Shown here in pieces: positions 1-64,000 of a DNA stretch of 64,000 bases; positions within the stretch are counted from its first letter, which is position 1, and every line of letters begins with the position of its first letter. The notes under the pieces are model-generated. The model was given only the letters and a program-made list of their open reading frames with translations. It searched no databases and was not told the DNA's origin. Source of the stretch: SAR202 cluster bacterium AC-409-J13_OGT_754m (lineage in GTDB: Bacteria > Chloroflexota > Dehalococcoidia > Lucifugimonadales > GCA-2712585); the NCBI GenBank assembly GCA_009391235.1, contig VEXD01000001.1, positions 18,809 to 82,808 on the forward strand, in the 5' to 3' direction. The position numbers and the translations under genes are program-made.

Positions 1-1019
1 TCACCATTACTATCAATTAGCAAACTAAGTTCAGACTGATCATTAGATTGATCTTTTAAAAATTGAGAAAATAAGAACGCGGCTCCATAATTAGCTTGAG
101 TGTTATCAAGTGTCAAAGGCCAATATACTAATGAAGTCGGCGGAGCTCCTACAAAAGCGTATATACTTTCTTGATCATACCCCATTAAATGAGCGGCGAG
201 CTGAGCCATTCCTTCCTTTAACCACTGGCTAGCCCTGTTATTTATCTCCCAATGCATGGCATGTTGTAATTCATGTGTTAAAACAGACAAATAATCTTCA
301 GTCCCAAAATTAAGATACCTACCATTTATATAAATCATCTTGCGCTCATTACTATGACTGTGGACATATTTTGGATATTCATCTTTAGAAGTATAATACC
401 CCAATCCCCAACCAAACTTTGCATGGAGTATGGTGATTCTTCGATCGCCCATATAACCCTCAGGCCACATAGGGCCAAACACATTCGCTAAAGTAGGATA
501 TATAGCTTCTTCAAAATATGCAGTTACTCTGTTTAGATCTTCAGAAGAATAAGAAACTCCATCCTCAAAATACCAATATGCATTGGGGGAAACAAATTGC
601 AAATCCGCTGAAATGTATCTGCATTTCATCGAATCCAGATCTATCAAGTGGAAAATTTCCGCTTCCTCTCTTAATGACGACCTGTTTGAATTAATCTCTG
701 ACCCTTCACAAACAGCTATAGGTTTTTTTGGTAGTGACCTGCTTAAATCCAACAGATTTCTAGTAGGGGGATTTGGCACAAACATCGAGTTTGGTTTTTC
801 TAGTTGAACATTTAAGGTCGGTTTTTGTTCGCTATCATCTCTTTCATAAGAAATTGACGTAGGATATGCTGATGTTTCCTCCTCCTTCAAACAGCCCGTG
901 CTAAAGAGAAAAATTCCAGCGGACATATATAAACTGAACTTGAACCAGATGATATTCACAACCCGTATCCGGTGAATTAGTTTATGGAGAAGATTAAATA
1001 TGCTTGGTGACTTAAACAT
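1..1019 (-). CDS. Secreted/lipoprotein zinc metallopeptidase, peptidase MA (M1-like gluzincin) family; C-terminal end lies outside the window
   Basis: Absent from the ORF track because it runs off the window edge. Manual minus-strand translation is open from ATG 1019-1017 down to position 1, with a TAA 13 codons upstream of that ATG. N-terminus MFKSPSIFNLLHKLIHRIRVVNIIWFKFSLYMSAGIFLFSTGC looks like a signal peptide ending in a lipobox-like STGC. HELQH (261-275) followed by WLKEGMA matches the HExxH...WLxEGxA gluzincin signature. Confidence 0.7.
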   Translation of the reverse strand, partial: MFKSPSIFNLLHKLIHRIRVVNIIWFKFSLYMSAGIFLFSTGCLKEEETSAYPTSISYERDDSEQKPTLNVQLEKPNSMFVPNPPTRNLLDLSRSLPKKPIAVCEGSEINSNRSSLREEAEIFHLIDLDSMKCRYISADLQFVSPNAYWYFEDGVSYSSEDLNRVTAYFEEAIYPTLANVFGPMWPEGYMGDRRITILHAKFGWGLGYYTSKDEYPKYVHSHSNERKMIYINGRYLNFGTEDYLSVLTHELQHAMHWEINNRASQWLKEGMAQLAAHLMGYDQESIYAFVGAPPTSLVYWPLTLDNTQANYGAAFLFSQFLKDQSNDQSELSLLIDSNG

Positions 1020-1174
1020 AAATAGTTGTTGGCAACAATCCTTCGACTCCTTAATAGAATCTTTAAGAAAATTTTACCTTTGGTAATCCCTACCCCCTTG
1101 CAACTTTTTTCAAATGTTTTAAACTAGTGTATGGCAGACAAAAATATAAATACAATAAAGGAACAACCCTGCCA

Positions 1175-1372
1175 ATGAATAAATCAAGTGAATCAAACAG
1201 GCGAGAACCCATGACGCGACGTGGATTTCTTCGCAACCTAGCCATAAGTTTGCCTGCCGTCATCGGTTTGGCTCTACCTTTAAAAAATATCTTCACATCT
1301 CTGAAAGACCAAAGCGGGCTCCGGAGTAAATTATCTAAAAACTCAATGTTTCGTCCCAGAGATAACGCGTAA
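1175..1372 (+). CDS. Small twin-arginine (Tat) signal-only protein of about 53-65 aa, function unknown
   Basis: Lies within track ORF 1127-1372. Candidate ATG starts at 1175 and 1211 (GGCGAG 5 nt upstream of 1211). MTRRGFLRNLAISLPAVIGLALPL is a canonical S/T-R-R-x-F-L Tat motif plus a hydrophobic region. No AxA cleavage site or recognisable mature domain. Confidence 0.4.
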   Translation: MNKSSESNRREPMTRRGFLRNLAISLPAVIGLALPLKNIFTSLKDQSGLRSKLSKNSMFRPRDNA

Positions 1373-1511
1373 ACCATATCCTCAGTCACTATTTAAGAAA
1401 ATTCAAATCGTTTTGGGAAACTTATTATACCTTAGAAGGTTAACCTCACGAGATTTCTACGTGCGTTGTTAGTTAAATAGGCACCAGTACAAGACTATAG
1501 ATTATAAGTAA

Positions 1512-2255
1512 TTAATCCTTCCAAAATCGCTCTTCTTTAACCTTAAACCCATTAGAATGTGCTAGTTCCTTCACGGAATTTATCATTCCAGGATGTCCAC
1601 ATGTATATACCAGAGTAGATTCAGGGTTCAGGTCTATATCTTCAATATACCTTTCAACAATGTTATTAACCCTTCCAACATGACCATTCCAAGATATATT
1701 GCGTGATTCACTCGGACGACTCACAGTAGGGACATAAAACAGTGAATCAGGATGAACACTTACCATATTCACCATTTCCGTGTTATAAACAAATTCATCC
1801 ATATAGCTAGCCCCTTGTAAAACATGGAATTTATCTCCAGTCTTATCTGAATAAAAGTAATCTCTTAATATACTTATATAGGGAGCTATACCAGTAACAG
1901 TTGAAATCATCAAATGGGAGGAGTATTTTTTGTCTAGTGTAAAAATCCCCTTACATTTGGGACGCAAGGTTAGTTGAGACCCCAAATTCAGCGTAGCTAG
2001 TAACGGAGTCAACACACCTTCAGATTCCGGGAGAACTTCAACAAATAATTCGAGGTCACATTCATGAGGAGCTGAAACTATAGAATATGCTCTTTCGACC
2101 CCCTTATAGCCTACAGTGCAGTATTGACCAGGTTTAAATCTAATAGGAATATCTGGTCTAATTTTAATAGTAACCAGACCATCGGTCACCTGTTCTCTAT
2201 TGACTAACGATGCGGTAATCAATTTAGGTTGATTTACTATAACTCCCCCTTTCAA
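1512..2255 (-). CDS. fpr: Ferredoxin/flavodoxin-NADP+ reductase, bacterial Fpr type
   Basis: 247 aa. RAYSIVS (RxYS FAD motif), VTGIAPYISIL (NAD(P)-binding GxGxxP-like), CGHPGM, and an aromatic-containing C-terminus EERFWKD. Size is typical of the Fpr subclass. Confidence 0.8.
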   Translation of the reverse strand: MKGGVIVNQPKLITASLVNREQVTDGLVTIKIRPDIPIRFKPGQYCTVGYKGVERAYSIVSAPHECDLELFVEVLPESEGVLTPLLATLNLGSQLTLRPKCKGIFTLDKKYSSHLMISTVTGIAPYISILRDYFYSDKTGDKFHVLQGASYMDEFVYNTEMVNMVSVHPDSLFYVPTVSRPSESRNISWNGHVGRVNNIVERYIEDIDLNPESTLVYTCGHPGMINSVKELAHSNGFKVKEERFWKD

Positions 2256-2287
2256 CAGCAGACGAAATCATAAATTAACCAATACGG

Positions 2288-3319
2288 TTATGATTTAACT
2301 AAGCGAGCCGGCACTACTGCCAATCCTTTTACTTGTCGCATAGGGTCTGGATCAGTATTGGATTCCACTTCTACCATCAATTGGCCAAAAAGGAAAGTAC
2401 TAGATATTATGCCCCTCTGAATACCTTCTCTAAACCTAGCTTGTCCGCGAACCGTCGCCCCAGCCAATTGAACTTCCACATCATCTCCCTCCACGATTCT
2501 GAGCATCTCTGCGTCTTTGTAATGAATCTCTATTATTTCTTGTCTATCTATACGATTATTCTTCCCTCTAATAACGTTGACTTCCCGGTCGGGCTGCAGT
2601 AATACCCGCCCAGGTACGAAGATAAAGTTATAATCTGAGGAATCCAAAATGCTAATCCGCTGGAAGTTGGATGCAATTATCTTAAACCGTTGATTTGGAG
2701 ATCCTTCTGAATACAAAATTGGACTATCCTTAGCAGAATCACTAGTGCAAGGCCAGTGTAGGCCATTATAGATCTTATCAGAATACAACATCTGAGTTGG
2801 CATTGGACCTGAAAAGTCTGGAGTGAAAATTAGACGCCCTTCTTTCTCTAACCTAGAGTATGACACCCCTCCATAAATCGACATTAACTGTGACATTTCT
2901 TGCATAATTTCATCAGGTGACTCAAAGTCAAATCCATAAGCTCCCATTGTCCTTGCAATCTCCGAAATTGCCCACCCTTCAGATTTCGCATGGGTATTAT
3001 TGGGGCTAATTGCTGGCCGCAAAACCTGAATCCTTCGTTCAATATTTGTATAAGTCCCTAATTTCTCGCTGAACGCTAATCTCGGTAAGATCACATCTGC
3101 CTTCTCTGCTAACGGCGTCATGAACATATCTTGCACTACCAAGAATTCCAGAGAGTCCAAGGCTTTCATAGGATCATCCAAGTCATCATTAATCGAATTA
3201 GCATTGTCTCCAACGATATACATTGCTTTAACAGATTGAGATGAGTCAGAACTTAATAGTTCCACTAATCCCAGTCCTTTCTCAGAAGGTACAGCACTAC
3301 CCCATTCCTTTGACACCAA
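2288..3319 (-). CDS. FdsA/NuoG-like molybdopterin oxidoreductase, C-terminal fragment (downstream of an in-frame TAA)
   Basis: 343 aa from TTG 3319. Same reading frame as 3398-5110. Between TAA 3400-3398 and this start lie 26 sense codons (QGAWDVGCVPHLLPGYIEISDSHGRD). Contains the C-terminal molybdopterin-dinucleotide-binding barrel (IHYKDAEMLRIVEGDDVEVQLAGATVRGQARF). Confidence 0.75.
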   Translation of the reverse strand: MVSKEWGSAVPSEKGLGLVELLSSDSSQSVKAMYIVGDNANSINDDLDDPMKALDSLEFLVVQDMFMTPLAEKADVILPRLAFSEKLGTYTNIERRIQVLRPAISPNNTHAKSEGWAISEIARTMGAYGFDFESPDEIMQEMSQLMSIYGGVSYSRLEKEGRLIFTPDFSGPMPTQMLYSDKIYNGLHWPCTSDSAKDSPILYSEGSPNQRFKIIASNFQRISILDSSDYNFIFVPGRVLLQPDREVNVIRGKNNRIDRQEIIEIHYKDAEMLRIVEGDDVEVQLAGATVRGQARFREGIQRGIISSTFLFGQLMVEVESNTDPDPMRQVKGLAVVPARLVKS

Positions 3320-3397
3320 ATCCCTACCATGAGAATCACTAATCTCAATGTACCCAGGAAGTAAATGTGGAACACATCCAACATCCCAAGCACCTTG

Positions 3398-5110
3398 TTA
3401 GTTAGCCCTACGAAGCATAGGATATATTCCGGAGGAAGGTCTACCTAAGTTGCCTGTCAGTAAAGCTAACCCAGCAAGAGAATAAACACATTCTTCTCGA
3501 AGTTCTTTAGGAATTGTATCCAAACCATACACAATTGATGCCAGATCAGATAGTCCATAAATACTAGCAGTGTTCTCAATTAGTTCTAAAGGGACTCCAG
3601 TTTCTTGAATCACATCTTGAAAATCCAAAGCTTCTAGTTTTTTTCGTAATCCTTCAAGTCCATCACAATTATCATTTATCCATTCCCGTCGTTCGAACCC
3701 TTGAATCACAATTTGCTTCATGATTGCAGCTAAAACCAAATTTTCAGTCCCCGGTTTCGGACGTAGCCATACGTCAGCATAACGAGTTAATTCTACCTCT
3801 CTAGGATCTATAACTATCAATTTTGATCCTGACTTAACTGCCTTTTTTATAGGCACACCTATGACATTCTGCTCTTCAGTCAAATTTGTGCTAAAGGCAA
3901 GAATAACTTTAGAACCTTCCAGGTCCCAAATGGGATTGGTCCCAGACCGATAACCCAAGCTAAATCCCAAAGCATCCATTAATTCAGGCTTAGTATTAGC
4001 AGTCTGGTCTATATTATTGGTCTTCATAACCACTCGAGTGAATTTCTGAGCCAAGTAGTTATCTTCGTTAGTTCCATCACCAGCAGTAAGAAAAGCGAAA
4101 TTGTTTTGCTGATATTGTTTGAATGTTTCTGCGATCAAACCGATAGCTTCTTCCCAGCTAGCTTCCTCTAAGTCACCATTTCGCCTAATAAGTGGTTTTG
4201 TTAGTCGTTCTTCACGATTAACAAAATCTAGACCGAATTTCCCTTTAAAACATGCCTGACCCTTATTAACAGGAGAATTAATCTCAGGAACCACTCTAAT
4301 AACCTTGCCAAACCGATTTATTTCAAGGTTCATTTGACACCCCACTGGACACTGAGGACAAATGCTCCGTTCAACTTGTTTGGGTTTTTCCCATTTGTGG
4401 TCACTTTCTACTAATGCTCCGACTGGACAAACATCTAAACAAGCTCCACAAAATTCACAACCTGACTCAAGTAGGGACGTCCCATTCGAAGTCCCTATTA
4501 ATGTCTGACCAGCTCGTTCAATAAACGTTATCGCGTTATCTCCCCTAAGTTCCTCACACGCTCTAACACATCTGCCACAGACAATACAGAGGTTATAGTC
4601 TCGATCGTAAAACGGATCTCCTATCTCTACTTGCAACCCTCGATACTTGTATTCAAGAGGGGATTCCAAATCCATCCCAAGATATCTAACTGTATCTTTC
4701 AATTCACAACGTTCGTTCTTAGGACAAGTAACACAACGATCATTAACTGACACATGTCTTAAACAAATATCGCTAGGCCCACACAAATCAACCCTATGAC
4801 ATGTAAGACAGCCATGTGGGTGTTCCGCTAATAGCATCTCCATAATACCTCGTCTCAATTCATAAATCTGACTGGACGAGTTACTAACTACCATGCCCTC
4901 AGACACTGGTAATGTACAGGATGCAGGGTTACCACGACCCCCTTCAACATTAACAACACACATTCTGCATGCTGCAAATGGTTTCATTCCTTGATGATAA
5001 CAAAGATACGGTATATAAATACCCGCATCTATTGCAGCCTCTAATACAGTTTTACCTACAGTGGTCCTAACTTCAATATCATCAATGTAAATAGTTACTT
5101 CTTTAGCCAT
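3398..5110 (-). CDS. FdsA/NuoG-like Fe-S molybdopterin oxidoreductase (NAD-dependent formate dehydrogenase alpha-like), N-terminal fragment ending at an in-frame TAA
   Basis: 570 aa. Domain order: 2Fe-2S ferredoxin-like domain (CYHQGMKPFAACRMC), HPHGCLTCH cluster, two ferredoxin-type 4Fe-4S motifs (CIVCGRCVRAC, CEFCGACLDVCP), bis-MGD-type 4Fe-4S (CPQCPVGC), then the molybdopterin domain. Stops inside the conserved N-x-QGAxDxG block. Where FdhF/FdsA have NN(V/I)DxCARx(C/U)H, this protein reads NNIDQTANTKP. Confidence 0.8.
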   Translation of the reverse strand: MAKEVTIYIDDIEVRTTVGKTVLEAAIDAGIYIPYLCYHQGMKPFAACRMCVVNVEGGRGNPASCTLPVSEGMVVSNSSSQIYELRRGIMEMLLAEHPHGCLTCHRVDLCGPSDICLRHVSVNDRCVTCPKNERCELKDTVRYLGMDLESPLEYKYRGLQVEIGDPFYDRDYNLCIVCGRCVRACEELRGDNAITFIERAGQTLIGTSNGTSLLESGCEFCGACLDVCPVGALVESDHKWEKPKQVERSICPQCPVGCQMNLEINRFGKVIRVVPEINSPVNKGQACFKGKFGLDFVNREERLTKPLIRRNGDLEEASWEEAIGLIAETFKQYQQNNFAFLTAGDGTNEDNYLAQKFTRVVMKTNNIDQTANTKPELMDALGFSLGYRSGTNPIWDLEGSKVILAFSTNLTEEQNVIGVPIKKAVKSGSKLIVIDPREVELTRYADVWLRPKPGTENLVLAAIMKQIVIQGFERREWINDNCDGLEGLRKKLEALDFQDVIQETGVPLELIENTASIYGLSDLASIVYGLDTIPKELREECVYSLAGLALLTGNLGRPSSGIYPMLRRAN

Positions 5111-5117
5111 AAGTTAC

Positions 5118-6854
5118 CTACCTCCGCGTTCTCGCAGGAGTGTACCATGTTTCATAACAATCACCAGTAGCACAAGTCTTATCTCGTATATGCTGATCAA
5201 ATTCTTCAGGAAAATACCTAAAAGCAGATGACACAGGGTTAAATCCTAATTGTCCATGACCACATAGAGAACCGGCTTGCATATTATTACCAACCTTACT
5301 CAACAAATCGAGGTCATCATCCTTGCCGTTGAATTTGCATATCCGTTCCAATATTTCCAATAAATGACTCATACCAGTCCTACATGGAAAACATTTCCCG
5401 CAAGACTCATATTGACAAAATGCAATTATATTTCTAGTCAAATTCACTACACAAACAGAATTAGACGCAGCTATTATCCCACCTGATCCTAAAATAGCCC
5501 CAGCCTTAGCCATAGACTCAAAATCTAAAGCAATGTCCAATTCCTTACCACTCAACACACCACCAAGTGGACCTCCTGTTTGCAACAATTTCACTTCCCC
5601 TCCACCAGGTACACCTCCTGATGTTTCATATATAACTTTTTCTAAGGAGGTTCCTAAAGGTACTTCAATCATTCCGGTATAAACCAAGTCTCCAGATAAA
5701 CAAATTATTGCGGTTCCTTTACTACCATCAGTGCCAATATTCGCAAACCAATCCGAACCATTAAGAATTATCTGAGGAACATACGAAAGTGTCTTAACAT
5801 TATTAATATTGCTTGGTTTGCCAAAAAGGCCCACTTGGGCGGGAAAAGGCGGACGATATCGTGGCATAGCTCTTTTGCCTTCCATGGATTCCATAAGAGC
5901 GGTCTCTTCTCCAGCCACATATGAATCCCCTGTAAGAGATACTTCCACGTCAAAATCAAAGTTAGAGTTAAATATATTCTTGCCAAGAATGCCTAGCTCT
6001 CTGGCTTGATAGATAGCGTTCCAAATTCTATCAATAGGCCCTGAATGCCCCTGGCGTATAAATACATACCCCATAGTAGCTCCAGTGGCATATCCTGCCA
6101 ATATGGTTCCTTCAAGGAGACTATGAGGGTCGCTCTCAAGAATCCCTTTGTCGTTAAATGCTCCAGGGTCGCCTTCCTCACAGTTAACTAATATGTATTT
6201 AACGGGTGCATCAGAATTAGCGAGAAAGCTCCACTTTGTACCAGTGGAGAAAGCAGCTCCTCCGCGCCCTCTCAAACCCGAACTGCTAACTTCATCCAAC
6301 ACTTCCTTTGACGACATCGAGGTTAAAGCTTTATGTAAACCTTTATACCCCTCATTTGCGATATAGTCATTTATCTCCCCTGGGTCCACGTTGCCTACGT
6401 TGCGTAAGGCAATACGAATTTGATTTTTCATCATGGGGTGATTCATTAAACCAGGCAACTTACTCGATTCATCATCTCCCAGTACCCCTAGAGCAAGGTT
6501 CCCTATGGGTCTTTCTTTAACCAAATGCTCCTCAACAATCTGAGATACCATATCTGTGTCTACCGGACCGTATATTGTTCTAGGCATGCCAGGAGCTATA
6601 ATATCCAACATAGGCTCCGCAAAACACATTCCTAAGCAGCCCACTTTACTAATAACTGCCTCTATTCCTTTAGCATTAACCTGTGTCTTAAGCTCTTCCA
6701 AAACCTCCTTGGAACCAGCAGCCTCGCCACATAAAGCAGAACCAACACGAATCCAAGGCTTGCTACCATTCACCAATGTTTCCCAACGCGCATCAGCATT
6801 AACTTTTAGAATTTCAAAGTTATCAATCATTTTTATGCTCATGTCCCATATCAT
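5118..6854 (-). CDS. nuoF: NADH dehydrogenase flavoprotein subunit, NuoF/FdsB/HoxF-like, with an N-terminal thioredoxin-like 2Fe-2S extension
   Basis: 578 aa. GLRGRGGAAFSTGTKW (FMN/NADH site), EGDPGAF, ESCGKCFPCRTG (4Fe-4S). N-terminal CGEA...GCLGMC domain. Start is ambiguous (ATG at 6854, 6842 or 6830) and overlaps the nuoE stop. Confidence 0.85.
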   Translation of the reverse strand: MIWDMSIKMIDNFEILKVNADARWETLVNGSKPWIRVGSALCGEAAGSKEVLEELKTQVNAKGIEAVISKVGCLGMCFAEPMLDIIAPGMPRTIYGPVDTDMVSQIVEEHLVKERPIGNLALGVLGDDESSKLPGLMNHPMMKNQIRIALRNVGNVDPGEINDYIANEGYKGLHKALTSMSSKEVLDEVSSSGLRGRGGAAFSTGTKWSFLANSDAPVKYILVNCEEGDPGAFNDKGILESDPHSLLEGTILAGYATGATMGYVFIRQGHSGPIDRIWNAIYQARELGILGKNIFNSNFDFDVEVSLTGDSYVAGEETALMESMEGKRAMPRYRPPFPAQVGLFGKPSNINNVKTLSYVPQIILNGSDWFANIGTDGSKGTAIICLSGDLVYTGMIEVPLGTSLEKVIYETSGGVPGGGEVKLLQTGGPLGGVLSGKELDIALDFESMAKAGAILGSGGIIAASNSVCVVNLTRNIIAFCQYESCGKCFPCRTGMSHLLEILERICKFNGKDDDLDLLSKVGNNMQAGSLCGHGQLGFNPVSSAFRYFPEEFDQHIRDKTCATGDCYETWYTPARTRR

Positions 6855-7323
6855 ATTTAATATTCTTGACTATATCTACAGCTCGATTAACAGTCATCCT
6901 ACCAATAAGCTTATGGTCTACGGCAATGACCGGACCATTTGAACAAGCACCTAAACATGTACTAAATCTCAGATCGATTTCTTGATTTTGAGTTGAATTA
7001 CCTTCAACTGTCCCTAGTTCTCTTAATAAGGAATTCATCATCTTGCTTGCGCCCAAAACGTGACAAGCAGGACCCCAACATATTTCGATTCTAGACTTGG
7101 CTGGAGGCTCAAACTGGAAATTGGGATAGAATGTGGCCACACCCCACACATCATTAACGGTGGTGGAAGTGAACTGGGCAATATCTTTTATAGCAACCTC
7201 AGGTATATAACCCAATTCTTCCTCAACTTTCAGAAGACACGAGAGAACTGTAATAGTTTTCTGCTTCTGGGAATTGAGAGCTTTACCAACAAGCTTCGTA
7301 AGACTCTCTTTATTAGGGGGCAC
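6823..7323 (-). CDS. nuoE: NuoE/FdsG-like thioredoxin-fold 2Fe-2S subunit
   Basis: 166 aa. CWGPACHV ... CLGACSNGPV is the four-Cys pattern of the 24-kDa/NuoE family. First gene of the nuoE-nuoF-fdsA-like-fpr array. Confidence 0.85.
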   Translation of the reverse strand: MPPNKESLTKLVGKALNSQKQKTITVLSCLLKVEEELGYIPEVAIKDIAQFTSTTVNDVWGVATFYPNFQFEPPAKSRIEICWGPACHVLGASKMMNSLLRELGTVEGNSTQNQEIDLRFSTCLGACSNGPVIAVDHKLIGRMTVNRAVDIVKNIKYDMGHEHKND

Positions 7324-7416
7324 TCAGCCTCCGATCGTAGGTAAATTTTCCAATTATTGCCATATGAATGTTAGCATAGCGGATTACAACGTTCAAATAA
7401 GATAATTAGCTTTATA

Positions 7417-8736
7417 TTAAGCATAGTCTCCCATAACCATTCTCGCCACCTGACGCCCTAATCTCACACTATAATTGGTCCCTCTGTCCTCAGGATATAT
7501 TTGGGTTGTATTTGCGAGATATAAGTTAGGTATTGGAGTACGTATATCAGGAATTCTATTGGAATAGTTAACTCCTATAATAGGTTGGGCTGCATCCACT
7601 CTATGGTGATGATATTCTTTAACCCAATCTCTACTAAATTCAGGGTTGATACGAGTTAAATAAGGCAAATATTTCTCAAGTAATTCCTCAGGGGACATTA
7701 AATAAAGAGGATCATCCGTAGTAGGGTAATTAGTCAAATAAACTATGTGCTTCCCACCATATAACGATGGATCAATAAAATTAGTATGTTCTATCAGACC
7801 GACAAACGGCACAGATCTGTCAGCAATATTTAGCCAGTATTTTTTGGTTAATGGCCTATCCAATACCAGTATAAGAACTAGAGCAGAAAGATAGGTTACG
7901 CTATCTAGTTTAGCCTTGTACGGTTCTGGCAAAAAGGGAGCAATTTTAGTAAAAACATAAGATGGGGTAGTTGAAATGATAGCGTCGAAAAAGTTTATCC
8001 CATTTGTTCCACTTAAATCTTCATAAGCTAATCCAGTCGCCCTCCCACCTTCCAATGTGATTTTGTTGATAGTAGAGTTAAGATGCACCTGACCACCCAT
8101 ATCACCTATTTTGGACTCTAATCGTTCGAATATTTCGTCAAAACTACCTATCGGATAACCTAATTTTTCTTTATCCCAAATACGCTCTCGAGAGGCAACT
8201 CTCAAGTATATTTTGCCCCAAAGCCAAGTCATGCAAACCTGATCATAGTACTTTCCAAATTTCCCCTTGAGCATCGGTTCCCAAACAACTCTATATGGCT
8301 TACTTCCTACATGTTTCTCCAACCATTCTCGAGCAGTTACTCCTTCCCATTTTTTCCAATTGCTAGATTTTTGCAAATAAAGCGTTACCAAACCAAGTCT
8401 AACTCTATCAAGCAATCCTAAAGGTTTAAAAGATAATAAATCCTTCGGAGATGCAAAGTCCCAAATCTTATCGCCATGAAAAATACCTACCTTTGATTCA
8501 ATCCATTTGAGTTGATGCCCTAATCCTATATCTTGGATTAAACCAATGATATCTTTGTCACTGCGAAAAAGATGATGATATCCTTTTTCCAGCCTACCGC
8601 CCCCGACCTCAAACGTAGAAGCCTGTCCTCCCAAAAAAGGAGATCTTTCAAAAACTTTTACCTTATGGCCCTTTAGTCCCAGCTCATAAGCAGCAGATAA
8701 ACCTAAAGCTCCAGCACCTATAATGCCTATGTTCAT
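7417..8736 (-). CDS. NAD(P)/FAD-dependent oxidoreductase (amine-oxidase/CrtI/HemY-like fold), substrate unknown
   Basis: 439 aa. N-terminal IGIIGAGALGLSAAYEL...KVFER...LGGQ dinucleotide-binding motif. Only 5 bp from the upstream flippase-like gene. Confidence 0.75.
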   Translation of the reverse strand: MNIGIIGAGALGLSAAYELGLKGHKVKVFERSPFLGGQASTFEVGGGRLEKGYHHLFRSDKDIIGLIQDIGLGHQLKWIESKVGIFHGDKIWDFASPKDLLSFKPLGLLDRVRLGLVTLYLQKSSNWKKWEGVTAREWLEKHVGSKPYRVVWEPMLKGKFGKYYDQVCMTWLWGKIYLRVASRERIWDKEKLGYPIGSFDEIFERLESKIGDMGGQVHLNSTINKITLEGGRATGLAYEDLSGTNGINFFDAIISTTPSYVFTKIAPFLPEPYKAKLDSVTYLSALVLILVLDRPLTKKYWLNIADRSVPFVGLIEHTNFIDPSLYGGKHIVYLTNYPTTDDPLYLMSPEELLEKYLPYLTRINPEFSRDWVKEYHHHRVDAAQPIIGVNYSNRIPDIRTPIPNLYLANTTQIYPEDRGTNYSVRLGRQVARMVMGDYA

Positions 8737-8741
8737 TTGGT

Positions 8742-9821
8742 TTAAATCTCCGTAATTTCACAATTTATTCCAGGGTCTTTATCGTTAGAATTAACATCTC
8801 TTTTATTCATAATATTCATCAGTGAAATATTACCATACCACAAATAGATTAGGCCCAATAAGGTCACTGGAACAAGTACAACCAAATGGGTTACGATAAC
8901 GAAAGCACCAGAAAGCCCGCTATTTATTCCCATATAGGAAAGAGTTTGCAAACCCGTTATCTCAAATATTCCAATGGAACCAGGGAGTGCTGGAATTGAG
9001 GTGGTAATGTTAGTAACAGTAGTAAGCAATAAAATTGCAGGAATGAACAATAATATATTATCAAAATGACCTGGCATATCAAAAGCTAAAGACACAACAA
9101 AAAATACACTTGCTTCCAAAACCCATATTAAAAGAGACCACGCAAAAAGTTTAAAATGCTTTGAGGGGGATTTAAGCAGTGCCAGTCCATCTATAAATAA
9201 GTAAATGAATTCTACAGCTTTGTGGCGCATAAATTGAGGAATGATACTTGACACCCTAATTAGAATGCCATTCGGTTTGTTCTTACTCCCAAACAAAATC
9301 AAACATATTAAAGCAATTAAAAACACAAATGCTATAACAATACCCGAAACAAGCAAAGGCAAATTAAATACAAATTCATTTGATTTCAATGCCCCCGCAT
9401 ATACCAAAATAGTAAAACAAACAGCGGCTATCATCACACAAGTAATTGCATCATATGTCCTTTCGATAACGATGGTTGCTAAAGCAGTACTTACTCTAAA
9501 ACTTTCCCTTATTTTCAAGAAATATATTCGGATAATTTCTCCTAATCTTGCAGGAAGTAGGTTGTTAGACATATAACCAACCGTCATTATGGGGAATAAC
9601 TTTCGAGCTCCAATAGGCTTGAACGTTGAAAGTAAGTATGACCATCTCATTGATCGGCAAAACAGAGCAACAAAGTAAATTACCGTAGCAAATACAATAT
9701 ACCGGTATTTAATGCCTTGCAAAGAATCCATCATATTATCGATATCAATGGTTCTCACAAAAAGAGCCAAAAACGCCAGGCTAATCACCAAACCAATCCA
9801 CAAACTTTTACTCATTAACAA
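8742..9821 (-). CDS. Flippase-like polytopic membrane protein (UPF0104 / lysyl-PG-synthase TM-domain family)
   Basis: 359 aa with multiple hydrophobic helices. The NNLLPARLGEIIR segment resembles the conserved lP.r.GE..R motif of this family (recalled, not searched). Confidence 0.6.
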   Translation of the reverse strand: MLMSKSLWIGLVISLAFLALFVRTIDIDNMMDSLQGIKYRYIVFATVIYFVALFCRSMRWSYLLSTFKPIGARKLFPIMTVGYMSNNLLPARLGEIIRIYFLKIRESFRVSTALATIVIERTYDAITCVMIAAVCFTILVYAGALKSNEFVFNLPLLVSGIVIAFVFLIALICLILFGSKNKPNGILIRVSSIIPQFMRHKAVEFIYLFIDGLALLKSPSKHFKLFAWSLLIWVLEASVFFVVSLAFDMPGHFDNILLFIPAILLLTTVTNITTSIPALPGSIGIFEITGLQTLSYMGINSGLSGAFVIVTHLVVLVPVTLLGLIYLWYGNISLMNIMNKRDVNSNDKDPGINCEITEI

Positions 9822-9880
9822 CGCTAATAGCTCCCATACCTATCAGATTTACGCAATTCTAATTGGAAGAGACATCTCAC

Positions 9881-12262
9881 TTATGGCAAGAAAAGAAAGA
9901 ATTTAGAAGTCCACCAGTCACTATCAAGTCTACGATAAATTATATAATCTATACTTTCCAACCATGATTCACGATGAGTCATAATATCAAATAGATACTT
10001 GAAGTCTCTCGTTATTTCATCTCCAAAATTCTCAACTTGCCTTTTTTCTCCCGGTCGCCGATAACTTTCGGGAAACCAAAGAAGATTCTTATATGGACCT
10101 GATTTTTCATGCTGCAATAAATATTGTGAGTTGCGTACGGTATATTGATCAGATAAAAGTACTCCGGAAGTCCCCATATCCTCATTTAAGCCACTACACC
10201 AATCAAGATATCCACTTTCAGTTGATTCCTTGAAACAATGGTATTCCAGAAATTCCTGACCTCTTAAATACCAATTGAAAGGATACCACAACTCATAATC
10301 TACTTTTACTCTTTGTTGGGTATTTTTTAATGTATAATCCGTTATAAGTCTCTCAGTTACTGTTCGCACGTCCTGGCTGGCTCCCGCATAAACAAGCATC
10401 TCTACAGGCCCATCAGGTTCAGAATAAGCAGCTCTAAGACCCGTAAACACAGAAAAGCCAAAAAGCACTACGAAACAACCAAAACAAACAAGCCGAATCC
10501 CTCTGTAGAAACGAATATGGTCTAACATAAAAGCTAAAAGTACTGAGAATCCAAATAGGCAACCCATAAATAGCCAATCCCTTAACTCAGAAGGATAGCC
10601 ACCCATTAGCAATCCTCGTAAAACATAGAATCCACTAATTAGCACTAATACGGTCAAAAAAGGTATTAATAGCCCAATCCCGATATTAGTCTTTTTCCAT
10701 GACATACCACCGACTAGATCGCCCAAAAAAGTTGCAGTCAACACGATAAATGGAATGCTGACATTTACAATTAGCCATGGCATTTTCTCCCCTGCAATAG
10801 AATAAATCGCCAGAGTAGTCAAAGACCAAATGGTGATAAAAATACCTCTAGAATCAAACTTTTTCACGTAATAAAGCATCGCCGCAAACCCAAATAAAAG
10901 GGGCAGGAATTCGTAAACTGAACCCAATACAAAATAGTAATACCAAGGCTGATTACCTCTTACAACCTCATGTTGTGCTATCCAATAACCTAATCCCTGC
11001 CAAAACCCTGTAAACAGACCCCCGAATTTAACGCACGCGAAATCCAAAACATCGTTAGTGATATCTGGGCATGAATCATATGGTCGTGCCATGATGCCAA
11101 ACAAACCACTGTAAAACATTACCCATATCGTATAAAAAATCCCCGCGCAAATGAGCCAAGTTTTTCTTCCCACAATCATCCCGAGTTTCACGGACAATCC
11201 GACTGATAAAAATAATAATCCAAAAGCCACCAAATAATTCAAAGGTATTTGGATGTCACCGAACAATAGAACTACATATATCAAGGCTAATAATATCGAT
11301 GCTAAGGAGGCAATTACCCTATATCTAACAAATTTCGAGGATGCTATCAGCCACCAAATTCCCACAGGTACTATCATGATTAAAAGCATTATTGCATTTA
11401 CCAATATTGGTAACGTGATACTACGAATACTTATAGTTGGTTCTGCCCATAGAGGTAATCCCACTGGTCCGTTGGCCTCACCCCCTTGATAAGCCAATAT
11501 CAATCCAATGGGCAACAATTCCTGTAATATGGAAACACTAGCTATCCATTGAGGTAATGTTAAAGTCATTATTAAAACAAACAAAATCGTAGGGCCACTG
11601 AATTCAGAGACCCTTATGCGTCCGAGAATATAAGGAATTATTTCAGTCATTGAAACCAAAAATAATGGTATTAGTAACACTATTACCATTATGTAAGATG
11701 TTTCTTTAGTAACAAATGCTAAAGCTAGTACACCGGCAATAAGGTAAAGATAAAGATCTTTCCTCTCATTAATATATCTCCAAATCAAAACGAAGAAAGC
11801 CATGGAAAAAACAGCCATCAAAATATCATTGCGTGCATATCTACTGAAATAAAGTAAAGACGGGGAAAACATAAACATCAATGACATAGCCAATGTAGCG
11901 ATGCGGCCAAAATAATTGCGGAGAAAGTAAGGAAGACCAACAAGTAGTGATCCAAACAATGGATAGATTAATCTAGCTGTAAAATCATTGTCGGATAATA
12001 ATCTAAAAACTGAAGCATTTAAAAAGAATTGTAATGGCCCATGAATCCAAGGTTCATAATGATATCCTTGTCCATCAAAAATCTTCCAACTATAGTAAGC
12101 ATGTAGGCTTTCGTCATAATGAAAAGGACGGACTTCCAAGTCCCACAATCTTATAAACAAAGATGCAATCATCAATCCGCCAAAAAGCACTATATCCCAA
12201 CGAGAACTAATGCAGGATAATAACGCTATTCGAGCCCTACACTTTTCCCGCAAAATGTGCAC
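9881..12262 (-). CDS. TIGR03663-like GT-C membrane protein (PMT/ArnT-like putative glycosyltransferase)
   Basis: The track ORF extends to 12358. GTG 12262-12260 is preceded by GGAGG 7 nt upstream and lies 13 nt after the upstream stop, so it is the likelier start. FHYDESLHAYYSW...WIHGPLQFF contains the DE dipeptide and HGP tripeptide described as invariant in TIGR03663. Highly hydrophobic, about 793 aa. Confidence 0.7.
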   Translation of the reverse strand: MHILREKCRARIALLSCISSRWDIVLFGGLMIASLFIRLWDLEVRPFHYDESLHAYYSWKIFDGQGYHYEPWIHGPLQFFLNASVFRLLSDNDFTARLIYPLFGSLLVGLPYFLRNYFGRIATLAMSLMFMFSPSLLYFSRYARNDILMAVFSMAFFVLIWRYINERKDLYLYLIAGVLALAFVTKETSYIMVIVLLIPLFLVSMTEIIPYILGRIRVSEFSGPTILFVLIMTLTLPQWIASVSILQELLPIGLILAYQGGEANGPVGLPLWAEPTISIRSITLPILVNAIMLLIMIVPVGIWWLIASSKFVRYRVIASLASILLALIYVVLLFGDIQIPLNYLVAFGLLFLSVGLSVKLGMIVGRKTWLICAGIFYTIWVMFYSGLFGIMARPYDSCPDITNDVLDFACVKFGGLFTGFWQGLGYWIAQHEVVRGNQPWYYYFVLGSVYEFLPLLFGFAAMLYYVKKFDSRGIFITIWSLTTLAIYSIAGEKMPWLIVNVSIPFIVLTATFLGDLVGGMSWKKTNIGIGLLIPFLTVLVLISGFYVLRGLLMGGYPSELRDWLFMGCLFGFSVLLAFMLDHIRFYRGIRLVCFGCFVVLFGFSVFTGLRAAYSEPDGPVEMLVYAGASQDVRTVTERLITDYTLKNTQQRVKVDYELWYPFNWYLRGQEFLEYHCFKESTESGYLDWCSGLNEDMGTSGVLLSDQYTVRNSQYLLQHEKSGPYKNLLWFPESYRRPGEKRQVENFGDEITRDFKYLFDIMTHRESWLESIDYIIYRRLDSDWWTSKFFLFLP

Positions 12263-12275
12263 TAAATAACCTCCA

Positions 12276-14651
12276 TTAGCTTGCACCGAGTGTTGTTTCA
12301 TAAACAGTAACGTTACCATTTTCAAATACAATACGCATGAATTCAGTAAAGCCCTCAAAGCCTATTCGACCATATTTCTCCCGTTCTCTAGGACCTAGAT
12401 AAACGTATTTAATCTGATATTTGTCCAATAATTTCTCTACTAATGTAGGGTCTTCGCTCTGATATATAGTCCCAATATCGACTTCTCTATGAACGAAATC
12501 AAAATCGGAACCCCTCCATTGAATCTGGTGACCTGGCCAATTCAAAGGTGAAGCCAAACCCGTGCTAGAAGCTATGCGCCCGTAGGCCGTATAATCATCT
12601 CCCACAGCTTCCAACAATCGCCCATGTGGAAACTCGTCTCTAATTTTAACAATACTCTCATATTCACCTATGACGTTATCACGAGTAAAAGCCAAACCAT
12701 CCAAGGTTGATGGTTTATCCAAACTATATACACGGTCCAACGATGCACCAACAGGATAATATAAGCAGACCATTAATAAAAAACTTACCAATCCAACTAA
12801 CATAGAGTTTCCAACAATGAACTGCCTCCTATTTGAAGAAGGTAATGAAAACCAATAGTACACACCAAAGGCCGATCCGAATGCCAAGAGGACCCATGCT
12901 TGGTAATAAAGTTTAAAAACGGTATTCATCCTCAATGGAAATAAATCCTGAACATAAAAGAATTCGACACCCATCAACAGATATAGGCCTAAACAAATCA
13001 TAGATAGAATGAAGATCATGGCTTTTGGAACTTCTTTGGGAATTGATATCACAATGTACATCGATAAAGCTATCAAAAATGCTAATGGTAAAATAATACT
13101 GATTCTAGACAGCGATATTGGGAACCCACCACTAAATGAGAATGAGGCCATAGTACCATCAACGCTACTTTGGATTAGAGGAACTAACCAAGATAGAACT
13201 ATCCAAAGAACAAACGGAGTTAGGGTAACTCCTAACACCAAACCCATAATTTTTCTATTAACCTGTTTTTGCCAAAGTGCAACACAACTTATTCTAATTA
13301 TAAGTGCGCTAGTAATAAGCAGAAATAAACCCCAAATTAAAATAAATGCGAATGGCCTTGTATTAGCTGTAGTCAATAAACTTAACCCCGATACTTGAGT
13401 TGTTAAATTCGCATGATACGGTAGGAACAATATTATCCCGAATATGATTAATGGCATACCAAAAACAACGGTTGCCCATACTCCCTGACTAAACCTACGG
13501 TCATTATCCAATAACCCCTTAATAAAAATTATCCCTAGTAACAGAGTAGAGAAAGTTGGAAAATCCCACATGTTTATAAAAGCGAGGGCGCCGAGTGATA
13601 GAGAGATCATAAGAGAACCTATAGGATCAATAATCAGGTATTTAAAACCTACCTTATCTGAAGAAATAAACATATTGAACATGATCGCTATGCTAAAAAT
13701 GACGAATGGCAAAGCCAACACATGAGCATGCAGATCACCCAACAAAAAACTAAAAAATGGAAATTCTGTGATTGTATAATCAATGCCTTGTCCATTCTCA
13801 AAAGTATTTATTACCCTTGTTGAACGCCACCACCACATGTGATCCCCTGGGAAAAATGTTGCATCACCTCCTAGAGGAGAGGATAAACCATCAATTGCAA
13901 TCCATTCCCACAAGTTGGATGAACCCAATCTGAGGGCATTAATAAATTCTAGCCCTCCTACTAGTGTGCCGATAAATCCAATAAAGAGAGGAGCAAATAA
14001 TGCATACGTAATGGCTGTTCGGATTGTTGCACCAGTACTGCGAACTAAATTGTACATTAGTCCATAAGCAGCCAAAGCCACTAATGCAGGAATCAAAGCA
14101 ACGGCTAAATTATAGGTAAAATTTGAAGGTATTCCTGACAGCATGGTCAATATAGCGATAATCAAATGCCCAAAGTAGTAATAACTGATTGAATGTCCAG
14201 CTAACCACATATCATTTGGAGGAAAATTTGGGCTTTTGATTATCGCGTTGATAAAACCAAAATCCATAGGTTTTTCGGTATGATTAATAGCAGGTACTTG
14301 TGATACCAATCCTATCCAAATAAAAAACACGATTAAGAAAACAGCTTCAGCAGTTAATAAATGTTTTCGTTGATGTATTAGAAGATTGGAAATTCCTTTT
14401 ACGTTAAATTTCAGGACCAATCCCGAAACCAGGGATATGAGCAAAACCAACCCTATAACGCTGTAAACTGAGTTTGGAAATAAACCAAGTGTATTCAAAA
14501 TCCAGTAGAAGTAGCATATTAATAACAAGGATACTATTTTAGAAAATACAATGCCTCTATCTGGTAAATTCTTGAATATAACATAAGTTATAGGTATAGC
14601 TATAAAACCTAGAACTTCTACAATCAGTAACCAAAGAATAACGTTAGCCAC
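12276..14651 (-). CDS. Chlor_Arch_YYY (TIGR03662 / DUF2298-like) polytopic membrane protein
   Basis: 791 aa and strongly hydrophobic. SISYYYFGH contains the YYYxG motif (YYY codons at 14183-14175). GTG start with GGAG 6 nt upstream. Confidence 0.7.
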   Translation of the reverse strand: MANVILWLLIVEVLGFIAIPITYVIFKNLPDRGIVFSKIVSLLLICYFYWILNTLGLFPNSVYSVIGLVLLISLVSGLVLKFNVKGISNLLIHQRKHLLTAEAVFLIVFFIWIGLVSQVPAINHTEKPMDFGFINAIIKSPNFPPNDMWLAGHSISYYYFGHLIIAILTMLSGIPSNFTYNLAVALIPALVALAAYGLMYNLVRSTGATIRTAITYALFAPLFIGFIGTLVGGLEFINALRLGSSNLWEWIAIDGLSSPLGGDATFFPGDHMWWWRSTRVINTFENGQGIDYTITEFPFFSFLLGDLHAHVLALPFVIFSIAIMFNMFISSDKVGFKYLIIDPIGSLMISLSLGALAFINMWDFPTFSTLLLGIIFIKGLLDNDRRFSQGVWATVVFGMPLIIFGIILFLPYHANLTTQVSGLSLLTTANTRPFAFILIWGLFLLITSALIIRISCVALWQKQVNRKIMGLVLGVTLTPFVLWIVLSWLVPLIQSSVDGTMASFSFSGGFPISLSRISIILPLAFLIALSMYIVISIPKEVPKAMIFILSMICLGLYLLMGVEFFYVQDLFPLRMNTVFKLYYQAWVLLAFGSAFGVYYWFSLPSSNRRQFIVGNSMLVGLVSFLLMVCLYYPVGASLDRVYSLDKPSTLDGLAFTRDNVIGEYESIVKIRDEFPHGRLLEAVGDDYTAYGRIASSTGLASPLNWPGHQIQWRGSDFDFVHREVDIGTIYQSEDPTLVEKLLDKYQIKYVYLGPREREKYGRIGFEGFTEFMRIVFENGNVTVYETTLGAS

Positions 14652-14682
14652 AAATCACTCCGCCAAATCTGCTATTGCAGCC

Positions 14683-15642
14683 TTAGTAGCTTGAAGCAAA
14701 CATTGCTTCTACCAATTGCTCTGCTGAAAACAAGGCCATATCCTGAACCTGTTCACCAGTCCCAATATAATGAATAGGAAGTTCAAGTTCCTTCTTTATA
14801 GCCAATACAACCCCACCTTTCGCAGTTCCGTCTAGCTTAGACAAAAATATCCTATTGCAACCAACAAAACTGCTAAATGTTTTAGCCTGAGCAAGACCAT
14901 TATATCCAGTAGTAGCATCCAACACTAATAGAATTTCATGTGGTGCCCGTGAATCCAAACCAGTCATTACTTGTCTAATTTTCTTAACTTCTTCCATAAG
15001 ATTAGTTTTATTATGCAAACGTCCAGCTGTATCGACGATTAACACATCACTATTTCTTGCCTTAGCTGCCTTAAAAGCATCAAAAGCAACTGCTCCGGGA
15101 TCAGCTCCATAAGACTGTGCAATAACGTCCACTCCCACACGTTCGCCCCAAATTTGCAGTTGGTCTATTGCTCCAGCCCTAAAGGTGTCACCAGCCGCAA
15201 GCATTACTCTGTTGCCCATCTGTTTGTAATAGTGAGCTAATTTCCCTACAGTTGTAGTCTTCCCTACCCCATTCACTCCAACAACCAAAATTACATGTGG
15301 AATAAGATCTGATTTCCCCCAATCACCACTGTATTGAATATCAGATCCTGTATCCATTATTGTAATCATAAGTGTTTTAAGCAATTCCAGTATTTTATCG
15401 GGATCAGTCACCTGTTGAAGTTTTATTTTTTGTCTTAAGTCTTCGAGTATCTCAATTGAAGTATTCACACCTACGTCGCTGGATATTAGGATTTCCTCTA
15501 GTTCTTCCCACATAAGGTCGTCATTCATGCCACCTTTTAAAATATTCCGAACTCTTCCAAACCATGTAGCATGACTTTTTTTTACCGCTTGCTTAATTTT
15601 GAGGACATTAGAGTCCTTATTTCTAATCGATATTCTAAACAT
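14683..15642 (-). CDS. ftsY: Signal recognition particle receptor FtsY
   Basis: 319 aa. GVNGVGKTTTVGKLA (P-loop), DTAGR, and an SRP-GTPase NG-domain layout. Confidence 0.95.
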   Translation of the reverse strand: MFRISIRNKDSNVLKIKQAVKKSHATWFGRVRNILKGGMNDDLMWEELEEILISSDVGVNTSIEILEDLRQKIKLQQVTDPDKILELLKTLMITIMDTGSDIQYSGDWGKSDLIPHVILVVGVNGVGKTTTVGKLAHYYKQMGNRVMLAAGDTFRAGAIDQLQIWGERVGVDVIAQSYGADPGAVAFDAFKAAKARNSDVLIVDTAGRLHNKTNLMEEVKKIRQVMTGLDSRAPHEILLVLDATTGYNGLAQAKTFSSFVGCNRIFLSKLDGTAKGGVVLAIKKELELPIHYIGTGEQVQDMALFSAEQLVEAMFASSY

Positions 15643-15647
15643 TACTA

Positions 15648-16352
15648 TTAATCTTCCTCTCGATTAAAATCCACCAGAGATTCAATGGCTGCATTGGCTG
15701 CGGTTTGTTCGGCATCTAATTTCCTTTTCCCATTTCCTTCTCCTAAAACCATACCATCAACCAACACCTCTACGAAGAATACACGCTCATGTGACGGACC
15801 AGATTCCCCTGTGACTCTATAGCTTGGTGTTTTGCCCCACTTTGACTGTGCCATTCCTTGTAACTCTGACTTAGCATCTACAGAGACTCCATATTTATCT
15901 ATCCTGTCCAATTCATCTTTCAGCATATCAAGTATAAATTTTGTAGTTACACATGATCCCTGATCTATATATATGGCGCCCACTAACGCTTCAAAGCCAG
16001 CGGCCAAATTGGACGGCCTATCCCTTCCTTGGTTAGAGTCTTCTCCTCTACCCATAGAGAAATATTCCCCCAATTGCAATCGATATGCAATTCGCGCCAA
16101 AGCCTCTTCTCGTACTAGATCCGCGCGAATTCGAGTTAGGTCACCCTCAGACATATCAGGATATCTTTTAAATATTTCCAGAGATACTACAGAGCCCAGT
16201 ATAGCGTCTCCCAAAAATTCCAATCTCTGATAAGAACCACCAATAGGAGTTGAAGATTCGTTAAGATAAGACGGATGAGTTAGTGCTTCTATCAAAAACT
16301 CAGGGTTTTTAAATTTTAACCCTATCTTTAGTTGGAATTCTTCCGCTTTCAA
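15648..16352 (-). CDS. rnc: Ribonuclease III
   Basis: 234 aa. ERLEFLGDA signature and a C-terminal dsRBD (GPSHERVFFVEV...GEGNGKRKLDAEQTAA). TTG start. Confidence 0.95.
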   Translation of the reverse strand: MKAEEFQLKIGLKFKNPEFLIEALTHPSYLNESSTPIGGSYQRLEFLGDAILGSVVSLEIFKRYPDMSEGDLTRIRADLVREEALARIAYRLQLGEYFSMGRGEDSNQGRDRPSNLAAGFEALVGAIYIDQGSCVTTKFILDMLKDELDRIDKYGVSVDAKSELQGMAQSKWGKTPSYRVTGESGPSHERVFFVEVLVDGMVLGEGNGKRKLDAEQTAANAAIESLVDFNREED

Positions 16353-16374
16353 AGGTTTTTATCCGATCTAAAAA

Positions 16375-17004
16375 TCAATCAGTCAGAACTGCTGGCCATG
16401 GTGGCTGTGGGCGTTTGATCTCTCCAACATTAAACCATCTAAGCATTAATCTAGTAATATCTTCGTATAGTTCAACAGACTCATCAGGAGAAGGCTTAAA
16501 CATCTTAAGAAAGAATGTGGACCCTCCATTTCCTACAAATGTAGGCACACCAAAAACACCAAATCGTTGCGTTGCTGTCATGTGACTATCGGCTATTTCT
16601 TGGATTATCTTAGGGTTTTTCATGTCTTCTTGCAGAAGTCCAACATCTAGACCTGCACCTTTAGCAGTACTTAATATCACAGTCAAATCGGTGAGATCTT
16701 TGCGATCCTCGTGGCGTGCTTTTACCAACCCCAAATGAAAGTCACTAAATACGGCTTCACCCTGTCGCATCGCTGCCATACCCGCTATTAATGCTAATAT
16801 GCCACGGTTGTTCTTACCTGGAGGTTGGTCCCAGGCTTTCCAGCCTTCTGCCTCTTTATTATTCGCCTGTGCTAAGACAAAAGGTTTCCATTCTATATTA
16901 GGTTTTTGCCCACTTTGGTCTTCAACCTGACGCAACCACACTGTCACGTTATATACAAAAGGTCAAGTATAGTCGAAGTATATTCTTAATTTTCCATCTA
17001 ACAT
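16375..17004 (-). CDS. DsbA-fold thiol/selenol reductase, Rv2466c-like, with an in-frame TGA (16965-16963) at the active-site Cys position; candidate selenoprotein (alternatively a nonsense-disrupted gene)
   Basis: The track ORF starts at GTG 16947. The same frame upstream reads ATG(17004-17002) LDGKLRIYFDYT TGA PFVYN, joining VTVWLRQVE. AAGGAG lies 6 nt upstream of that ATG. The C-terminal part (FGVFGVPTFV..., LRWFNVGEIKRPQPPWP) fits the DsbA-like family. Confidence 0.6.
16923..16951 (-). promoter_or_regulatory. Candidate bacterial SECIS-like hairpin downstream of the in-frame TGA
   Basis: Minus-strand RNA UAACGUGAC-AGUGUGGUUGC-GUCAGGUUG. It forms a 9-position stem (7 Watson-Crick pairs, 1 G-U, 1 G-G mismatch) with an 11-nt G/U-rich loop, starting 11 nt after the UGA. 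Found by eye, not folded computationally. Confidence 0.35.
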
Positions 17005-17124
17005 AGGGTGCTCCTTATGATACGAAATTGTAGCCACTCAAAGGGGTAAAAGTCAAAAATGCGCTAAGAAAGCACCCACCATATCTTCTAATTGCAAACA
17101 AGGCATGCATGCTATAATCAGCCT

Positions 17125-18390
17125 ATGTCAACTATAAGCAATTTAGAAAACGGTCAGGAATTGTTATATAGATTGGAAAGAAGTATCAATCCAAGCTTGT
17201 CGCCAATAATGAAGGCCATCATTGATCTTTCTAATCAAGACAAACTTCCCCTATATTTGGTAGGAGGCCCACTAAGGGATCTTCTGTTGGGACGACCCAT
17301 TGTTGACATAGATCTAGTCACTGAGGGGAATTCCCATGAGCTCGCCAATGCGGTGGCAAATAAAATTACTTGTAGGATGATCCCATATCCGCGATTTAAA
17401 ACCGTAACACTGTACAAAGATACCGCTCGTTTGGATTTAGCAACCAGTAGAGTAGAACACTATAAAGCTTCGGGTTCCCTTCCAACCGTATTTTTAAGCA
17501 ACATATCTCAAGATCTAATGAGGCGCGATTTTACAATCAACTCCATGGCCTTGGGTATATCCAAAATAAATCAAGCGACCCTAATAGACCCCACAGATGG
17601 ACTAGCAGATTTACACCAGAAGCTAATTAGAGCTCAACATAGTAATAGTTTCACAGACGATGCAACTAGAATACTCAGAGCAATACGCTATGAACAACGT
17701 TTGTCATTTACTATCGAATCTCAAACTTTAAACTGGATGCTTGAAGCCCAATCTAATGATATCTTTTCAACGATCACTCCTGACAGACTCAGAAAAGAGA
17801 TAGGAATTATATTTAGAGAAGAACAACCATTAAAAGTTTTTAAACGTGTCGCAAAATTACAAACTTTGGAAGCAATTTTTAAACCATTATCCAAGTCTAA
17901 CTGGATGGAATCCGAATCACTGGACAAACAACTTGACCCTTTAGTTTGGGTAGGAATATTAGCATATGCATTAAATTTAGATGAAGCTCATGAATTTATA
18001 CTAAGATTAAACATGCCAAACAAATGGAGCAAAGTAGTATTAGATACTATAAAGTTAAAGAGTGCTATATCTGTCTTGGCAAAAACTTCCTTATCCGTAC
18101 TACAATTGTGTGAACTATTTGACAAAATACACCGTTCTAGCTTAAAAGCTGTTTCTCTTATAAATCCGGACTCTCAAGTTAAATCACATATTGGCCAATA
18201 TTTAGAACATTATAGAAATGTAAAACCACTTCTAAATGGCAAAGATTTAATTAAACTTGGTATACCAGAAGGGCCTCTGGTTGGAAAACTATTAAATAAA
18301 ATCAAACTAGCTCGTTTAAATGGCAAAATAACTACCAAAACCGAGGAAAAGAAAATCGCTACGTCTTGGCTATCTAAAATGCTAACATAG
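17125..18390 (+). CDS. cca: CCA-adding enzyme / tRNA nucleotidyltransferase (poly(A) polymerase head-domain family)
   Basis: LYLVGGPLRDLLLGRPIVDIDLV nucleotidyltransferase motif and RRDFTINSMA. The track ORF begins at TTG 17092; ATG 17125 is preferred. Confidence 0.85.
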   Translation: MSTISNLENGQELLYRLERSINPSLSPIMKAIIDLSNQDKLPLYLVGGPLRDLLLGRPIVDIDLVTEGNSHELANAVANKITCRMIPYPRFKTVTLYKDTARLDLATSRVEHYKASGSLPTVFLSNISQDLMRRDFTINSMALGISKINQATLIDPTDGLADLHQKLIRAQHSNSFTDDATRILRAIRYEQRLSFTIESQTLNWMLEAQSNDIFSTITPDRLRKEIGIIFREEQPLKVFKRVAKLQTLEAIFKPLSKSNWMESESLDKQLDPLVWVGILAYALNLDEAHEFILRLNMPNKWSKVVLDTIKLKSAISVLAKTSLSVLQLCELFDKIHRSSLKAVSLINPDSQVKSHIGQYLEHYRNVKPLLNGKDLIKLGIPEGPLVGKLLNKIKLARLNGKITTKTEEKKIATSWLSKMLT

Positions 18391-18449
18391 AGGCTCTCAT
18401 CGCAACATCTCATTTTATCGGCACGAACTATTTCAAGGAGTAGCTTCAG

Positions 18450-19487
18450 ATGAAATCCATTTTCATATCAAGGCATGGAGGGCCTGAGGTAATACAATTC
18501 GACGAACAACCCGACCCCAAACCAAGCTACCGAGAAGTCATTGTTTCAATAAGGGCAACGGCAATCAATAGACTTGATACATACGTGCGTGCAGGAGTTA
18601 GAGGTCAGCGACGCAATTTCCCACCACCACTTATATTAGGAGGTGATGCCTCCGGGATAGTAGTGGAGTTAGGCAAGAATGCATCAAAGGTGAATTTAAA
18701 CCAACGTGTTTTGATAAACCCTAGAATAACTTGCGGCTTATGTGAGTTCTGTTCGCAGAAAGAGGACGACCTTTGTCAGAACTTTCATATGTTAGGTAGT
18801 ACCAGAAATGGAAGTCACGCTGAATATATATCTATACCAGAATCTAATGTTTATCCCATAAATTCTAATATACAATTCGATACCGCTGCTACACTACCCA
18901 CAACCTACCTACCGGTCTGGAATATGCTCATGCGAAAAACCAACCTTCATAGTAATGAAACAGTACTTGTATTGTCCTCTTCAGCAGGAGTTGGAACAGC
19001 AGCTGTAGAAGTATCCAAAAAGATAATAGGTGCCAAAGTAATCGCTACCACCAGTAGTGATGAAAAAGCATCCAAGACTTTGGAATTAGGCGCAGATCAT
19101 GTAATCAATTACACAAATGAAGACATACATAAACGAGTATTAGAATTAACTAACGGAAGAGGAGTTGACGTCGTAGTAGACCACGTAGGTGCTGAGTTCT
19201 TTGAAACCGCATATAAATCACTTAGGCCAGGAGGGCGTTATGGAATATGCGGAGTAACTAGTGGATACAAAACCAACTTGCAAATGGGAACGTTATTCGC
19301 TAGACAATTAGGTATTCACGGAGTATTCATGGGTTCCAAGAAAGACATGGAACAGATAGTAGAAAAGCTTAATGATGGAACAATACAACCGACGATTCAC
19401 CAAGTATTTAAACTAGAACAGGCCCAATTGGCCCACAAAATTATGGAAGAGCGAACTTTTTTTGGTAAGCTAATCCTGACAAATTAA
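18450..19487 (+). CDS. Zinc-type alcohol dehydrogenase / quinone oxidoreductase (MDR superfamily)
   Basis: 345 aa. GGDASGIVVELG, SSSAGVGTAAVEVSK (Rossmann GxGxxA-like), and overall MDR length and layout. Confidence 0.8.
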   Translation: MKSIFISRHGGPEVIQFDEQPDPKPSYREVIVSIRATAINRLDTYVRAGVRGQRRNFPPPLILGGDASGIVVELGKNASKVNLNQRVLINPRITCGLCEFCSQKEDDLCQNFHMLGSTRNGSHAEYISIPESNVYPINSNIQFDTAATLPTTYLPVWNMLMRKTNLHSNETVLVLSSSAGVGTAAVEVSKKIIGAKVIATTSSDEKASKTLELGADHVINYTNEDIHKRVLELTNGRGVDVVVDHVGAEFFETAYKSLRPGGRYGICGVTSGYKTNLQMGTLFARQLGIHGVFMGSKKDMEQIVEKLNDGTIQPTIHQVFKLEQAQLAHKIMEERTFFGKLILTN

Positions 19488-19514
19488 GTATATAAAAGTA
19501 ATATCCTCATTCCG

Positions 19515-19949
19515 TTACAACAACTCGACCAACTTTGCATTAATAGTCACTTGTTCCATAGGTTTTACATGTACAGTTTTTACTTTTCCATCTCGTGGAG
19601 AACGAATGCTCTGCTCCATTTTCATTGCTTCAACAACACATAATTCCTCGCCTTCAGCAACCACATCTCCAGGCTTGACTTTTATAGCCAAAACTTTACC
19701 AGCCATAGGAGTTGTTACAACTCCATCTTTAGACAAATTTGTATGAATCGGTCTATATGAATGAGCACTTGATGCCTGTCCTGATTTGGACTCTGATTTA
19801 TAAGAACTTTTCGGTTCAACGGTGTTGTCTATCTCTACACTGTAGGTTTGACCTTCTACAGTTACAGAAGTGGGAGAGCCGGTAGAGTCATCAACCTCTA
19901 CCGTATACCAGGTCTCACCTATCTTAACTCTTACTTCCCTTATCTCCAA
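19515..19949 (-). CDS. accB: Biotin carboxyl carrier protein (biotinyl domain)
   Basis: VEAMKMEQSI is the biotinylation motif (A-M-K-M). The track ORF starts at TTG 20006, a 67-nt overlap with the upstream gene. In-frame TTG 19949 has GGAGAG 6 nt upstream and only a 10-nt overlap, so it is preferred. Confidence 0.75.
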   Translation of the reverse strand: MEIREVRVKIGETWYTVEVDDSTGSPTSVTVEGQTYSVEIDNTVEPKSSYKSESKSGQASSAHSYRPIHTNLSKDGVVTTPMAGKVLAIKVKPGDVVAEGEELCVVEAMKMEQSIRSPRDGKVKTVHVKPMEQVTINAKLVELL

Positions 19950-21487
19950 CCAGATCTCTCCATAAAACGGGATGATATCTGCAAAGTTCTCCCGTATATC
20001 CTCCAAGAACTCGCTCCCACTTGCTCACGATCTATCGACATGTCTTTACGATTACCCCTGGAAGTCAAAGCGACCACAGCTATAGCGGCTGCAATTTCTC
20101 TTTCATCTGATGCAGAATTGCCATCAATGGGCAGCTCTGCATGGCTTAATTCCTTCAGTAGGTTAGTTATCATCCATGTGTCGTACTTTCCAGATATGAA
20201 ATCTTCACTAGACAGTACTTCAATTAACAAAGGTATGTTTGTGCTAATCCCTTCTATATTATATTTACGCAGCGCATCAATCAGATTCCTGCGAGCTTCT
20301 TCTCTTGTTTCCCCCCAACACATTAACTTAGCCAACAAAGGATCGTAATGAATGCCTACTTCATAACCCGCATATATGAAGCTGTCAATTCTTACATGTC
20401 GGCTCGTAGTTGGTTCAGTAAGATGAGTTATAGTACCAGCCGATGGAAAGAACGTACGTGGATCCTCCGCGTATATTCTAGCTTCCATAGCAAACCCGTG
20501 GGGCTTTATTGCTTTTTGTTTAAATCCCAGTCGCTCTCCAAAAGCAATTCGTAGTTGCATTTCAACCAAGTCCATTCCAGTTATCATTTCAGTGATACCA
20601 TGTTCTACCTGCAACCGTTTATTCATCTCCAGGAAAAATATCTCGCCACCATCTGAAACTAAAAATTCTACAGTGCCAGCGTTGGTGTAACCTACATGCT
20701 TAGCTAATTTCACAGCATACTTCGTCAATGCCTTTCTCAGTTTGTCCGTAATCTTAATCGTAGGAGCTACCTCTACGATCTTTTGGTTACGTCTCTGCAC
20801 AGAACAATCTCGTTCTAACAAATGTACGGTCTTGAATTTTTCGTCTGCCAGAATTTGAACTTCAATATGAGAAGCATGCTCTAGATATCGTTCAAAATAT
20901 AATTTATCGCTACCGAAAGAGTTTTCAGCTTGGTGTCTAGCCCTCTCTATAATCGGTTCCAATTCTTTAGGAGAGTAAACTATCTGCATTCCAATACCAC
21001 CACCACCAGCTGCCGCTTTAACCATAACGGGAAATCCTACCTTCTTCGCCTGCTTCAATGCATTCTTATCTCCAACCGCCGTATTGGTGCCTGGTATTAC
21101 TGGAATTCCTGCTTTTTGGGCTAATTTACGAGCAATTAACTTATCTCCCATATTTTGAAGAACTTCTGGCGATGGCCCTATAAATTTAATGCCTGCCCCT
21201 TGGCAAGCTACCGCAAAAGCCGCATTTTCCGATAAAAATCCATATCCAGGATGAATTGCTTCCACTGATGCATTAACTGCTACGTCAATCATTTTTACAA
21301 TGTTAAGATAACTCTCCGAAGGAGGAGCGGCTCCTATTCGATAGGCTTCATCAGCCATTCCAACATGTAACGAGTCTCGATCTGCATCCGAGTAGACCGC
21401 AACAGTCTTAATTCCTAATTTCCGGCAAGTTCGAATAACGCGACAAGCTATTTCCCCACGATTGGCTACAAGAATTTTCTTAAACAT
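19940..21487 (-). CDS. accC: Biotin carboxylase subunit (acyl-CoA or pyruvate carboxylase A-type), long 515-aa form
   Basis: MFKKILVANRGEIACRVIRTCR, ATP-grasp domain (GGGGIGMQIV), EMNKRLQVEH. No carboxyltransferase gene is adjacent. Confidence 0.9.
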   Translation of the reverse strand: MFKKILVANRGEIACRVIRTCRKLGIKTVAVYSDADRDSLHVGMADEAYRIGAAPPSESYLNIVKMIDVAVNASVEAIHPGYGFLSENAAFAVACQGAGIKFIGPSPEVLQNMGDKLIARKLAQKAGIPVIPGTNTAVGDKNALKQAKKVGFPVMVKAAAGGGGIGMQIVYSPKELEPIIERARHQAENSFGSDKLYFERYLEHASHIEVQILADEKFKTVHLLERDCSVQRRNQKIVEVAPTIKITDKLRKALTKYAVKLAKHVGYTNAGTVEFLVSDGGEIFFLEMNKRLQVEHGITEMITGMDLVEMQLRIAFGERLGFKQKAIKPHGFAMEARIYAEDPRTFFPSAGTITHLTEPTTSRHVRIDSFIYAGYEVGIHYDPLLAKLMCWGETREEARRNLIDALRKYNIEGISTNIPLLIEVLSSEDFISGKYDTWMITNLLKELSHAELPIDGNSASDEREIAAAIAVVALTSRGNRKDMSIDREQVGASSWRIYGRTLQISSRFMERSGWR

Positions 21488-21524
21488 TTTATTGTCCCAA
21501 TTATACCATCTTAATCATTTAGAT

Positions 21525-22298
21525 TTAGACAACTTGTTCTCTGGAATACCGCCCAACATGGTCCATGAAATCACTGGACTGAACATCTTTATCCAACCAA
21601 TAACGTATTGATTTATCAAGAATGGATCTTAGCTCCCTATAAATATCTTCTGACGTAGTGCTAGAACGGGGAAAATTGGGCGATGAATTAAACAAACGCA
21701 GGATATCAATTGTGTCATCATTAACAAATCTCACACGCCATAGTTCTGGTTTACAGTTATCACATAAAAGCCCACCTAGTTCAATGCAAAATCTATTACT
21801 GTAAGAGTCCAGCACGTGACCACACTCGACACATCTATATAGCTCAGGCATGTGCCCACATACAGAAAGTAAGTTGAACTGAAAAAAAGGAACGATCATA
21901 TGGTTGGCATTTGAATCCTGAAGCGCATGCAAACAATCAAGGAACAGTGTGTAAAGTTCTGGATTAGAATTGGCTTCCATAGCAAACCCGTCCACTAGTT
22001 CAGTAATATACAAGGATTGAGACAATCGTTCAAGATTACCCTTAAGTATTTGAAAATTATCCATACTTTGCACTTGCGATATGCTAGGCATGTTTCGACC
22101 TCGGTATAAAGTTACGTCAATTTGGTTAAGCTGTTCGATATGTCCCATTTTCCTGCTAGTTAATTTCCGGGCGCCCCACGCCATTGCTGTCAATTTTGAA
22201 CCGTCGCTTGCAATTAATGTTACCAAAACATCTCTATCACCCAAAAAAGATGTTTTTAAAACCAATCCCTCTACTCTATACAATCGATTTCCTGACAT
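21525..22298 (-). CDS. recO: DNA repair protein RecO
   Basis: 257 aa. N-terminal OB-fold-like region and a CVECG...CDNC zinc-finger pair. Adjacent to recR. Confidence 0.85.
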   Translation of the reverse strand: MSGNRLYRVEGLVLKTSFLGDRDVLVTLIASDGSKLTAMAWGARKLTSRKMGHIEQLNQIDVTLYRGRNMPSISQVQSMDNFQILKGNLERLSQSLYITELVDGFAMEANSNPELYTLFLDCLHALQDSNANHMIVPFFQFNLLSVCGHMPELYRCVECGHVLDSYSNRFCIELGGLLCDNCKPELWRVRFVNDDTIDILRLFNSSPNFPRSSTTSEDIYRELRSILDKSIRYWLDKDVQSSDFMDHVGRYSREQVV

Positions 22299-22301
22299 AA
22301 C

Positions 22302-22910
22302 TTACAACTCTATTCTACCTTGATATGCTCGATTCAGAGTAACAGCATCAGCATATTCAAGTTGCCCTCCAATCGGCAATCCTCTAGCAAGATTAGTCAC
22401 CTTTATTCCCAACGGCGAAATCAAACGCTGTATGTACATACTAGTGGCATCACCCTCTAATGTAGGATTAACCCCAAGTATCACTTCCTTTACAGCATCA
22501 TTATTAAGACGTGGTAAGAGTTCTTTAATCCTTAAGTCACCAGGTCCAATTCCATTCATAGGCGATACGACCCCATGTAGCACATGGTAGTATCCTTTGT
22601 AAAAACCAGCTCTTTCAATGGCCAACACATCCAATGGTTCTTCAACCACACATATAATACCGTTATTACGGTGTGGGTCATTACACAATTCACATGGGTC
22701 CACTTCTGTAAGATTTTGACACACAGAACAATAGATGATTTTATCCTTGACGCCCAATATCGACTCAGCTATTCCTTCAACTTCTTCAGAGGGCAACCGT
22801 ATAATATAATAAGCAAGACGTTGAGCACTTTTAATTCCTATGCCTGGCAATCTATTTAGTTCTCGTATTAAACGAGCTACCGGACTAGGTGCGGACACTT
22901 GGTCGTTCAT
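22302..22910 (-). CDS. recR: Recombination protein RecR
   Basis: 202 aa. LPGIGIKSAQRLAYY (HhH), CSVCQNLTEVDPCELC zinc finger and a Toprim domain. Confidence 0.95.
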   Translation of the reverse strand: MNDQVSAPSPVARLIRELNRLPGIGIKSAQRLAYYIIRLPSEEVEGIAESILGVKDKIIYCSVCQNLTEVDPCELCNDPHRNNGIICVVEEPLDVLAIERAGFYKGYYHVLHGVVSPMNGIGPGDLRIKELLPRLNNDAVKEVILGVNPTLEGDATSMYIQRLISPLGIKVTNLARGLPIGGQLEYADAVTLNRAYQGRIEL

Positions 22911-23066
22911 TCACCCCTCTCAACAAATCACCATTTTCGGATCTGTTCTTTCTCTTGGTTTAAAAGATAGTTATAGAGCCTTAAATACACTATTAATTTA
23001 TCCAATTATCTCATAATACTCCAGGAACAACTCTCATATTTAAGACATCAATATATCATTGATCAT

Positions 23067-24335
23067 CTAAATTCTAATTTGACCGTTACCTAAAACAATC
23101 CACTTATAACTAGTCATTTCTTTAAGAGCCATAGGGCCTCTTGCATGAAATTTTTGTGTACTAATTCCTATTTCAGCTCCTAGTCCAAACTCTGATCCAT
23201 CATGAAAATAGGTGCTAGCATTAACAAATACCGCTGCAGCATCAACTTCATCCAGGAATTTTGTTGCTAAAGATTCATCTTCAGTAACTATGGCTTCAGA
23301 GTGACCAGAATAGTAATTGCTAATATGTTCAATCGCTTCATCCGCACTATCAACAATTTTTACGGCTGCCGTCAGTGATAAAAATTCCATGTTCCAATCT
23401 TCTTCCATTACAGGCTTTAGGTTTAATCCCTCAATCGGAGACAGAATCCTGAATGATCTACTATCACACCTCATTTCTAACCCAACTTCAGCCCATTTTC
23501 TAGCCATTGCAGGAAGAAATTGGGTCGCTATATCCTTATGAACTAGAAGAGTGTCTAAAGCATTACATACTGTAGGACGTTGCACTTTTGCGTTGTATAC
23601 TATCGCTATTGCGTCATCAAAGTTGGCAGCCTTATCAATAAAGGTTCTGCATACCCCAACCCCACCAGAAACGACTGGCATAGTTGCATTCTCAGAAACA
23701 AAATCTATGAAATCCGCACTACCTCTAGGAACCATTAAATCTATGTATTTTTTCATCTTTAACATGGAGCTTACAAATTTTCTATCTGTATCCTCTATCA
23801 GTTGAACCGCATCTTTAGGTAATCCGACCTCACCTATCGCCTGTCTCACTAACTTAGTCAATACACTATTTGAATTTATAGCTTCACTGCCCCCACGTAA
23901 AATGCATGCGTTACCAGACTTCAAACATAGACTTGAAATATCCAGCGTAACATTTGGCCTGCTTTCATATATCGACCCGATAACTCCCAAGGGAACTCTT
24001 TTCTTCCCAATAGTTAAACCATTTGGCCTAGTATTCATATCAAATACTTCTCCAACAGGATCATCTAATTTAGCAATGTTTCTGACATCATCAGCCATTT
24101 TCAATAATCTTTCTGGAGTGATAGCCAATCGATCCATAAAAGCATCATTAACACCATTACCGCTATTAATATCACGCGCATTGGCATCCAAAACTTCGTT
24201 TTTATGATCCAATATGAAATCAGCAATATGAATTAAGGCTTGATTCTTATGGGCAGAAGGAGTTTTGGCCAAAATAATAGCGGCTGCCCGACTTCTCTTG
24301 CCTTGTTCCAACAGAGTAACAGCAGATCCATCCAT
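23067..24335 (-). CDS. proA: Gamma-glutamyl phosphate reductase
   Basis: 422 aa aldehyde-dehydrogenase-type protein (VIGSIYESRPNVT, catalytic-Cys region VCNALDTLLVH). Downstream of proB. Confidence 0.95.
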   Translation of the reverse strand: MDGSAVTLLEQGKRSRAAAIILAKTPSAHKNQALIHIADFILDHKNEVLDANARDINSGNGVNDAFMDRLAITPERLLKMADDVRNIAKLDDPVGEVFDMNTRPNGLTIGKKRVPLGVIGSIYESRPNVTLDISSLCLKSGNACILRGGSEAINSNSVLTKLVRQAIGEVGLPKDAVQLIEDTDRKFVSSMLKMKKYIDLMVPRGSADFIDFVSENATMPVVSGGVGVCRTFIDKAANFDDAIAIVYNAKVQRPTVCNALDTLLVHKDIATQFLPAMARKWAEVGLEMRCDSRSFRILSPIEGLNLKPVMEEDWNMEFLSLTAAVKIVDSADEAIEHISNYYSGHSEAIVTEDESLATKFLDEVDAAAVFVNASTYFHDGSEFGLGAEIGISTQKFHARGPMALKEMTSYKWIVLGNGQIRI

Positions 24336-24407
24336 ATTTATTCCTCCTAATCAAGTCCCTAAACATTAAGTGGAGTTAACTTTTAGAATTCCTCCGCTAT
24401 TATGTGA

Positions 24408-25577
24408 CTATAACAATACCATATTGTTGCGATGTACTACTTCCTGACCATAATAATTATCTATTACAGCCTGTATGCTTTCAGACCGTTGTCCTTTCAT
24501 TTTAGATATTTCCGATGCATCATAATTCGTGAGACCACAAGCAATCATTACACCATCAACATTCTTTATGCTAACTACATCACCGCGACGAAAATCTCCG
24601 CTAACATTATTCACACCAGCCGGAAGTAAACTCTTATTATCTTCTGCTAAAGCATGTTCTGCTCCATTGTCCACATATATATCACCTTTTATAGATAGCC
24701 CACTTAGCATCCATCGTTTACGACTTTCCATTTTGTTGGCTGTAGGAACAAAAAGAGTTCCAATTGCCTGTCCTAGTACGATACGCGGGACAATATCTTC
24801 AATAAGACCATTACATATTACTACTGTAGTTCCCAATCTGGTTGCCATTTTTGCCGCACTCAATTTGGAAGCCATCCCGCCTCGAGAACGTTGATTATCA
24901 TGTTTTCCAGCCAATGATTCTATATAAGAATCAACACGTTCAACCCTATTTAATATCGTAGCATTCGTGTCTTTATTGGGATCTGCAGTAAATAAACCAT
25001 TGGTATCAGTCAAGATGGCCAGAAGATCAGCGTCAACTAAATTCACTACAAGAGCCGATAAGGTATCATTGTCTCCAAACACAGGTCCAATCTCTTCAAG
25101 GGCCACCACATCATTCTCATTGATAATAGGAATTACCCCCCGAGAAAGTAACGAATGTAAAATATTGCGTACATTTAAGTACCCTTGTCTATCAGATAGA
25201 TCATTTCTTGTAAGAAGTGCCTGAGCGACAATAATTCCCCAAGTTTCGAACAGAGAACTATATAGTTGTAGTAATCTACTTTGCCCTACAGATGCCAACA
25301 TTTGCCTATATGACATGTCAGTTTTATCTTCATTCATGCCAAGAACCTTGCGTCCCGCAGCAATAGCTCCAGATGTAACTAACAACACTTTTATACCTCG
25401 ACTATGGAGCCAAGCTAGTTGTCGTACCAACTCTTCCATAATTGACAAGTCAAGTTCATCCTTGCCACCAGTCAAAACATTAGTGCCAGCTTTAACTACA
25501 ACGCAATTATATTCAGATGCAAGTTCTGAAGCATTACTCCCGAAGACATCAGGATTTGGTTGTTCAGCCATTTTCAT
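24408..25577 (-). CDS. proB: Glutamate 5-kinase with C-terminal PUA domain
   Basis: VVVKAGTNVLT and GDNDTLSALVV amino-acid-kinase motifs. PUA domain (GDVVSI...ACGLTNY). The track start TTG 25580 is immediately followed by ATG 25577. Confidence 0.95.
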   Translation of the reverse strand: MKMAEQPNPDVFGSNASELASEYNCVVVKAGTNVLTGGKDELDLSIMEELVRQLAWLHSRGIKVLLVTSGAIAAGRKVLGMNEDKTDMSYRQMLASVGQSRLLQLYSSLFETWGIIVAQALLTRNDLSDRQGYLNVRNILHSLLSRGVIPIINENDVVALEEIGPVFGDNDTLSALVVNLVDADLLAILTDTNGLFTADPNKDTNATILNRVERVDSYIESLAGKHDNQRSRGGMASKLSAAKMATRLGTTVVICNGLIEDIVPRIVLGQAIGTLFVPTANKMESRKRWMLSGLSIKGDIYVDNGAEHALAEDNKSLLPAGVNNVSGDFRRGDVVSIKNVDGVMIACGLTNYDASEISKMKGQRSESIQAVIDNYYGQEVVHRNNMVLL

Positions 25578-25611
25578 CAATATATCCTAGGAACAATATC
25601 TGCCTACCAAC

Positions 25612-25641
25612 ATTATATCAGTCGTTCTTTATAGCCTACAA
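25612..25641 (-). promoter_or_regulatory. Putative sigma70-type promoter for proBA (TTGTAG-N18-TATAAT)
   Basis: The minus strand reads ttgtag gctataaagaacgactga tataat, with the -10 at 25617-25612, about 35 nt upstream of the proB start. Sequence match only. Confidence 0.3.
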
Positions 25642-25703
25642 TGAAAAAAACATGACGCATTTCTCTATTAGATTGAACCTCGGGCATTTGCATAATACAA
25701 TGT

Positions 25704-25737
25704 AAAAAGGGCTACTCCTGATGGAACTAGCCCTTTT
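25704..25737. terminator. Bidirectional Rho-independent-terminator-like hairpin in the divergent proB/mfd intergenic region
   Basis: AAAAGGGCTA (25705-25714) pairs with TAGCCCTTTT (25728-25737) around a 13-nt loop. The GGGCTA/TAGCCC core is flanked by an A5 run on one side and a T4 run on the other, so a U-tract follows the stem on either strand. Confidence 0.45.
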
Positions 25738-25775
25738 GGCGTTACTTTAATAAATCGGAGGCTTATTCAGACTAC

Positions 25776-28700
25776 ATGAGATTAGCAGGTCTTTTTCCTC
25801 ATATCTTGACTCATCCAAAGCATACACGCATGTTCAGGAACCTTATGTCAAGTAAATCCGCCACAAGTTCAACTACCCTGGGTGGCAAGCCAATATTAAT
25901 GTCCGCTCTACAGGAAGAATTAAATAAACCAATATTGTTAATAACTCCAACTAGTGAAAAAGCTTATCAAGTTTATAATCAGATTATTTGTTATTCCGGA
26001 AACGATAGCAATATATTATTCCTACCAGATTTGGATATGCCAGTCTTTGAACATCTCACTATAGACAGCTTTACAAACAATCAGAGACTTAAAGCACTGG
26101 ATGCTATAACTAACCCTTCCACAGAGAATCCTCCCCTTATCGTAGCATCTTTATCAGCAGTAATGCGAAAAACCATGTCCTACGACAAGTTTAGAGCATC
26201 ATCTTATCAGATACGTGTAGGAGAAAAGGTCACAATCAGCGAGCTAACATCCTGGTGGAGCAGTATAGGTTACAAAAACGAACCATTGGTAGAGATCCCA
26301 GGTTCGTTCAGCAGGAGGGGAGGAATAATAGATATTTTTCCTCCTAATTCATCTCTACCTGCGCGATTGGATATGATAGGCAACGAAATAGAAAGCATTC
26401 ATTTATTTGAACCATTAACCCAACGCTCAGTCGAAAATATTGACACAATTAGAATCATTCCAGCATTAGAAATCCTGCCGATTCATACAGATGCGATTCG
26501 CATAAACACGGCACTAGCTAACCTTAATTTCAACAACTGTAGTTTGCAAATCAAACAGCAAATTTACGATGAAGTTTCAGAGTTATTTGTTGCCGCAAGC
26601 CAAGAAAATATTTCATTTTATGAGGGACTAATAAATCACTCATCCCTAATACAAATGACAAACAGAGATTTTGTTATAGCCCTTGATGAAAAGAGTGACT
26701 TGATAATCGAGTCGTCAACCATACACGAGCGACTGGAACAAATTATGCATCAACGTATAACTAACGGGGAATTACCTGATGGATTTCCCGTCCCATATAT
26801 TTCATGGCAGGAATTTAAAGAAAGTCTAAGCAATAAAACTATTTTGACTCTATCTGAACATGAAAGCCCAGATGATGTAACTGGCTTCCACCAACCTAAG
26901 TCCTTCTTTGGCCAATTAAACAACCTAACCTTAGAACTAAAATCAATGCGTAATCAAGACACAGCCGTCATTTTAGTGACCAGGCACTCTCAACGCACAG
27001 CTCAAATTTTGTCAGAGGCCGATTTGGGTTCTTCGATCAAGCTGGAACTTGACCTTATACCAAAAGCAAACAGTATAACAATCGTCCCAGGCTCATTAGA
27101 GAATGGATGGAGTCTAGATTCAGAGAACATCAAACTTCAACTATTAACCGACTCTGAAATCTTTGGCTCTTTGAAAATACCACGCCGTATAAGAAAACAA
27201 CCGGTAATAAACAAAACCTTTTTATCCCAATTGGAAATAGGATGCTACGTAGTACACGAAGACCATGGTATTGCTCGATTCTCAGGAACAGCCAGCATGG
27301 ATACTACCGGTGAAAATCGAGAATACCTTGTATTAGATTATGCAGAAAATGACAAGCTCTATTTGCCAACAGATCATTTAGATCGTATTACGCCATATAT
27401 TGCTTCTGATGACCGCACACCTTCTCTAACTCGTCTAAGCACCATGGAGTGGAGTAGGGCCAAGGAACGGGTGAAATCCTCAGCTCAAGATATAGCTAAA
27501 GAGCTTTTGGAACTCTATGCCAATCGGCAATTAGCACGAGGGCATGCTTTTTCTGAAGATACTCCATGGCAACAAGAAGTAGAGGACGCATTTCCTTTTG
27601 AAGAAACCCCAGACCAAATTAAAGCAATAGAACAGATAAAATTTGAGATGGAACAGAACAGACCGATGGATCGATTAGTTTGCGGTGATGTTGGGTACGG
27701 AAAAACGGAAATCGCTTTAAGAGCAGCTTTTAAAGCGGTCTCAGATGGAATGCAGGTTGCTATTCTTGTTCCAACAACTATCTTGGCGCAACAACACTAT
27801 GAGACATTCTCTAATCGCCTTAACCCATACCCCATCAAAATAGAAGTTCTCAGTAGATTTGGCAAATCTGCCCAACAAAAGAAAATCATAGATGCTATGA
27901 AAAAAGGAACGGTCGATATAGCGATAGGAACACATCGACTCATCCAAAAGGATGTCCAATTCAAAAACCTAGGATTAGTAATAGTTGACGAAGAACAACG
28001 GTTTGGCGTAACCCACAAGGAAAAACTAAAGCTAATGCGTAATCAGGTGGATGTTTTAGCCCTAAGTGCTACACCAATTCCCAGAACCCTGTACATGGCA
28101 CTTTCAGGCATAAGAGATATGAGCACAATCGAGACGCCTCCTGATGAACGATTACCAATTAAAACTTTTGTAGGACAATCAAGTGAATCAATTATACGAG
28201 AAGCAATATTAAGAGAACTCGGTCGTGGAGGCCAAGTATTTTTTGTCCACAACCGAATCAGAACCATTAATAGATTAGCTCGCCAATTGTCCGAACTTAT
28301 ACCCGAAGCACAAATAGCTGTGGCTCACGGAAGGATGGATGAAGGGGAATTAGAAAGCATAATGATGGATTTTAACGGGGGACGCACAAACGTACTTCTA
28401 TGTACCACCATAATAGAAGCAGGATTAGATATACCTAATGCTAACACCCTTATAGTGGACCGAGCAGACCAATTCGGGTTATCACAACTCTATCAACTAC
28501 GTGGGCGAGTGGGTAGAAGTGAGGTTAGAGCTTATTGCTATTTGCTTCTGCCTTCGAATCAACGCATTTCGCCAAGAGCTGAACAACGACTTAGAGCGAT
28601 ATTGGAAGCGTCTGAATTAGGATCTGGATTTCGACTAGCTATGAGAGATTTAGAAATTAGAGGTGCCGGAAATATCCTAGGAGCCGAACAAAGCGGCCAT

Positions 28701-29264
28701 ATATCAGCTGTAGGTTTTAATATGTATACCCGATTGCTAAATCAAGTCTTGGATAATCTTAGGCATAATTCTGATGAATTATCTGATAAATCTACGTTAG
28801 AGTCACCTGAAGTCCTTGTAGATCTACCCATACCAGCGTATATCCCCGATACCTACATAGCACACTTGCCAAATAGACTGGATATATACCAAAGGATGAC
28901 CAAAATTGAAAACAAAGCAATGATAAAAGACATGAAAAACGAGTTAAGAGATCGATTCGGGTCTATACCAAAACCCGTTCAACATTTGTTATATATTATT
29001 TCCCTGAGGTGTGCAGCAAAAAATGCAGGTGTCAAATCTATATCTCAATCAAACAACACAATTACAATAAATATGGATAAACCTATAGGGGGTGCCCGAT
29101 TTGCATTACAGAAAAAACTAGATGAATGGGCAAATGTTGGCAACCGTCAAATCAAATTAAATCCATATATATTATCTACTGATTGGCAAAAGTCCGTTTT
29201 AATCACCATAAATCGGATAGCAGATTTTCAGCGTTGGATAAATCACTTGCCAACAAAAATCTAG
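25776..29264 (+). CDS. mfd: Transcription-repair coupling factor Mfd
   Basis: 1162 aa. UvrB-homology N-terminus, CarD/TRCF domain, superfamily-2 helicase motifs (GDVGYGKTE, DEEQRFG, LSATPIPRT, QLRGRVGR) and a TRCF C-terminal domain. Confidence 0.95.
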   Translation: MRLAGLFPHILTHPKHTRMFRNLMSSKSATSSTTLGGKPILMSALQEELNKPILLITPTSEKAYQVYNQIICYSGNDSNILFLPDLDMPVFEHLTIDSFTNNQRLKALDAITNPSTENPPLIVASLSAVMRKTMSYDKFRASSYQIRVGEKVTISELTSWWSSIGYKNEPLVEIPGSFSRRGGIIDIFPPNSSLPARLDMIGNEIESIHLFEPLTQRSVENIDTIRIIPALEILPIHTDAIRINTALANLNFNNCSLQIKQQIYDEVSELFVAASQENISFYEGLINHSSLIQMTNRDFVIALDEKSDLIIESSTIHERLEQIMHQRITNGELPDGFPVPYISWQEFKESLSNKTILTLSEHESPDDVTGFHQPKSFFGQLNNLTLELKSMRNQDTAVILVTRHSQRTAQILSEADLGSSIKLELDLIPKANSITIVPGSLENGWSLDSENIKLQLLTDSEIFGSLKIPRRIRKQPVINKTFLSQLEIGCYVVHEDHGIARFSGTASMDTTGENREYLVLDYAENDKLYLPTDHLDRITPYIASDDRTPSLTRLSTMEWSRAKERVKSSAQDIAKELLELYANRQLARGHAFSEDTPWQQEVEDAFPFEETPDQIKAIEQIKFEMEQNRPMDRLVCGDVGYGKTEIALRAAFKAVSDGMQVAILVPTTILAQQHYETFSNRLNPYPIKIEVLSRFGKSAQQKKIIDAMKKGTVDIAIGTHRLIQKDVQFKNLGLVIVDEEQRFGVTHKEKLKLMRNQVDVLALSATPIPRTLYMALSGIRDMSTIETPPDERLPIKTFVGQSSESIIREAILRELGRGGQVFFVHNRIRTINRLARQLSELIPEAQIAVAHGRMDEGELESIMMDFNGGRTNVLLCTTIIEAGLDIPNANTLIVDRADQFGLSQLYQLRGRVGRSEVRAYCYLLLPSNQRISPRAEQRLRAILEASELGSGFRLAMRDLEIRGAGNILGAEQSGHISAVGFNMYTRLLNQVLDNLRHNSDELSDKSTLESPEVLVDLPIPAYIPDTYIAHLPNRLDIYQRMTKIENKAMIKDMKNELRDRFGSIPKPVQHLLYIISLRCAAKNAGVKSISQSNNTITINMDKPIGGARFALQKKLDEWANVGNRQIKLNPYILSTDWQKSVLITINRIADFQRWINHLPTKI

Positions 29265-29974
29265 GAGCATGGCCACTTGTAAATCAGACCTGGAACTTCT
29301 GTCAAGCTCTTTATTTTTGTGCAATCAACAATATCAGAATGTTGTTCTTGTCGGTCTATTAGAACGGGGAGCATGTTCATATTGCGAGCCCCTTCTACGT
29401 CAGAATGGTACTGGTCACCTATATAAACAGCCTGCACTGGAGTTACACCACTTAGTTTTAATGCAGCCGCAAATATGACAGGAGACGGTTTTTCCGCACC
29501 TACATCTTGCGAAGTTACACAAAAATTCACATAGGATTGGAGACCCAGTTCTTTCATTATAGAATTCATTTTAAGATTAATATTCGATATAATTCCTACA
29601 ATGTAATTTTTAGCTTTTAATTCCTCTAAGCATGTTAAAACATCATCAAAAAGCTTAAATCGTTTGGGATTCATGCTAATTAGTTTCCATATAGATCTAG
29701 CTTTCTCGAGATCTACTCCTACCCCAGCACCTCGCAAAATAATTTGTTCATATCGGGCGAAAAAGTCGGATAATTCACTTGATGATCGTCTAGAAAGTGC
29801 TAATCTCGAGTTTTCAAGATTAAAAAAGGTATCGGCCAAAACATACCCGTTACCTATCCCGTCCTTAGAAACCTTTATGCCAAATTTATCACATGCGGAG
29901 ATTTGAATATCCTCTACAAGTGGCCAAAAGTAGGCCAAAGTATTATAGAAATCAAAAAATACAGCTTTGACCAC
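29261..29974 (-). CDS. HAD-superfamily hydrolase, subfamily IA with a DxYxT variant motif I
   Basis: 237 aa. FFDFYNTLAY (motif I with Tyr in place of the second Asp, as in 2-haloacid-dehalogenase-like members), ISN (motif II), GDQYHSDVEGA (motif IV). GTG start with AGGAGG 10 nt upstream. Confidence 0.8.
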   Translation of the reverse strand: MVKAVFFDFYNTLAYFWPLVEDIQISACDKFGIKVSKDGIGNGYVLADTFFNLENSRLALSRRSSSELSDFFARYEQIILRGAGVGVDLEKARSIWKLISMNPKRFKLFDDVLTCLEELKAKNYIVGIISNINLKMNSIMKELGLQSYVNFCVTSQDVGAEKPSPVIFAAALKLSGVTPVQAVYIGDQYHSDVEGARNMNMLPVLIDRQEQHSDIVDCTKIKSLTEVPGLIYKWPCS

Positions 29975-30074
29975 TATAAAAGTTCCTCCTATTCTAATCC
30001 GCGTGCCACAGTAAATAAACGTAACTTAAAAAAGCTATTCAACAATCCAATCCAATCCATTCATTTCATCGCCT

Positions 30075-30782
30075 TTAAATAGGAAACGTTACTTTTCTAA
30101 ATTCCTCTGCATATTTAAATCCACATTTTAGTCCAATCTCTCTATTCCAATTTCTAAGCCAGTCTGTAGAATCAGATTCTGAGAGGCCCGAAATCTGACT
30201 GCTGTGACAAATTAACGCTTGAATTTTAAGATCGATACTCTCAGTTATATCAAAGTAAGTATCAGCATCAACTTCTTCGGCTCCCCAAAATAGCAAGGTT
30301 TTAACTTTGTGTGGTTCAAACCCTTCTTGCTCATGTTCAGCAAAATGCAATCTGTCACGAGCATAGGGGAAAACCGCATCTTGTGCGACTATACCAGCAA
30401 TACGGTGATCTCTATGGAAATAGAAAGTTCTTCTGTAGGGGTCAGGAGCAAAAACGACCTCAGGTCTGAAGGACCGTATTACCCGAACTAGTTGTCCTCT
30501 AAATTCACGACTATCTTCCAATTCACCATCTGGATGGCCTAATTGAAATACTGTCTCTACCCCTAGAGTCTTGGCCGCTAAAACCTGTTCCTTGTAGCGA
30601 ATATCCTCGAGATCGGCTGTAGTCATAGATGGGTCATCAGTACCCTTATTACCATTGGTGCATAAAACGTATGCGATCTCAGTTCCATTCTGTGCCCATT
30701 TAGCAATAGTACCTCCACAAGCTATTTCCCCGTCATCTGGATGAGGTATTACTACCAAGGCCCTGCTAGGAATTTCTTGCAT
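30075..30782 (-). CDS. PIG-L/LmbE-family N-acetylglucosaminyl deacetylase (MshB/BshB-like)
   Basis: 235 aa. VIPHPDDGEIACGGTIA (zinc site), HRDH, CHSSQ. Confidence 0.85.
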   Translation of the reverse strand: MQEIPSRALVVIPHPDDGEIACGGTIAKWAQNGTEIAYVLCTNGNKGTDDPSMTTADLEDIRYKEQVLAAKTLGVETVFQLGHPDGELEDSREFRGQLVRVIRSFRPEVVFAPDPYRRTFYFHRDHRIAGIVAQDAVFPYARDRLHFAEHEQEGFEPHKVKTLLFWGAEEVDADTYFDITESIDLKIQALICHSSQISGLSESDSTDWLRNWNREIGLKCGFKYAEEFRKVTFPI

Positions 30783-30956
30783 CGATATCCTCCATAATAT
30801 AGGGTTGTTGAAGGTTTTTCACTCTGCTACAATCCGGGCTGCGTGTCAAGTTATACATATCCAAAACTCGATGATTGAACGAAGCCTAGGCCGCAAAATC
30901 TAAACCGTTTTCCAATAAATACCCTAAAATGATTAAAAATCGGCCAATCTATTAAG

Positions 30957-31883
30957 TTGCAATATTCAGTGAAGAGATCAGGGCTTTCAATAAGAACTTT
31001 CCAGTGGGATGATATCAGAGCATTCGTTAGCTTGGATCGTTCTATCCGATTATCTAAAGGTGAAATTGCCCCTACAAACCCGGAAATAATTACGGAAATC
31101 CTGGGACAACCTCAGATAAATCCTGAAAAGAATTGTTTCGTCTTAGAGATAAATCATGAAGTAGTCGGCTATGGGATTCTTCACCATGAATCACCGATAA
31201 ATAGATGTGTGTTAGAGCTTAAAGTCCATCCAAAATATGCCAATACCGGAGCCGAACAGAAACTGATAGAGAACGCCATTTTTGAATCCAAAATCCTTCA
31301 TGCTAAAGTATTACATTTACAGACAGGCAAGACTGGGTACCTGACCTCCCTTTTAAAAAGGATGGGTTTCAGTCCAATCCGTAAATATTGGCTCATGCAG
31401 TGGAAATCCACAAAGTTGCAAGAGCACTATCCACCAGATGGTTTTTTCTTCAGACATTTATCAGAAAGCAAAGATATTGATTCATTGACACTCCTTCAAA
31501 ATAAAGCCTTCGATGGAAGTTGGGGGTTTTCTCCAAACACCAGAGAAGAAATTCAATACAGAACCAGAATGAGCAACACCAAACCCGGTGGAATAATTTT
31601 TATGTGCTCTGAACAAGACGTATGCGGGTATTGCTGGACTTTTATAATTAATAATGGGAAATCATGGACTGGAACAATAGCCATGATAGGCATAGATCCG
31701 AATCATCGTAGCAAAGGTCTTGGTAAGCCTCTTTTGTTAGAGGGATTAAAGTTTCTGCATTCCAGAGGAGTAAAATATGTAGAGCTAGAAGTAGACTCTC
31801 AAAACCAACCAGCTATACGTCTATATAGTTCTTTAGGATTTAAAACAATTGCCGAACGTCATTGGTTTGAGATTAGTTTTTAG
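30957..31883 (+). CDS. Tandem double-GNAT N-acetyltransferase (MshD/mycothiol-synthase-like architecture)
   Basis: 308 aa comprising two acetyltransferase folds. The C-terminal domain has an acetyl-CoA site (HRSKGLGKPLL) and ends VELEVDSQNQPAIRLYSSLGF. Start uncertain (TTG 30957 or GTG 30969; no clear SD). Confidence 0.75.
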   Translation: MQYSVKRSGLSIRTFQWDDIRAFVSLDRSIRLSKGEIAPTNPEIITEILGQPQINPEKNCFVLEINHEVVGYGILHHESPINRCVLELKVHPKYANTGAEQKLIENAIFESKILHAKVLHLQTGKTGYLTSLLKRMGFSPIRKYWLMQWKSTKLQEHYPPDGFFFRHLSESKDIDSLTLLQNKAFDGSWGFSPNTREEIQYRTRMSNTKPGGIIFMCSEQDVCGYCWTFIINNGKSWTGTIAMIGIDPNHRSKGLGKPLLLEGLKFLHSRGVKYVELEVDSQNQPAIRLYSSLGFKTIAERHWFEISF

Positions 31884-32520
31884 AACTCCACTTTTTATCA
31901 ATCGTAAACTCAAGGATCTTGGACGGGGTTAATACCCCTCCTGATATTACCATTTTCATAGCATCATCCACTGTTAAATCTGTGAACGTCACATCCGCTT
32001 TCGGAACCAGTGCAAGAAAGCCGGAAGTAGGCACAGGAGATGTAGGTATATAAACTGTTACCATGTCATTATCCATGGTGTCACTATATTGAGATGTCAT
32101 AAATCCTACAGATTTTACACCCACCTTAGGGAATTCTAATAGCACTACGCGAGTAAAATCCTCACCGAATTTTGCGACACTTAAAGATTCAATAGTGTTT
32201 CTAGCGACCTTATATATAGAACGTACAAAAGGTATGAAATCAACTAATCGATTACCAAAGTTTATGATATTTCTACCTATGACATGACGAGCCACTAAAC
32301 CAGAAAAATAAAGAATTACGATAAAACTAAAGATACCAATTCCTGGTATCCATGTACCAAAAACGGTATTTATAATTTCCCGTAGTGGTTCATCAATAAG
32401 GTCAAATAAAAACTTTAGAACTAAATAAGTAGTGCCCAAAGGCAAGATTATTAGTAAGCCTGCTAAAAATCTGCCTTTAAAATGATTGCCTAATCTAACA
32501 AACAATTTATGCATAAACAA
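31873..32520 (-). CDS. DUF502-family membrane protein
   Basis: 215 aa. Two N-terminal TM helices, IPGIG, FIPFVRSIYKVARN and VLLEFPKVG segments typical of DUF502/COG2928 (recalled). Confidence 0.7.
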   Translation of the reverse strand: MFMHKLFVRLGNHFKGRFLAGLLIILPLGTTYLVLKFLFDLIDEPLREIINTVFGTWIPGIGIFSFIVILYFSGLVARHVIGRNIINFGNRLVDFIPFVRSIYKVARNTIESLSVAKFGEDFTRVVLLEFPKVGVKSVGFMTSQYSDTMDNDMVTVYIPTSPVPTSGFLALVPKADVTFTDLTVDDAMKMVISGGVLTPSKILEFTIDKKWSSKN

Positions 32521-32529
32521 AATCTTGAG

Positions 32530-33744
32530 TTACCTAGAATTAAGCCCTGCTAATGACTGATAAAGAGACCATATTTTTATTGCAACCTTATCCCAACCCA
32601 TAGTACTAGCTCTCTCTACAGCGGCCTCACTCATACTCTTTCGAAGACTTCCATTAGAAAAGACCATGGAAATAGTATCGATAAATCTCTCTGGGCATCT
32701 CCAAGGAAGCAGATATCCAGTTTGACCATGTCTAATTACCGTGGGCAGACCTCCAACTCTGGAAGCAACTACAGGAGTTCCGCATGCCATAGATTCTAAG
32801 GCTACCAAACCAAAACTTTCATAATAAGAAGGTATTACGCAAATATCTGCAGCGGCAAAATATTCAGGAAGTTTTGTTTGTTCTACTCTACCAACAAATG
32901 TGACTATATCCGATAATCCCATTCTATTTGAAAGCAATATGAGTCTATTTACTTCCTCCTCTTGAACAGCATCTCCTCCGACTATCAAAACCTTGTATTT
33001 ATAACATACGTCCATTGAGGCAGCTACATCCAGTAACAATTCGACTCCTTTCAGAGGCTCAATTCGTCCTACATACAACATAATCTTATCACCATTAAGA
33101 CCTAAATGGTTTCTTGCTGTCACCATATCCAAAGGTCTAAATTTAGAAAGATCTACTCCACAAGGAATCGCTGTAATTCGATCACGGCTAGCACCATACA
33201 ACTGAACCATCATTTCAAGTTCATGAACACTTGATGCAATAATAGTGTCTGCTGCACTCATAATATATCTTTCCGAATCAGTACGTACCTGTGATTCCCC
33301 CTCTCCAATCCTGGCTCTTCGTTTCAATTCAGAAAGAGTATGAAATGTAACTAAATGGGGAACGCTCCATATTTCACTTAAATAATTCCCCACCAAACCA
33401 GAAAGCCAATAATGTGAATGAATTAACAAATATTCAGTCTTCTCGGCTATTTGAAATCTAACAATATTTCCACCAAATTCAGACGTGAACTGATAAAGGT
33501 CCCCTATCTCATGAGTCAGAGGACCTCCATCCAAGTGGACAACTCTGACTTTATCACTGACCCATTCGATATCTTGACATGATCCCAAATGCCGTCTGGC
33601 AAAAATATCTACTTGTAAACCCAAAACTCCAAGCTGTCGTGATAACTCTTTTACGTATACGTTCATTCCACCTGTTTTGCCAGATCCGGGAGTCTGAATC
33701 GGGCACGTATGAAATGTAACCATAGATATCCGGTAATCTTTCAT
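32530..33744 (-). CDS. GT4 glycosyltransferase, MshA-like (D-inositol-3-phosphate GlcNAc-transferase-like)
   Basis: 404 aa. ISMVTFHTCPIQTPGSGKTGGMNVYV, LIHSHYWLSGLVG, VGRIEPLKG and AADICVIPSYYESFGLVALESMACGTPVVASRVGGLP match, block for block, my recollection of actinobacterial MshA. Confidence 0.75.
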   Translation of the reverse strand: MKDYRISMVTFHTCPIQTPGSGKTGGMNVYVKELSRQLGVLGLQVDIFARRHLGSCQDIEWVSDKVRVVHLDGGPLTHEIGDLYQFTSEFGGNIVRFQIAEKTEYLLIHSHYWLSGLVGNYLSEIWSVPHLVTFHTLSELKRRARIGEGESQVRTDSERYIMSAADTIIASSVHELEMMVQLYGASRDRITAIPCGVDLSKFRPLDMVTARNHLGLNGDKIMLYVGRIEPLKGVELLLDVAASMDVCYKYKVLIVGGDAVQEEEVNRLILLSNRMGLSDIVTFVGRVEQTKLPEYFAAADICVIPSYYESFGLVALESMACGTPVVASRVGGLPTVIRHGQTGYLLPWRCPERFIDTISMVFSNGSLRKSMSEAAVERASTMGWDKVAIKIWSLYQSLAGLNSR

Positions 33745-34721
33745 GGTCTAGTTATCACCATATTAAATAAATGTTGGTCTACTCCACCAAGATGATATTT
33801 ATATGGTTCATCACCACGTAGAAAGTCGTAGTAAGTCTTGTTGTCTTCTATAGCGCTCTTTAAACTCAGAGCCTTCAACAACAACCCTACGCTATAGTAT
33901 CCATATTCTGGATTAAAACCACTATTATACAAAAATCGCTTGGAATCATAATCGAAACAAAGAGCCGAAGCTACTCGTTCTCCTTCAATCTCCATGAAAA
34001 ATAATTTCACAAGACCTATCCCGCCCAAATTTTTACCAATAGACCTAAAAAACCTTTCCCTTTCGGGGGTCAGGAATTTGTACTTCGTATCCTTGCTCAT
34101 TTTCAATAACCTAAAAAAATGGTCCATCCCATCCTCTATATCCCGTAAGTCATCTATTGAGTACCATCGAATCGATTCTTGCGATTCCAATCTCCGAAGT
34201 TTGCGTTTCAATTCATGCCTATGTTTCTTAGATAAACTAGAAAGATATTCATCCCAGTTGACTGGCAGAACCGCACCAGGGCTAACATCCTGCAATCTAA
34301 TTTCAACGTCATACCCCTTATCCTTGGCCAATTCTGGGAATAACTCCAGTGTTGGTGAACCATCTGTCAGAGAATACAAAATTAGATTATTCCATTCGCA
34401 ATTTTCCAAGTAATCAAGTAAAGCAGTATAAAATGCGAATTCATTCCCTTCTGATATCAGGAAATCATTATGATCACAGAGATCTTGATCACCAACTAAA
34501 GTTAAATCCCCATTTTCATATCGTAACGAAGCTATCCCAATAATTTGCTGACCTGACTCAATTTCCAAAATAGACAATCCCTGTTTCGCGCCAAATTCTT
34601 GCCACCAACTAGACTGCCATTGGTATGTAAGAAATGGACTTTTAATTTTACTCAATGACAAAACTGCATCCCAATTATGAACAATATCGTCAAACGAATT
34701 TAAACAATTAACAGATACCAT
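33741..34721 (-). CDS. CelD/BioF2/FemAB-like GNAT (Acetyltransf_6) family protein
   Basis: 326 aa. SPFLTYQWQSSWWQEFG N-terminus and C-terminal YYDFLRGDEPYKYHLGG, both typical of the family. Its stop overlaps the start of the MshA-like gene by 4 nt. Confidence 0.7.
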   Translation of the reverse strand: MVSVNCLNSFDDIVHNWDAVLSLSKIKSPFLTYQWQSSWWQEFGAKQGLSILEIESGQQIIGIASLRYENGDLTLVGDQDLCDHNDFLISEGNEFAFYTALLDYLENCEWNNLILYSLTDGSPTLELFPELAKDKGYDVEIRLQDVSPGAVLPVNWDEYLSSLSKKHRHELKRKLRRLESQESIRWYSIDDLRDIEDGMDHFFRLLKMSKDTKYKFLTPERERFFRSIGKNLGGIGLVKLFFMEIEGERVASALCFDYDSKRFLYNSGFNPEYGYYSVGLLLKALSLKSAIEDNKTYYDFLRGDEPYKYHLGGVDQHLFNMVITRP

Positions 34722-34723
34722 TT

Positions 34724-35287
34724 TTAGCCCCTATAGACCAAGCCCATAAAATCTGTATAGCTTATTTGCCCATTAGTAAATGGGCCCCGTGAAGTTGATG
34801 TCATAATCCGGGTACCGGGCTTGTTAACACCTCGCATAGCCATACACAAATGTTCCGCTTCAATTACAACGATCACACCGTCAGCATTAAGTGCCCTATA
34901 AATCGCCTCAGCTAATTCATTTGTTAGTCTTTCTTGAATCTGCAACCGTCTCGATAATATTTCCAAAGCTCTTATCAATTTACTTACTCCTGCCACCTTT
35001 CCATTGGGTATATAACCCATATGTGCGACACCATAGAATGGCAAAAGGTGATGCTCACAAAAAGAATAAAATGGCGTATCTTTTAATATAACAGTACCTC
35101 CCATTTTTTCCTGAGTGAATATGGTAGTGAAGGCCTCTAATGGGTCCAACCCAACGCCAGAAAACAATTCACTATAGGATCTAGATACCCTGTCAGGTGT
35201 GTCCAACAATCCTTCTCGCTTTGGATCATCTCCTATAGCTTTGAGAATGGAAATTATACTCTCGCGTATACTGTCGCCATCAACCAT
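34724..35287 (-). CDS. folE: GTP cyclohydrolase I
   Basis: 187 aa. [14 protein letters not shown] and HLCMAMRGV signatures. Confidence 0.95.
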
Positions 35288-36371
35288 TACTAACTCCTGA
35301 TCGTAAAGTGTAATTTAATAGTGCAGTTTCTACTTCTTCAAAAGTTGTTCCAACTTCAACTAAATCGGGCCAAATCAAGCTGCTAGGCAGCTCAGGATCT
35401 TTAAGTCCTAACCCTGTGATAACACATACCAACCGTTTCCCCTTAAATTGCATTCCCAAACTACGGAGTTTTATTAACCCTGCAACACTGGCAGCAGAAG
35501 CTGGCTCACAAAATAGCCCCTCCTTTGAAGCCATAATCCGATATGCTGATATTATCTCTTCATCATCCACTGAGTCTATAATTCCACCTGATTCGTCCCG
35601 TACTTTAGTTGCACTATCCCAATTAGCCGGATTACCTATACGAATAGCCGAGGCAACCGTAGTTGGATTCTCAACGCGATGATTCAAAACAATTGGTGCT
35701 GCCCCCTTGGCCTGAAATCCCATCATTATTGGTAAGGAATTGGAATACCCGGCATTGCGATATTCGATAAATCCTTTCCAATAGGCCGTTATATTACCTG
35801 CATTGCCGACAGGAATCGACAGAATATCTGGAGCTTCTCCTAATTCATCTATTATTTCAAATGCGGCCGTTTTCTGGCCTTCTAATCTATATGGATTCAG
35901 CGAATTCACCAGAGTGAGCGGATGTTTTTCTACCAAAGAGTTCACTAATCCAAGAGCACTGTCAAAATTACCATCAATCATAATTATATTAGCACCATGA
36001 ACCTTCGCTTGGATCAATTTCCCCTCAGCAACGTTACCTTTCGGTACCAGAACTACAGTCGGTAATCCAAAACGGGCACCGTAAGCAGCAGCAGATGCAC
36101 TCGTATTACCAGTAGAAGCACATATGATTCCAGTACTTGAATTCTCAATAGCCTTAGCTACAGCTAAAACCATTCCACGATCCTTAAATGAACCTGTGGG
36201 ATTAGAACCCTCCAATTTAAAATAAACTTCCGAACAATCGAGGATTTTGGCCAACGCTCGTGACCGCACTAGAGGAGTGGATCCCTCTCCTAAAGAAATT
36301 ATTGGAGTTGCCGTCCCTATAGGTAGATGATTACCATATCGTTGTAGTACGCCGTGATTCATGTTTCTCAA
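35280..36371 (-). CDS. thrC: Threonine synthase
   Basis: 363 aa. [14 protein letters not shown] (PLP-lysine motif). Downstream of hom. Confidence 0.95.
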
Positions 36372-36374
36372 AAC

Positions 36375-37679
36375 CTATGCAAGAATTTCTTCTATTCGAA
36401 TTACATTATTTACTTTTGTAACTGTATCCAATTTTTCCAGTAAAGATAGTGAACGTTGTACAGATTCCTCTTTAGAAATATGAGTAGTTATAACGATCTC
36501 AGCAGTTCCTGTAGATGGATCAGAATCTTTTTGTATTACAGATGCTATACTAATATCTAGATCCCCTAGAATCTTAGTGATCTGAGCCAATACTCCGGCT
36601 CTATCAGATATATTAAGACGAAAGTAATATAGAGTTTTCAATTCATTCATAGGAATAATTTTAGGGGATTGTTCTAATTCAATAAATTTTACCGGATAAC
36701 TTTGAGTAGCAATTCTACGTCCGATCTCAAGAATATCACCCAAAACTGCGCTGGTGCTAGGACCCTGCCCAGCTCCTAATCCATGAAACAATGTGCGTTC
36801 CAGAAGGTTACCCTCTAACTCAACCGCATTAAATGCACCTACGACTTTAGCTAACATGTGGTTATCCGGAATAAGAGCTGGATGAACACGCACCTGTATT
36901 TCTTTCATTTCACATTTAGCGATGGCCAGCAATTTGATAGCATATCCTAATTCTCGAGCATATTGAAAATCCTTAGCTTCCAAAGTTGAAATTCCTTCCG
37001 TATAAACCTGAGAAGGATCAATCTTGGATTGAAACGCCAATGTGGCCAATATAGCCAATTTGTAGGAAGCATCTATACCTTCAACATCGTTATGGGGGTT
37101 CGCTTCGGCATAACCTAAACTCTGTGCCAATTGTAAGGCGCGTGCCCCGTCCATATTTTGTTCAGCCATTGCGGTCAAAATAAAATTGCTGGTGCCATTT
37201 ATAATGGCACGTATTGTGTCAATGCGATTAGCACTAAGATCTCTAGTTAAGGCTGAAATTATCGGAATTGAACCTCCCACCGAACCTTCGAAAAGAAGAT
37301 TTACTTTAGTATCTTCGGCTAAAGCTAATAATTCCTGACCATGTTTTGCTATTAATTCCTTATTAGCTGTAACAACATGTTTCGCTTTTGAAAGTGCTAG
37401 TTGTACATATTTTTTAGCTGGAGTTTCACCACCGATCAGCTCTACGATAAGATTCACATTGGGGTCATCAATTACGTCTGTCCAGTTAGTCGTCAGCAAA
37501 TCCGAATCCACGTCCACAAAGCGTGACTTATGGATGTCCCTAACTAATACTTTGCGTAACTCTAGATTAATCCCTGCTCTTTCTGAAAGCAGTTCCTTGT
37601 TTTTGATGAGCTCCTGGGCAACACCACTCCCGACATTCCCGAGCCCTAAAAGCCCTATACCAAGAGATCCGGAGTTCAT
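36375..37679 (-). CDS. hom: Homoserine dehydrogenase with C-terminal ACT domain
   Basis: 434 aa. GLLGLGNVGSGV Rossmann motif, a catalytic domain, and an ACT-like tail (YYFRLNISDRAGVLAQITKILG). Confidence 0.95.
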   Translation of the reverse strand: MNSGSLGIGLLGLGNVGSGVAQELIKNKELLSERAGINLELRKVLVRDIHKSRFVDVDSDLLTTNWTDVIDDPNVNLIVELIGGETPAKKYVQLALSKAKHVVTANKELIAKHGQELLALAEDTKVNLLFEGSVGGSIPIISALTRDLSANRIDTIRAIINGTSNFILTAMAEQNMDGARALQLAQSLGYAEANPHNDVEGIDASYKLAILATLAFQSKIDPSQVYTEGISTLEAKDFQYARELGYAIKLLAIAKCEMKEIQVRVHPALIPDNHMLAKVVGAFNAVELEGNLLERTLFHGLGAGQGPSTSAVLGDILEIGRRIATQSYPVKFIELEQSPKIIPMNELKTLYYFRLNISDRAGVLAQITKILGDLDISIASVIQKDSDPSTGTAEIVITTHISKEESVQRSLSLLEKLDTVTKVNNVIRIEEILA

Positions 37680-38858
37680 TTAGCCTCCCTCCAAATCACC
37701 CCTGTGTTGTTGTGCAGTTTGCCATAGTTGTTCGGATGCCCACGCATATATTTCACTATCATATTTCACTTCAACCCACCCTTCTGCTGTACCCTTCTCA
37801 AATCTATCATTAAGCCATGTCTCAAGAGTGACATCTTTCAGACGATCCATCCATTGTAATGAGTTTTCCATATCTTTTGGACCATCTAAAACCCTAACAA
37901 AGTAGAAAACTCCGCTATTCATAATTGGCGGACTCGTTTCATTATGAGGAATAGGAACAACATCGGGCCCCCCAAACATCATCAAATCCAGTCCTGGGAA
38001 TGCTCCTTTGGGTACCCATCCAACATAACCGTTCGTATCAGCATATCGAAACGCAACTGCAAATTCCAAAGCTACTTCTTCAAAATTTTCGCTTTGAAGT
38101 CGTTGCTCTACCACATCTACATTAATAAACTTCTCTTGATCGCCCCACGAAGGATCTGGTCTAGTAGGCATGCTAATCCAGGAAACTTCCATATGCTCAG
38201 ATGTTTCTGGTATGTCTACACTTAATGCCTCTCTCATCCTATAAAAATATAATTGTTCCTCGGCCAGTCTCCTATAGTCATCTTCAGTTATACGATTAAA
38301 ATTAAGGTAGCTATGATAATTCTCCAAATATTCCCTTTCTAACTGGTCCTCAGTAATTTCTTGACCGTCAGGTATATTAGGAGTAAATAGAGCCTTTATA
38401 GCTCGATCGATATCTTTTTCGGTAACACTGATTCCATAATCAGGTGCTCCTTGCTTCAAAAGCTCCATCTGAACCATTCCCAAGTTAAATGGACCAAGGC
38501 TGACATCAATATCATTATTGTAGAGAACTCTCAGGATGTCAGTAAATCCAGTTCCAGCTTGGCCACGATAATCTTGAGAAGCTTGAATCATACGCACTCT
38601 TTTTACCAGATCTCCCTGGCTAAATCTGACATCATTGACAACAGCAGCTTTTACTCTAGGTGGAGAGTAATATTGAACATACCATCCCAGAATTATCAGA
38701 CCCGATATGATTGTTAGCACCGTGGCACCAAATATCAGAATCAGTCTTTTTCCGGAACTTTGTCTCTCTAACTGATGTGCCCTTATACGTCTATCCGTTG
38801 GTTGATAAGAACCACCGCGTTTTTCAACCGGTCTACGTTTTGGTCCTGACTGACCCAT
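37680..38858 (-). CDS. Membrane-anchored hypothetical protein, possibly a SurA/PpiD-like chaperone with a degenerate parvulin domain
   Basis: 392 aa. Basic N-terminus then one TM helix (LILIFGATVLTIISGLIILGW). The later RLQSENFEEVALEF...NGYVGWVPKG region loosely resembles a PpiC-type domain. Weak, by eye only. Confidence 0.55.
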   Translation of the reverse strand: MGQSGPKRRPVEKRGGSYQPTDRRIRAHQLERQSSGKRLILIFGATVLTIISGLIILGWYVQYYSPPRVKAAVVNDVRFSQGDLVKRVRMIQASQDYRGQAGTGFTDILRVLYNNDIDVSLGPFNLGMVQMELLKQGAPDYGISVTEKDIDRAIKALFTPNIPDGQEITEDQLEREYLENYHSYLNFNRITEDDYRRLAEEQLYFYRMREALSVDIPETSEHMEVSWISMPTRPDPSWGDQEKFINVDVVEQRLQSENFEEVALEFAVAFRYADTNGYVGWVPKGAFPGLDLMMFGGPDVVPIPHNETSPPIMNSGVFYFVRVLDGPKDMENSLQWMDRLKDVTLETWLNDRFEKGTAEGWVEVKYDSEIYAWASEQLWQTAQQHRGDLEGG

Positions 38859-38942
38859 TATTGATAACCTCTCAAATGACTATGTCCTAAATGGGGAACA
38901 ATGAAATGATTATTCAACAATAAGACGCCTTAAAAGAACCAT

Positions 38943-39227
38943 TTATCCGACTAGTTTACCGTGATTTGGGCTAAAAGGAAGAAGTGCCACAATACGAGCG
39001 CGCTTTATTGCCGCCACTAATACTCTTTGATGTCGGGCACAAGTTCCGCTCCTACGTCTAGGATCAATTTTCCAACGGTCAGATACGTACCTTCGTAACA
39101 ATCCGACATCTTTATAATCTATGTATTCTGCTTTCGACACACAAAAAGCACAGACCCTTCTCCTAGGCGTAAATCGGCGCCTTGGTCTCTCTCGTGATGA
39201 ATCCCTTGATGGGGCTCTAGTAATCAT
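38943..39227 (-). CDS. rpsR: 30S ribosomal protein S18
   Basis: 94 aa. [43 protein letters not shown] is the canonical bS18 core. Confidence 0.95.
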
Positions 39228-39263
39228 TCAGAATGAATCTCCTGCGAAATTAGTGTTATTTGA

Positions 39264-39662
39264 TTAAAACGGTAGATCATCTGCATCATCAGAAGGAAAC
39301 GTGTTCTGAGGAGATTCGTCTGAACTTCCGACTTGGTCCAAGAACTGAACGGAGTTAGCCACAATTTCATTAACAGATCGTGATTGTCCGTCTTGACCTT
39401 CCCAAGATCGACTTCTAAATCTACCCTCTACATAAGCACGTCGTCCTTTAGACAAATACTGATTCACACGTTCTCCAAGTTTATCCCAAGCCACTACCGT
39501 AAACCATTCCGTTTCAGAGGTTTGTTCTCCATTTTCAGTTCTGGAAGTACGGGTAGTTGCCAACCGAAACGTGGTAACTGGGGTACCTCTAGGTGTATAC
39601 CTCATCTCAGGATCAGTGCCAAGGTTACCAATCACCATTATTTTATTCAACCATACAGCCAT
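39264..39662 (-). CDS. ssb: Single-stranded DNA-binding protein
   Basis: 132 aa. NKIMVIGNLGTDPEMRYTPRG OB fold and an acidic tail ending DDADDLPF. Confidence 0.95.
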   Translation of the reverse strand: MAVWLNKIMVIGNLGTDPEMRYTPRGTPVTTFRLATTRTSRTENGEQTSETEWFTVVAWDKLGERVNQYLSKGRRAYVEGRFRSRSWEGQDGQSRSVNEIVANSVQFLDQVGSSDESPQNTFPSDDADDLPF

Positions 39663-39664
39663 AT

Positions 39665-40249
39665 CTACTCCGAGTCAGAATCATCATTTGATTTAGATTT
39701 CGCATCCTCAGATTGGCCATTCACCTCTTCAGTTGAAGGTTCAAGCGTTTCTTGATTTGCAGAGTCAGGCGCTGATCCATTTACTTCTTTATCATCTGTA
39801 TTCTGGGTTAGATTTTTACTACTTTGCGTTTCAGAATCATCCCTCTCTCCAGAACTAGTATCAACATCATCCTGGGATACAGTACTCGGTTTATCTGTTG
39901 CAATATTTTCTTCGTTTTTCACATCTGTCTTAGCAGTTTTTTTATTGGGGGGAGGGTCTCGTACTACCATGTGCCTTAACACATTTTCAGTAAGACGAAG
40001 CTGATTTTCCAATTCGCTAACATCATGAGCTTCCATATTGAAGCGTAATATTTGATAATTACCTTCCATATAGGGTTGACCAGCCTTTTTGATTGGATAT
40101 GCCAGCCTTCGTGTCCCCCAATCATCTTCGCTGGTAATTTCTCCTCCCTCCTCACCTATAATATCTTTAACTCGATCTTTAGCTCCTAAACTATCCTCCT
40201 TGCTCAAAGCAGGATTCATCACCAGCATTAATTCATATTCACGTTTCAT
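39665..40249 (-). CDS. rpsF: 30S ribosomal protein S6 with an acidic low-complexity C-terminal extension of about 100 aa
   Basis: MKREYELMLVMNP... is an S6 N-terminus. The track ORF starts at GTG 40261, but ATG 40249 fits the family start. The tail is rich in D/E/S/T/N. Confidence 0.9.
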   Translation of the reverse strand: MKREYELMLVMNPALSKEDSLGAKDRVKDIIGEEGGEITSEDDWGTRRLAYPIKKAGQPYMEGNYQILRFNMEAHDVSELENQLRLTENVLRHMVVRDPPPNKKTAKTDVKNEENIATDKPSTVSQDDVDTSSGERDDSETQSSKNLTQNTDDKEVNGSAPDSANQETLEPSTEEVNGQSEDAKSKSNDDSDSE

Positions 40250-40310
40250 TGTATATCCCACGTTAATTTAGGCCGATTATAGCATCTAGCCCCTTTATCA
40301 CTCAACTTAA

Positions 40311-41555
40311 TTATAAATCTATCCCAGGTACAGGAAAAGATGAGGCAAGAGTTTCAACCTCATTTTTAACAGACTCTAGTTCAAAACCATCCCCATTGCT
40401 TTTCATCGCTCTCACAATCATATCAGCGATTTTATCCATTTCCAGAGTTCCAAAACCTCGACTAGTTAAAGCAGCAGAACCTAGCCGCAACCCACTAGTC
40501 ACTCTCGGGCGCTCTGGATCGTTGGGAATGGCGTTTTTATTTACTACTATCGAAACATCTTCAAGTATTTTTTCAGCCTCATTACCTTTTAACCCCAAAG
40601 GTCTGAGATCAACCAATATAAGATGATTGTCCGTACCCCCGGATACTATTCTTAAGCCATGACCTCTTAAAGAATTAGCCAAAGCACGAGCATTAACCAC
40701 GACATTCCGTGCATACTCCCGAAAAGATGGCTGCATTGCTTCTAGAAAACATACCGCCTTCGCTGCAATAACATGCATTAATGGTCCACCTTGTGTCATG
40801 GGGAAAACGGCACGATCAACATTGCGTGATAACTCCGAATTGCACAAAATGATACCTCCACGAGGTCCGCGTAATGTTTTTTGTGTTGTAGAAGTAACTA
40901 TATGAGCAAATGGAAAAGGAGACGGATGAGCACCTCCTGCCACCAATCCCGATATATGGGCCATGTCTACCATAAGAATAGATTTATTAATATCCGCAAT
41001 ATATCTAAACCTCTCAAAGTCAATGACTCTAGAATAAGCGGTGCATCCCGCTACTATAACCTTGGGTTGGCATTCCTTGGCTAATTTTTCTACCAAATGG
41101 TAATCAATTAGTTCACTTTCAGAATCAACGCCATAGTCAACGAAGTTGTACATTTTGCCTGAAAAGTTAACCTGACTCCCATGAGTAAGATGACCACCTT
41201 GATCGAGTCGTAAGCCCATAACAGTGTCTCCATGGTCCAGAAGGGCAAAATATGCTGCCATATTTGCTTGGGCACCGCTATGAGGCTGAACATTAGCATG
41301 CTCAGCACCAAACAGTTCTCTGGCCCTATCTATAGCCAGAGTCTCAACTTTGTCAGCGTAATCACAACCTCCGTAATATCTTTTGCCAGGGTATCCCTCA
41401 GCATACTTATTGTTCAAAACATTAGATTGGGCTTCTAATACAGCCTTGCTCGCATAGTTTTCAGAAGCAATTAAAACGATATTAGTCCGCTGGCGGCGAT
41501 TCTCATTTGCTATCGCCTCAGATATTTCCGGATCTATATCTACTAGATCAATCAT
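40311..41555 (-). CDS. glyA: Serine hydroxymethyltransferase
   Basis: 414 aa. LIASENY..., [15 protein letters not shown] (PLP-lysine region). Confidence 0.95.
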
Positions 41556-41818
41556 AAACTGGTCATTATATCCTCAGTAATAAATTTATGGATTCCCTGG
41601 GAATGCTAGAGTCTTATATATCAATTCCTGAACTATATCCTTAGATAAAGGATACGGCCGTAATACTTAGTATGTCAACGAAGCTAGGCACTGTTGGAAG
41701 CGGATTTGAATAGAATAACCCTGGATAATTCTAATTGACAATTGTGTGGTAAATATGCATTATCCTAGCCAACTCATCAATCTTTAAGCATTCCCTCAAA
41801 TCAAGAATCATTAAGCTT

Positions 41819-43159
41819 ATGAAATCTCATAACGTATCCAAAAAACGCATATTCGTATCTATTTTATTCATGTCCCTAATGACATTGGGAATATACGGAC
41901 AAGTTTCAGCTCAAGAACGATTCGCCGTTGTTACAGTTATCAACGGCATGATCAATCCAATAACACAAAATCACATAGAAAAAACCGTTGAGTCTGCTGA
42001 AAGAGATGGTGCTGAGTTAGTGATAATCCAGTTAAATACGCCCGGAGGTATGACTTCATCTACGTACAAGATAGTGGAATCATTGCTTAATGCTAAAGTC
42101 CCCACAGTAGTGTATGTATCCCCACGCGGAGCTCAAGCAGCTTCTGCTGGAACTTTCATTACTGCTGCAGCTCATATCGCAGTTATGGCTCCAGGAACCA
42201 ATATAGGTGCTGCATCTCCAGTTGGGATGGCGGGTGAAGAATTAAAAGGTACCGTGAAAGCTAAAATAACTAACGACGCTACCGCTCGCATGCGTGGAAT
42301 AGCATTAGAACGTAATAGAAATAGTGCCATTCTAGAATCTACCATATTGGACTCTGCATCTTTCTCTTCACATGAAGCCCTTGATGCCAACATCATAGAT
42401 TTCATAGCTTCGGATTTAGATGACCTCATAATTCAGCTTGATGGAAGTTCTCTATCAATCAACGGTGATGACATTCTTATAGAAACTAGTGGATTAACAA
42501 TACGAACTACAGATATGGGTATTGTTAATCAGTTTCTCTATTTATTAGCTGATCCTAATATATCATTCCTTCTACTATCTATTGGTGGTCTTGCATTGGT
42601 GGTAGAGATAATGAATCCAGGTCTCATATTTCCTGGTATAACGGGTGTAATTTTCCTAATTCTGGCTTTTGTCAGCCTGGGTAATCTACCCGTGAATTGG
42701 GCAGGAGCCGCTCTTATTCTCATAGCTGGGGCTTTATTTATAGCAGAAGTCTACATATCCGGCTTTGGAATTCTTGGAATAGGAAGTGTAATTAGCTTTG
42801 TTCTGGGTGGCATCCTGTTATTTTCACACTTTGATGGCCCTTCCCCTACAGGACAGCCCTTAAGTGTCAACCTATGGATTATAGTACCTTTGAGCGCTAT
42901 ACTAACCACCATAATAGGGTGGGTTGGTCTAACCATAACAAGACCCGGAAAATCATATCAGTCTCTAGATCCTCCACCCACTATTGGGGATGAGGCAATT
43001 GTTGCCTCCACCTTATCGCCAACCGGTACCGTATATCTTAATAACCAGGTGTGGACAGCAACTACCTCTGGGAATACAGTAATCGAAATAGGAAGCAAAG
43101 TGAGAGTAGTTGGGAAAAAAGGCATAATTTTGGCTGTAGTACTAATCGATCAAGCATAA
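41819..43159 (+). CDS. NfeD-family membrane-bound ClpP-class serine protease (long form)
   Basis: 446 aa. Signal/TM, LNTPGG and AASAGTFI protease motifs, central TM helices, and a C-terminal OB-fold (GTVYLNNQVWTA...VRVVG). Followed by an SPFH gene. Confidence 0.85.
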   Translation: MKSHNVSKKRIFVSILFMSLMTLGIYGQVSAQERFAVVTVINGMINPITQNHIEKTVESAERDGAELVIIQLNTPGGMTSSTYKIVESLLNAKVPTVVYVSPRGAQAASAGTFITAAAHIAVMAPGTNIGAASPVGMAGEELKGTVKAKITNDATARMRGIALERNRNSAILESTILDSASFSSHEALDANIIDFIASDLDDLIIQLDGSSLSINGDDILIETSGLTIRTTDMGIVNQFLYLLADPNISFLLLSIGGLALVVEIMNPGLIFPGITGVIFLILAFVSLGNLPVNWAGAALILIAGALFIAEVYISGFGILGIGSVISFVLGGILLFSHFDGPSPTGQPLSVNLWIIVPLSAILTTIIGWVGLTITRPGKSYQSLDPPPTIGDEAIVASTLSPTGTVYLNNQVWTATTSGNTVIEIGSKVRVVGKKGIILAVVLIDQA

Positions 43160-43170
43160 CCGGAGGTAAC

Positions 43171-44025
43171 ATGGCAGTAGGAATAGTCGTCGTCAAACAA
43201 TTCGAGAAACTTGTAGTACTCAGATGGGGCCGTTTGAATCGGGTTCAAGGGGCAGGTCTTAGACTGATTATTCCTATAGTGGAAACTTCTCGCAAGGTCG
43301 ATGTAAGAGAACGGGTACAACGAGTCCCCATACAAAAATATATTACTAGTGACAATGTCGTCGTAGATATGGATTTCGTAATTTACTATCGTGTCATGGA
43401 AGAACAAGCGGAGCGATCGGTTCTCAATGTCCAAAGTTTCGAAACAGCTGTAGTCAATCTTGCCGTAGCGGAGCTAAGGTCCATTATAGGTACTATCAGC
43501 TTGGCAGAAGCACTTGGTGAACGAGAAAAAATGCAACACAGACTACAAATTGCCATGGATGAAAGTACAGGGCGGTGGGGAGTAAAAGTGCAAGGAGTTG
43601 CAATTAATGAAATAGATCCTCCGCCAGGTGTAAAAGCCGCTATGGAAAGAGAAAAATCAGCTGCCGCTATTAAAACTGCAGATATAACTGAATCCGAAGG
43701 ACAACGTCAAGCTCAAATAAATCGAGCTGAAGGTGAAAAACAATCTGCAATATTGCGAGCTGAAGGTGAAAGAGAAAAAGAAATTCTGGAAGCAGAAGGC
43801 GATCAACAAGCAGCGGTGCTAAGAGCCAAAGGATTCAGCGAAGCACTCGAGAAGATCTATGAAGTAGCATCTACAGTAGATGCCAAAACTATGAGTCTCC
43901 AATATTTCGATGTCCTAAAAGAAATGGGAACCAGCCCATCAACAAAATTCATTCTACCAATGGAATTTACCCAAATGCTACGACCATTTCTCAACATGGA
44001 CTCGAACAAACAAGATAATGAATAA
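43171..44025 (+). CDS. SPFH/band-7 (stomatin-like) protein
   Basis: The track ORF starts at 43051 inside nfeD. ATG 43171 has GGAGG 4 nt upstream. VVVKQFEKLVVLRWGRL...PIVE...VDVRE SPFH core and a C-terminal AEGE-type coiled-coil repeat. Confidence 0.85.
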   Translation: MAVGIVVVKQFEKLVVLRWGRLNRVQGAGLRLIIPIVETSRKVDVRERVQRVPIQKYITSDNVVVDMDFVIYYRVMEEQAERSVLNVQSFETAVVNLAVAELRSIIGTISLAEALGEREKMQHRLQIAMDESTGRWGVKVQGVAINEIDPPPGVKAAMEREKSAAAIKTADITESEGQRQAQINRAEGEKQSAILRAEGEREKEILEAEGDQQAAVLRAKGFSEALEKIYEVASTVDAKTMSLQYFDVLKEMGTSPSTKFILPMEFTQMLRPFLNMDSNKQDNE

Positions 44026-44093
44026 TGGCAGCAATGCTCTTATTTTATGCTGGTCACATCCATTAAGACGCCTTTGAAATCAGCTGAATATCC

Positions 44094-45065
44094 TTATGGA
44101 GGAGAGTTTCCTCCCCATTCTAAGGAATAAGAGAGCCCATTCAGTAGCTCAATGGCACTTGAATATGGTTCTACTTGACCGTCCTCAACCATGGAGAGAA
44201 GACTTTTTAATTTGGGATCATTGTTAATCAATTGGTTAGTTAACTTACTAAAGTATTCCTCCATGATTCCAGATGCTTCTTTAAGTCTACGCTCTCTTCG
44301 CCGCTTATCTAACAATCCTGTTTCTATCATAAATTCGTAGTGCAATTTTATAGCGTCATATAATTTATCCATGCCTTCACCAGTTACTGCTTTACCAGAC
44401 AATAAAGGAACGGTCCATTCCCGATTCGATATAGAAGTAGAAAGATAGTTATCTATAGCATGAATCATCCGCTGTGCCCCAGGCCGATCGGCTTTATTTA
44501 CCAAATATATATCTGCGATTTCCATCAATCCAGCTTTAAAGGTTTGTATAGAGTCGCCTCCCTCTGGAACCAAAGTGACAACTACGGTATCAACTACATT
44601 AGACACATCAACACCTGTTTGGCCTACTCCTACGGTTTCTACCAAAACAACATCCTGACCAGCTGCATCTAAAAGCCTGATCACTCCATTCATCATACGT
44701 GGGAGTCCACCCAATCTACCTCGTGTCGCCATACTACGAATAAATACTCCAGGATCTTCGTAATGTTTATTCATTCTTATGCGATCACCTAATATTGCGC
44801 CGCCTGTATACGGACTCGTTGGATCCACAGCCAAAACAGCTACCGAAAAACTATGATCCCTGAAAATTTCGGTAAGCTTTGACGTGATGGTGCTTTTCCC
44901 CACCCCAGGAGACCCTGTGATACCTACACAGTAGATCCCCTTTAGGGAGGTATAGACATCTTTCATAACCAATATTCCATCAGGATCATTTCTCTCTAAT
45001 AAGGATATCGATTGTGAAAGAGCCCTCTTATCACCATCAAGCAAACGTTTAGAAATATCTAACAA
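44094..45065 (-). CDS. meaB: MeaB/ArgK-type G3E GTPase (methylmalonyl-CoA mutase-associated chaperone family)
   Basis: 323 aa. GITGSPGVGKST P-loop, VETVGVGQ, NKAD. Confidence 0.85.
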   Translation of the reverse strand: MLDISKRLLDGDKRALSQSISLLERNDPDGILVMKDVYTSLKGIYCVGITGSPGVGKSTITSKLTEIFRDHSFSVAVLAVDPTSPYTGGAILGDRIRMNKHYEDPGVFIRSMATRGRLGGLPRMMNGVIRLLDAAGQDVVLVETVGVGQTGVDVSNVVDTVVVTLVPEGGDSIQTFKAGLMEIADIYLVNKADRPGAQRMIHAIDNYLSTSISNREWTVPLLSGKAVTGEGMDKLYDAIKLHYEFMIETGLLDKRRRERRLKEASGIMEEYFSKLTNQLINNDPKLKSLLSMVEDGQVEPYSSAIELLNGLSYSLEWGGNSPP

Positions 45066-45193
45066 ACTAATCCGCCTCCTAATACAGTTTCAAAATGTAC
45101 CAACTAGTCCTATCTACAGTCAACACAAATCTCTAATCGCAATTCTCGAATTATCAAATCTAAATGACAACTTGACCCAAGCTAGATTTTAAC

Positions 45194-45222
45194 TTGACAA
45201 TAGTATTAGGTAAATGTATACA
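45194..45222 (+). promoter_or_regulatory. Putative sigma70-type promoter for the iron ABC operon (TTGACA-N17-TATACA)
   Basis: TTGACA at 45194-45199 and TATACA at 45217-45222, preceded by TG. About 70 nt upstream of the ATG at 45292. Sequence match only. Confidence 0.35.
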
Positions 45223-45232
45223 TATTTGCTAC

Positions 45233-45246
45233 TTAGTATATACTAA
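45233..45246. promoter_or_regulatory. Perfect 14-bp palindrome TTAGTATATACTAA (candidate operator) in the iron-transporter leader
   Basis: The sequence is its own reverse complement. It lies between the putative -10 and the start codon of the substrate-binding protein gene. Confidence 0.3.
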
Positions 45247-45291
45247 CTTACAGCAGTGCTTATGCTAACTTATAAAAATCTAAGCAAATAA

Positions 45292-46380
45292 ATGAACGCA
45301 GAAATCCAGAACCGATTTATAAGAAACCGTAATTCTATATTTTTCATATGGACATTAACTCTATTTTTGATCACAGCATGTAGTGGTTCTAGCACATCCT
45401 CCGTAGTGCCAGAACCTGACACTAACGCACAAGACAAAATCACTAATTCTAATAAAGACATATTGACTGTTTATTCTGGTCGCAGTGAAAGCTTGGTTGG
45501 ACCAATAATTGACCAATTCGCTATATCAACTGGAGTTGATGTAGCGGTCAAATATGGTAAGACGCCTCAACTGGCTGCAACAATTTTAGAAGAAGGTGCA
45601 AAAAGTCCAGCTGATATATTTTTTGCCCAAGATCCTGGTGGTCTTGCTGCAGTAGAGAATCTGCTGATCCCTATAGCAGAAAATACTCTAAATCAAGTTC
45701 CGGAATGGGCTCGTTCAACGGATGCTAAATGGGTAGGAATATCCGGAAGAGCTAGAACGGTAGTATATAATCCAAACAACATAGATGAATCAGACCTGCC
45801 CAACGACATGTGGGGGTTTGTGGAACCGCAATGGAACGGCCGTATAGGATGGGCTCCGGCTAATGCATCATTCCAAACAATGGTAACTGGAATGCGAACA
45901 CTTTGGGGTGAAGATAAAACTCGTGAATGGCTTAATGGTATTCAAAGGAATGAGCCCACTATATACCCGAAAAACACCCCACAAGTTGCTGCCGTTGCTA
46001 GAGGCGAAATAGACGTGGGATTCGTCAATCACTATTATCTATTCAGGTTCCTTGCCGAAGAGGGAGATGACTTTCCCGTTCGCAACTATCACCCTAGAGC
46101 AGGTGGCCCCGGTTCAGTAATAATGGTTGCAGGTGCTGGAATTTTGGAAAGTTCAAAAAACAAAACAACTGCTGAAAAATTTTTAGGGTTTATGTTATCT
46201 GAAATAGCACAACAGTATTTCACTGCGCAAACATACGAATATCCATTAATTGATGGTGTAAAAACTAGCAGAATATTAGTACCCATTGATGAAATAAATC
46301 ATCCTAATATGCCACTAAGTAGCTTTGCTGACTTAGAAGGCACAGGCAAACTTCTCAGAGAAACGGGCATACTTCCCTAG
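45292..46380 (+). CDS. Fe(III)-type ABC transporter substrate-binding lipoprotein (FbpA/AfuA/FutA-like)
   Basis: 362 aa. Signal peptide with lipobox LITAC. LTVYSGRSESLVGPII...FFAQDPG is the pattern of family-1 iron-binding SBPs. Confidence 0.8.
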   Translation: MNAEIQNRFIRNRNSIFFIWTLTLFLITACSGSSTSSVVPEPDTNAQDKITNSNKDILTVYSGRSESLVGPIIDQFAISTGVDVAVKYGKTPQLAATILEEGAKSPADIFFAQDPGGLAAVENLLIPIAENTLNQVPEWARSTDAKWVGISGRARTVVYNPNNIDESDLPNDMWGFVEPQWNGRIGWAPANASFQTMVTGMRTLWGEDKTREWLNGIQRNEPTIYPKNTPQVAAVARGEIDVGFVNHYYLFRFLAEEGDDFPVRNYHPRAGGPGSVIMVAGAGILESSKNKTTAEKFLGFMLSEIAQQYFTAQTYEYPLIDGVKTSRILVPIDEINHPNMPLSSFADLEGTGKLLRETGILP

Positions 46381-46416
46381 CTTAATTGACTGGAGTAATA
46401 GACATACCTATGGAAC

Positions 46417-48021
46417 ATGAAATCTCTGATAGACTCTAAATCATTCGCGTCCAAGACTAAACAAAATGGATCTATGTGGGTCCTATGGCTACCGTCAATG
46501 TTTGTGGTAATAGCCATGAGCCTCCCACTAATATGGCTATTTGCAAGAAGCATTGATGCAGGTTCGGATTTCTGGGATCTGGTTTTACGGCCACGTACTC
46601 TATCTATAATGCTTCGCTCTATCAGTCTAGTCATAGCAGTTACAATTACTTCAGCTTTGATTGCCGTACCAATGGCTTGGCTCACCACTCGTACCGATTT
46701 ACCATATCGTAAGCTATGGGGAATAATTGCTCCTTTGCCGTTGGTGATTCCTAGTTACATAGGAGCCTTTTTGGTAGTAATAGCACTAGGGCCTAAAGGT
46801 CTCCTTCAAGATGGACTAGACCTTGTTTTTGGTATCGAGCAAATACCAAGCATTTATGGTTTTACTGGAGCATGGCTAACTCTATCCCTGCTAAGTTATC
46901 CCTATATATTCTTACCTGTAAGAGCAACTCTTTCCAGAATGGATCGTTCTATTGAAGAAGCTTCTCATAATCTGGGCAAGGGCTCATGGTCAACTTTTAA
47001 AAACATTACCCTTCCTTTGTTAAAACCATCCATAACATCTGGTGGAATATTAGTAGCTTTATATACATTAACGGACTTTGGAGCAGTTTCCATTTTGCAT
47101 TATGAAACATTTACATGGGCAGTCTATATTCAATTCGAATCTATGATAGACAGGTCTATGGCATCTATATTTTCACTTATATTGGTTCTGTTAGCAATAT
47201 TGATTTTGTTACCTACAACATTATATTCGAATAAAGGCAGACTATACCGTAACGACCCTGGCACTCCAACTCTGCCTCCACCTATACCATTAGGGAAATG
47301 GCGCTTTATAGCGACTTTATTCTGTATCATTGTTATCTTATTCTCTCTAGTAATACCAATGTCTGTGCTAACATATTGGTTAGTCCGAGGATTCGAGTTC
47401 TTCCCAAGTTTAACAAATATTTTAACTGCTACATGGAATACTTTCAGCATTGCTATTATCGCTTCTATAATGGCCTTAGTATCATCCATCCCAATAGCCA
47501 TACTCGCGGTAAGATATCCTAACTCATGGACTAAACTTTTAGAACGGTGGACATACATGGGATTCGCATTACCAGGATTGGTAATTGCGCTTGCCTTGGT
47601 ATTTTTCGGATCACAATTTGCTACACCACTATATCAAACTAGGACCTTATTAGTGTTCGGTTATTTAATCTTATTTATCCCTGGATGCCTAGGATCTTTG
47701 CAATCTTCACTGGAGCAGATAAACCCACGTTTAGAGGAAGCGGCACGAAGCTTAGGAAGCGGTGGCCTGAAGGTCTTCTTGTCTATAACCTTGCCCCTAT
47801 TAAGACCAGGAATCATGTCAGGTTTAGCACTTGTATTCCTTTTGACAGCAAAAGAATTGCCTGCCACGTTGATATTAGCACCAATCGGGTTTAGCACATT
47901 AGCTACGTTAATCTGGTCTAACGCATCGGAGGCCTTCTTCGCTCAAACAGCGGCATATTCTTTAGTCCTAATTCTGCTATCATCCTTACCAATGATATTT
48001 CTAATTTCAAAAAGAACGTAA
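46417..48021 (+). CDS. Iron ABC transporter permease (duplicated TM domain, FbpB-like)
   Basis: 534 aa. Two MetI-like halves, each with an EAA-type loop (IEEASHNLGKGSWSTF and LEEAARSLGSGGLKVF). Confidence 0.85.
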   Translation: MKSLIDSKSFASKTKQNGSMWVLWLPSMFVVIAMSLPLIWLFARSIDAGSDFWDLVLRPRTLSIMLRSISLVIAVTITSALIAVPMAWLTTRTDLPYRKLWGIIAPLPLVIPSYIGAFLVVIALGPKGLLQDGLDLVFGIEQIPSIYGFTGAWLTLSLLSYPYIFLPVRATLSRMDRSIEEASHNLGKGSWSTFKNITLPLLKPSITSGGILVALYTLTDFGAVSILHYETFTWAVYIQFESMIDRSMASIFSLILVLLAILILLPTTLYSNKGRLYRNDPGTPTLPPPIPLGKWRFIATLFCIIVILFSLVIPMSVLTYWLVRGFEFFPSLTNILTATWNTFSIAIIASIMALVSSIPIAILAVRYPNSWTKLLERWTYMGFALPGLVIALALVFFGSQFATPLYQTRTLLVFGYLILFIPGCLGSLQSSLEQINPRLEEAARSLGSGGLKVFLSITLPLLRPGIMSGLALVFLLTAKELPATLILAPIGFSTLATLIWSNASEAFFAQTAAYSLVLILLSSLPMIFLISKRT

Positions 48022-48027
48022 AGCGTA

Positions 48028-49086
48028 ATGATAAACAATCCTATATTACGATGCCTTAACCTCAACAAAACCTTTAAGGATAGTTACGCTGTTACTGATA
48101 TAACCTTCGAAATATCTGAAGGTGAAATCCTTGCTATATTAGGACCAAGTGGATGTGGCAAAACAACTACACTTAGACTCATAGCGGGATTCGAAACACC
48201 TGAGTTAGGATCAATAGAGATTGCTGGTAAATTAATGTCTGGGCCAGGAACATTCATTGCTCCGGAAAAAAGGAATGTAGGCATGGTATTTCAAGATTAT
48301 GCCCTCTTCCCCCACTTATCAGTTATAGATAATGTAGGATACGGTCTCAAGAATACTGGTCAAGAGGAAGCTAGGTTACGTATGGTATTAACCATGGCCG
48401 GGCTTGTAAGACTACAAAACCGCATGCCAAACGAACTCTCCGGCGGCGAACAGCAACGCGTAGCCCTGGCGAGGGCATTAGTAAGATCACCTAATATACT
48501 ACTATTAGACGAGCCATTTTCTAACCTCGACATTAAACTTCGGCAACAAGTTAGAGTAGAAGTAAAAGATATTCTTAAGAATAATGGAGTTAGCAGCCTA
48601 TTCGTAACCCACGACCAAAGAGAAGCATTCGAAATGGGGGACAGAATCATAATATTGAACGAAGGACATATTGAACAAGTAGGAACTGCAGAGGATATCT
48701 ACGAGCATCCTAATACTACTTTTGTAGCCCAATTTGTAGGCATAGCTGATTTTTTGCCAATTTATACTACCGCTAATACTACCCAATGTGCTTTGGGCTC
48801 TTTATACATTAAGCAAAACCTGACTAACATGGCAAACGTAACATTGATGATCAGGCCAACCGATACATCAATATGCCCATCCGATCAAGGATCAGGCACC
48901 ATCATTTCTCGCATATACCAAGGAGCCTTCACTCTTTATCGCATACTTTTGAACACAGGCGATTTTGTTCATTCGCTAGTTCCATCCAAACAAAAACTCC
49001 AAATTGGAACAAAAGTAAACTTACGATTAAAATCCGATCATATCCCACGATGCTTCGAAGGTGATAGGGCTATAAATATCGCTTAG
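48028..49086 (+). CDS. ABC transporter ATP-binding protein (FbpC-like)
   Basis: 352 aa. GPSGCGKTT Walker A, LSGGEQQRVALARAL signature, LLLDEPFSNLD Walker B, and a C-terminal TOBE-like domain. Confidence 0.9.
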   Translation: MINNPILRCLNLNKTFKDSYAVTDITFEISEGEILAILGPSGCGKTTTLRLIAGFETPELGSIEIAGKLMSGPGTFIAPEKRNVGMVFQDYALFPHLSVIDNVGYGLKNTGQEEARLRMVLTMAGLVRLQNRMPNELSGGEQQRVALARALVRSPNILLLDEPFSNLDIKLRQQVRVEVKDILKNNGVSSLFVTHDQREAFEMGDRIIILNEGHIEQVGTAEDIYEHPNTTFVAQFVGIADFLPIYTTANTTQCALGSLYIKQNLTNMANVTLMIRPTDTSICPSDQGSGTIISRIYQGAFTLYRILLNTGDFVHSLVPSKQKLQIGTKVNLRLKSDHIPRCFEGDRAINIA

Positions 49087-49094
49087 AGACCACC

Positions 49095-52000
49095 TTATCC
49101 CAAATCAGAAGCACCAAGGTTAAAATATTTGGCCTGAGGGTGGTGAAATACTAAAGCACTAACTGAACCTTCAGGCTCCATCATAAATCCTTCGGTAAGA
49201 GTAACGCCTATATTGGATTCCGGTTTAAGTAATTCCCAGAGAATCTCCTGGTCTTCTAGTTTTGGACATGCAGGATACCCAAAAGAGTATCGTCTACCCC
49301 TATAATTCGCTTTAAAAATATCTGATGGTTGTATGCCTAGCGCATCTGGAAATCCCCACATTCTTCTTATTTTTTGATGCAATATTTCTGCAAATCCCTC
49401 TGCGCCCTCTAAAGCCAAGACTTGCAGTATATGAGATGCAAGATATTCTCCAGACTCCATCCATCGATTGGCTAAATCCCTTACCCCTGGACCCACTGTA
49501 GTTACAAAAGTAGCCACGTAATCAGCTTTCCCTGAACTAAATGGCGTTAGATAATCAGATATACATAGACCTTCCCCGGACAATTGACGACCAAAACTAA
49601 ACCGTTGGATAATTTCTTTACCGTCACCACTAAGTATCAGTGTATCGTTACCTTCAGATGCTGACCGGAAAAAACCATAAACTGCTTTGGCCTGTATATC
49701 AGGTGACTTAATCATAACCTCTTGCACCTGTTCAACCTTATCCTTTAATTCTTTAGCCCTTGGGTCCCCATTTTTCAATGCGTCTTCAAATTTTCCGCGA
49801 AAACCCAAATGCCTCACATACAACATAACCGGATTTATGTAATCAAAAATTTCTGCCAACTCATAATCCAACAATTTATGAATCAAAAGATCTGGCGGAA
49901 CTGGAGGATCCTCTATTAATTGCACCGATGGTCTTATGTTAACTTTAGGTTGCAATTTTTCCCTATTAATATCCTTAGCTTCCTGGTCAGATTTTAACAA
50001 TTTGTATTCTTCATCAATTCTTGACGCGAGATTTTGTAGTTTTTCTGGCTGTCTAATTTGATTAGCCAAGTCTAATCCAGTCATAGCATCTCTAGCATAG
50101 ACTACTATTCCATCATACTCTGGACCTATACGAAGACGAGTAAATCTGTTGCTCAACGCCGCACCACCTACCAAAATCGGGCATACTATCTCTGAATTTT
50201 TAAGATCTCTAGCTGTTTCCATCATCATTTGAGTTGATTTTACTAGCAAACCTGAAAGACCAATCATGTCTGGTAGATAATCTTGATATGCTTGAATTAA
50301 CTCTTGTGAAGTTATCTTAATTCCCAAGTTGATGACCTTATATCCGTTGTTAGAAAGGATAATATCAACTAAGTTTTTCCCTATATCATGAACATCTCCT
50401 TTTACGGTAGCAAGAAGCATAGTGCCCCTAGAAGCTAGTTCATCCTTATCCATATAAGGTTCCAAAAATGACACGGCCGCTTTCATGGATTCTGCTGAAC
50501 TTAAAACCTCTGCAACAATGAGTTCATTGCTAGCAAAAAGCTTACCTACTTCATCCATTCCAGCCATTAAAGGTCCATTGATGATTTCTAATGGATACCG
50601 ATTCAAAAGAGCCTCTTGTAAATCTTCAAACAGCCCATCTTTAGTTCCATCTATAACACAAAACGCTATTCTATCGTCTAATGGGGCACCCTTCCGTCTA
50701 TCAAGCACATTCTTGTTTTTGCGTTCCCGGAAATGTGCAGCAAAGTCACCTATTGGATCATTGCCCGTCCACCAAATAAGGTTTTCCGCTAATTTCCTTT
50801 CTTCCTCTGGTATTGATGGATATCTGATTATCATTTGGCTATTTACTATTGCCATATCCAATCCAGCTTGAACGCAATGGTATAAGAAAACCGAATTCAA
50901 TACCTCTCTGCCTGCCGGAGGCAATCCGAAAGACACATTTGAGATTCCTAATACTGTTTTAGCCAATGGAAATTCTTCTTTTATTAATCGAATGCCTTCA
51001 ATTGTTTCTAAACCAGAACCAATATAATTCTTGTCTCCAGTTCCTACAGGAAATACTAGTGGGTCAAAGATGATATTCTCCCCAAGAAGCCCATACTTCT
51101 CAGTAAGTAATTTATAGGACCGCCGGGCAATTTCCAATTTGCGAGTCTTAGTTATCGCTTGTGCCTGTTCTTTATCATCATCTATGCAACCTACTACTAC
51201 GGCGGCACCAAATTTATGAACTAAAGGGATTACCTGAGCAAATCTTTCTTCACCATCTTCAAGATTGATAGAATTAATAATTGACTTGCCTGGGGTGCGT
51301 TTTAAGGCGTTAGCTATCACATTGGGATCAGTGGAATCTATTACGATTCCTACCTTTACCTTACGTGTTAAAAACTCAAGAAATTCGTCCACGTCCGCCA
51401 TTTCATCGCGATCAGGATCCTGTAGGCAAACATCCAGAAGGGAAGCTCCTCCTCTAACCTGTCGGCGGCCCAATTCTGCAGCCTCTTCCCACATTGCTTC
51501 ACTTACCCATTTTTTGAATTTCCTGCTACCTAATACATTTGTCCTCTCTCCTATCAGAACTGGTCGAGTATTTTCGTCAATAATCAACGATTCTAGCCCA
51601 GAAACAACCGTGGTTCTGTTAGATACCACCTCTCTGGGAGGCACCCCCCTAACTCCCTCGATTAACTTACCAACGTGTTCAATAGTTGTGCCGCAACATC
51701 CGCCTACGACGTTAGCCCATCCTTCCCTAATGTAAGAATTCACGGTTGCAGAAAATATATCTGGTGTTTCGTTATATTGACCATCTTCATCTGGCAACCC
51801 AGCGTTAGGAATTACAGATACTGGAAATTTAGAAATTTGAGATAATCCACGTAAATGTCCTCTCATGAACTCCGGCCCGGTTGCACAATTCATGCCTATC
51901 CATAATAAATCTCTATGCGATAGTGAATTATAAAATGCTTCAATATCCTGGCCTCCCAAAGTAGTCCCCATAATTTCAATGGTGCACTGAACGGCAACTG

Positions 52001-52574
52001 GAATATCTATGCTGCGCTCTTCAGAAAGACGCTCTATTGCCACAAGCGCAGCTTTAACATTCAATATATCTTGAGAAGTTTCCACCAACAACAAATCTAC
52101 TCCTCCATCCACTAGTCCAGACACTTGGATATAATAGTGATTCATTAATTCATCCCAAGAGATGCCCTTAGTAAGAGCCAATGATTTGGTAGTGGGTCCA
52201 ATCGATCCCGCTACAAATCTCGGATGTTCTATTGTAGACAGTTCATCAACCACTTCTCGCGCTATTCTTGCTGAGGCCTGATTTATTTCTAAGGCGATAT
52301 CTTCTAATCCATATTCAGCCAGAACCAACGGTGTACTTCCAAAAGAATTCGTCTCTACTATGTCTACGCCAATTTCCAAATAAGCCCGATGTATATCCAT
52401 GATTAAATCCGGACGTGTAATATTGAGATATTCATTACATCCTTCATATTGCAGACCGCCAAAATCACTTGGAGACAACCCTGCATCTTGTATTGCAGTA
52501 CCCATTGCTCCATCCAATACCAAAACTTGTTCTTTCAACAGCTTGCTAATATCAATTTTCGTCCGGTTCTTCAC
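49095..52574 (-). CDS. metH: Cobalamin-dependent methionine synthase
   Basis: 1159 aa. Homocysteine-binding, pterin-binding and B12-binding (GDVHDIGKN = DxHxxG) domains plus the AdoMet reactivation domain. Confidence 0.95.
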   Translation of the reverse strand: MKNRTKIDISKLLKEQVLVLDGAMGTAIQDAGLSPSDFGGLQYEGCNEYLNITRPDLIMDIHRAYLEIGVDIVETNSFGSTPLVLAEYGLEDIALEINQASARIAREVVDELSTIEHPRFVAGSIGPTTKSLALTKGISWDELMNHYYIQVSGLVDGGVDLLLVETSQDILNVKAALVAIERLSEERSIDIPVAVQCTIEIMGTTLGGQDIEAFYNSLSHRDLLWIGMNCATGPEFMRGHLRGLSQISKFPVSVIPNAGLPDEDGQYNETPDIFSATVNSYIREGWANVVGGCCGTTIEHVGKLIEGVRGVPPREVVSNRTTVVSGLESLIIDENTRPVLIGERTNVLGSRKFKKWVSEAMWEEAAELGRRQVRGGASLLDVCLQDPDRDEMADVDEFLEFLTRKVKVGIVIDSTDPNVIANALKRTPGKSIINSINLEDGEERFAQVIPLVHKFGAAVVVGCIDDDKEQAQAITKTRKLEIARRSYKLLTEKYGLLGENIIFDPLVFPVGTGDKNYIGSGLETIEGIRLIKEEFPLAKTVLGISNVSFGLPPAGREVLNSVFLYHCVQAGLDMAIVNSQMIIRYPSIPEEERKLAENLIWWTGNDPIGDFAAHFRERKNKNVLDRRKGAPLDDRIAFCVIDGTKDGLFEDLQEALLNRYPLEIINGPLMAGMDEVGKLFASNELIVAEVLSSAESMKAAVSFLEPYMDKDELASRGTMLLATVKGDVHDIGKNLVDIILSNNGYKVINLGIKITSQELIQAYQDYLPDMIGLSGLLVKSTQMMMETARDLKNSEIVCPILVGGAALSNRFTRLRIGPEYDGIVVYARDAMTGLDLANQIRQPEKLQNLASRIDEEYKLLKSDQEAKDINREKLQPKVNIRPSVQLIEDPPVPPDLLIHKLLDYELAEIFDYINPVMLYVRHLGFRGKFEDALKNGDPRAKELKDKVEQVQEVMIKSPDIQAKAVYGFFRSASEGNDTLILSGDGKEIIQRFSFGRQLSGEGLCISDYLTPFSSGKADYVATFVTTVGPGVRDLANRWMESGEYLASHILQVLALEGAEGFAEILHQKIRRMWGFPDALGIQPSDIFKANYRGRRYSFGYPACPKLEDQEILWELLKPESNIGVTLTEGFMMEPEGSVSALVFHHPQAKYFNLGASDLG

Positions 52575-52899
52575 TACTTAGATTTCTCCAATTTGCAAAT
52601 TATTACAACTATGCTCGTATCATTAACAACAAATGTAGGTTCTCATTTAACACCCTAACCCCAACCACTTAATAAAACATTCAATTAACTTACGGCAACA
52701 TAAAGACTAAACCATTCAATACCTAAGTATAAATGTTTATACATCAATATAAATATATTTGTTTGAGTCTACATCAATGAATAATCATCTTAATGCCCGC
52801 AACGGGGATGCAATCACTAAATTCCTAACTATTGTTAACCACACATTTGTGGGATAATGTTTATGTTCTCATAAACCAACGACTATTCTAGAGGCACAT

Positions 52900-53421
52900 A
52901 TGTCAAAGAGTTATTGGATAGTAGTGAAAACCCCAGAAAACTTCTCTATATTAAAAAAGCGCAAATTTGACATGGTTGGTTTAACCTCCCATCATCGAAA
53001 GAAGGTTCAACGGATGGAGCCTGATGATAGAGTGCTAATTTATATTTCTCATAAAAGATGTTTTGCTGCTAGCACAATTGTAACTTCCTCAATGGTCGAA
53101 GATAGTTCACCAATGTGGCAACCTCAAGGAAGTAGTCAACTACCATTCAGAGTAGGAATAAAACCAGACATAATACTGGCTGAAAACCAATTTATCGAAG
53201 CACAACATATAGCTCCCAGAATGGATTATATAAAAAGATGGACTCCCGAATTATGGCACCTAGCTTTTCAGGATACAGTCCACCTAATATCCAAGGCTGA
53301 CTTCTATCTTATAGAACATGAAATGCTACGGTCGAAAACATCCCAAACGGTCATTAATCGTCAGGCTTCTAATCAATACTCGAACTTATCCGGTTGTATT
53401 CTAGATACTACGTCACGGTAA
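52900..53421 (+). CDS. EVE/PUA-like domain protein (UPF0310-like)
   Basis: 173 aa. MSKSYWIVVKTPENF...VQRMEPDDRVLIYIS resembles the YW(L/I)...GD.v..Y pattern of EVE-domain proteins (recalled). Isolated + strand gene after the largest intergenic gap. Confidence 0.5.
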   Translation: MSKSYWIVVKTPENFSILKKRKFDMVGLTSHHRKKVQRMEPDDRVLIYISHKRCFAASTIVTSSMVEDSSPMWQPQGSSQLPFRVGIKPDIILAENQFIEAQHIAPRMDYIKRWTPELWHLAFQDTVHLISKADFYLIEHEMLRSKTSQTVINRQASNQYSNLSGCILDTTSR

Positions 53422-53477
53422 ATACCGAATCAAAAAAGTAGTTACCACAACTGGAATTTGTAGAGCCTATTTTATAA

Positions 53478-56237
53478 CTACTTGTCGTCCCTCAACGCCG
53501 CCTGAGCTGCAGCCAAGCGGGCTACAGGCACTCTAAATGGACTGGAGCTAACGTAGTTAAGTCCAGTACGGTGACAAAAATCTATGCTGGCCGGATCGCC
53601 ACCATGCTCACCACAAATGCCAACCTCTAAATCAGGTTTAACTTTTCTGCCTTTTTCCACCGCAATCTGGATCAACGAACCTACCCCTTCAGCATCCAAA
53701 GTTAGGAATGGATCTTCTGGAAGTACACCATCTTCTATATAAGCTCTCAAAAATTTACCTTCCGCATCATCCCTGCTATAACCAAAAGTAGTCTGTGTCA
53801 AATCATTAGTGCCAAAGCTGAAGAAATCAGATTCAGATGCCAACTTGTCTGCTGTAAGAGCCGCTCTGGGTACTTCTATCATGGTCCCAAACTTATAACG
53901 AACTCCAACCCCTCGCTCATCTTGAATGGTTTTAGCTACCTTAGTCAATCTCTCTCTTAATATAACCATCTCATTAACATGAGATGTTAATGGAATCATA
54001 ATTTCTGGTTGCACCGATTGGCCTTTCAATTGCAACTCACAACAAGCTGTCATAATAGCCTTTACCTGCATCCTATACACTGATGGAAACGATATGCCTA
54101 ATCTGCAACCCCTATGCCCCAGCATAGGGTTAGCTTCCCTTGATTGCTCAAGAAGTTCAAGCAATCTTTCAGTTTCTTGAAGTTCTTCGTCATTTGGATT
54201 GCTCATCTTCAATTCTGTAGACTTCCTTACCAATTCTTCATAACGCGGCAAGAACTCGTGGAGAGGAGCATCCAAAAGCCTAATGATAACAGGCCGATCT
54301 CCCATGATATTAAGAATGTCAGTAAAATCCTTTACTTGTAATTTTTCCAATTCTCCCAAAGCTTCATAATAGGTAGCTACCCCTAAAGGCAAATCTTCAG
54401 GCAAAGAATCACTTATGCTAAGTAAATCCACTTCTCCATGTGCAGATTGCCAATTTTCGGCTTCAGCCGCGTTCAAAAGCATCCGCTGAACTACAGCTAC
54501 TCGCTCAGGACCTAAAAACATGTGTTCAGTTCTGCATAAACCTATCCCTTCTGCCCCCATAGACAAAGCTCTTTTAGCATCAGATTCAGTATCCGCATTC
54601 GCCCATACTCCAAGAGTTCTAAATTCGTCCGCCCAAGATAATAACTGACGCGCTTCATTTAATTCATCTAGGTTAGGAGCAACGGTTGTAATATGCTTTT
54701 TAAAAACCTCTCCAGTAGCACCGTCTATGCTAATTTCATCACCCTCTTTAATAACCTGGCCGCGTGATCCAAAAAATGAACCATCTCTTGCGAATTTAAT
54801 TTCTTCAGTTCCAACAATACAAGGCTTCCCCAATCCCCTTGTAACAACTGCTGCATGACTAGTTGTTCCTCCGCGACTAGTTAGAATTCCTACAGACTGT
54901 AAGATGCCATTAATATCGTCGGGAGTAGTTTCAGCTCTTACCAGTATTACACTTTCACCTCGCATTCCAGCTTCAGCTGCACGATTGGGATCAAAAACGG
55001 CTAATCCAGTCGCAGCCCCTGGTGAGGCAGGAGTTCCAACAGCTATAAGTTCTCCTTCGGATACAGCTCTTTTCCTATCGTCATCATCAAAACGAGGAAC
55101 AAATAACATAGAGAGTTGATCCGGTTCTACTCTCTGAATTGATTCCTTCTTGGTTATAAGTCCCTCTACGACCATATCTACAGCCGTCTTGACAGCAGCA
55201 GCGGCAGTTCGTTGCGCACCCCTAGTTTGAAGTAAATACAAACGTTCCTGTTCAACTGTAAATTCAACGTCCTGAACATCACGATAATGTGTTTCTAGTT
55301 GCTTTGCGAGGCCCATAAGTTTTTCATAAATCACTGGATGACTTTCACCTAATTGCGAGACTGGATATGGTGTGCGGACACCAGCTACCACGTCCTCACC
55401 CTGTGCATTAGGCAAATATTCCCCATATATATAGTTTTCACCAGTCGCTGGATTCCTGGTGAAAAGCACCCCTGTTCCACTATTCTGACCAGTATTCCCA
55501 AAGACCATAGCCTGTATATTGACTCCTGTTCCAAGATCATGTGGGATGCCGCGATAATTTCTATAGTCCATAGCTCTTTGATTGTTCCAGCTTTCAAATA
55601 CTGCTATCACCGCCTCTCTTAATTGAGTCCACGGATCAGACGGGAAAGGTTTTCCTGTGACCTCTATTATCAATTCTTTATACTTATTTACTAATTCAAC
55701 AAGATCTTCCGGCCCTAACTCATGATCTAATACAACTCCTGCATTTATTTTTTGTTCGTCTAAAATTTTCTCAAACTCAGAAGATTCCATGCCCATAGCA
55801 ACATTACCAAAGATCTGTAAAAACCTTCGGTATGCATCCATAGCTGAACGCTTTTCGCCCATAAGTTCAACTAGCCCTTCCACTATATCGTCATTAATGC
55901 CCAGATTAAGGATCGTATCCATCATCCCAGGCATGGAGAATCTGGCTCCTGATCTAACTGAAACTAAGAGAGGCTGCTTTGCGTCACCAAACTTGCGCCC
56001 TACACTTGCTTCTAAAACACGCATGTTAGCTTCAATATCTTCCCAAAGACCTTCAGGCATCTTCTTCCCCAGATCATAATATTCCAGACTAACTTCAGTT
56101 GTAATCACAAAACCCGGGGGTACAGGAAGGCCCATCTTAACCATTTCAGATAAGTTGGCTCCTTTACCTCCCAAAAGATTACGCATAGTCGCATTACCTT
56201 CATCGAACCTATATACACGCTTTTTCTTCCCATTCAT
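53478..56237 (-). CDS. ppdK: Pyruvate, phosphate dikinase
   Basis: MNGKKKRVYRFDEGNATMRNLLGGKGANLSEM N-terminus, GGTTSHAAVVTRG phospho-His motif and a C-terminal PEP-utilising TIM barrel. The track start 56261 is 8 codons upstream of the family-typical ATG 56237. Confidence 0.95.
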   Translation of the reverse strand: MNGKKKRVYRFDEGNATMRNLLGGKGANLSEMVKMGLPVPPGFVITTEVSLEYYDLGKKMPEGLWEDIEANMRVLEASVGRKFGDAKQPLLVSVRSGARFSMPGMMDTILNLGINDDIVEGLVELMGEKRSAMDAYRRFLQIFGNVAMGMESSEFEKILDEQKINAGVVLDHELGPEDLVELVNKYKELIIEVTGKPFPSDPWTQLREAVIAVFESWNNQRAMDYRNYRGIPHDLGTGVNIQAMVFGNTGQNSGTGVLFTRNPATGENYIYGEYLPNAQGEDVVAGVRTPYPVSQLGESHPVIYEKLMGLAKQLETHYRDVQDVEFTVEQERLYLLQTRGAQRTAAAAVKTAVDMVVEGLITKKESIQRVEPDQLSMLFVPRFDDDDRKRAVSEGELIAVGTPASPGAATGLAVFDPNRAAEAGMRGESVILVRAETTPDDINGILQSVGILTSRGGTTSHAAVVTRGLGKPCIVGTEEIKFARDGSFFGSRGQVIKEGDEISIDGATGEVFKKHITTVAPNLDELNEARQLLSWADEFRTLGVWANADTESDAKRALSMGAEGIGLCRTEHMFLGPERVAVVQRMLLNAAEAENWQSAHGEVDLLSISDSLPEDLPLGVATYYEALGELEKLQVKDFTDILNIMGDRPVIIRLLDAPLHEFLPRYEELVRKSTELKMSNPNDEELQETERLLELLEQSREANPMLGHRGCRLGISFPSVYRMQVKAIMTACCELQLKGQSVQPEIMIPLTSHVNEMVILRERLTKVAKTIQDERGVGVRYKFGTMIEVPRAALTADKLASESDFFSFGTNDLTQTTFGYSRDDAEGKFLRAYIEDGVLPEDPFLTLDAEGVGSLIQIAVEKGRKVKPDLEVGICGEHGGDPASIDFCHRTGLNYVSSSPFRVPVARLAAAQAALRDDK

Positions 56238-56368
56238 TTGAGGACGATCTCCTAAAACCATTTAGACTTCTAATTGTATATCAAATAAAATTGGTTATCA
56301 TGCAATAATATACTTGCTATCCTGGGTTTTAAAACAATTTCCCCAAACCCATATGATAAAATAACCTC

Positions 56369-56800
56369 ATGAATTCATTATATCCATTACATGTGGAAGC
56401 ACATAGAACCTCGTTGCTTACTCGACTTATTGGATGGATAGGTTGGGGCATTATATTAATCTCTATGGTGAGTGCTGTAATCAACCCTAGGGATATTATA
56501 AGTGTCTTAGGTTTCCTTGGAGCTGGAATTCTTCTAGCTGCAAGTCAATGGTTTCTGGCCCCAAGATGGTACGAACTCTATAATGACCGTATAATAGTAA
56601 CATATGGTAAACCTAGAGAACGCATCGTCTTATTTGATGAAATATCCGCTGTCCAGATACATCGTAGTCCAGTATCTCTGGAAATAAAGATCAAGATTGC
56701 GAATAACCGTATAGTTTCCTTAACACCTCTAAATCCCGCTGAATTTGAACAAAAAATAATGCAAGCCGTTACACAATATACGGGTATAGAAAAAAGATAA
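56369..56800 (+). CDS. Hypothetical membrane protein (two TM helices plus a small C-terminal domain)
   Basis: 143 aa. Hydrophobic helices LIGWIGWGIILISMVSAV and VLGFLGAGILLAASQWF. No recognised motif. Confidence 0.5.
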   Translation: MNSLYPLHVEAHRTSLLTRLIGWIGWGIILISMVSAVINPRDIISVLGFLGAGILLAASQWFLAPRWYELYNDRIIVTYGKPRERIVLFDEISAVQIHRSPVSLEIKIKIANNRIVSLTPLNPAEFEQKIMQAVTQYTGIEKR

Positions 56801-56887
56801 TCTCTTTATTAACAAAAACTAGATAAGGAAAAATTGCACATCTATTACCATTATCCTTAGCCGGGGTTAACAATTATCATTTAAATC

Positions 56888-59089
56888 TTAATGAAAACCA
56901 TTTTTCCAACTTTCGCCCAATTGCTTCAATGACAAGTCTATTAATCCCTCTATAATCAAATTCTTACCGCCTACTAAGCCTAAATAGGCCCATGGCACAT
57001 CCATGCTTACTGCAAGCTTCTGGATTGCGCCCACCATTTGAGGTGGAACGGATACGATTATGCGTGATTGAGTTTCTCCAAAAAGAGCCGCATCCCATCT
57101 ACCACTAATTGAAAAGTCTCCTGAAAATCCAAGTCCGCCTACCAAACATGATTCTGCGATAGCGACGGCTAATCCCCCATTTGAAACATCATGAGCTGAT
57201 CTCACAATTCCATCCCTCACGGCAATTCGACACAGAGCCTGGACTCGAGACTCCAATTTAAGGTCAATTTCTGGACGACCTACCAACATATTATGATATA
57301 AAATTAGGTATTCGCTGGCGGCCATGCTCTTAGCTGCTCCGCTAACCCTCGAAGTTCCCAATATTAATACAGCATCTCCTTCACTTTTAAAGCCCATGGT
57401 TGTTCTATGGGCAACATTTTCCATATAGCCTAGTGCTCCAACCACAGGGGTAGGCAAAATTGCCTTACCACGCGTTTCGTTATATAAACTCACGTTGCCA
57501 CTAACTACTGGAACATTAAAAACACGGCAAGCTTTAGCTATTCCCTTAATAGCCCACTCCAGTTCAAAATACACTTCAGGTCTAGTTGGATCCCCGAAAT
57601 TTAAACAATCCGTTAAAGCTATAGGCTGAGCACCAACACATGAAACATTTCTGCATGCTTCTGCTACAGCAATCATTCCTCCTCGGTATGGGTCGAGATA
57701 GCAATAATTAGCATTCCCATCAGTGCTAAGAGCGATGGCTTTGTTGGTACCTTTTATTCGTAACACTGCTGCATCAGCAACACCTGGTGCAATCACTGTG
57801 TTAGTTTGCACTTGACTGTCGTATTGACGATATACCTGTTCTTTATTATTTATGTTGCGAGATGCAAGTAGACCTCTCAGTACTTCCCCAGGTGAACTAT
57901 CCGGCAACGGTATTGACGAAAGTGGATACAAACGAGCCTGCTCTACCTCAGATGACAGATTACCTTTCAGTCGATATAACTTAGGTTCATTCAAAGTCTT
58001 TATCGGAAGATCTGCAGCCTTTTGTTTCCCATCATAAATTTTAATGCGCCCATCCGAAGTGACTTTGCCTATGTCAGACCAAGGTAGATCCCATTTGCTA
58101 AGCAAATCCGCTAATCTGTTCTTGTTTTCTGGTTTAATAATCAAAATCATGCGCTCTTGAGATTCTGATAGCATAACCTCGTAAGGACTCATATTAGGTT
58201 CTCTTAAATGTACTTTTGAAACATCTATATAGACCCCTTTACCACTTTTGTAAACGGATTCCACGATCGAACTAGTAAGTCCAGCCGCTCCCAAATCCTG
58301 AACTCCAACAACAATCCCGCTTGCAACAGATTCTATACAAGCTTCAATCAATACTTTTTCCAAAAATGGATTCCCTACTTGAACCGCTGGTCTCATGCTT
58401 TCCTGTAATTCAAATGTTCTGGAAGCTAGACCAGATGCTCCGTGAATGCCATCCCTGCCTGTTTCAGAACCAACTAATATAATCAGATTCCCGTCCTCAC
58501 CTACAGTAGATTTAGCCAATTTATCAATCGCGACCAATCCAACACATAAAGCATTTACAAGGGGATTGCCAGAATAGCCTGAATCAAATGCGATCTCTCC
58601 TCCAACATCAGGAACACCTATACAGTTACCATACCAAGATATACCCCCAACCACCCCTTTGAACAAATATTGATTATTGGGATCATCTAGCGGGCCAAAT
58701 CTCAGTGAATTTAGCAAGGCCATAGGTCTTGCTCCCAAAGCCAATATATCTCTAACAATTCCCCCAACTCCTGTAGCAGCCCCCTGAAAAGGCTCTATTG
58801 CTGAAGGATGGTTGTGTGATTCTATTTTAAAAACTACTGCCAGTCCGTCACCAATGTCGACTGCACCGGCATTTTCTTGTCCAGGAGGGAATAAAACTCT
58901 ATCTCCTTTAGAAGGTAAAAGTTTTAACAGAGGTTTCGAGTGCTGATATCCGCAGTGTTCACTCCAAAGAGCCCCAAACATGCCAAGCTCTAATGCATTA
59001 GGTGTTCTACCTAATGTTTCAACAATAAGGTGGTATTCCTCAACTGTCAGAGCAATTTCATCTAATGTTTCTTTATTAACTAGGCTCAT
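56888..59089 (-). CDS. purL: Phosphoribosylformylglycinamidine synthase subunit PurL
   Basis: About 733 aa. ALWSEHCGYQHSK, ESHNHPS, and duplicated AIR-synthase-like domains. The track start TTG 59095 is 2 codons upstream of ATG 59089 (GGGGA 8 nt upstream). Confidence 0.95.
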   Translation of the reverse strand: MSLVNKETLDEIALTVEEYHLIVETLGRTPNALELGMFGALWSEHCGYQHSKPLLKLLPSKGDRVLFPPGQENAGAVDIGDGLAVVFKIESHNHPSAIEPFQGAATGVGGIVRDILALGARPMALLNSLRFGPLDDPNNQYLFKGVVGGISWYGNCIGVPDVGGEIAFDSGYSGNPLVNALCVGLVAIDKLAKSTVGEDGNLIILVGSETGRDGIHGASGLASRTFELQESMRPAVQVGNPFLEKVLIEACIESVASGIVVGVQDLGAAGLTSSIVESVYKSGKGVYIDVSKVHLREPNMSPYEVMLSESQERMILIIKPENKNRLADLLSKWDLPWSDIGKVTSDGRIKIYDGKQKAADLPIKTLNEPKLYRLKGNLSSEVEQARLYPLSSIPLPDSSPGEVLRGLLASRNINNKEQVYRQYDSQVQTNTVIAPGVADAAVLRIKGTNKAIALSTDGNANYCYLDPYRGGMIAVAEACRNVSCVGAQPIALTDCLNFGDPTRPEVYFELEWAIKGIAKACRVFNVPVVSGNVSLYNETRGKAILPTPVVGALGYMENVAHRTTMGFKSEGDAVLILGTSRVSGAAKSMAASEYLILYHNMLVGRPEIDLKLESRVQALCRIAVRDGIVRSAHDVSNGGLAVAIAESCLVGGLGFSGDFSISGRWDAALFGETQSRIIVSVPPQMVGAIQKLAVSMDVPWAYLGLVGGKNLIIEGLIDLSLKQLGESWKNGFH

Positions 59090-59233
59090 TCTCAAAATCC
59101 CCGTCAGGATGAATTCGTCTATTCCAATCTGTATCCAATAATCTATACACTGGGTAGTAAATTTATGATACCAATCTCCGGCATTTGAAAGTGGTTATCA
59201 TAATCGTTAATGCTTTTACAAAATGAACAACAT

Positions 59234-59932
59234 CTATACAACTGCTATGCTCCGTATTATTGACTGAAATATCTCTAAACCGTCTATTCCTCCCATTAAA
59301 GACTCACAACATCGCTCCGGATGCGGCATCATGCCCAAAATATTACCCTTGGAATTTACTATGCCCGCTATGTTATTGACAGACCCATTGGGGTTTGATT
59401 CATCTGTTACCAATCCGTCAACCGAACAGTATCGGAATATAATTCGGTTTTCCGATTCAAGTTCATGCAACGTATTTTCATCAGCAAAATAGTTCCCTTC
59501 ACCATGAGAAATAGGCACTCTTAATACTTGACCATCACAACAATCGGCAGTAAATGGTGTAACTGTATTCTCTACTTTCAGATTAGTCCATTCACATCGG
59601 AATTGCAGATGATCATTTCTCATAAGTACACCTGGAAGCAATCCGGATTCGCAAAGGATTTGAAAACCATTACAGATGCCCAAAACCAACCCGCCTTTCC
59701 TAGCAAATGTATCTATTGAAGCCATGATCGGGGAGAGGCTGGCTATTGCACCTGCCCTGAGGTAATCACCATATGAAAATCCTCCAGGTAGAATAACGCA
59801 ATCGAAACGAGACAGATCCTCATTGTTTTTATGCCATAAATATTCGAATGGTTGTTGTAAGATATCCCCAACAGCGTACTTGCAATCTACATCACTCCAG
59901 GTTCCAGGAAAAACCACTATCCCAAATTTCAC
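59234..59932 (-). CDS. purQ: Phosphoribosylformylglycinamidine synthase glutaminase subunit PurQ
   Basis: 232 aa. [20 protein letters not shown] (catalytic Cys), MMPHPER. Confidence 0.95.
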
Positions 59933-59971
59933 TATTTCTCCAATACATACAGGATTAATACCAAGATACCA

Positions 59972-60427
59972 CTATGCATTCATGGCTCCCAGGATTTTTG
60001 TGACTATATCGTTAATCACAGAACCGTCAGCCCTCCCTTTAACTTGTGGCATTATCAAACCCATAATCTTCCCTTTATCATTCATGCCTGAAGCACCTGA
60101 TTCATCTATGGTTCGCCCAATTAATTTATCTAATTCTGCAATACTCAATTGAGATGGCGTATAAATTTGAAGAATCTCCAGTTCAGCACTTTCCTTTTCC
60201 ATCAAATCGTTGCGATTTGCCTTCCCATAAATTTCTATGCTTTCTTTACGTTGCTTGACCTGTTTTGATATAACATCCATTACTTCAGAATCTGTGAGGG
60301 GTTCCCTCTTATCGATCACACGATAGCCGATAGCACTTATGATAGATCTGACAACCATCACTTTAATTTTATCTTTTTCGCGCATGGCCTGATAAAGATC
60401 ATTTTTCAAACGTTCTTCAATAGACAT
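59972..60427 (-). CDS. yqeY: GatB/YqeY domain protein
   Basis: 151 aa. LKNDLYQAMREKDK...QRKESIEIYGKANRNDL...MGLIMPQVKGRADG matches the family pattern. Confidence 0.85.
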   Translation of the reverse strand: MSIEERLKNDLYQAMREKDKIKVMVVRSIISAIGYRVIDKREPLTDSEVMDVISKQVKQRKESIEIYGKANRNDLMEKESAELEILQIYTPSQLSIAELDKLIGRTIDESGASGMNDKGKIMGLIMPQVKGRADGSVINDIVTKILGAMNA

Positions 60428-60434
60428 TTAACCC

Positions 60435-60914
60435 TTACCTCTCCGTATTACCTAAGGTTTTCATTAAATTAGCCATTTCTATGCCAGTCAAAGCGGCATC
60501 ATATCCCTTATTGCCAACTGAACCTCCCGATCTAGCTTCAGCTTGTTCTTCATTCTCAGTAGTTAAATACCCTAGTATTACTGGTATACCTGTATCCAAA
60601 GCCGCTTGAGTCATGGAATAGGCTCCCCAATTAGCCACAATGTCATAATGACTGGTTTCACCTTTTATAACAGCTCCCAGACATATTATTGCATCATACT
60701 TGTAAGATCCTGCCATCTTTTTAGCCACCACCCCAAGCTCAAGTGACCCAGGAACAGATACCACTGTTATAAAATCTTTTTTAACTCCATTTTCAACAAG
60801 ACCATCTATGCATCCCTCCAGCAACTTGGAAGTTATTTGCTCGTTGAAAAATGCAACTACAACAGCAAACCTTAAATCCTGACCTATTCTACTGCCTTTA
60901 ATAATTTTACCCAA
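60435..60914 (-). CDS. ribH: 6,7-dimethyl-8-ribityllumazine synthase
   Basis: 159 aa. FAVVVAFFNEQIT, VPGSLELG, LGAVIKGETSHYD. TTG start. Confidence 0.95.
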   Translation of the reverse strand: MGKIIKGSRIGQDLRFAVVVAFFNEQITSKLLEGCIDGLVENGVKKDFITVVSVPGSLELGVVAKKMAGSYKYDAIICLGAVIKGETSHYDIVANWGAYSMTQAALDTGIPVILGYLTTENEEQAEARSGGSVGNKGYDAALTGIEMANLMKTLGNTER

Positions 60915-61140
60915 TCTGATGTAATTCTCCCTACGTGATGGTACTCAGATATTTATATAGCCCTTGTAACATCTTGTCTATAAAAATTTTACTAAAATAC
61001 AGTCTATGGTATCTGTCACCGACTAGTATATCATTTACCTGTAGAGATGCAGGGCTCAAGCTCTTCTAGCTTTAAAAGAAACCAGACAGCGATAAAAATC
61101 CCACAAGATAATCTTTAAGGTTCTCACTATTAGCTCGTCT

Positions 61141-61752
61141 CTAATCAGATTTAAGTTCATTATATACATGTAGAAACCTAGTAAACATTGTCCAAGTAGA
61201 GAAAAATGCTACGAATCCTAGGGCTAGTAAAAGAGTAGATCCCCCAAACACCAACCCTAAGGCTAGGGTTATGACTCTTTCTGGCCGAGTCATAAATCCT
61301 CCAGTTGCATTCACATTTAGTGACTCAGCTTTCGCTCTCACATAACTTACTCCTTGAGAGCTAATGAGAGCAACTAACAATAGAATAAAATATACTGTCA
61401 TATTGCGGGAGTCAGCATTAACTGATGAACCATAAATAGCTAGGCCTATAAACAAAACTCCCTCTCCTAATCGATCAAAAACAGAATCTAACAAAGACCC
61501 TGCTCGTGTTACTTTGTTAGACATCCTCGCAAGTGAACCATCAACCATATCAAACAGACATCCTACAAAAAATATCAATCCACCAATGGTAAGATGCCCA
61601 ATAGCAATGAATCCAGCGGCAATCAGTACAAAAATTAATCCAAGTACCGTGACAAAATTAGGGCCTAACCCCAATGCTTTCATCACACGAACCAAGGTAT
61701 ATTCAATCGGACTTAATAAACCCCTGATAAATTTTCTAAGTTGTTCGGCCAA
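61141..61752 (-). CDS. CDP-alcohol phosphatidyltransferase, probable phosphatidylinositol-phosphate synthase
   Basis: 203 aa. DMVDGSLAR-x8-G-x3-D-x3-D motif (DMVDGSLARMSNKVTRAGSLLDSVFDRLGE). Sits downstream of ino1 and pimA-like genes. TTG start overlaps the pimA end by 17 nt. Confidence 0.8.
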   Translation of the reverse strand: MAEQLRKFIRGLLSPIEYTLVRVMKALGLGPNFVTVLGLIFVLIAAGFIAIGHLTIGGLIFFVGCLFDMVDGSLARMSNKVTRAGSLLDSVFDRLGEGVLFIGLAIYGSSVNADSRNMTVYFILLLVALISSQGVSYVRAKAESLNVNATGGFMTRPERVITLALGLVFGGSTLLLALGFVAFFSTWTMFTRFLHVYNELKSD

Positions 61753-62866
61753 TAGTAGACTCCAATGTTAGTTGATAATAGTCCAACACACTACGTGCTA
61801 CATGACTCCAGGAGTATCTTTGGACCTCCTTCTTTCCAGCTTCTCCCATGCGTTTAGCTAACTCAGGATTATTTATTAGAAGAGCTAATGAATCTGCCAA
61901 CAGTTTCCCATTTTTGGGAGCAACGAGAAGCCCTTGATGATCATGTTGAACGATGGACGAATAGCCATCAATATCTGAAGCTACGATAGGTGTGCCTGCA
62001 GCCATAGCCTCTAGTAAGACGTATCCAAAGCTTTCTTTTCCTGTCGCGGGTGAACAAAAAATGTCGGCGGTATGATAATACATTGGAAGTTGACTATGTG
62101 AAACTGGACCCTCAAATTCAATATCCATTAATCCCCGTTCAGCAACAATACGAGAAACCTCTCTATCTGGATGACCCGGGCCAACCACTATCAACCGTAT
62201 ATTAGGAAAATCCCATTTAAGTTGGCTATATGCATCTACTAAATATTTTACGCCCTTTCGTTTTTCCGAACGTCCGACGAATAAAATATTAATTTTTCCA
62301 TCATCATACTTAGGTATCTTATTAATCTGCCCTCCAAAAAAACCTAAGTCAATTCCGTTAGGAATTATTTGATAATTACCTTGAAAAAAACGTTCTACCT
62401 GACGGTGAGCTACATCTGAGACAGCTATTCTTCCATCCAGACGGTTAAACCAATATTTTAGTATCGGACTAGAAAAACGATACCACCTATCAGTGCCATG
62501 GTTAGAATGAAAGGTGCCAATATTGACAGCCTTAGAGCTCTGAAGGACCGCCAACGGTAAAAAGGGTGTCAAGGGTTCGTGTATATGTACTATGTCGAAC
62601 GCCTCTGAAGTTAAGAATTCCCTAACTTTTCTATATAGCCACACAGACAGTGATATGCGAGCAATAGAACCTCCCATAGGTATAGGAACCGTTCTACCGA
62701 ATTGAACAAGATTCTGATCTATGGAATCTGCGCGGGCAGGAGTAAAGGGAGTCATCACCTTAACTTGATGTCCCATAATAATAAGTTGCTGACTCAGCTG
62801 AGAAATGTGGGCCGTTACGCCACCTGGCCAGGTGAAATCGTATGGGGAAACCAACGCAATTTTCAA
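61736..62866 (-). CDS. pimA: GT4 mannosyltransferase, PimA-like (phosphatidylinositol alpha-mannosyltransferase-like)
   Basis: 376 aa. MKIALVSPYDFTWPGGVTAHISQL, IVHIHEPL, RIAVSDVA, GKESFGYVLLEAMAAGTPIVASDI align block for block with my recollection of mycobacterial PimA. Confidence 0.7.
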   Translation of the reverse strand: MKIALVSPYDFTWPGGVTAHISQLSQQLIIMGHQVKVMTPFTPARADSIDQNLVQFGRTVPIPMGGSIARISLSVWLYRKVREFLTSEAFDIVHIHEPLTPFLPLAVLQSSKAVNIGTFHSNHGTDRWYRFSSPILKYWFNRLDGRIAVSDVAHRQVERFFQGNYQIIPNGIDLGFFGGQINKIPKYDDGKINILFVGRSEKRKGVKYLVDAYSQLKWDFPNIRLIVVGPGHPDREVSRIVAERGLMDIEFEGPVSHSQLPMYYHTADIFCSPATGKESFGYVLLEAMAAGTPIVASDIDGYSSIVQHDHQGLLVAPKNGKLLADSLALLINNPELAKRMGEAGKKEVQRYSWSHVARSVLDYYQLTLESTIGRTT

Positions 62867-62879
62867 TCCTCAGCCTCCG

Positions 62880-63977
62880 TTAGATTGTCTGCTGAGATGT
62901 TCCCTCCTGGTGGTCTAAAATAAAATCCTCAACCATTCTATGTGCTACATCATCCGTATATTGAATCGGGGGAGACTTCATGAAATAAGCGCTCGGGCCT
63001 TCTACAGCACCGGATTGCCCTCGATCTTTTGCAATCTTGCAACATCTAATAGCATCAACCACCACTCCAGCTGAGTTGGGACTATCCCATACCTCTAATT
63101 TAACTTCCAAATTTATCGGTGCTCCACCAAAAGTACGTCCCTCCATCCGAATGTAACACCATTTGCGATCATCTAGCCAAGGAACATAATCACTTGGGCC
63201 AATATGGACTCTATCAGCTTCTATGCTGTCGTCCAATTGCGAAGTAACTGCATTTGTCTTAGATATCTTTTTTGAGGCTAGTCGCTCACGTTCCAGCATG
63301 TTTAAAAAGTCCGTATTTCCACCAAAATTTAATTGATAGGTCCTATCAACAGTCACTCCTCGATCTTGGAACAGTCTAGTAAGCACCCTATGTGTAATAG
63401 TTGCTCCAACCTGGGATTTTATATCATCACCAATAATGGGTGCCCCACGCGATTCAAACCTATCACGCCAATATTCTTCACGTGCAATGAATTGAGGAAT
63501 ACAATTTACTAGCCCACAACGGGCAGCCAATACTTGTTCTACATACCATTTAGTTGCCATTTCACTTCCTACCGGAAGAAAGTTCACTACTACGTCTACC
63601 TCACGATCTACAAGAATCTGAGCAACATCCACAGTGGAACCGGGTGCCTTCTCAACTATCTCAGAAACATATTTCCCTAACCCGTCATGAGTCATTCCTC
63701 TTTCAACTTTGACACCAATTTCAGGAACATCGGCAAAAGAAATAGTATTGTTTGGGGATTCCAATATAGCTTTAGACAAATCCTTTCCTACTTTGTTTTT
63801 GTCCACATCAAAAGCAGCCACAAATTCTATGTCGCCAATGCTATAGCCCGATAGCAAGGGATGCATTAGACCTGGAACAGCGACATCCTCTAAAGTTTCG
63901 CGATACTTATGTACCCCTTGTACTAAAGCTGAAGCACAATTACCCACACCAATAATGGCTACTTTTATTTTGCCCAC
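62880..63977 (-). CDS. ino1: myo-Inositol-1-phosphate (inositol-3-phosphate) synthase
   Basis: 365 aa. [19 protein letters not shown]-terminus is typical of bacterial/archaeal MIPS. GTG start with AAGGAG 7 nt upstream. Confidence 0.9.
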
Positions 63978-64000
63978 ACCTATACTCCTTCAATACATTA

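Follow-up and report, generated by a model that had tools for sequence, protein, structure and literature searches.

Our 64-kb window of DNA from a deep-ocean SAR202 bacterium carries four co-directional genes on the minus strand, separated in the direction of transcription by 13, 59, and 5 bp, as the initial annotation had described. They encode a Chlor_Arch_YYY/DUF2298 protein (YYY; 14651..12276, 791 aa), a TIGR03663 (Agl23-family)/PMT_2 protein (12262..9881 in a frame open up to 12358, 793 aa from a GTG codon), a stand-alone UPF0104/PplT/MprF-TM-type flippase-like protein (9821..8742, 359 aa), and a PRK07233-type FAD oxidoreductase (8736..7417, 439 aa). All four family assignments held in HMM searches, with scores far over the thresholds and well past anything expected by chance, and the two large membrane proteins are indeed close to 790 aa each.

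The YYY stop codon (TAA, 12278-12276) is followed by a GGAGG ribosome-binding site (12274..12270) that lies 7 nt before a GTG codon (12262-12260). Starting the TIGR03663 gene at this GTG, as proposed previously, replaces an 83-nt overlap with the 13-bp gap and leaves 21 residues before a conserved Trp (median of 42 homologues, 25); from the start in the public annotation (812 aa), 40 residues would precede it. Homologue N termini strongly support GTG 14651 as the start of YYY, which places exactly 29 residues before Pro30 in 38 of 42 aligned homologues. The flippase-like gene starts at TTG 9821, with GGGAG at 9835-9831. Upstream of YYY on the same strand (14683..16947) lie ftsY, rnc, and a DsbA-like gene (by DSBA match), with gaps of 31, 5, and 22 bp in that order, ftsY being 31 bp upstream of YYY. 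No internal promoter or terminator signal in the block rose above the shuffled background, and the top promoter-like site on the minus strand (17056..17027) is a consensus match only. Because the upstream genes are equally tightly packed, the transcription unit may reach beyond the four genes proposed earlier to ftsY, rnc, and the DsbA-like gene, which are probably outside any glycosylation function.

Both large proteins are predicted by fold to be GT-C glycosyltransferases: AlphaFold and Foldseek gave confident GT-C models for each, as had been anticipated, and in each the predicted outside loops contain acidic motifs that do not vary among homologues. YYY scored 487 bits against TIGR03662 (cut-off, 300) and 369 bits against DUF2298 (PF10060). 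Its AF2 model (pLDDT 82, pTM 0.89) shows a predicted GT-C fold in which about 14 TM helices are followed by an alpha/beta domain of some 150 aa at the C terminus. The reported YYYxG motif, in SISYYYFGH, was confirmed at 14183..14175 on the minus strand (Y157-Y159); Y157, Y158, G161, and H162 are invariant in a 43-sequence alignment. The HTEKPMD motif (14282..14262, minus strand) marks a conserved acidic loop after TM4, in which T125, E126, and M129 are invariant across the 43 sequences and conservation is 90% or higher at H124, K127, P128, and D130. Alternating K/R-rich short loops suggest that this loop lies outside, and we regard it as a candidate catalytic or donor-binding loop.

Foldseek matched the YYY model to STT3 (6s7t_A, 2e-6), DPY19 (7zlh), AglB (7e9s), PglB, and AftA, with modest TM-scores of 0.3-0.4, and its C-terminal domain to the C-terminal globular domain of AglB (3vu0; probability, 1.0; TM-score, 0.49). 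Such matches would suit a role for YYY as a divergent oligosaccharyltransferase, handing a preassembled glycan to proteins en bloc in the manner of AglB, PglB, and STT3. We consider this role quite improbable, given that the WWDxG motif occurs in 0 of 43 YYY family members, that YYY has no sequence-level match to any oligosaccharyltransferase in the PDB, and that the monosaccharide transferases DPY19 and AftA score similarly.

The TIGR03663 protein scored 238 bits against its family model (cut-off, 126) and 38.7 bits against PMT_2. Its AF2 model (pLDDT 83, pTM 0.86) matched ArnT (5ezm, 3e-7), STT3, AglB, PglB, Pmt1/2, and ALG9/12. The DE and HGP motifs noted earlier (FHYDESLH and WIHGPLQFF) are present, and H48, Y49, D50, E51, H54, W72, H74, G75, and P76 are invariant among 43 sequences. 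The HYDE motif (H48-E51; 12121..12110, minus strand) lies 8 residues past TM1 and is predicted to be on the noncytoplasmic side because the N terminus carries five K/R residues, in keeping with the outside loop initially suggested for it.

The statement that these families have no assigned function is outdated for TIGR03663, which current NCBIfam names "flippase activity-associated protein Agl23"; this is the Agl23 family of Haloarcula, reported as a dolichol-phosphate-sugar "flippase." Agl23 of Haloarcula hispanica is said to have been studied genetically by Lu et al. in 2020 (Mol Microbiol). The window protein shares 33% identity over 160 aa with an annotated haloarchaeal Agl23, as well as the YDE, HGP, SRxxRxD, and TKE motifs. 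According to Chen et al. (2024, PMC11182771), N- and O-glycosylation need Haloarcula Agl23 in order to use hexose-P-dolichol; in proteoliposomes, the purified HhAgl23 translocated M5GN2-PP-lipid, and it also rescued a yeast rft1 deletion. These data, together with the family name and a window protein that scores over the cut-off, favor a cluster in which the Agl23-like protein is itself a flippase or scramblase, YYY is the sole transferase, and the UPF0104 protein serves another lipid. We think this unlikely. The fold is that of ArnT-, STT3-, and PMT-type GT-C transferases and is unlike any known flippase; the four shared motifs are of a kind typical for GT-C active sites, show no variation, and also occur in haloarchaeal Agl23; and a transferase dependent on dolichol-P-hexose predicts an identical mutant phenotype. 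Moreover, the cluster already contains a flippase-like protein, haloarchaeal Agl23 adjoins GtrA, and the alignment with the haloarchaeal protein is limited to the N-terminal 160 aa.

The flippase-like protein (PF03706, 167 bits; TIGR00374, 96 bits) is a candidate translocator of a lipid-linked donor. In PMC5898192, UPF0104 is a predicted glycosylation flippase that adjoins PMT/STT3-like and AglD-like genes in archaea. UPF0104-type proteins also act in glycerolipid pathways, as do MprF and, in PMC12713373, GpgF, and therefore a lipid other than a polyprenyl phosphate may be the one flipped. The flavoenzyme, a candidate editor of the donor, scored 489 bits against NF005560/PRK07233 (cut-off, 252) and 109 bits against Amino_oxidase, placing it in the amine-oxidase/PDS/PPOX superfamily. 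Its second-best NCBIfam model is HpnE, and its best solved relative, found with a family profile, is phytoene desaturase (5mog; full length, E = 4e-21). Within its GxGxxG dinucleotide-binding motif (G7-G12; 8718..8701, minus strand; MNIGIIGAGALG), the glycines at positions 7, 9, and 12 vary hardly at all; farther along the protein, G36 and G37 are fully invariant.

We compared gene order across 80 Dehalococcoidia species loci, 69 of them informative for the GT-C pair and 67 for the flippase-like and flavoenzyme genes. YYY is followed directly by the Agl23-like gene in 69/69 loci (38-83% identity), and the flippase-like and flavoenzyme genes come next in 52; in the other 15 of the 67, neither lies within 10 kb. 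The four genes thus co-localize in related genomes, as had been proposed for testing, but the GT-C pair does so in every informative locus and the second pair in most, so that the cluster resolves into two separable modules. The supposed genomic partnership of the YYY and TIGR03663 families holds in these Dehalococcoidia loci but not in the four haloarchaeal loci compared, three with Agl23 and one with YYY, where the two were not neighbors. In the 80 loci, the synteny of ftsY, rnc, and the DsbA-like gene matches that of the four cluster genes; synteny alone is therefore no proof of functional coupling, and adjacency in Dehalococcoidia could partly reflect vertical inheritance. At its extreme, this would mean that the four genes share no function and merely sit in a vertically inherited housekeeping block running from the DsbA-like gene, rnc, and ftsY onward, a block in which no internal transcription signal stood out. 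We consider that very improbable: the 5- and 13-bp spacings suggest coupling, the four products are all envelope or lipid related, fusions independently link the flavoenzyme with a flippase-like domain, and the flippase-like/flavoenzyme pair recurs with GT-C-like proteins in other phyla.

These fusions and recurrences take several forms. The flavoenzyme is fused to a flippase-like domain (LPG_synthase_TM) in P0270 and in six further clusters (P0391-P0396); flavoenzyme-GtrA fusions occur in P0309 and P0332, and in P0327 the flavoenzyme is fused to GtrA and two GT2 domains. Seven loci in unlinked lineages (L091, L092, L093, L095, L096, L097, and L098) have the order GT2, flippase-like gene, flavoenzyme, and then a 490- to 680-aa polytopic protein, and in many cases the stop codon of one gene overlaps the start codon of the next; in L097, GT2 and the flippase-like domain are fused as in AglD, next to the flavoenzyme. 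In other phyla, the large polytopic proteins next to the flavoenzyme resemble GT-C enzymes by architecture alone, their family matches amounting to one sub-threshold PMT_2 hit and none for the remainder. Plasmids of proteobacteria encode a member of the flavoenzyme's NCBIfam equivalog (510 bits) amid genes resembling those for DPPR synthase, DprE1, and DprE2 and next to GtrA, such DprE1/DprE2/UbiA-like surroundings being a recurrent context of the family in other phyla. The order in Embleya is DegT, GT2, flavoenzyme. A DUF2298 gene occurs in Pseudobutyrivibrio within a surface-polysaccharide cluster. The flavoenzyme contexts support an independent tie between the flippase-like/flavoenzyme pair and lipid-linked-sugar pathways.

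The pair might instead form a membrane-lipid module, producing and flipping a modified glycerolipid or isoprenoid lipid independently of the GT-C genes, on the model of MprF, GpgSDF, HexSDF, or phytoene-desaturase-type enzymes acting on lipids. UPF0104 proteins act as flippases for Lys-PG and have ties to GlcN-PG synthesis; the nearest solved relatives of the flavoenzyme (PDS and PPOX) use hydrophobic isoprenoid or tetrapyrrole substrates; HpnE is its next-best model; and the GT-C pair persists in the 15 loci that lack this pair. Yet we find such a module doubtful, as in unrelated phyla a GT2 gene precedes and a large GT-C-like polytopic protein follows the pair or its fusion, and the GtrA and DprE1/DprE2/UbiA-like surroundings of the flavoenzyme are polyprenyl-P-sugar contexts.

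Building on the observed family memberships, GT-C folds, gene order, and flavoenzyme fusions and neighborhoods, we favor a reading in which the cluster supplies the membrane-side half of a pathway for extracytoplasmic glycosylation with a lipid-carried sugar, most likely on polyprenyl phosphate (probability, roughly 0.55). From them we infer the donor lipid, flavoenzyme chemistry, flipping direction, acceptors, and any physical complex in the following scheme. A synthase whose gene lies outside the cluster, elsewhere in the genome, would place a sugar on the lipid at the cytoplasmic face. The flavoenzyme, together with the flippase-like protein, would then edit the donor chemically, either by oxidizing the sugar, as DprE1 does, or by redox chemistry on the isoprenoid chain. 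The flippase-like protein would carry the donor to the outer leaflet, where YYY and the Agl23-like enzyme, always adjacent and possibly working as a pair, would pass the sugar on; surface proteins, glycans, or glycolipids are examples of envelope acceptors that might receive it. The initial proposal of lipid-linked-sugar flipping and extracytoplasmic transfer thus agrees with the families, folds, and contexts, but the genes fall into two modules and no GT2 or UbiA synthase of a lipid-linked sugar was found among the window's ORFs of 110 aa or more.

Several known systems resemble parts of this cluster. Like STT3, AglB, and PglB, its best structural matches, YYY combines a polytopic GT-C core with a C-terminal extracytoplasmic domain; unlike them, it has no WWDxG motif or detectable sequence similarity, and its conserved motifs are instead HTEKPMD, YYYxGH, WWWR, and DLHAH. 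MprF, GpgSDF, and HexSDF share the PF03706 flippase-like fold family and the logic of synthase, headgroup-editing enzyme, and flippase, but they use glycerolipids, have no GT-C enzymes, and edit with a deacetylase or aminoacyl transferase rather than a flavoprotein. The SAR202 Agl23-like protein passes the same NCBIfam model as Haloarcula hispanica Agl23 and has the PMT_2 core and all four shared motifs. It differs in its length (793 versus about 645 aa), in aligning over its first 160 or so residues alone, in its TM region and soluble domain toward the C terminus, and in being bacterial and paired with YYY, whereas haloarchaeal Agl23 stands alone or beside GtrA. AglD (arCOG00899) neighborhoods, as outlined in the relevant part of Makarova, Galperin and Koonin (2015, PMC5898192), also combine UPF0104, GT2, and a PMT/STT3-like enzyme in predicted surface glycosylation, and the AglD-type fusion in L097 adds to this likeness; a text search for "FAD" found no flavoenzyme in that account, and the SAR202 GT-C partners are DUF2298 and TIGR03663. 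The cluster also resembles the described three-component synthase-flippase-GT-C systems, namely, GtrA/GtrB/Gtr*, the mycobacterial DPA pathway (Rv3789-DprE1/E2-Emb/Aft), and Citrobacter ORF12-15 with GT136 (PMC11127046). The SAR202 cluster differs in having no synthase, two unlike GT-C genes in tandem, a UPF0104/MprF-type flippase candidate instead of GtrA, SMR, or MATE, and an amine-oxidase/PDS-fold flavoprotein in place of VAO-fold DprE1 or an SDR. It shares with them a candidate flippase, GT-C transferases, and an expected lipid-monophosphate sugar donor; DprE1/DprE2 and the SDR epimerase ORF13 set a precedent for auxiliary redox enzymes that edit a lipid-linked sugar, and homologues of the flavoenzyme are found in exactly such clusters. 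The cluster is best read as a variant of these systems in which the transferases number two and a flavoenzyme is added, probably to edit the lipid-linked donor.

Bacteria of the SAR202/Dehalococcoidia group are, to our knowledge, among the most abundant in the dark ocean. The window encodes four co-directional minus-strand genes (7417-14651), with ORFs at 14651..12276 (YYY protein, 791 aa), 12358..9881 (Agl23-like protein), 9821..8742 (flippase-like protein, 359 aa), and 8736..7417 (FAD oxidoreductase, here the flavoenzyme, 439 aa). In the public annotation, the second of these (9881-12358) is an 812-aa TIGR03663 protein that starts from an ATG within the upstream gene. Read from the sequence, the YYY stop codon (TAA, 12278-12276) is followed by GGAGG (12274-12270) and GTG (12262-12260); a start at GTG 12262 yields a 793-aa protein and a 13-bp gap instead of an 83-nt overlap, and the remaining two gaps are 59 and 5 bp, as the initial annotation had described. 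Twenty-one residues precede the conserved Trp from this GTG, compared with a homologue median of 25 and with 40 in the 812-aa version. We therefore favor GTG 12262 with its GGAGG, which matches homologue N termini better than the public ATG and agrees with the start first proposed; the GTG start of the 791-aa YYY gene is strongly supported. The best promoter-like site lies upstream of a DsbA-like gene, and a promoter and terminator scan returned signals no better than those in shuffled sequence; Rfam yielded no family at gathering score over 1-64000. The upstream DsbA-like, rnc, and ftsY genes are as tightly spaced and as conserved in synteny as the four-gene cluster, and within-class synteny alone is therefore no proof of functional coupling.

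Elsewhere in the window, a NuoG/formate-dehydrogenase-like molybdopterin oxidoreductase is interrupted by an in-frame TAA on the minus strand (3398-3400; ...MLRRAN*QGAWDVGCVP...), which separates ORFs 5110..3398 and 3319..2288. At this position, Ser or Glu is present in four relatives (GANSQGAWD or GANEQGAWD). The TAA is not a selenocysteine codon; it reflects a nonsense change of a single base, a pseudogene, or a single-cell assembly error.

The first gene product had been assigned to the Chlor_Arch_YYY/DUF2298 family on the basis of a YYYxG motif. Indeed, the motif is found (SISYYYFGH, residues 154-162, with Y157, Y158, and G161 invariant in a 43-sequence alignment), and the protein far exceeds the cutoffs of TIGR03662 (487 bits over residues 3-786; cutoff, 300) and PF10060 (DUF2298; 369 bits; cutoff, 27.8). 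With 791 aa and about 14 predicted transmembrane (TM) helices, it fits the hydrophobic, 700- to 900-aa range of the family, and the public genome record leaves its gene as hypothetical. An AlphaFold2 model built from the 43-sequence alignment (pLDDT 82, pTM 0.89) matched STT3 (2e-6), the C-mannosyltransferase DPY19, AglB, PglB, and AftA in a Foldseek search of the PDB, and the C-terminal domain on its own matched the C-terminal globular domain of AglB. The invariant loop HTEKPMD...PPNDMW...YYYxGH comes after TM4, with short K/R-rich loops alternating around it; E126, D130, and D147 lie in this post-TM4 loop; of these and residues D50 and E51 of the Agl23-like protein, most are invariant, and D130 is shared by at least 90% of sequences. 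We rejected the YYY protein as a canonical oligosaccharyltransferase of the STT3/AglB/PglB type because it lacks the WWDxG motif found in the C-terminal domain of those enzymes: neither WWD nor WW[DE]xG occurs in any of the 43 family sequences.

The Agl23-like protein, which the public record already labels as a TIGR03663 family protein, carries the DE and HGP motifs reported initially, both invariant in the 43-sequence alignments, and scores 238 bits against TIGR03663 in two stretches (cutoff, 126), with an additional PMT_2 match. An annotated Halogeometricum Agl23 scores 319 bits against the same model. BLASTP between the window protein and a haloarchaeal protein annotated as Agl23, used here rather than the characterized Haloarcula hispanica sequence, aligned only residues 29-188 (33% identity, E 7e-22; 793 versus 645 aa), leaving the C-terminal halves unaligned and full-length collinearity unsupported. 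The AlphaFold2 model (43-sequence alignment; pLDDT 83, pTM 0.86) matched ArnT (3e-7), STT3, AglB, PglB, Pmt1/2/4, and ALG9/12. Its invariant HYDE motif, which includes D50 and E51, lies eight residues past TM1, and the N terminus ahead of it has five K/R residues.

For both large proteins, the confident models bear out the GT-C fold expected at the outset: the only significant Foldseek matches in the PDB were GT-C glycosyltransferases, with a probability of 1.00 throughout and TM-scores, normalized to target length, of about 0.3 to 0.55. Judging from K/R distribution and model secondary structure, the acidic motif loops of both would fit an extracytoplasmic catalytic loop. The relationship between the two families is detectable at the fold level only; profile-profile comparison of the YYY and Agl23-like families gave no signal, nor did comparison of the GT-C families with one flavoenzyme-adjacent protein, and PDB sequence searches with both GT-C proteins and the flippase-like protein returned nothing useful. 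Both large proteins would use a lipid-phosphate-linked sugar donor.

Both large families had initially been taken to lack an assigned function. This no longer holds, since TIGR03663 now carries the NCBIfam name "flippase activity-associated protein Agl23"; on DUF2298, the literature searched contained no experimental work and mentions only in passing. In Haloarcula hispanica, Agl23 is described as required for N- and O-glycosylation and as a putative flippase of hexose-P-dolichol, and the evidence for translocation or use of hexose-P-dolichol comes only from Haloarcula genetics and proteoliposome assays (PMC11182771). Agl23 may itself truly be a flippase, since in proteoliposomes the purified Haloarcula protein translocated a lipid-linked oligosaccharide (PMC11182771). 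By fold and invariant motifs, however, it is a transferase, and an enzyme of that kind using hexose-P-dolichol accounts equally well for the mutant phenotype. A flippase role is also hard to square with the GtrA gene adjoining Agl23 in haloarchaea. Our archaeal sample is thin (one YYY and one Agl23 locus from a plasmid collection, and two Agl23 loci from a metagenome scan), and none of these loci has the four-gene arrangement. GtrA stands beside Agl23 in two of the three haloarchaeal Agl23 loci: in Halogeometricum (L084:8944-11315), the annotated Agl23 gene overlaps a GtrA-family gene by 4 bp, and in a second haloarchaeal locus (L088) a GtrA-family gene lies within about 1 kb. YYY, flippase-like, and flavoenzyme genes are absent within 10 kb of Agl23 in all three.

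Within the Chloroflexota, the arrangement is widely kept. A scan of one genome per species found at least 589 YYY relatives, of which the best 80 loci, all from Dehalococcoidia, SAR202, or Chloroflexota (38 to 83% identity), were scored for gene order by tblastn of the window proteins. The co-localization expected in related genomes was found, with the Agl23-like gene directly after YYY in 69 of the 69 loci with enough sequence; in 52 of 67, co-directional flippase-like and flavoenzyme genes come next. The cluster is near-universal among these 80 loci. The other 15 of 67 have neither the flippase-like nor the flavoenzyme gene within 10 kb; L012, for example, has a nuclease gene and the ATP synthase operon after the GT-C pair. 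The cluster therefore consists of two modules. The best 120 to 150 matches listed in large homologue searches of both GT-C proteins were all from Dehalococcoidia. Further afield, DUF2298, PMT_2, and a Rossmann-fold protein appear side by side in a table published on the genome of an unrelated member of the Chloroflexi (PMC8756737), and a Pseudobutyrivibrio plasmid carries a DUF2298 gene within a surface-polysaccharide cluster; the surroundings of a YYY copy on a Halarchaeum plasmid were uninformative.

The proteins of the second module also far exceed all family cutoffs, in keeping with their first assignment as a UPF0104/MprF-flippase-like protein and a flavoprotein. The former matches PF03706 (167 bits, model positions 2-302 of 302) and TIGR00374 (96 bits, positions 1-316 of 323). 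The latter matches NF005560/PRK07233, a family annotated only as "hypothetical protein" (489 bits over residues 1-435; cutoff, 252), as well as Amino_oxidase; its N terminus contains the GxGxxG FAD-binding motif (GIIGAGALG), and G36 and G37 are invariant. The closest solved structure to the flavoenzyme family profile is plant phytoene desaturase (PDS; full length, E 4e-21). Protoporphyrinogen oxidases (PPOX) rank next, and UDP-galactopyranose mutase is a weaker match.

An exhaustive flavoenzyme search returned 5,973 cluster representatives, 1,157 of them at E ≤ 1e-30 and some multidomain. By Pfam, LPG_synthase_TM is fused to the flavoenzyme in one protein cluster (P0270), and six more clusters (P0391-P0396) have a flippase-like–flavoenzyme fusion. 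GtrA is fused to it in P0309 and P0332 and joined by two GT2 domains in P0327 (all by Pfam); the fusion set also includes a methyltransferase fusion (P0338). In the papers searched, we found no published description of these architectures.

One neighborhood pattern recurs in unrelated lineages, frequently with 4-bp overlaps. Three loci (L092, L093, and L096) encode a GT2 of about 340 aa, the flippase-like protein, the flavoenzyme, and then one to three polytopic proteins of 520 to 565 aa; another (L097) has an AglD-like GT2–flippase fusion, the flavoenzyme, and a 493-aa protein with a subthreshold PMT_2 match. Elsewhere, GT2 precedes a fusion protein (L091 and the P0396 contig), a fusion protein precedes a polytopic protein (L095 and L090), or the flavoenzyme is flanked by four large membrane proteins without a Pfam match (L098). 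These large polytopic neighbors (490 to 920 aa without a Pfam match; L092:8401-10038, L093:8371-13244, L096:7386-9038, L095:4902-6548, and L098:1-9432) have 8 or 9 TM helices in the first ~370 residues, an acidic motif right after TM1, and a soluble C-terminal domain. Found in several phyla, they represent at least three sequence families without mutual similarity. A lenient Pfam scan of the large neighbors gave one subthreshold PMT_2 match and nothing else. Their architecture suggests that they are probably undescribed GT-C-like families.

Related contexts occur on plasmids of Agrobacterium and Burkholderia, which carry an NF005560 member (510 bits). In both Burkholderia stagnalis (L085) and Agrobacterium salinitolerans (L086), the plasmid encodes, in this order, a methyltransferase, UbiA/DPPR-synthase-like (decaprenyl-phosphate phosphoribosyltransferase-like), DprE1-like, and DprE2-like proteins, an SDR, the PRK07233 flavoenzyme, and GtrA. 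These clusters resemble that for decaprenyl-phosphoryl-arabinose synthesis, with the DprE1-like and DprE2-like proteins falling below the NCBIfam equivalog cutoffs. Embleya has a DegT aminotransferase gene, then a GT2, then the flavoenzyme. Because UPF0104 proteins also flip glycerolipids (MprF and GpgF), the flippase-like and flavoenzyme pair could instead act on lipid headgroups, independently of the GT-C pair. Against this reading stands the repeated association of the pair with GT2, GtrA, and GT-C-like genes.

We tentatively propose that the PRK07233 flavoenzyme is an unrecognized fourth component of extracytoplasmic glycosylation systems that edits the donor before flipping and, in SAR202, feeds the obligate YYY and Agl23-like pair; we put the probability of this proposal at roughly 30%. 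Its substrate would be the lipid-linked donor on the cytoplasmic side, and a flippase-like or GtrA partner would keep it at the membrane, sometimes as one fused polypeptide. Its chemistry might be a DprE1-like sugar oxidation, as the DprE1 precedent and DegT neighbors suggest, or a redox reaction on the isoprenoid chain, in line with its PDS and HpnE affinities. Chain chemistry is also favored by the apparent lack of an identified archaeal α-saturase of dolichol (inferred from PMC10821996), and could, for instance, yield a dolichol-like, α-saturated carrier in bacteria carrying archaeal-type GT-C enzymes. In SAR202, the YYY and Agl23-like pair would then build an envelope glycoconjugate from the edited donor.

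Two further gene sets lie in the window. Three consecutive minus-strand genes (61141-63977) encode a myo-inositol-1-phosphate synthase, a GT4 glycosyltransferase, and a CDP-alcohol phosphatidyltransferase; in Actinobacteria, such genes serve phosphatidylinositol (PI) and PI-mannoside synthesis, and a PI-anchored glycolipid would be a plausible acceptor for the GT-C enzymes. A second set (30075-34721) comprises a PIG-L family deacetylase (30782..30075), a two-domain GNAT protein (30957..31883), DUF502, a GT4 glycosyltransferase (33744..32530), and a FemAB-like GNAT protein (34721..33741). It resembles a GlcN-conjugate pathway of the MshA/MshB/MshD (mycothiol) or BshA/BshB type, and also the gpgSDF logic of GT4, deacetylase, and flippase.

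The cluster joins DUF2298/YYY, for which we found no experimental characterization, to a bacterial relative of archaeal Agl23, whose fold calls its biochemical role, flippase or transferase, into question. The flavoenzyme fusions and the GT2 and polytopic neighborhoods in several phyla suggest that lipid-linked glycosylation includes a donor-editing step not described before. We regard the coupling of the flavoenzyme to flippase-like and GtrA domains as the most interesting and most testable lead, and analysis of this module as the most informative.

Family membership, fold, and gene context, though not activity, support the initial reading of the cluster as a system for lipid-linked-sugar flipping and glycosyl transfer. 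The data fit the "three-component" scheme, in which a polyprenyl-phosphate sugar synthase works with a flippase and a GT-C transferase (PMC11127046). They are also consistent with a 2015 study predicting that the UPF0104 proteins of archaea, which adjoin PMT/STT3-like and AglD-like genes, serve as glycosylation flippases (PMC5898192), with a candidate PF03706 flippase encoded beside two GT-C genes. In contrast to three-component systems, no polyprenyl-phosphate sugar synthase of the GT2 or UbiA type was found in the SAR202 cluster, nor did the remaining ORFs (110 aa or longer) of the 64-kb window contain one; in other phyla, a GT2 adjoins the flippase-like and flavoenzyme module. The SAR202 cluster further differs in having two different GT-C genes in tandem, a flippase candidate of the UPF0104 type, and an added flavoenzyme of the PDS/PPOX fold. 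The component families are known; what is new is their arrangement in the SAR202 cluster.
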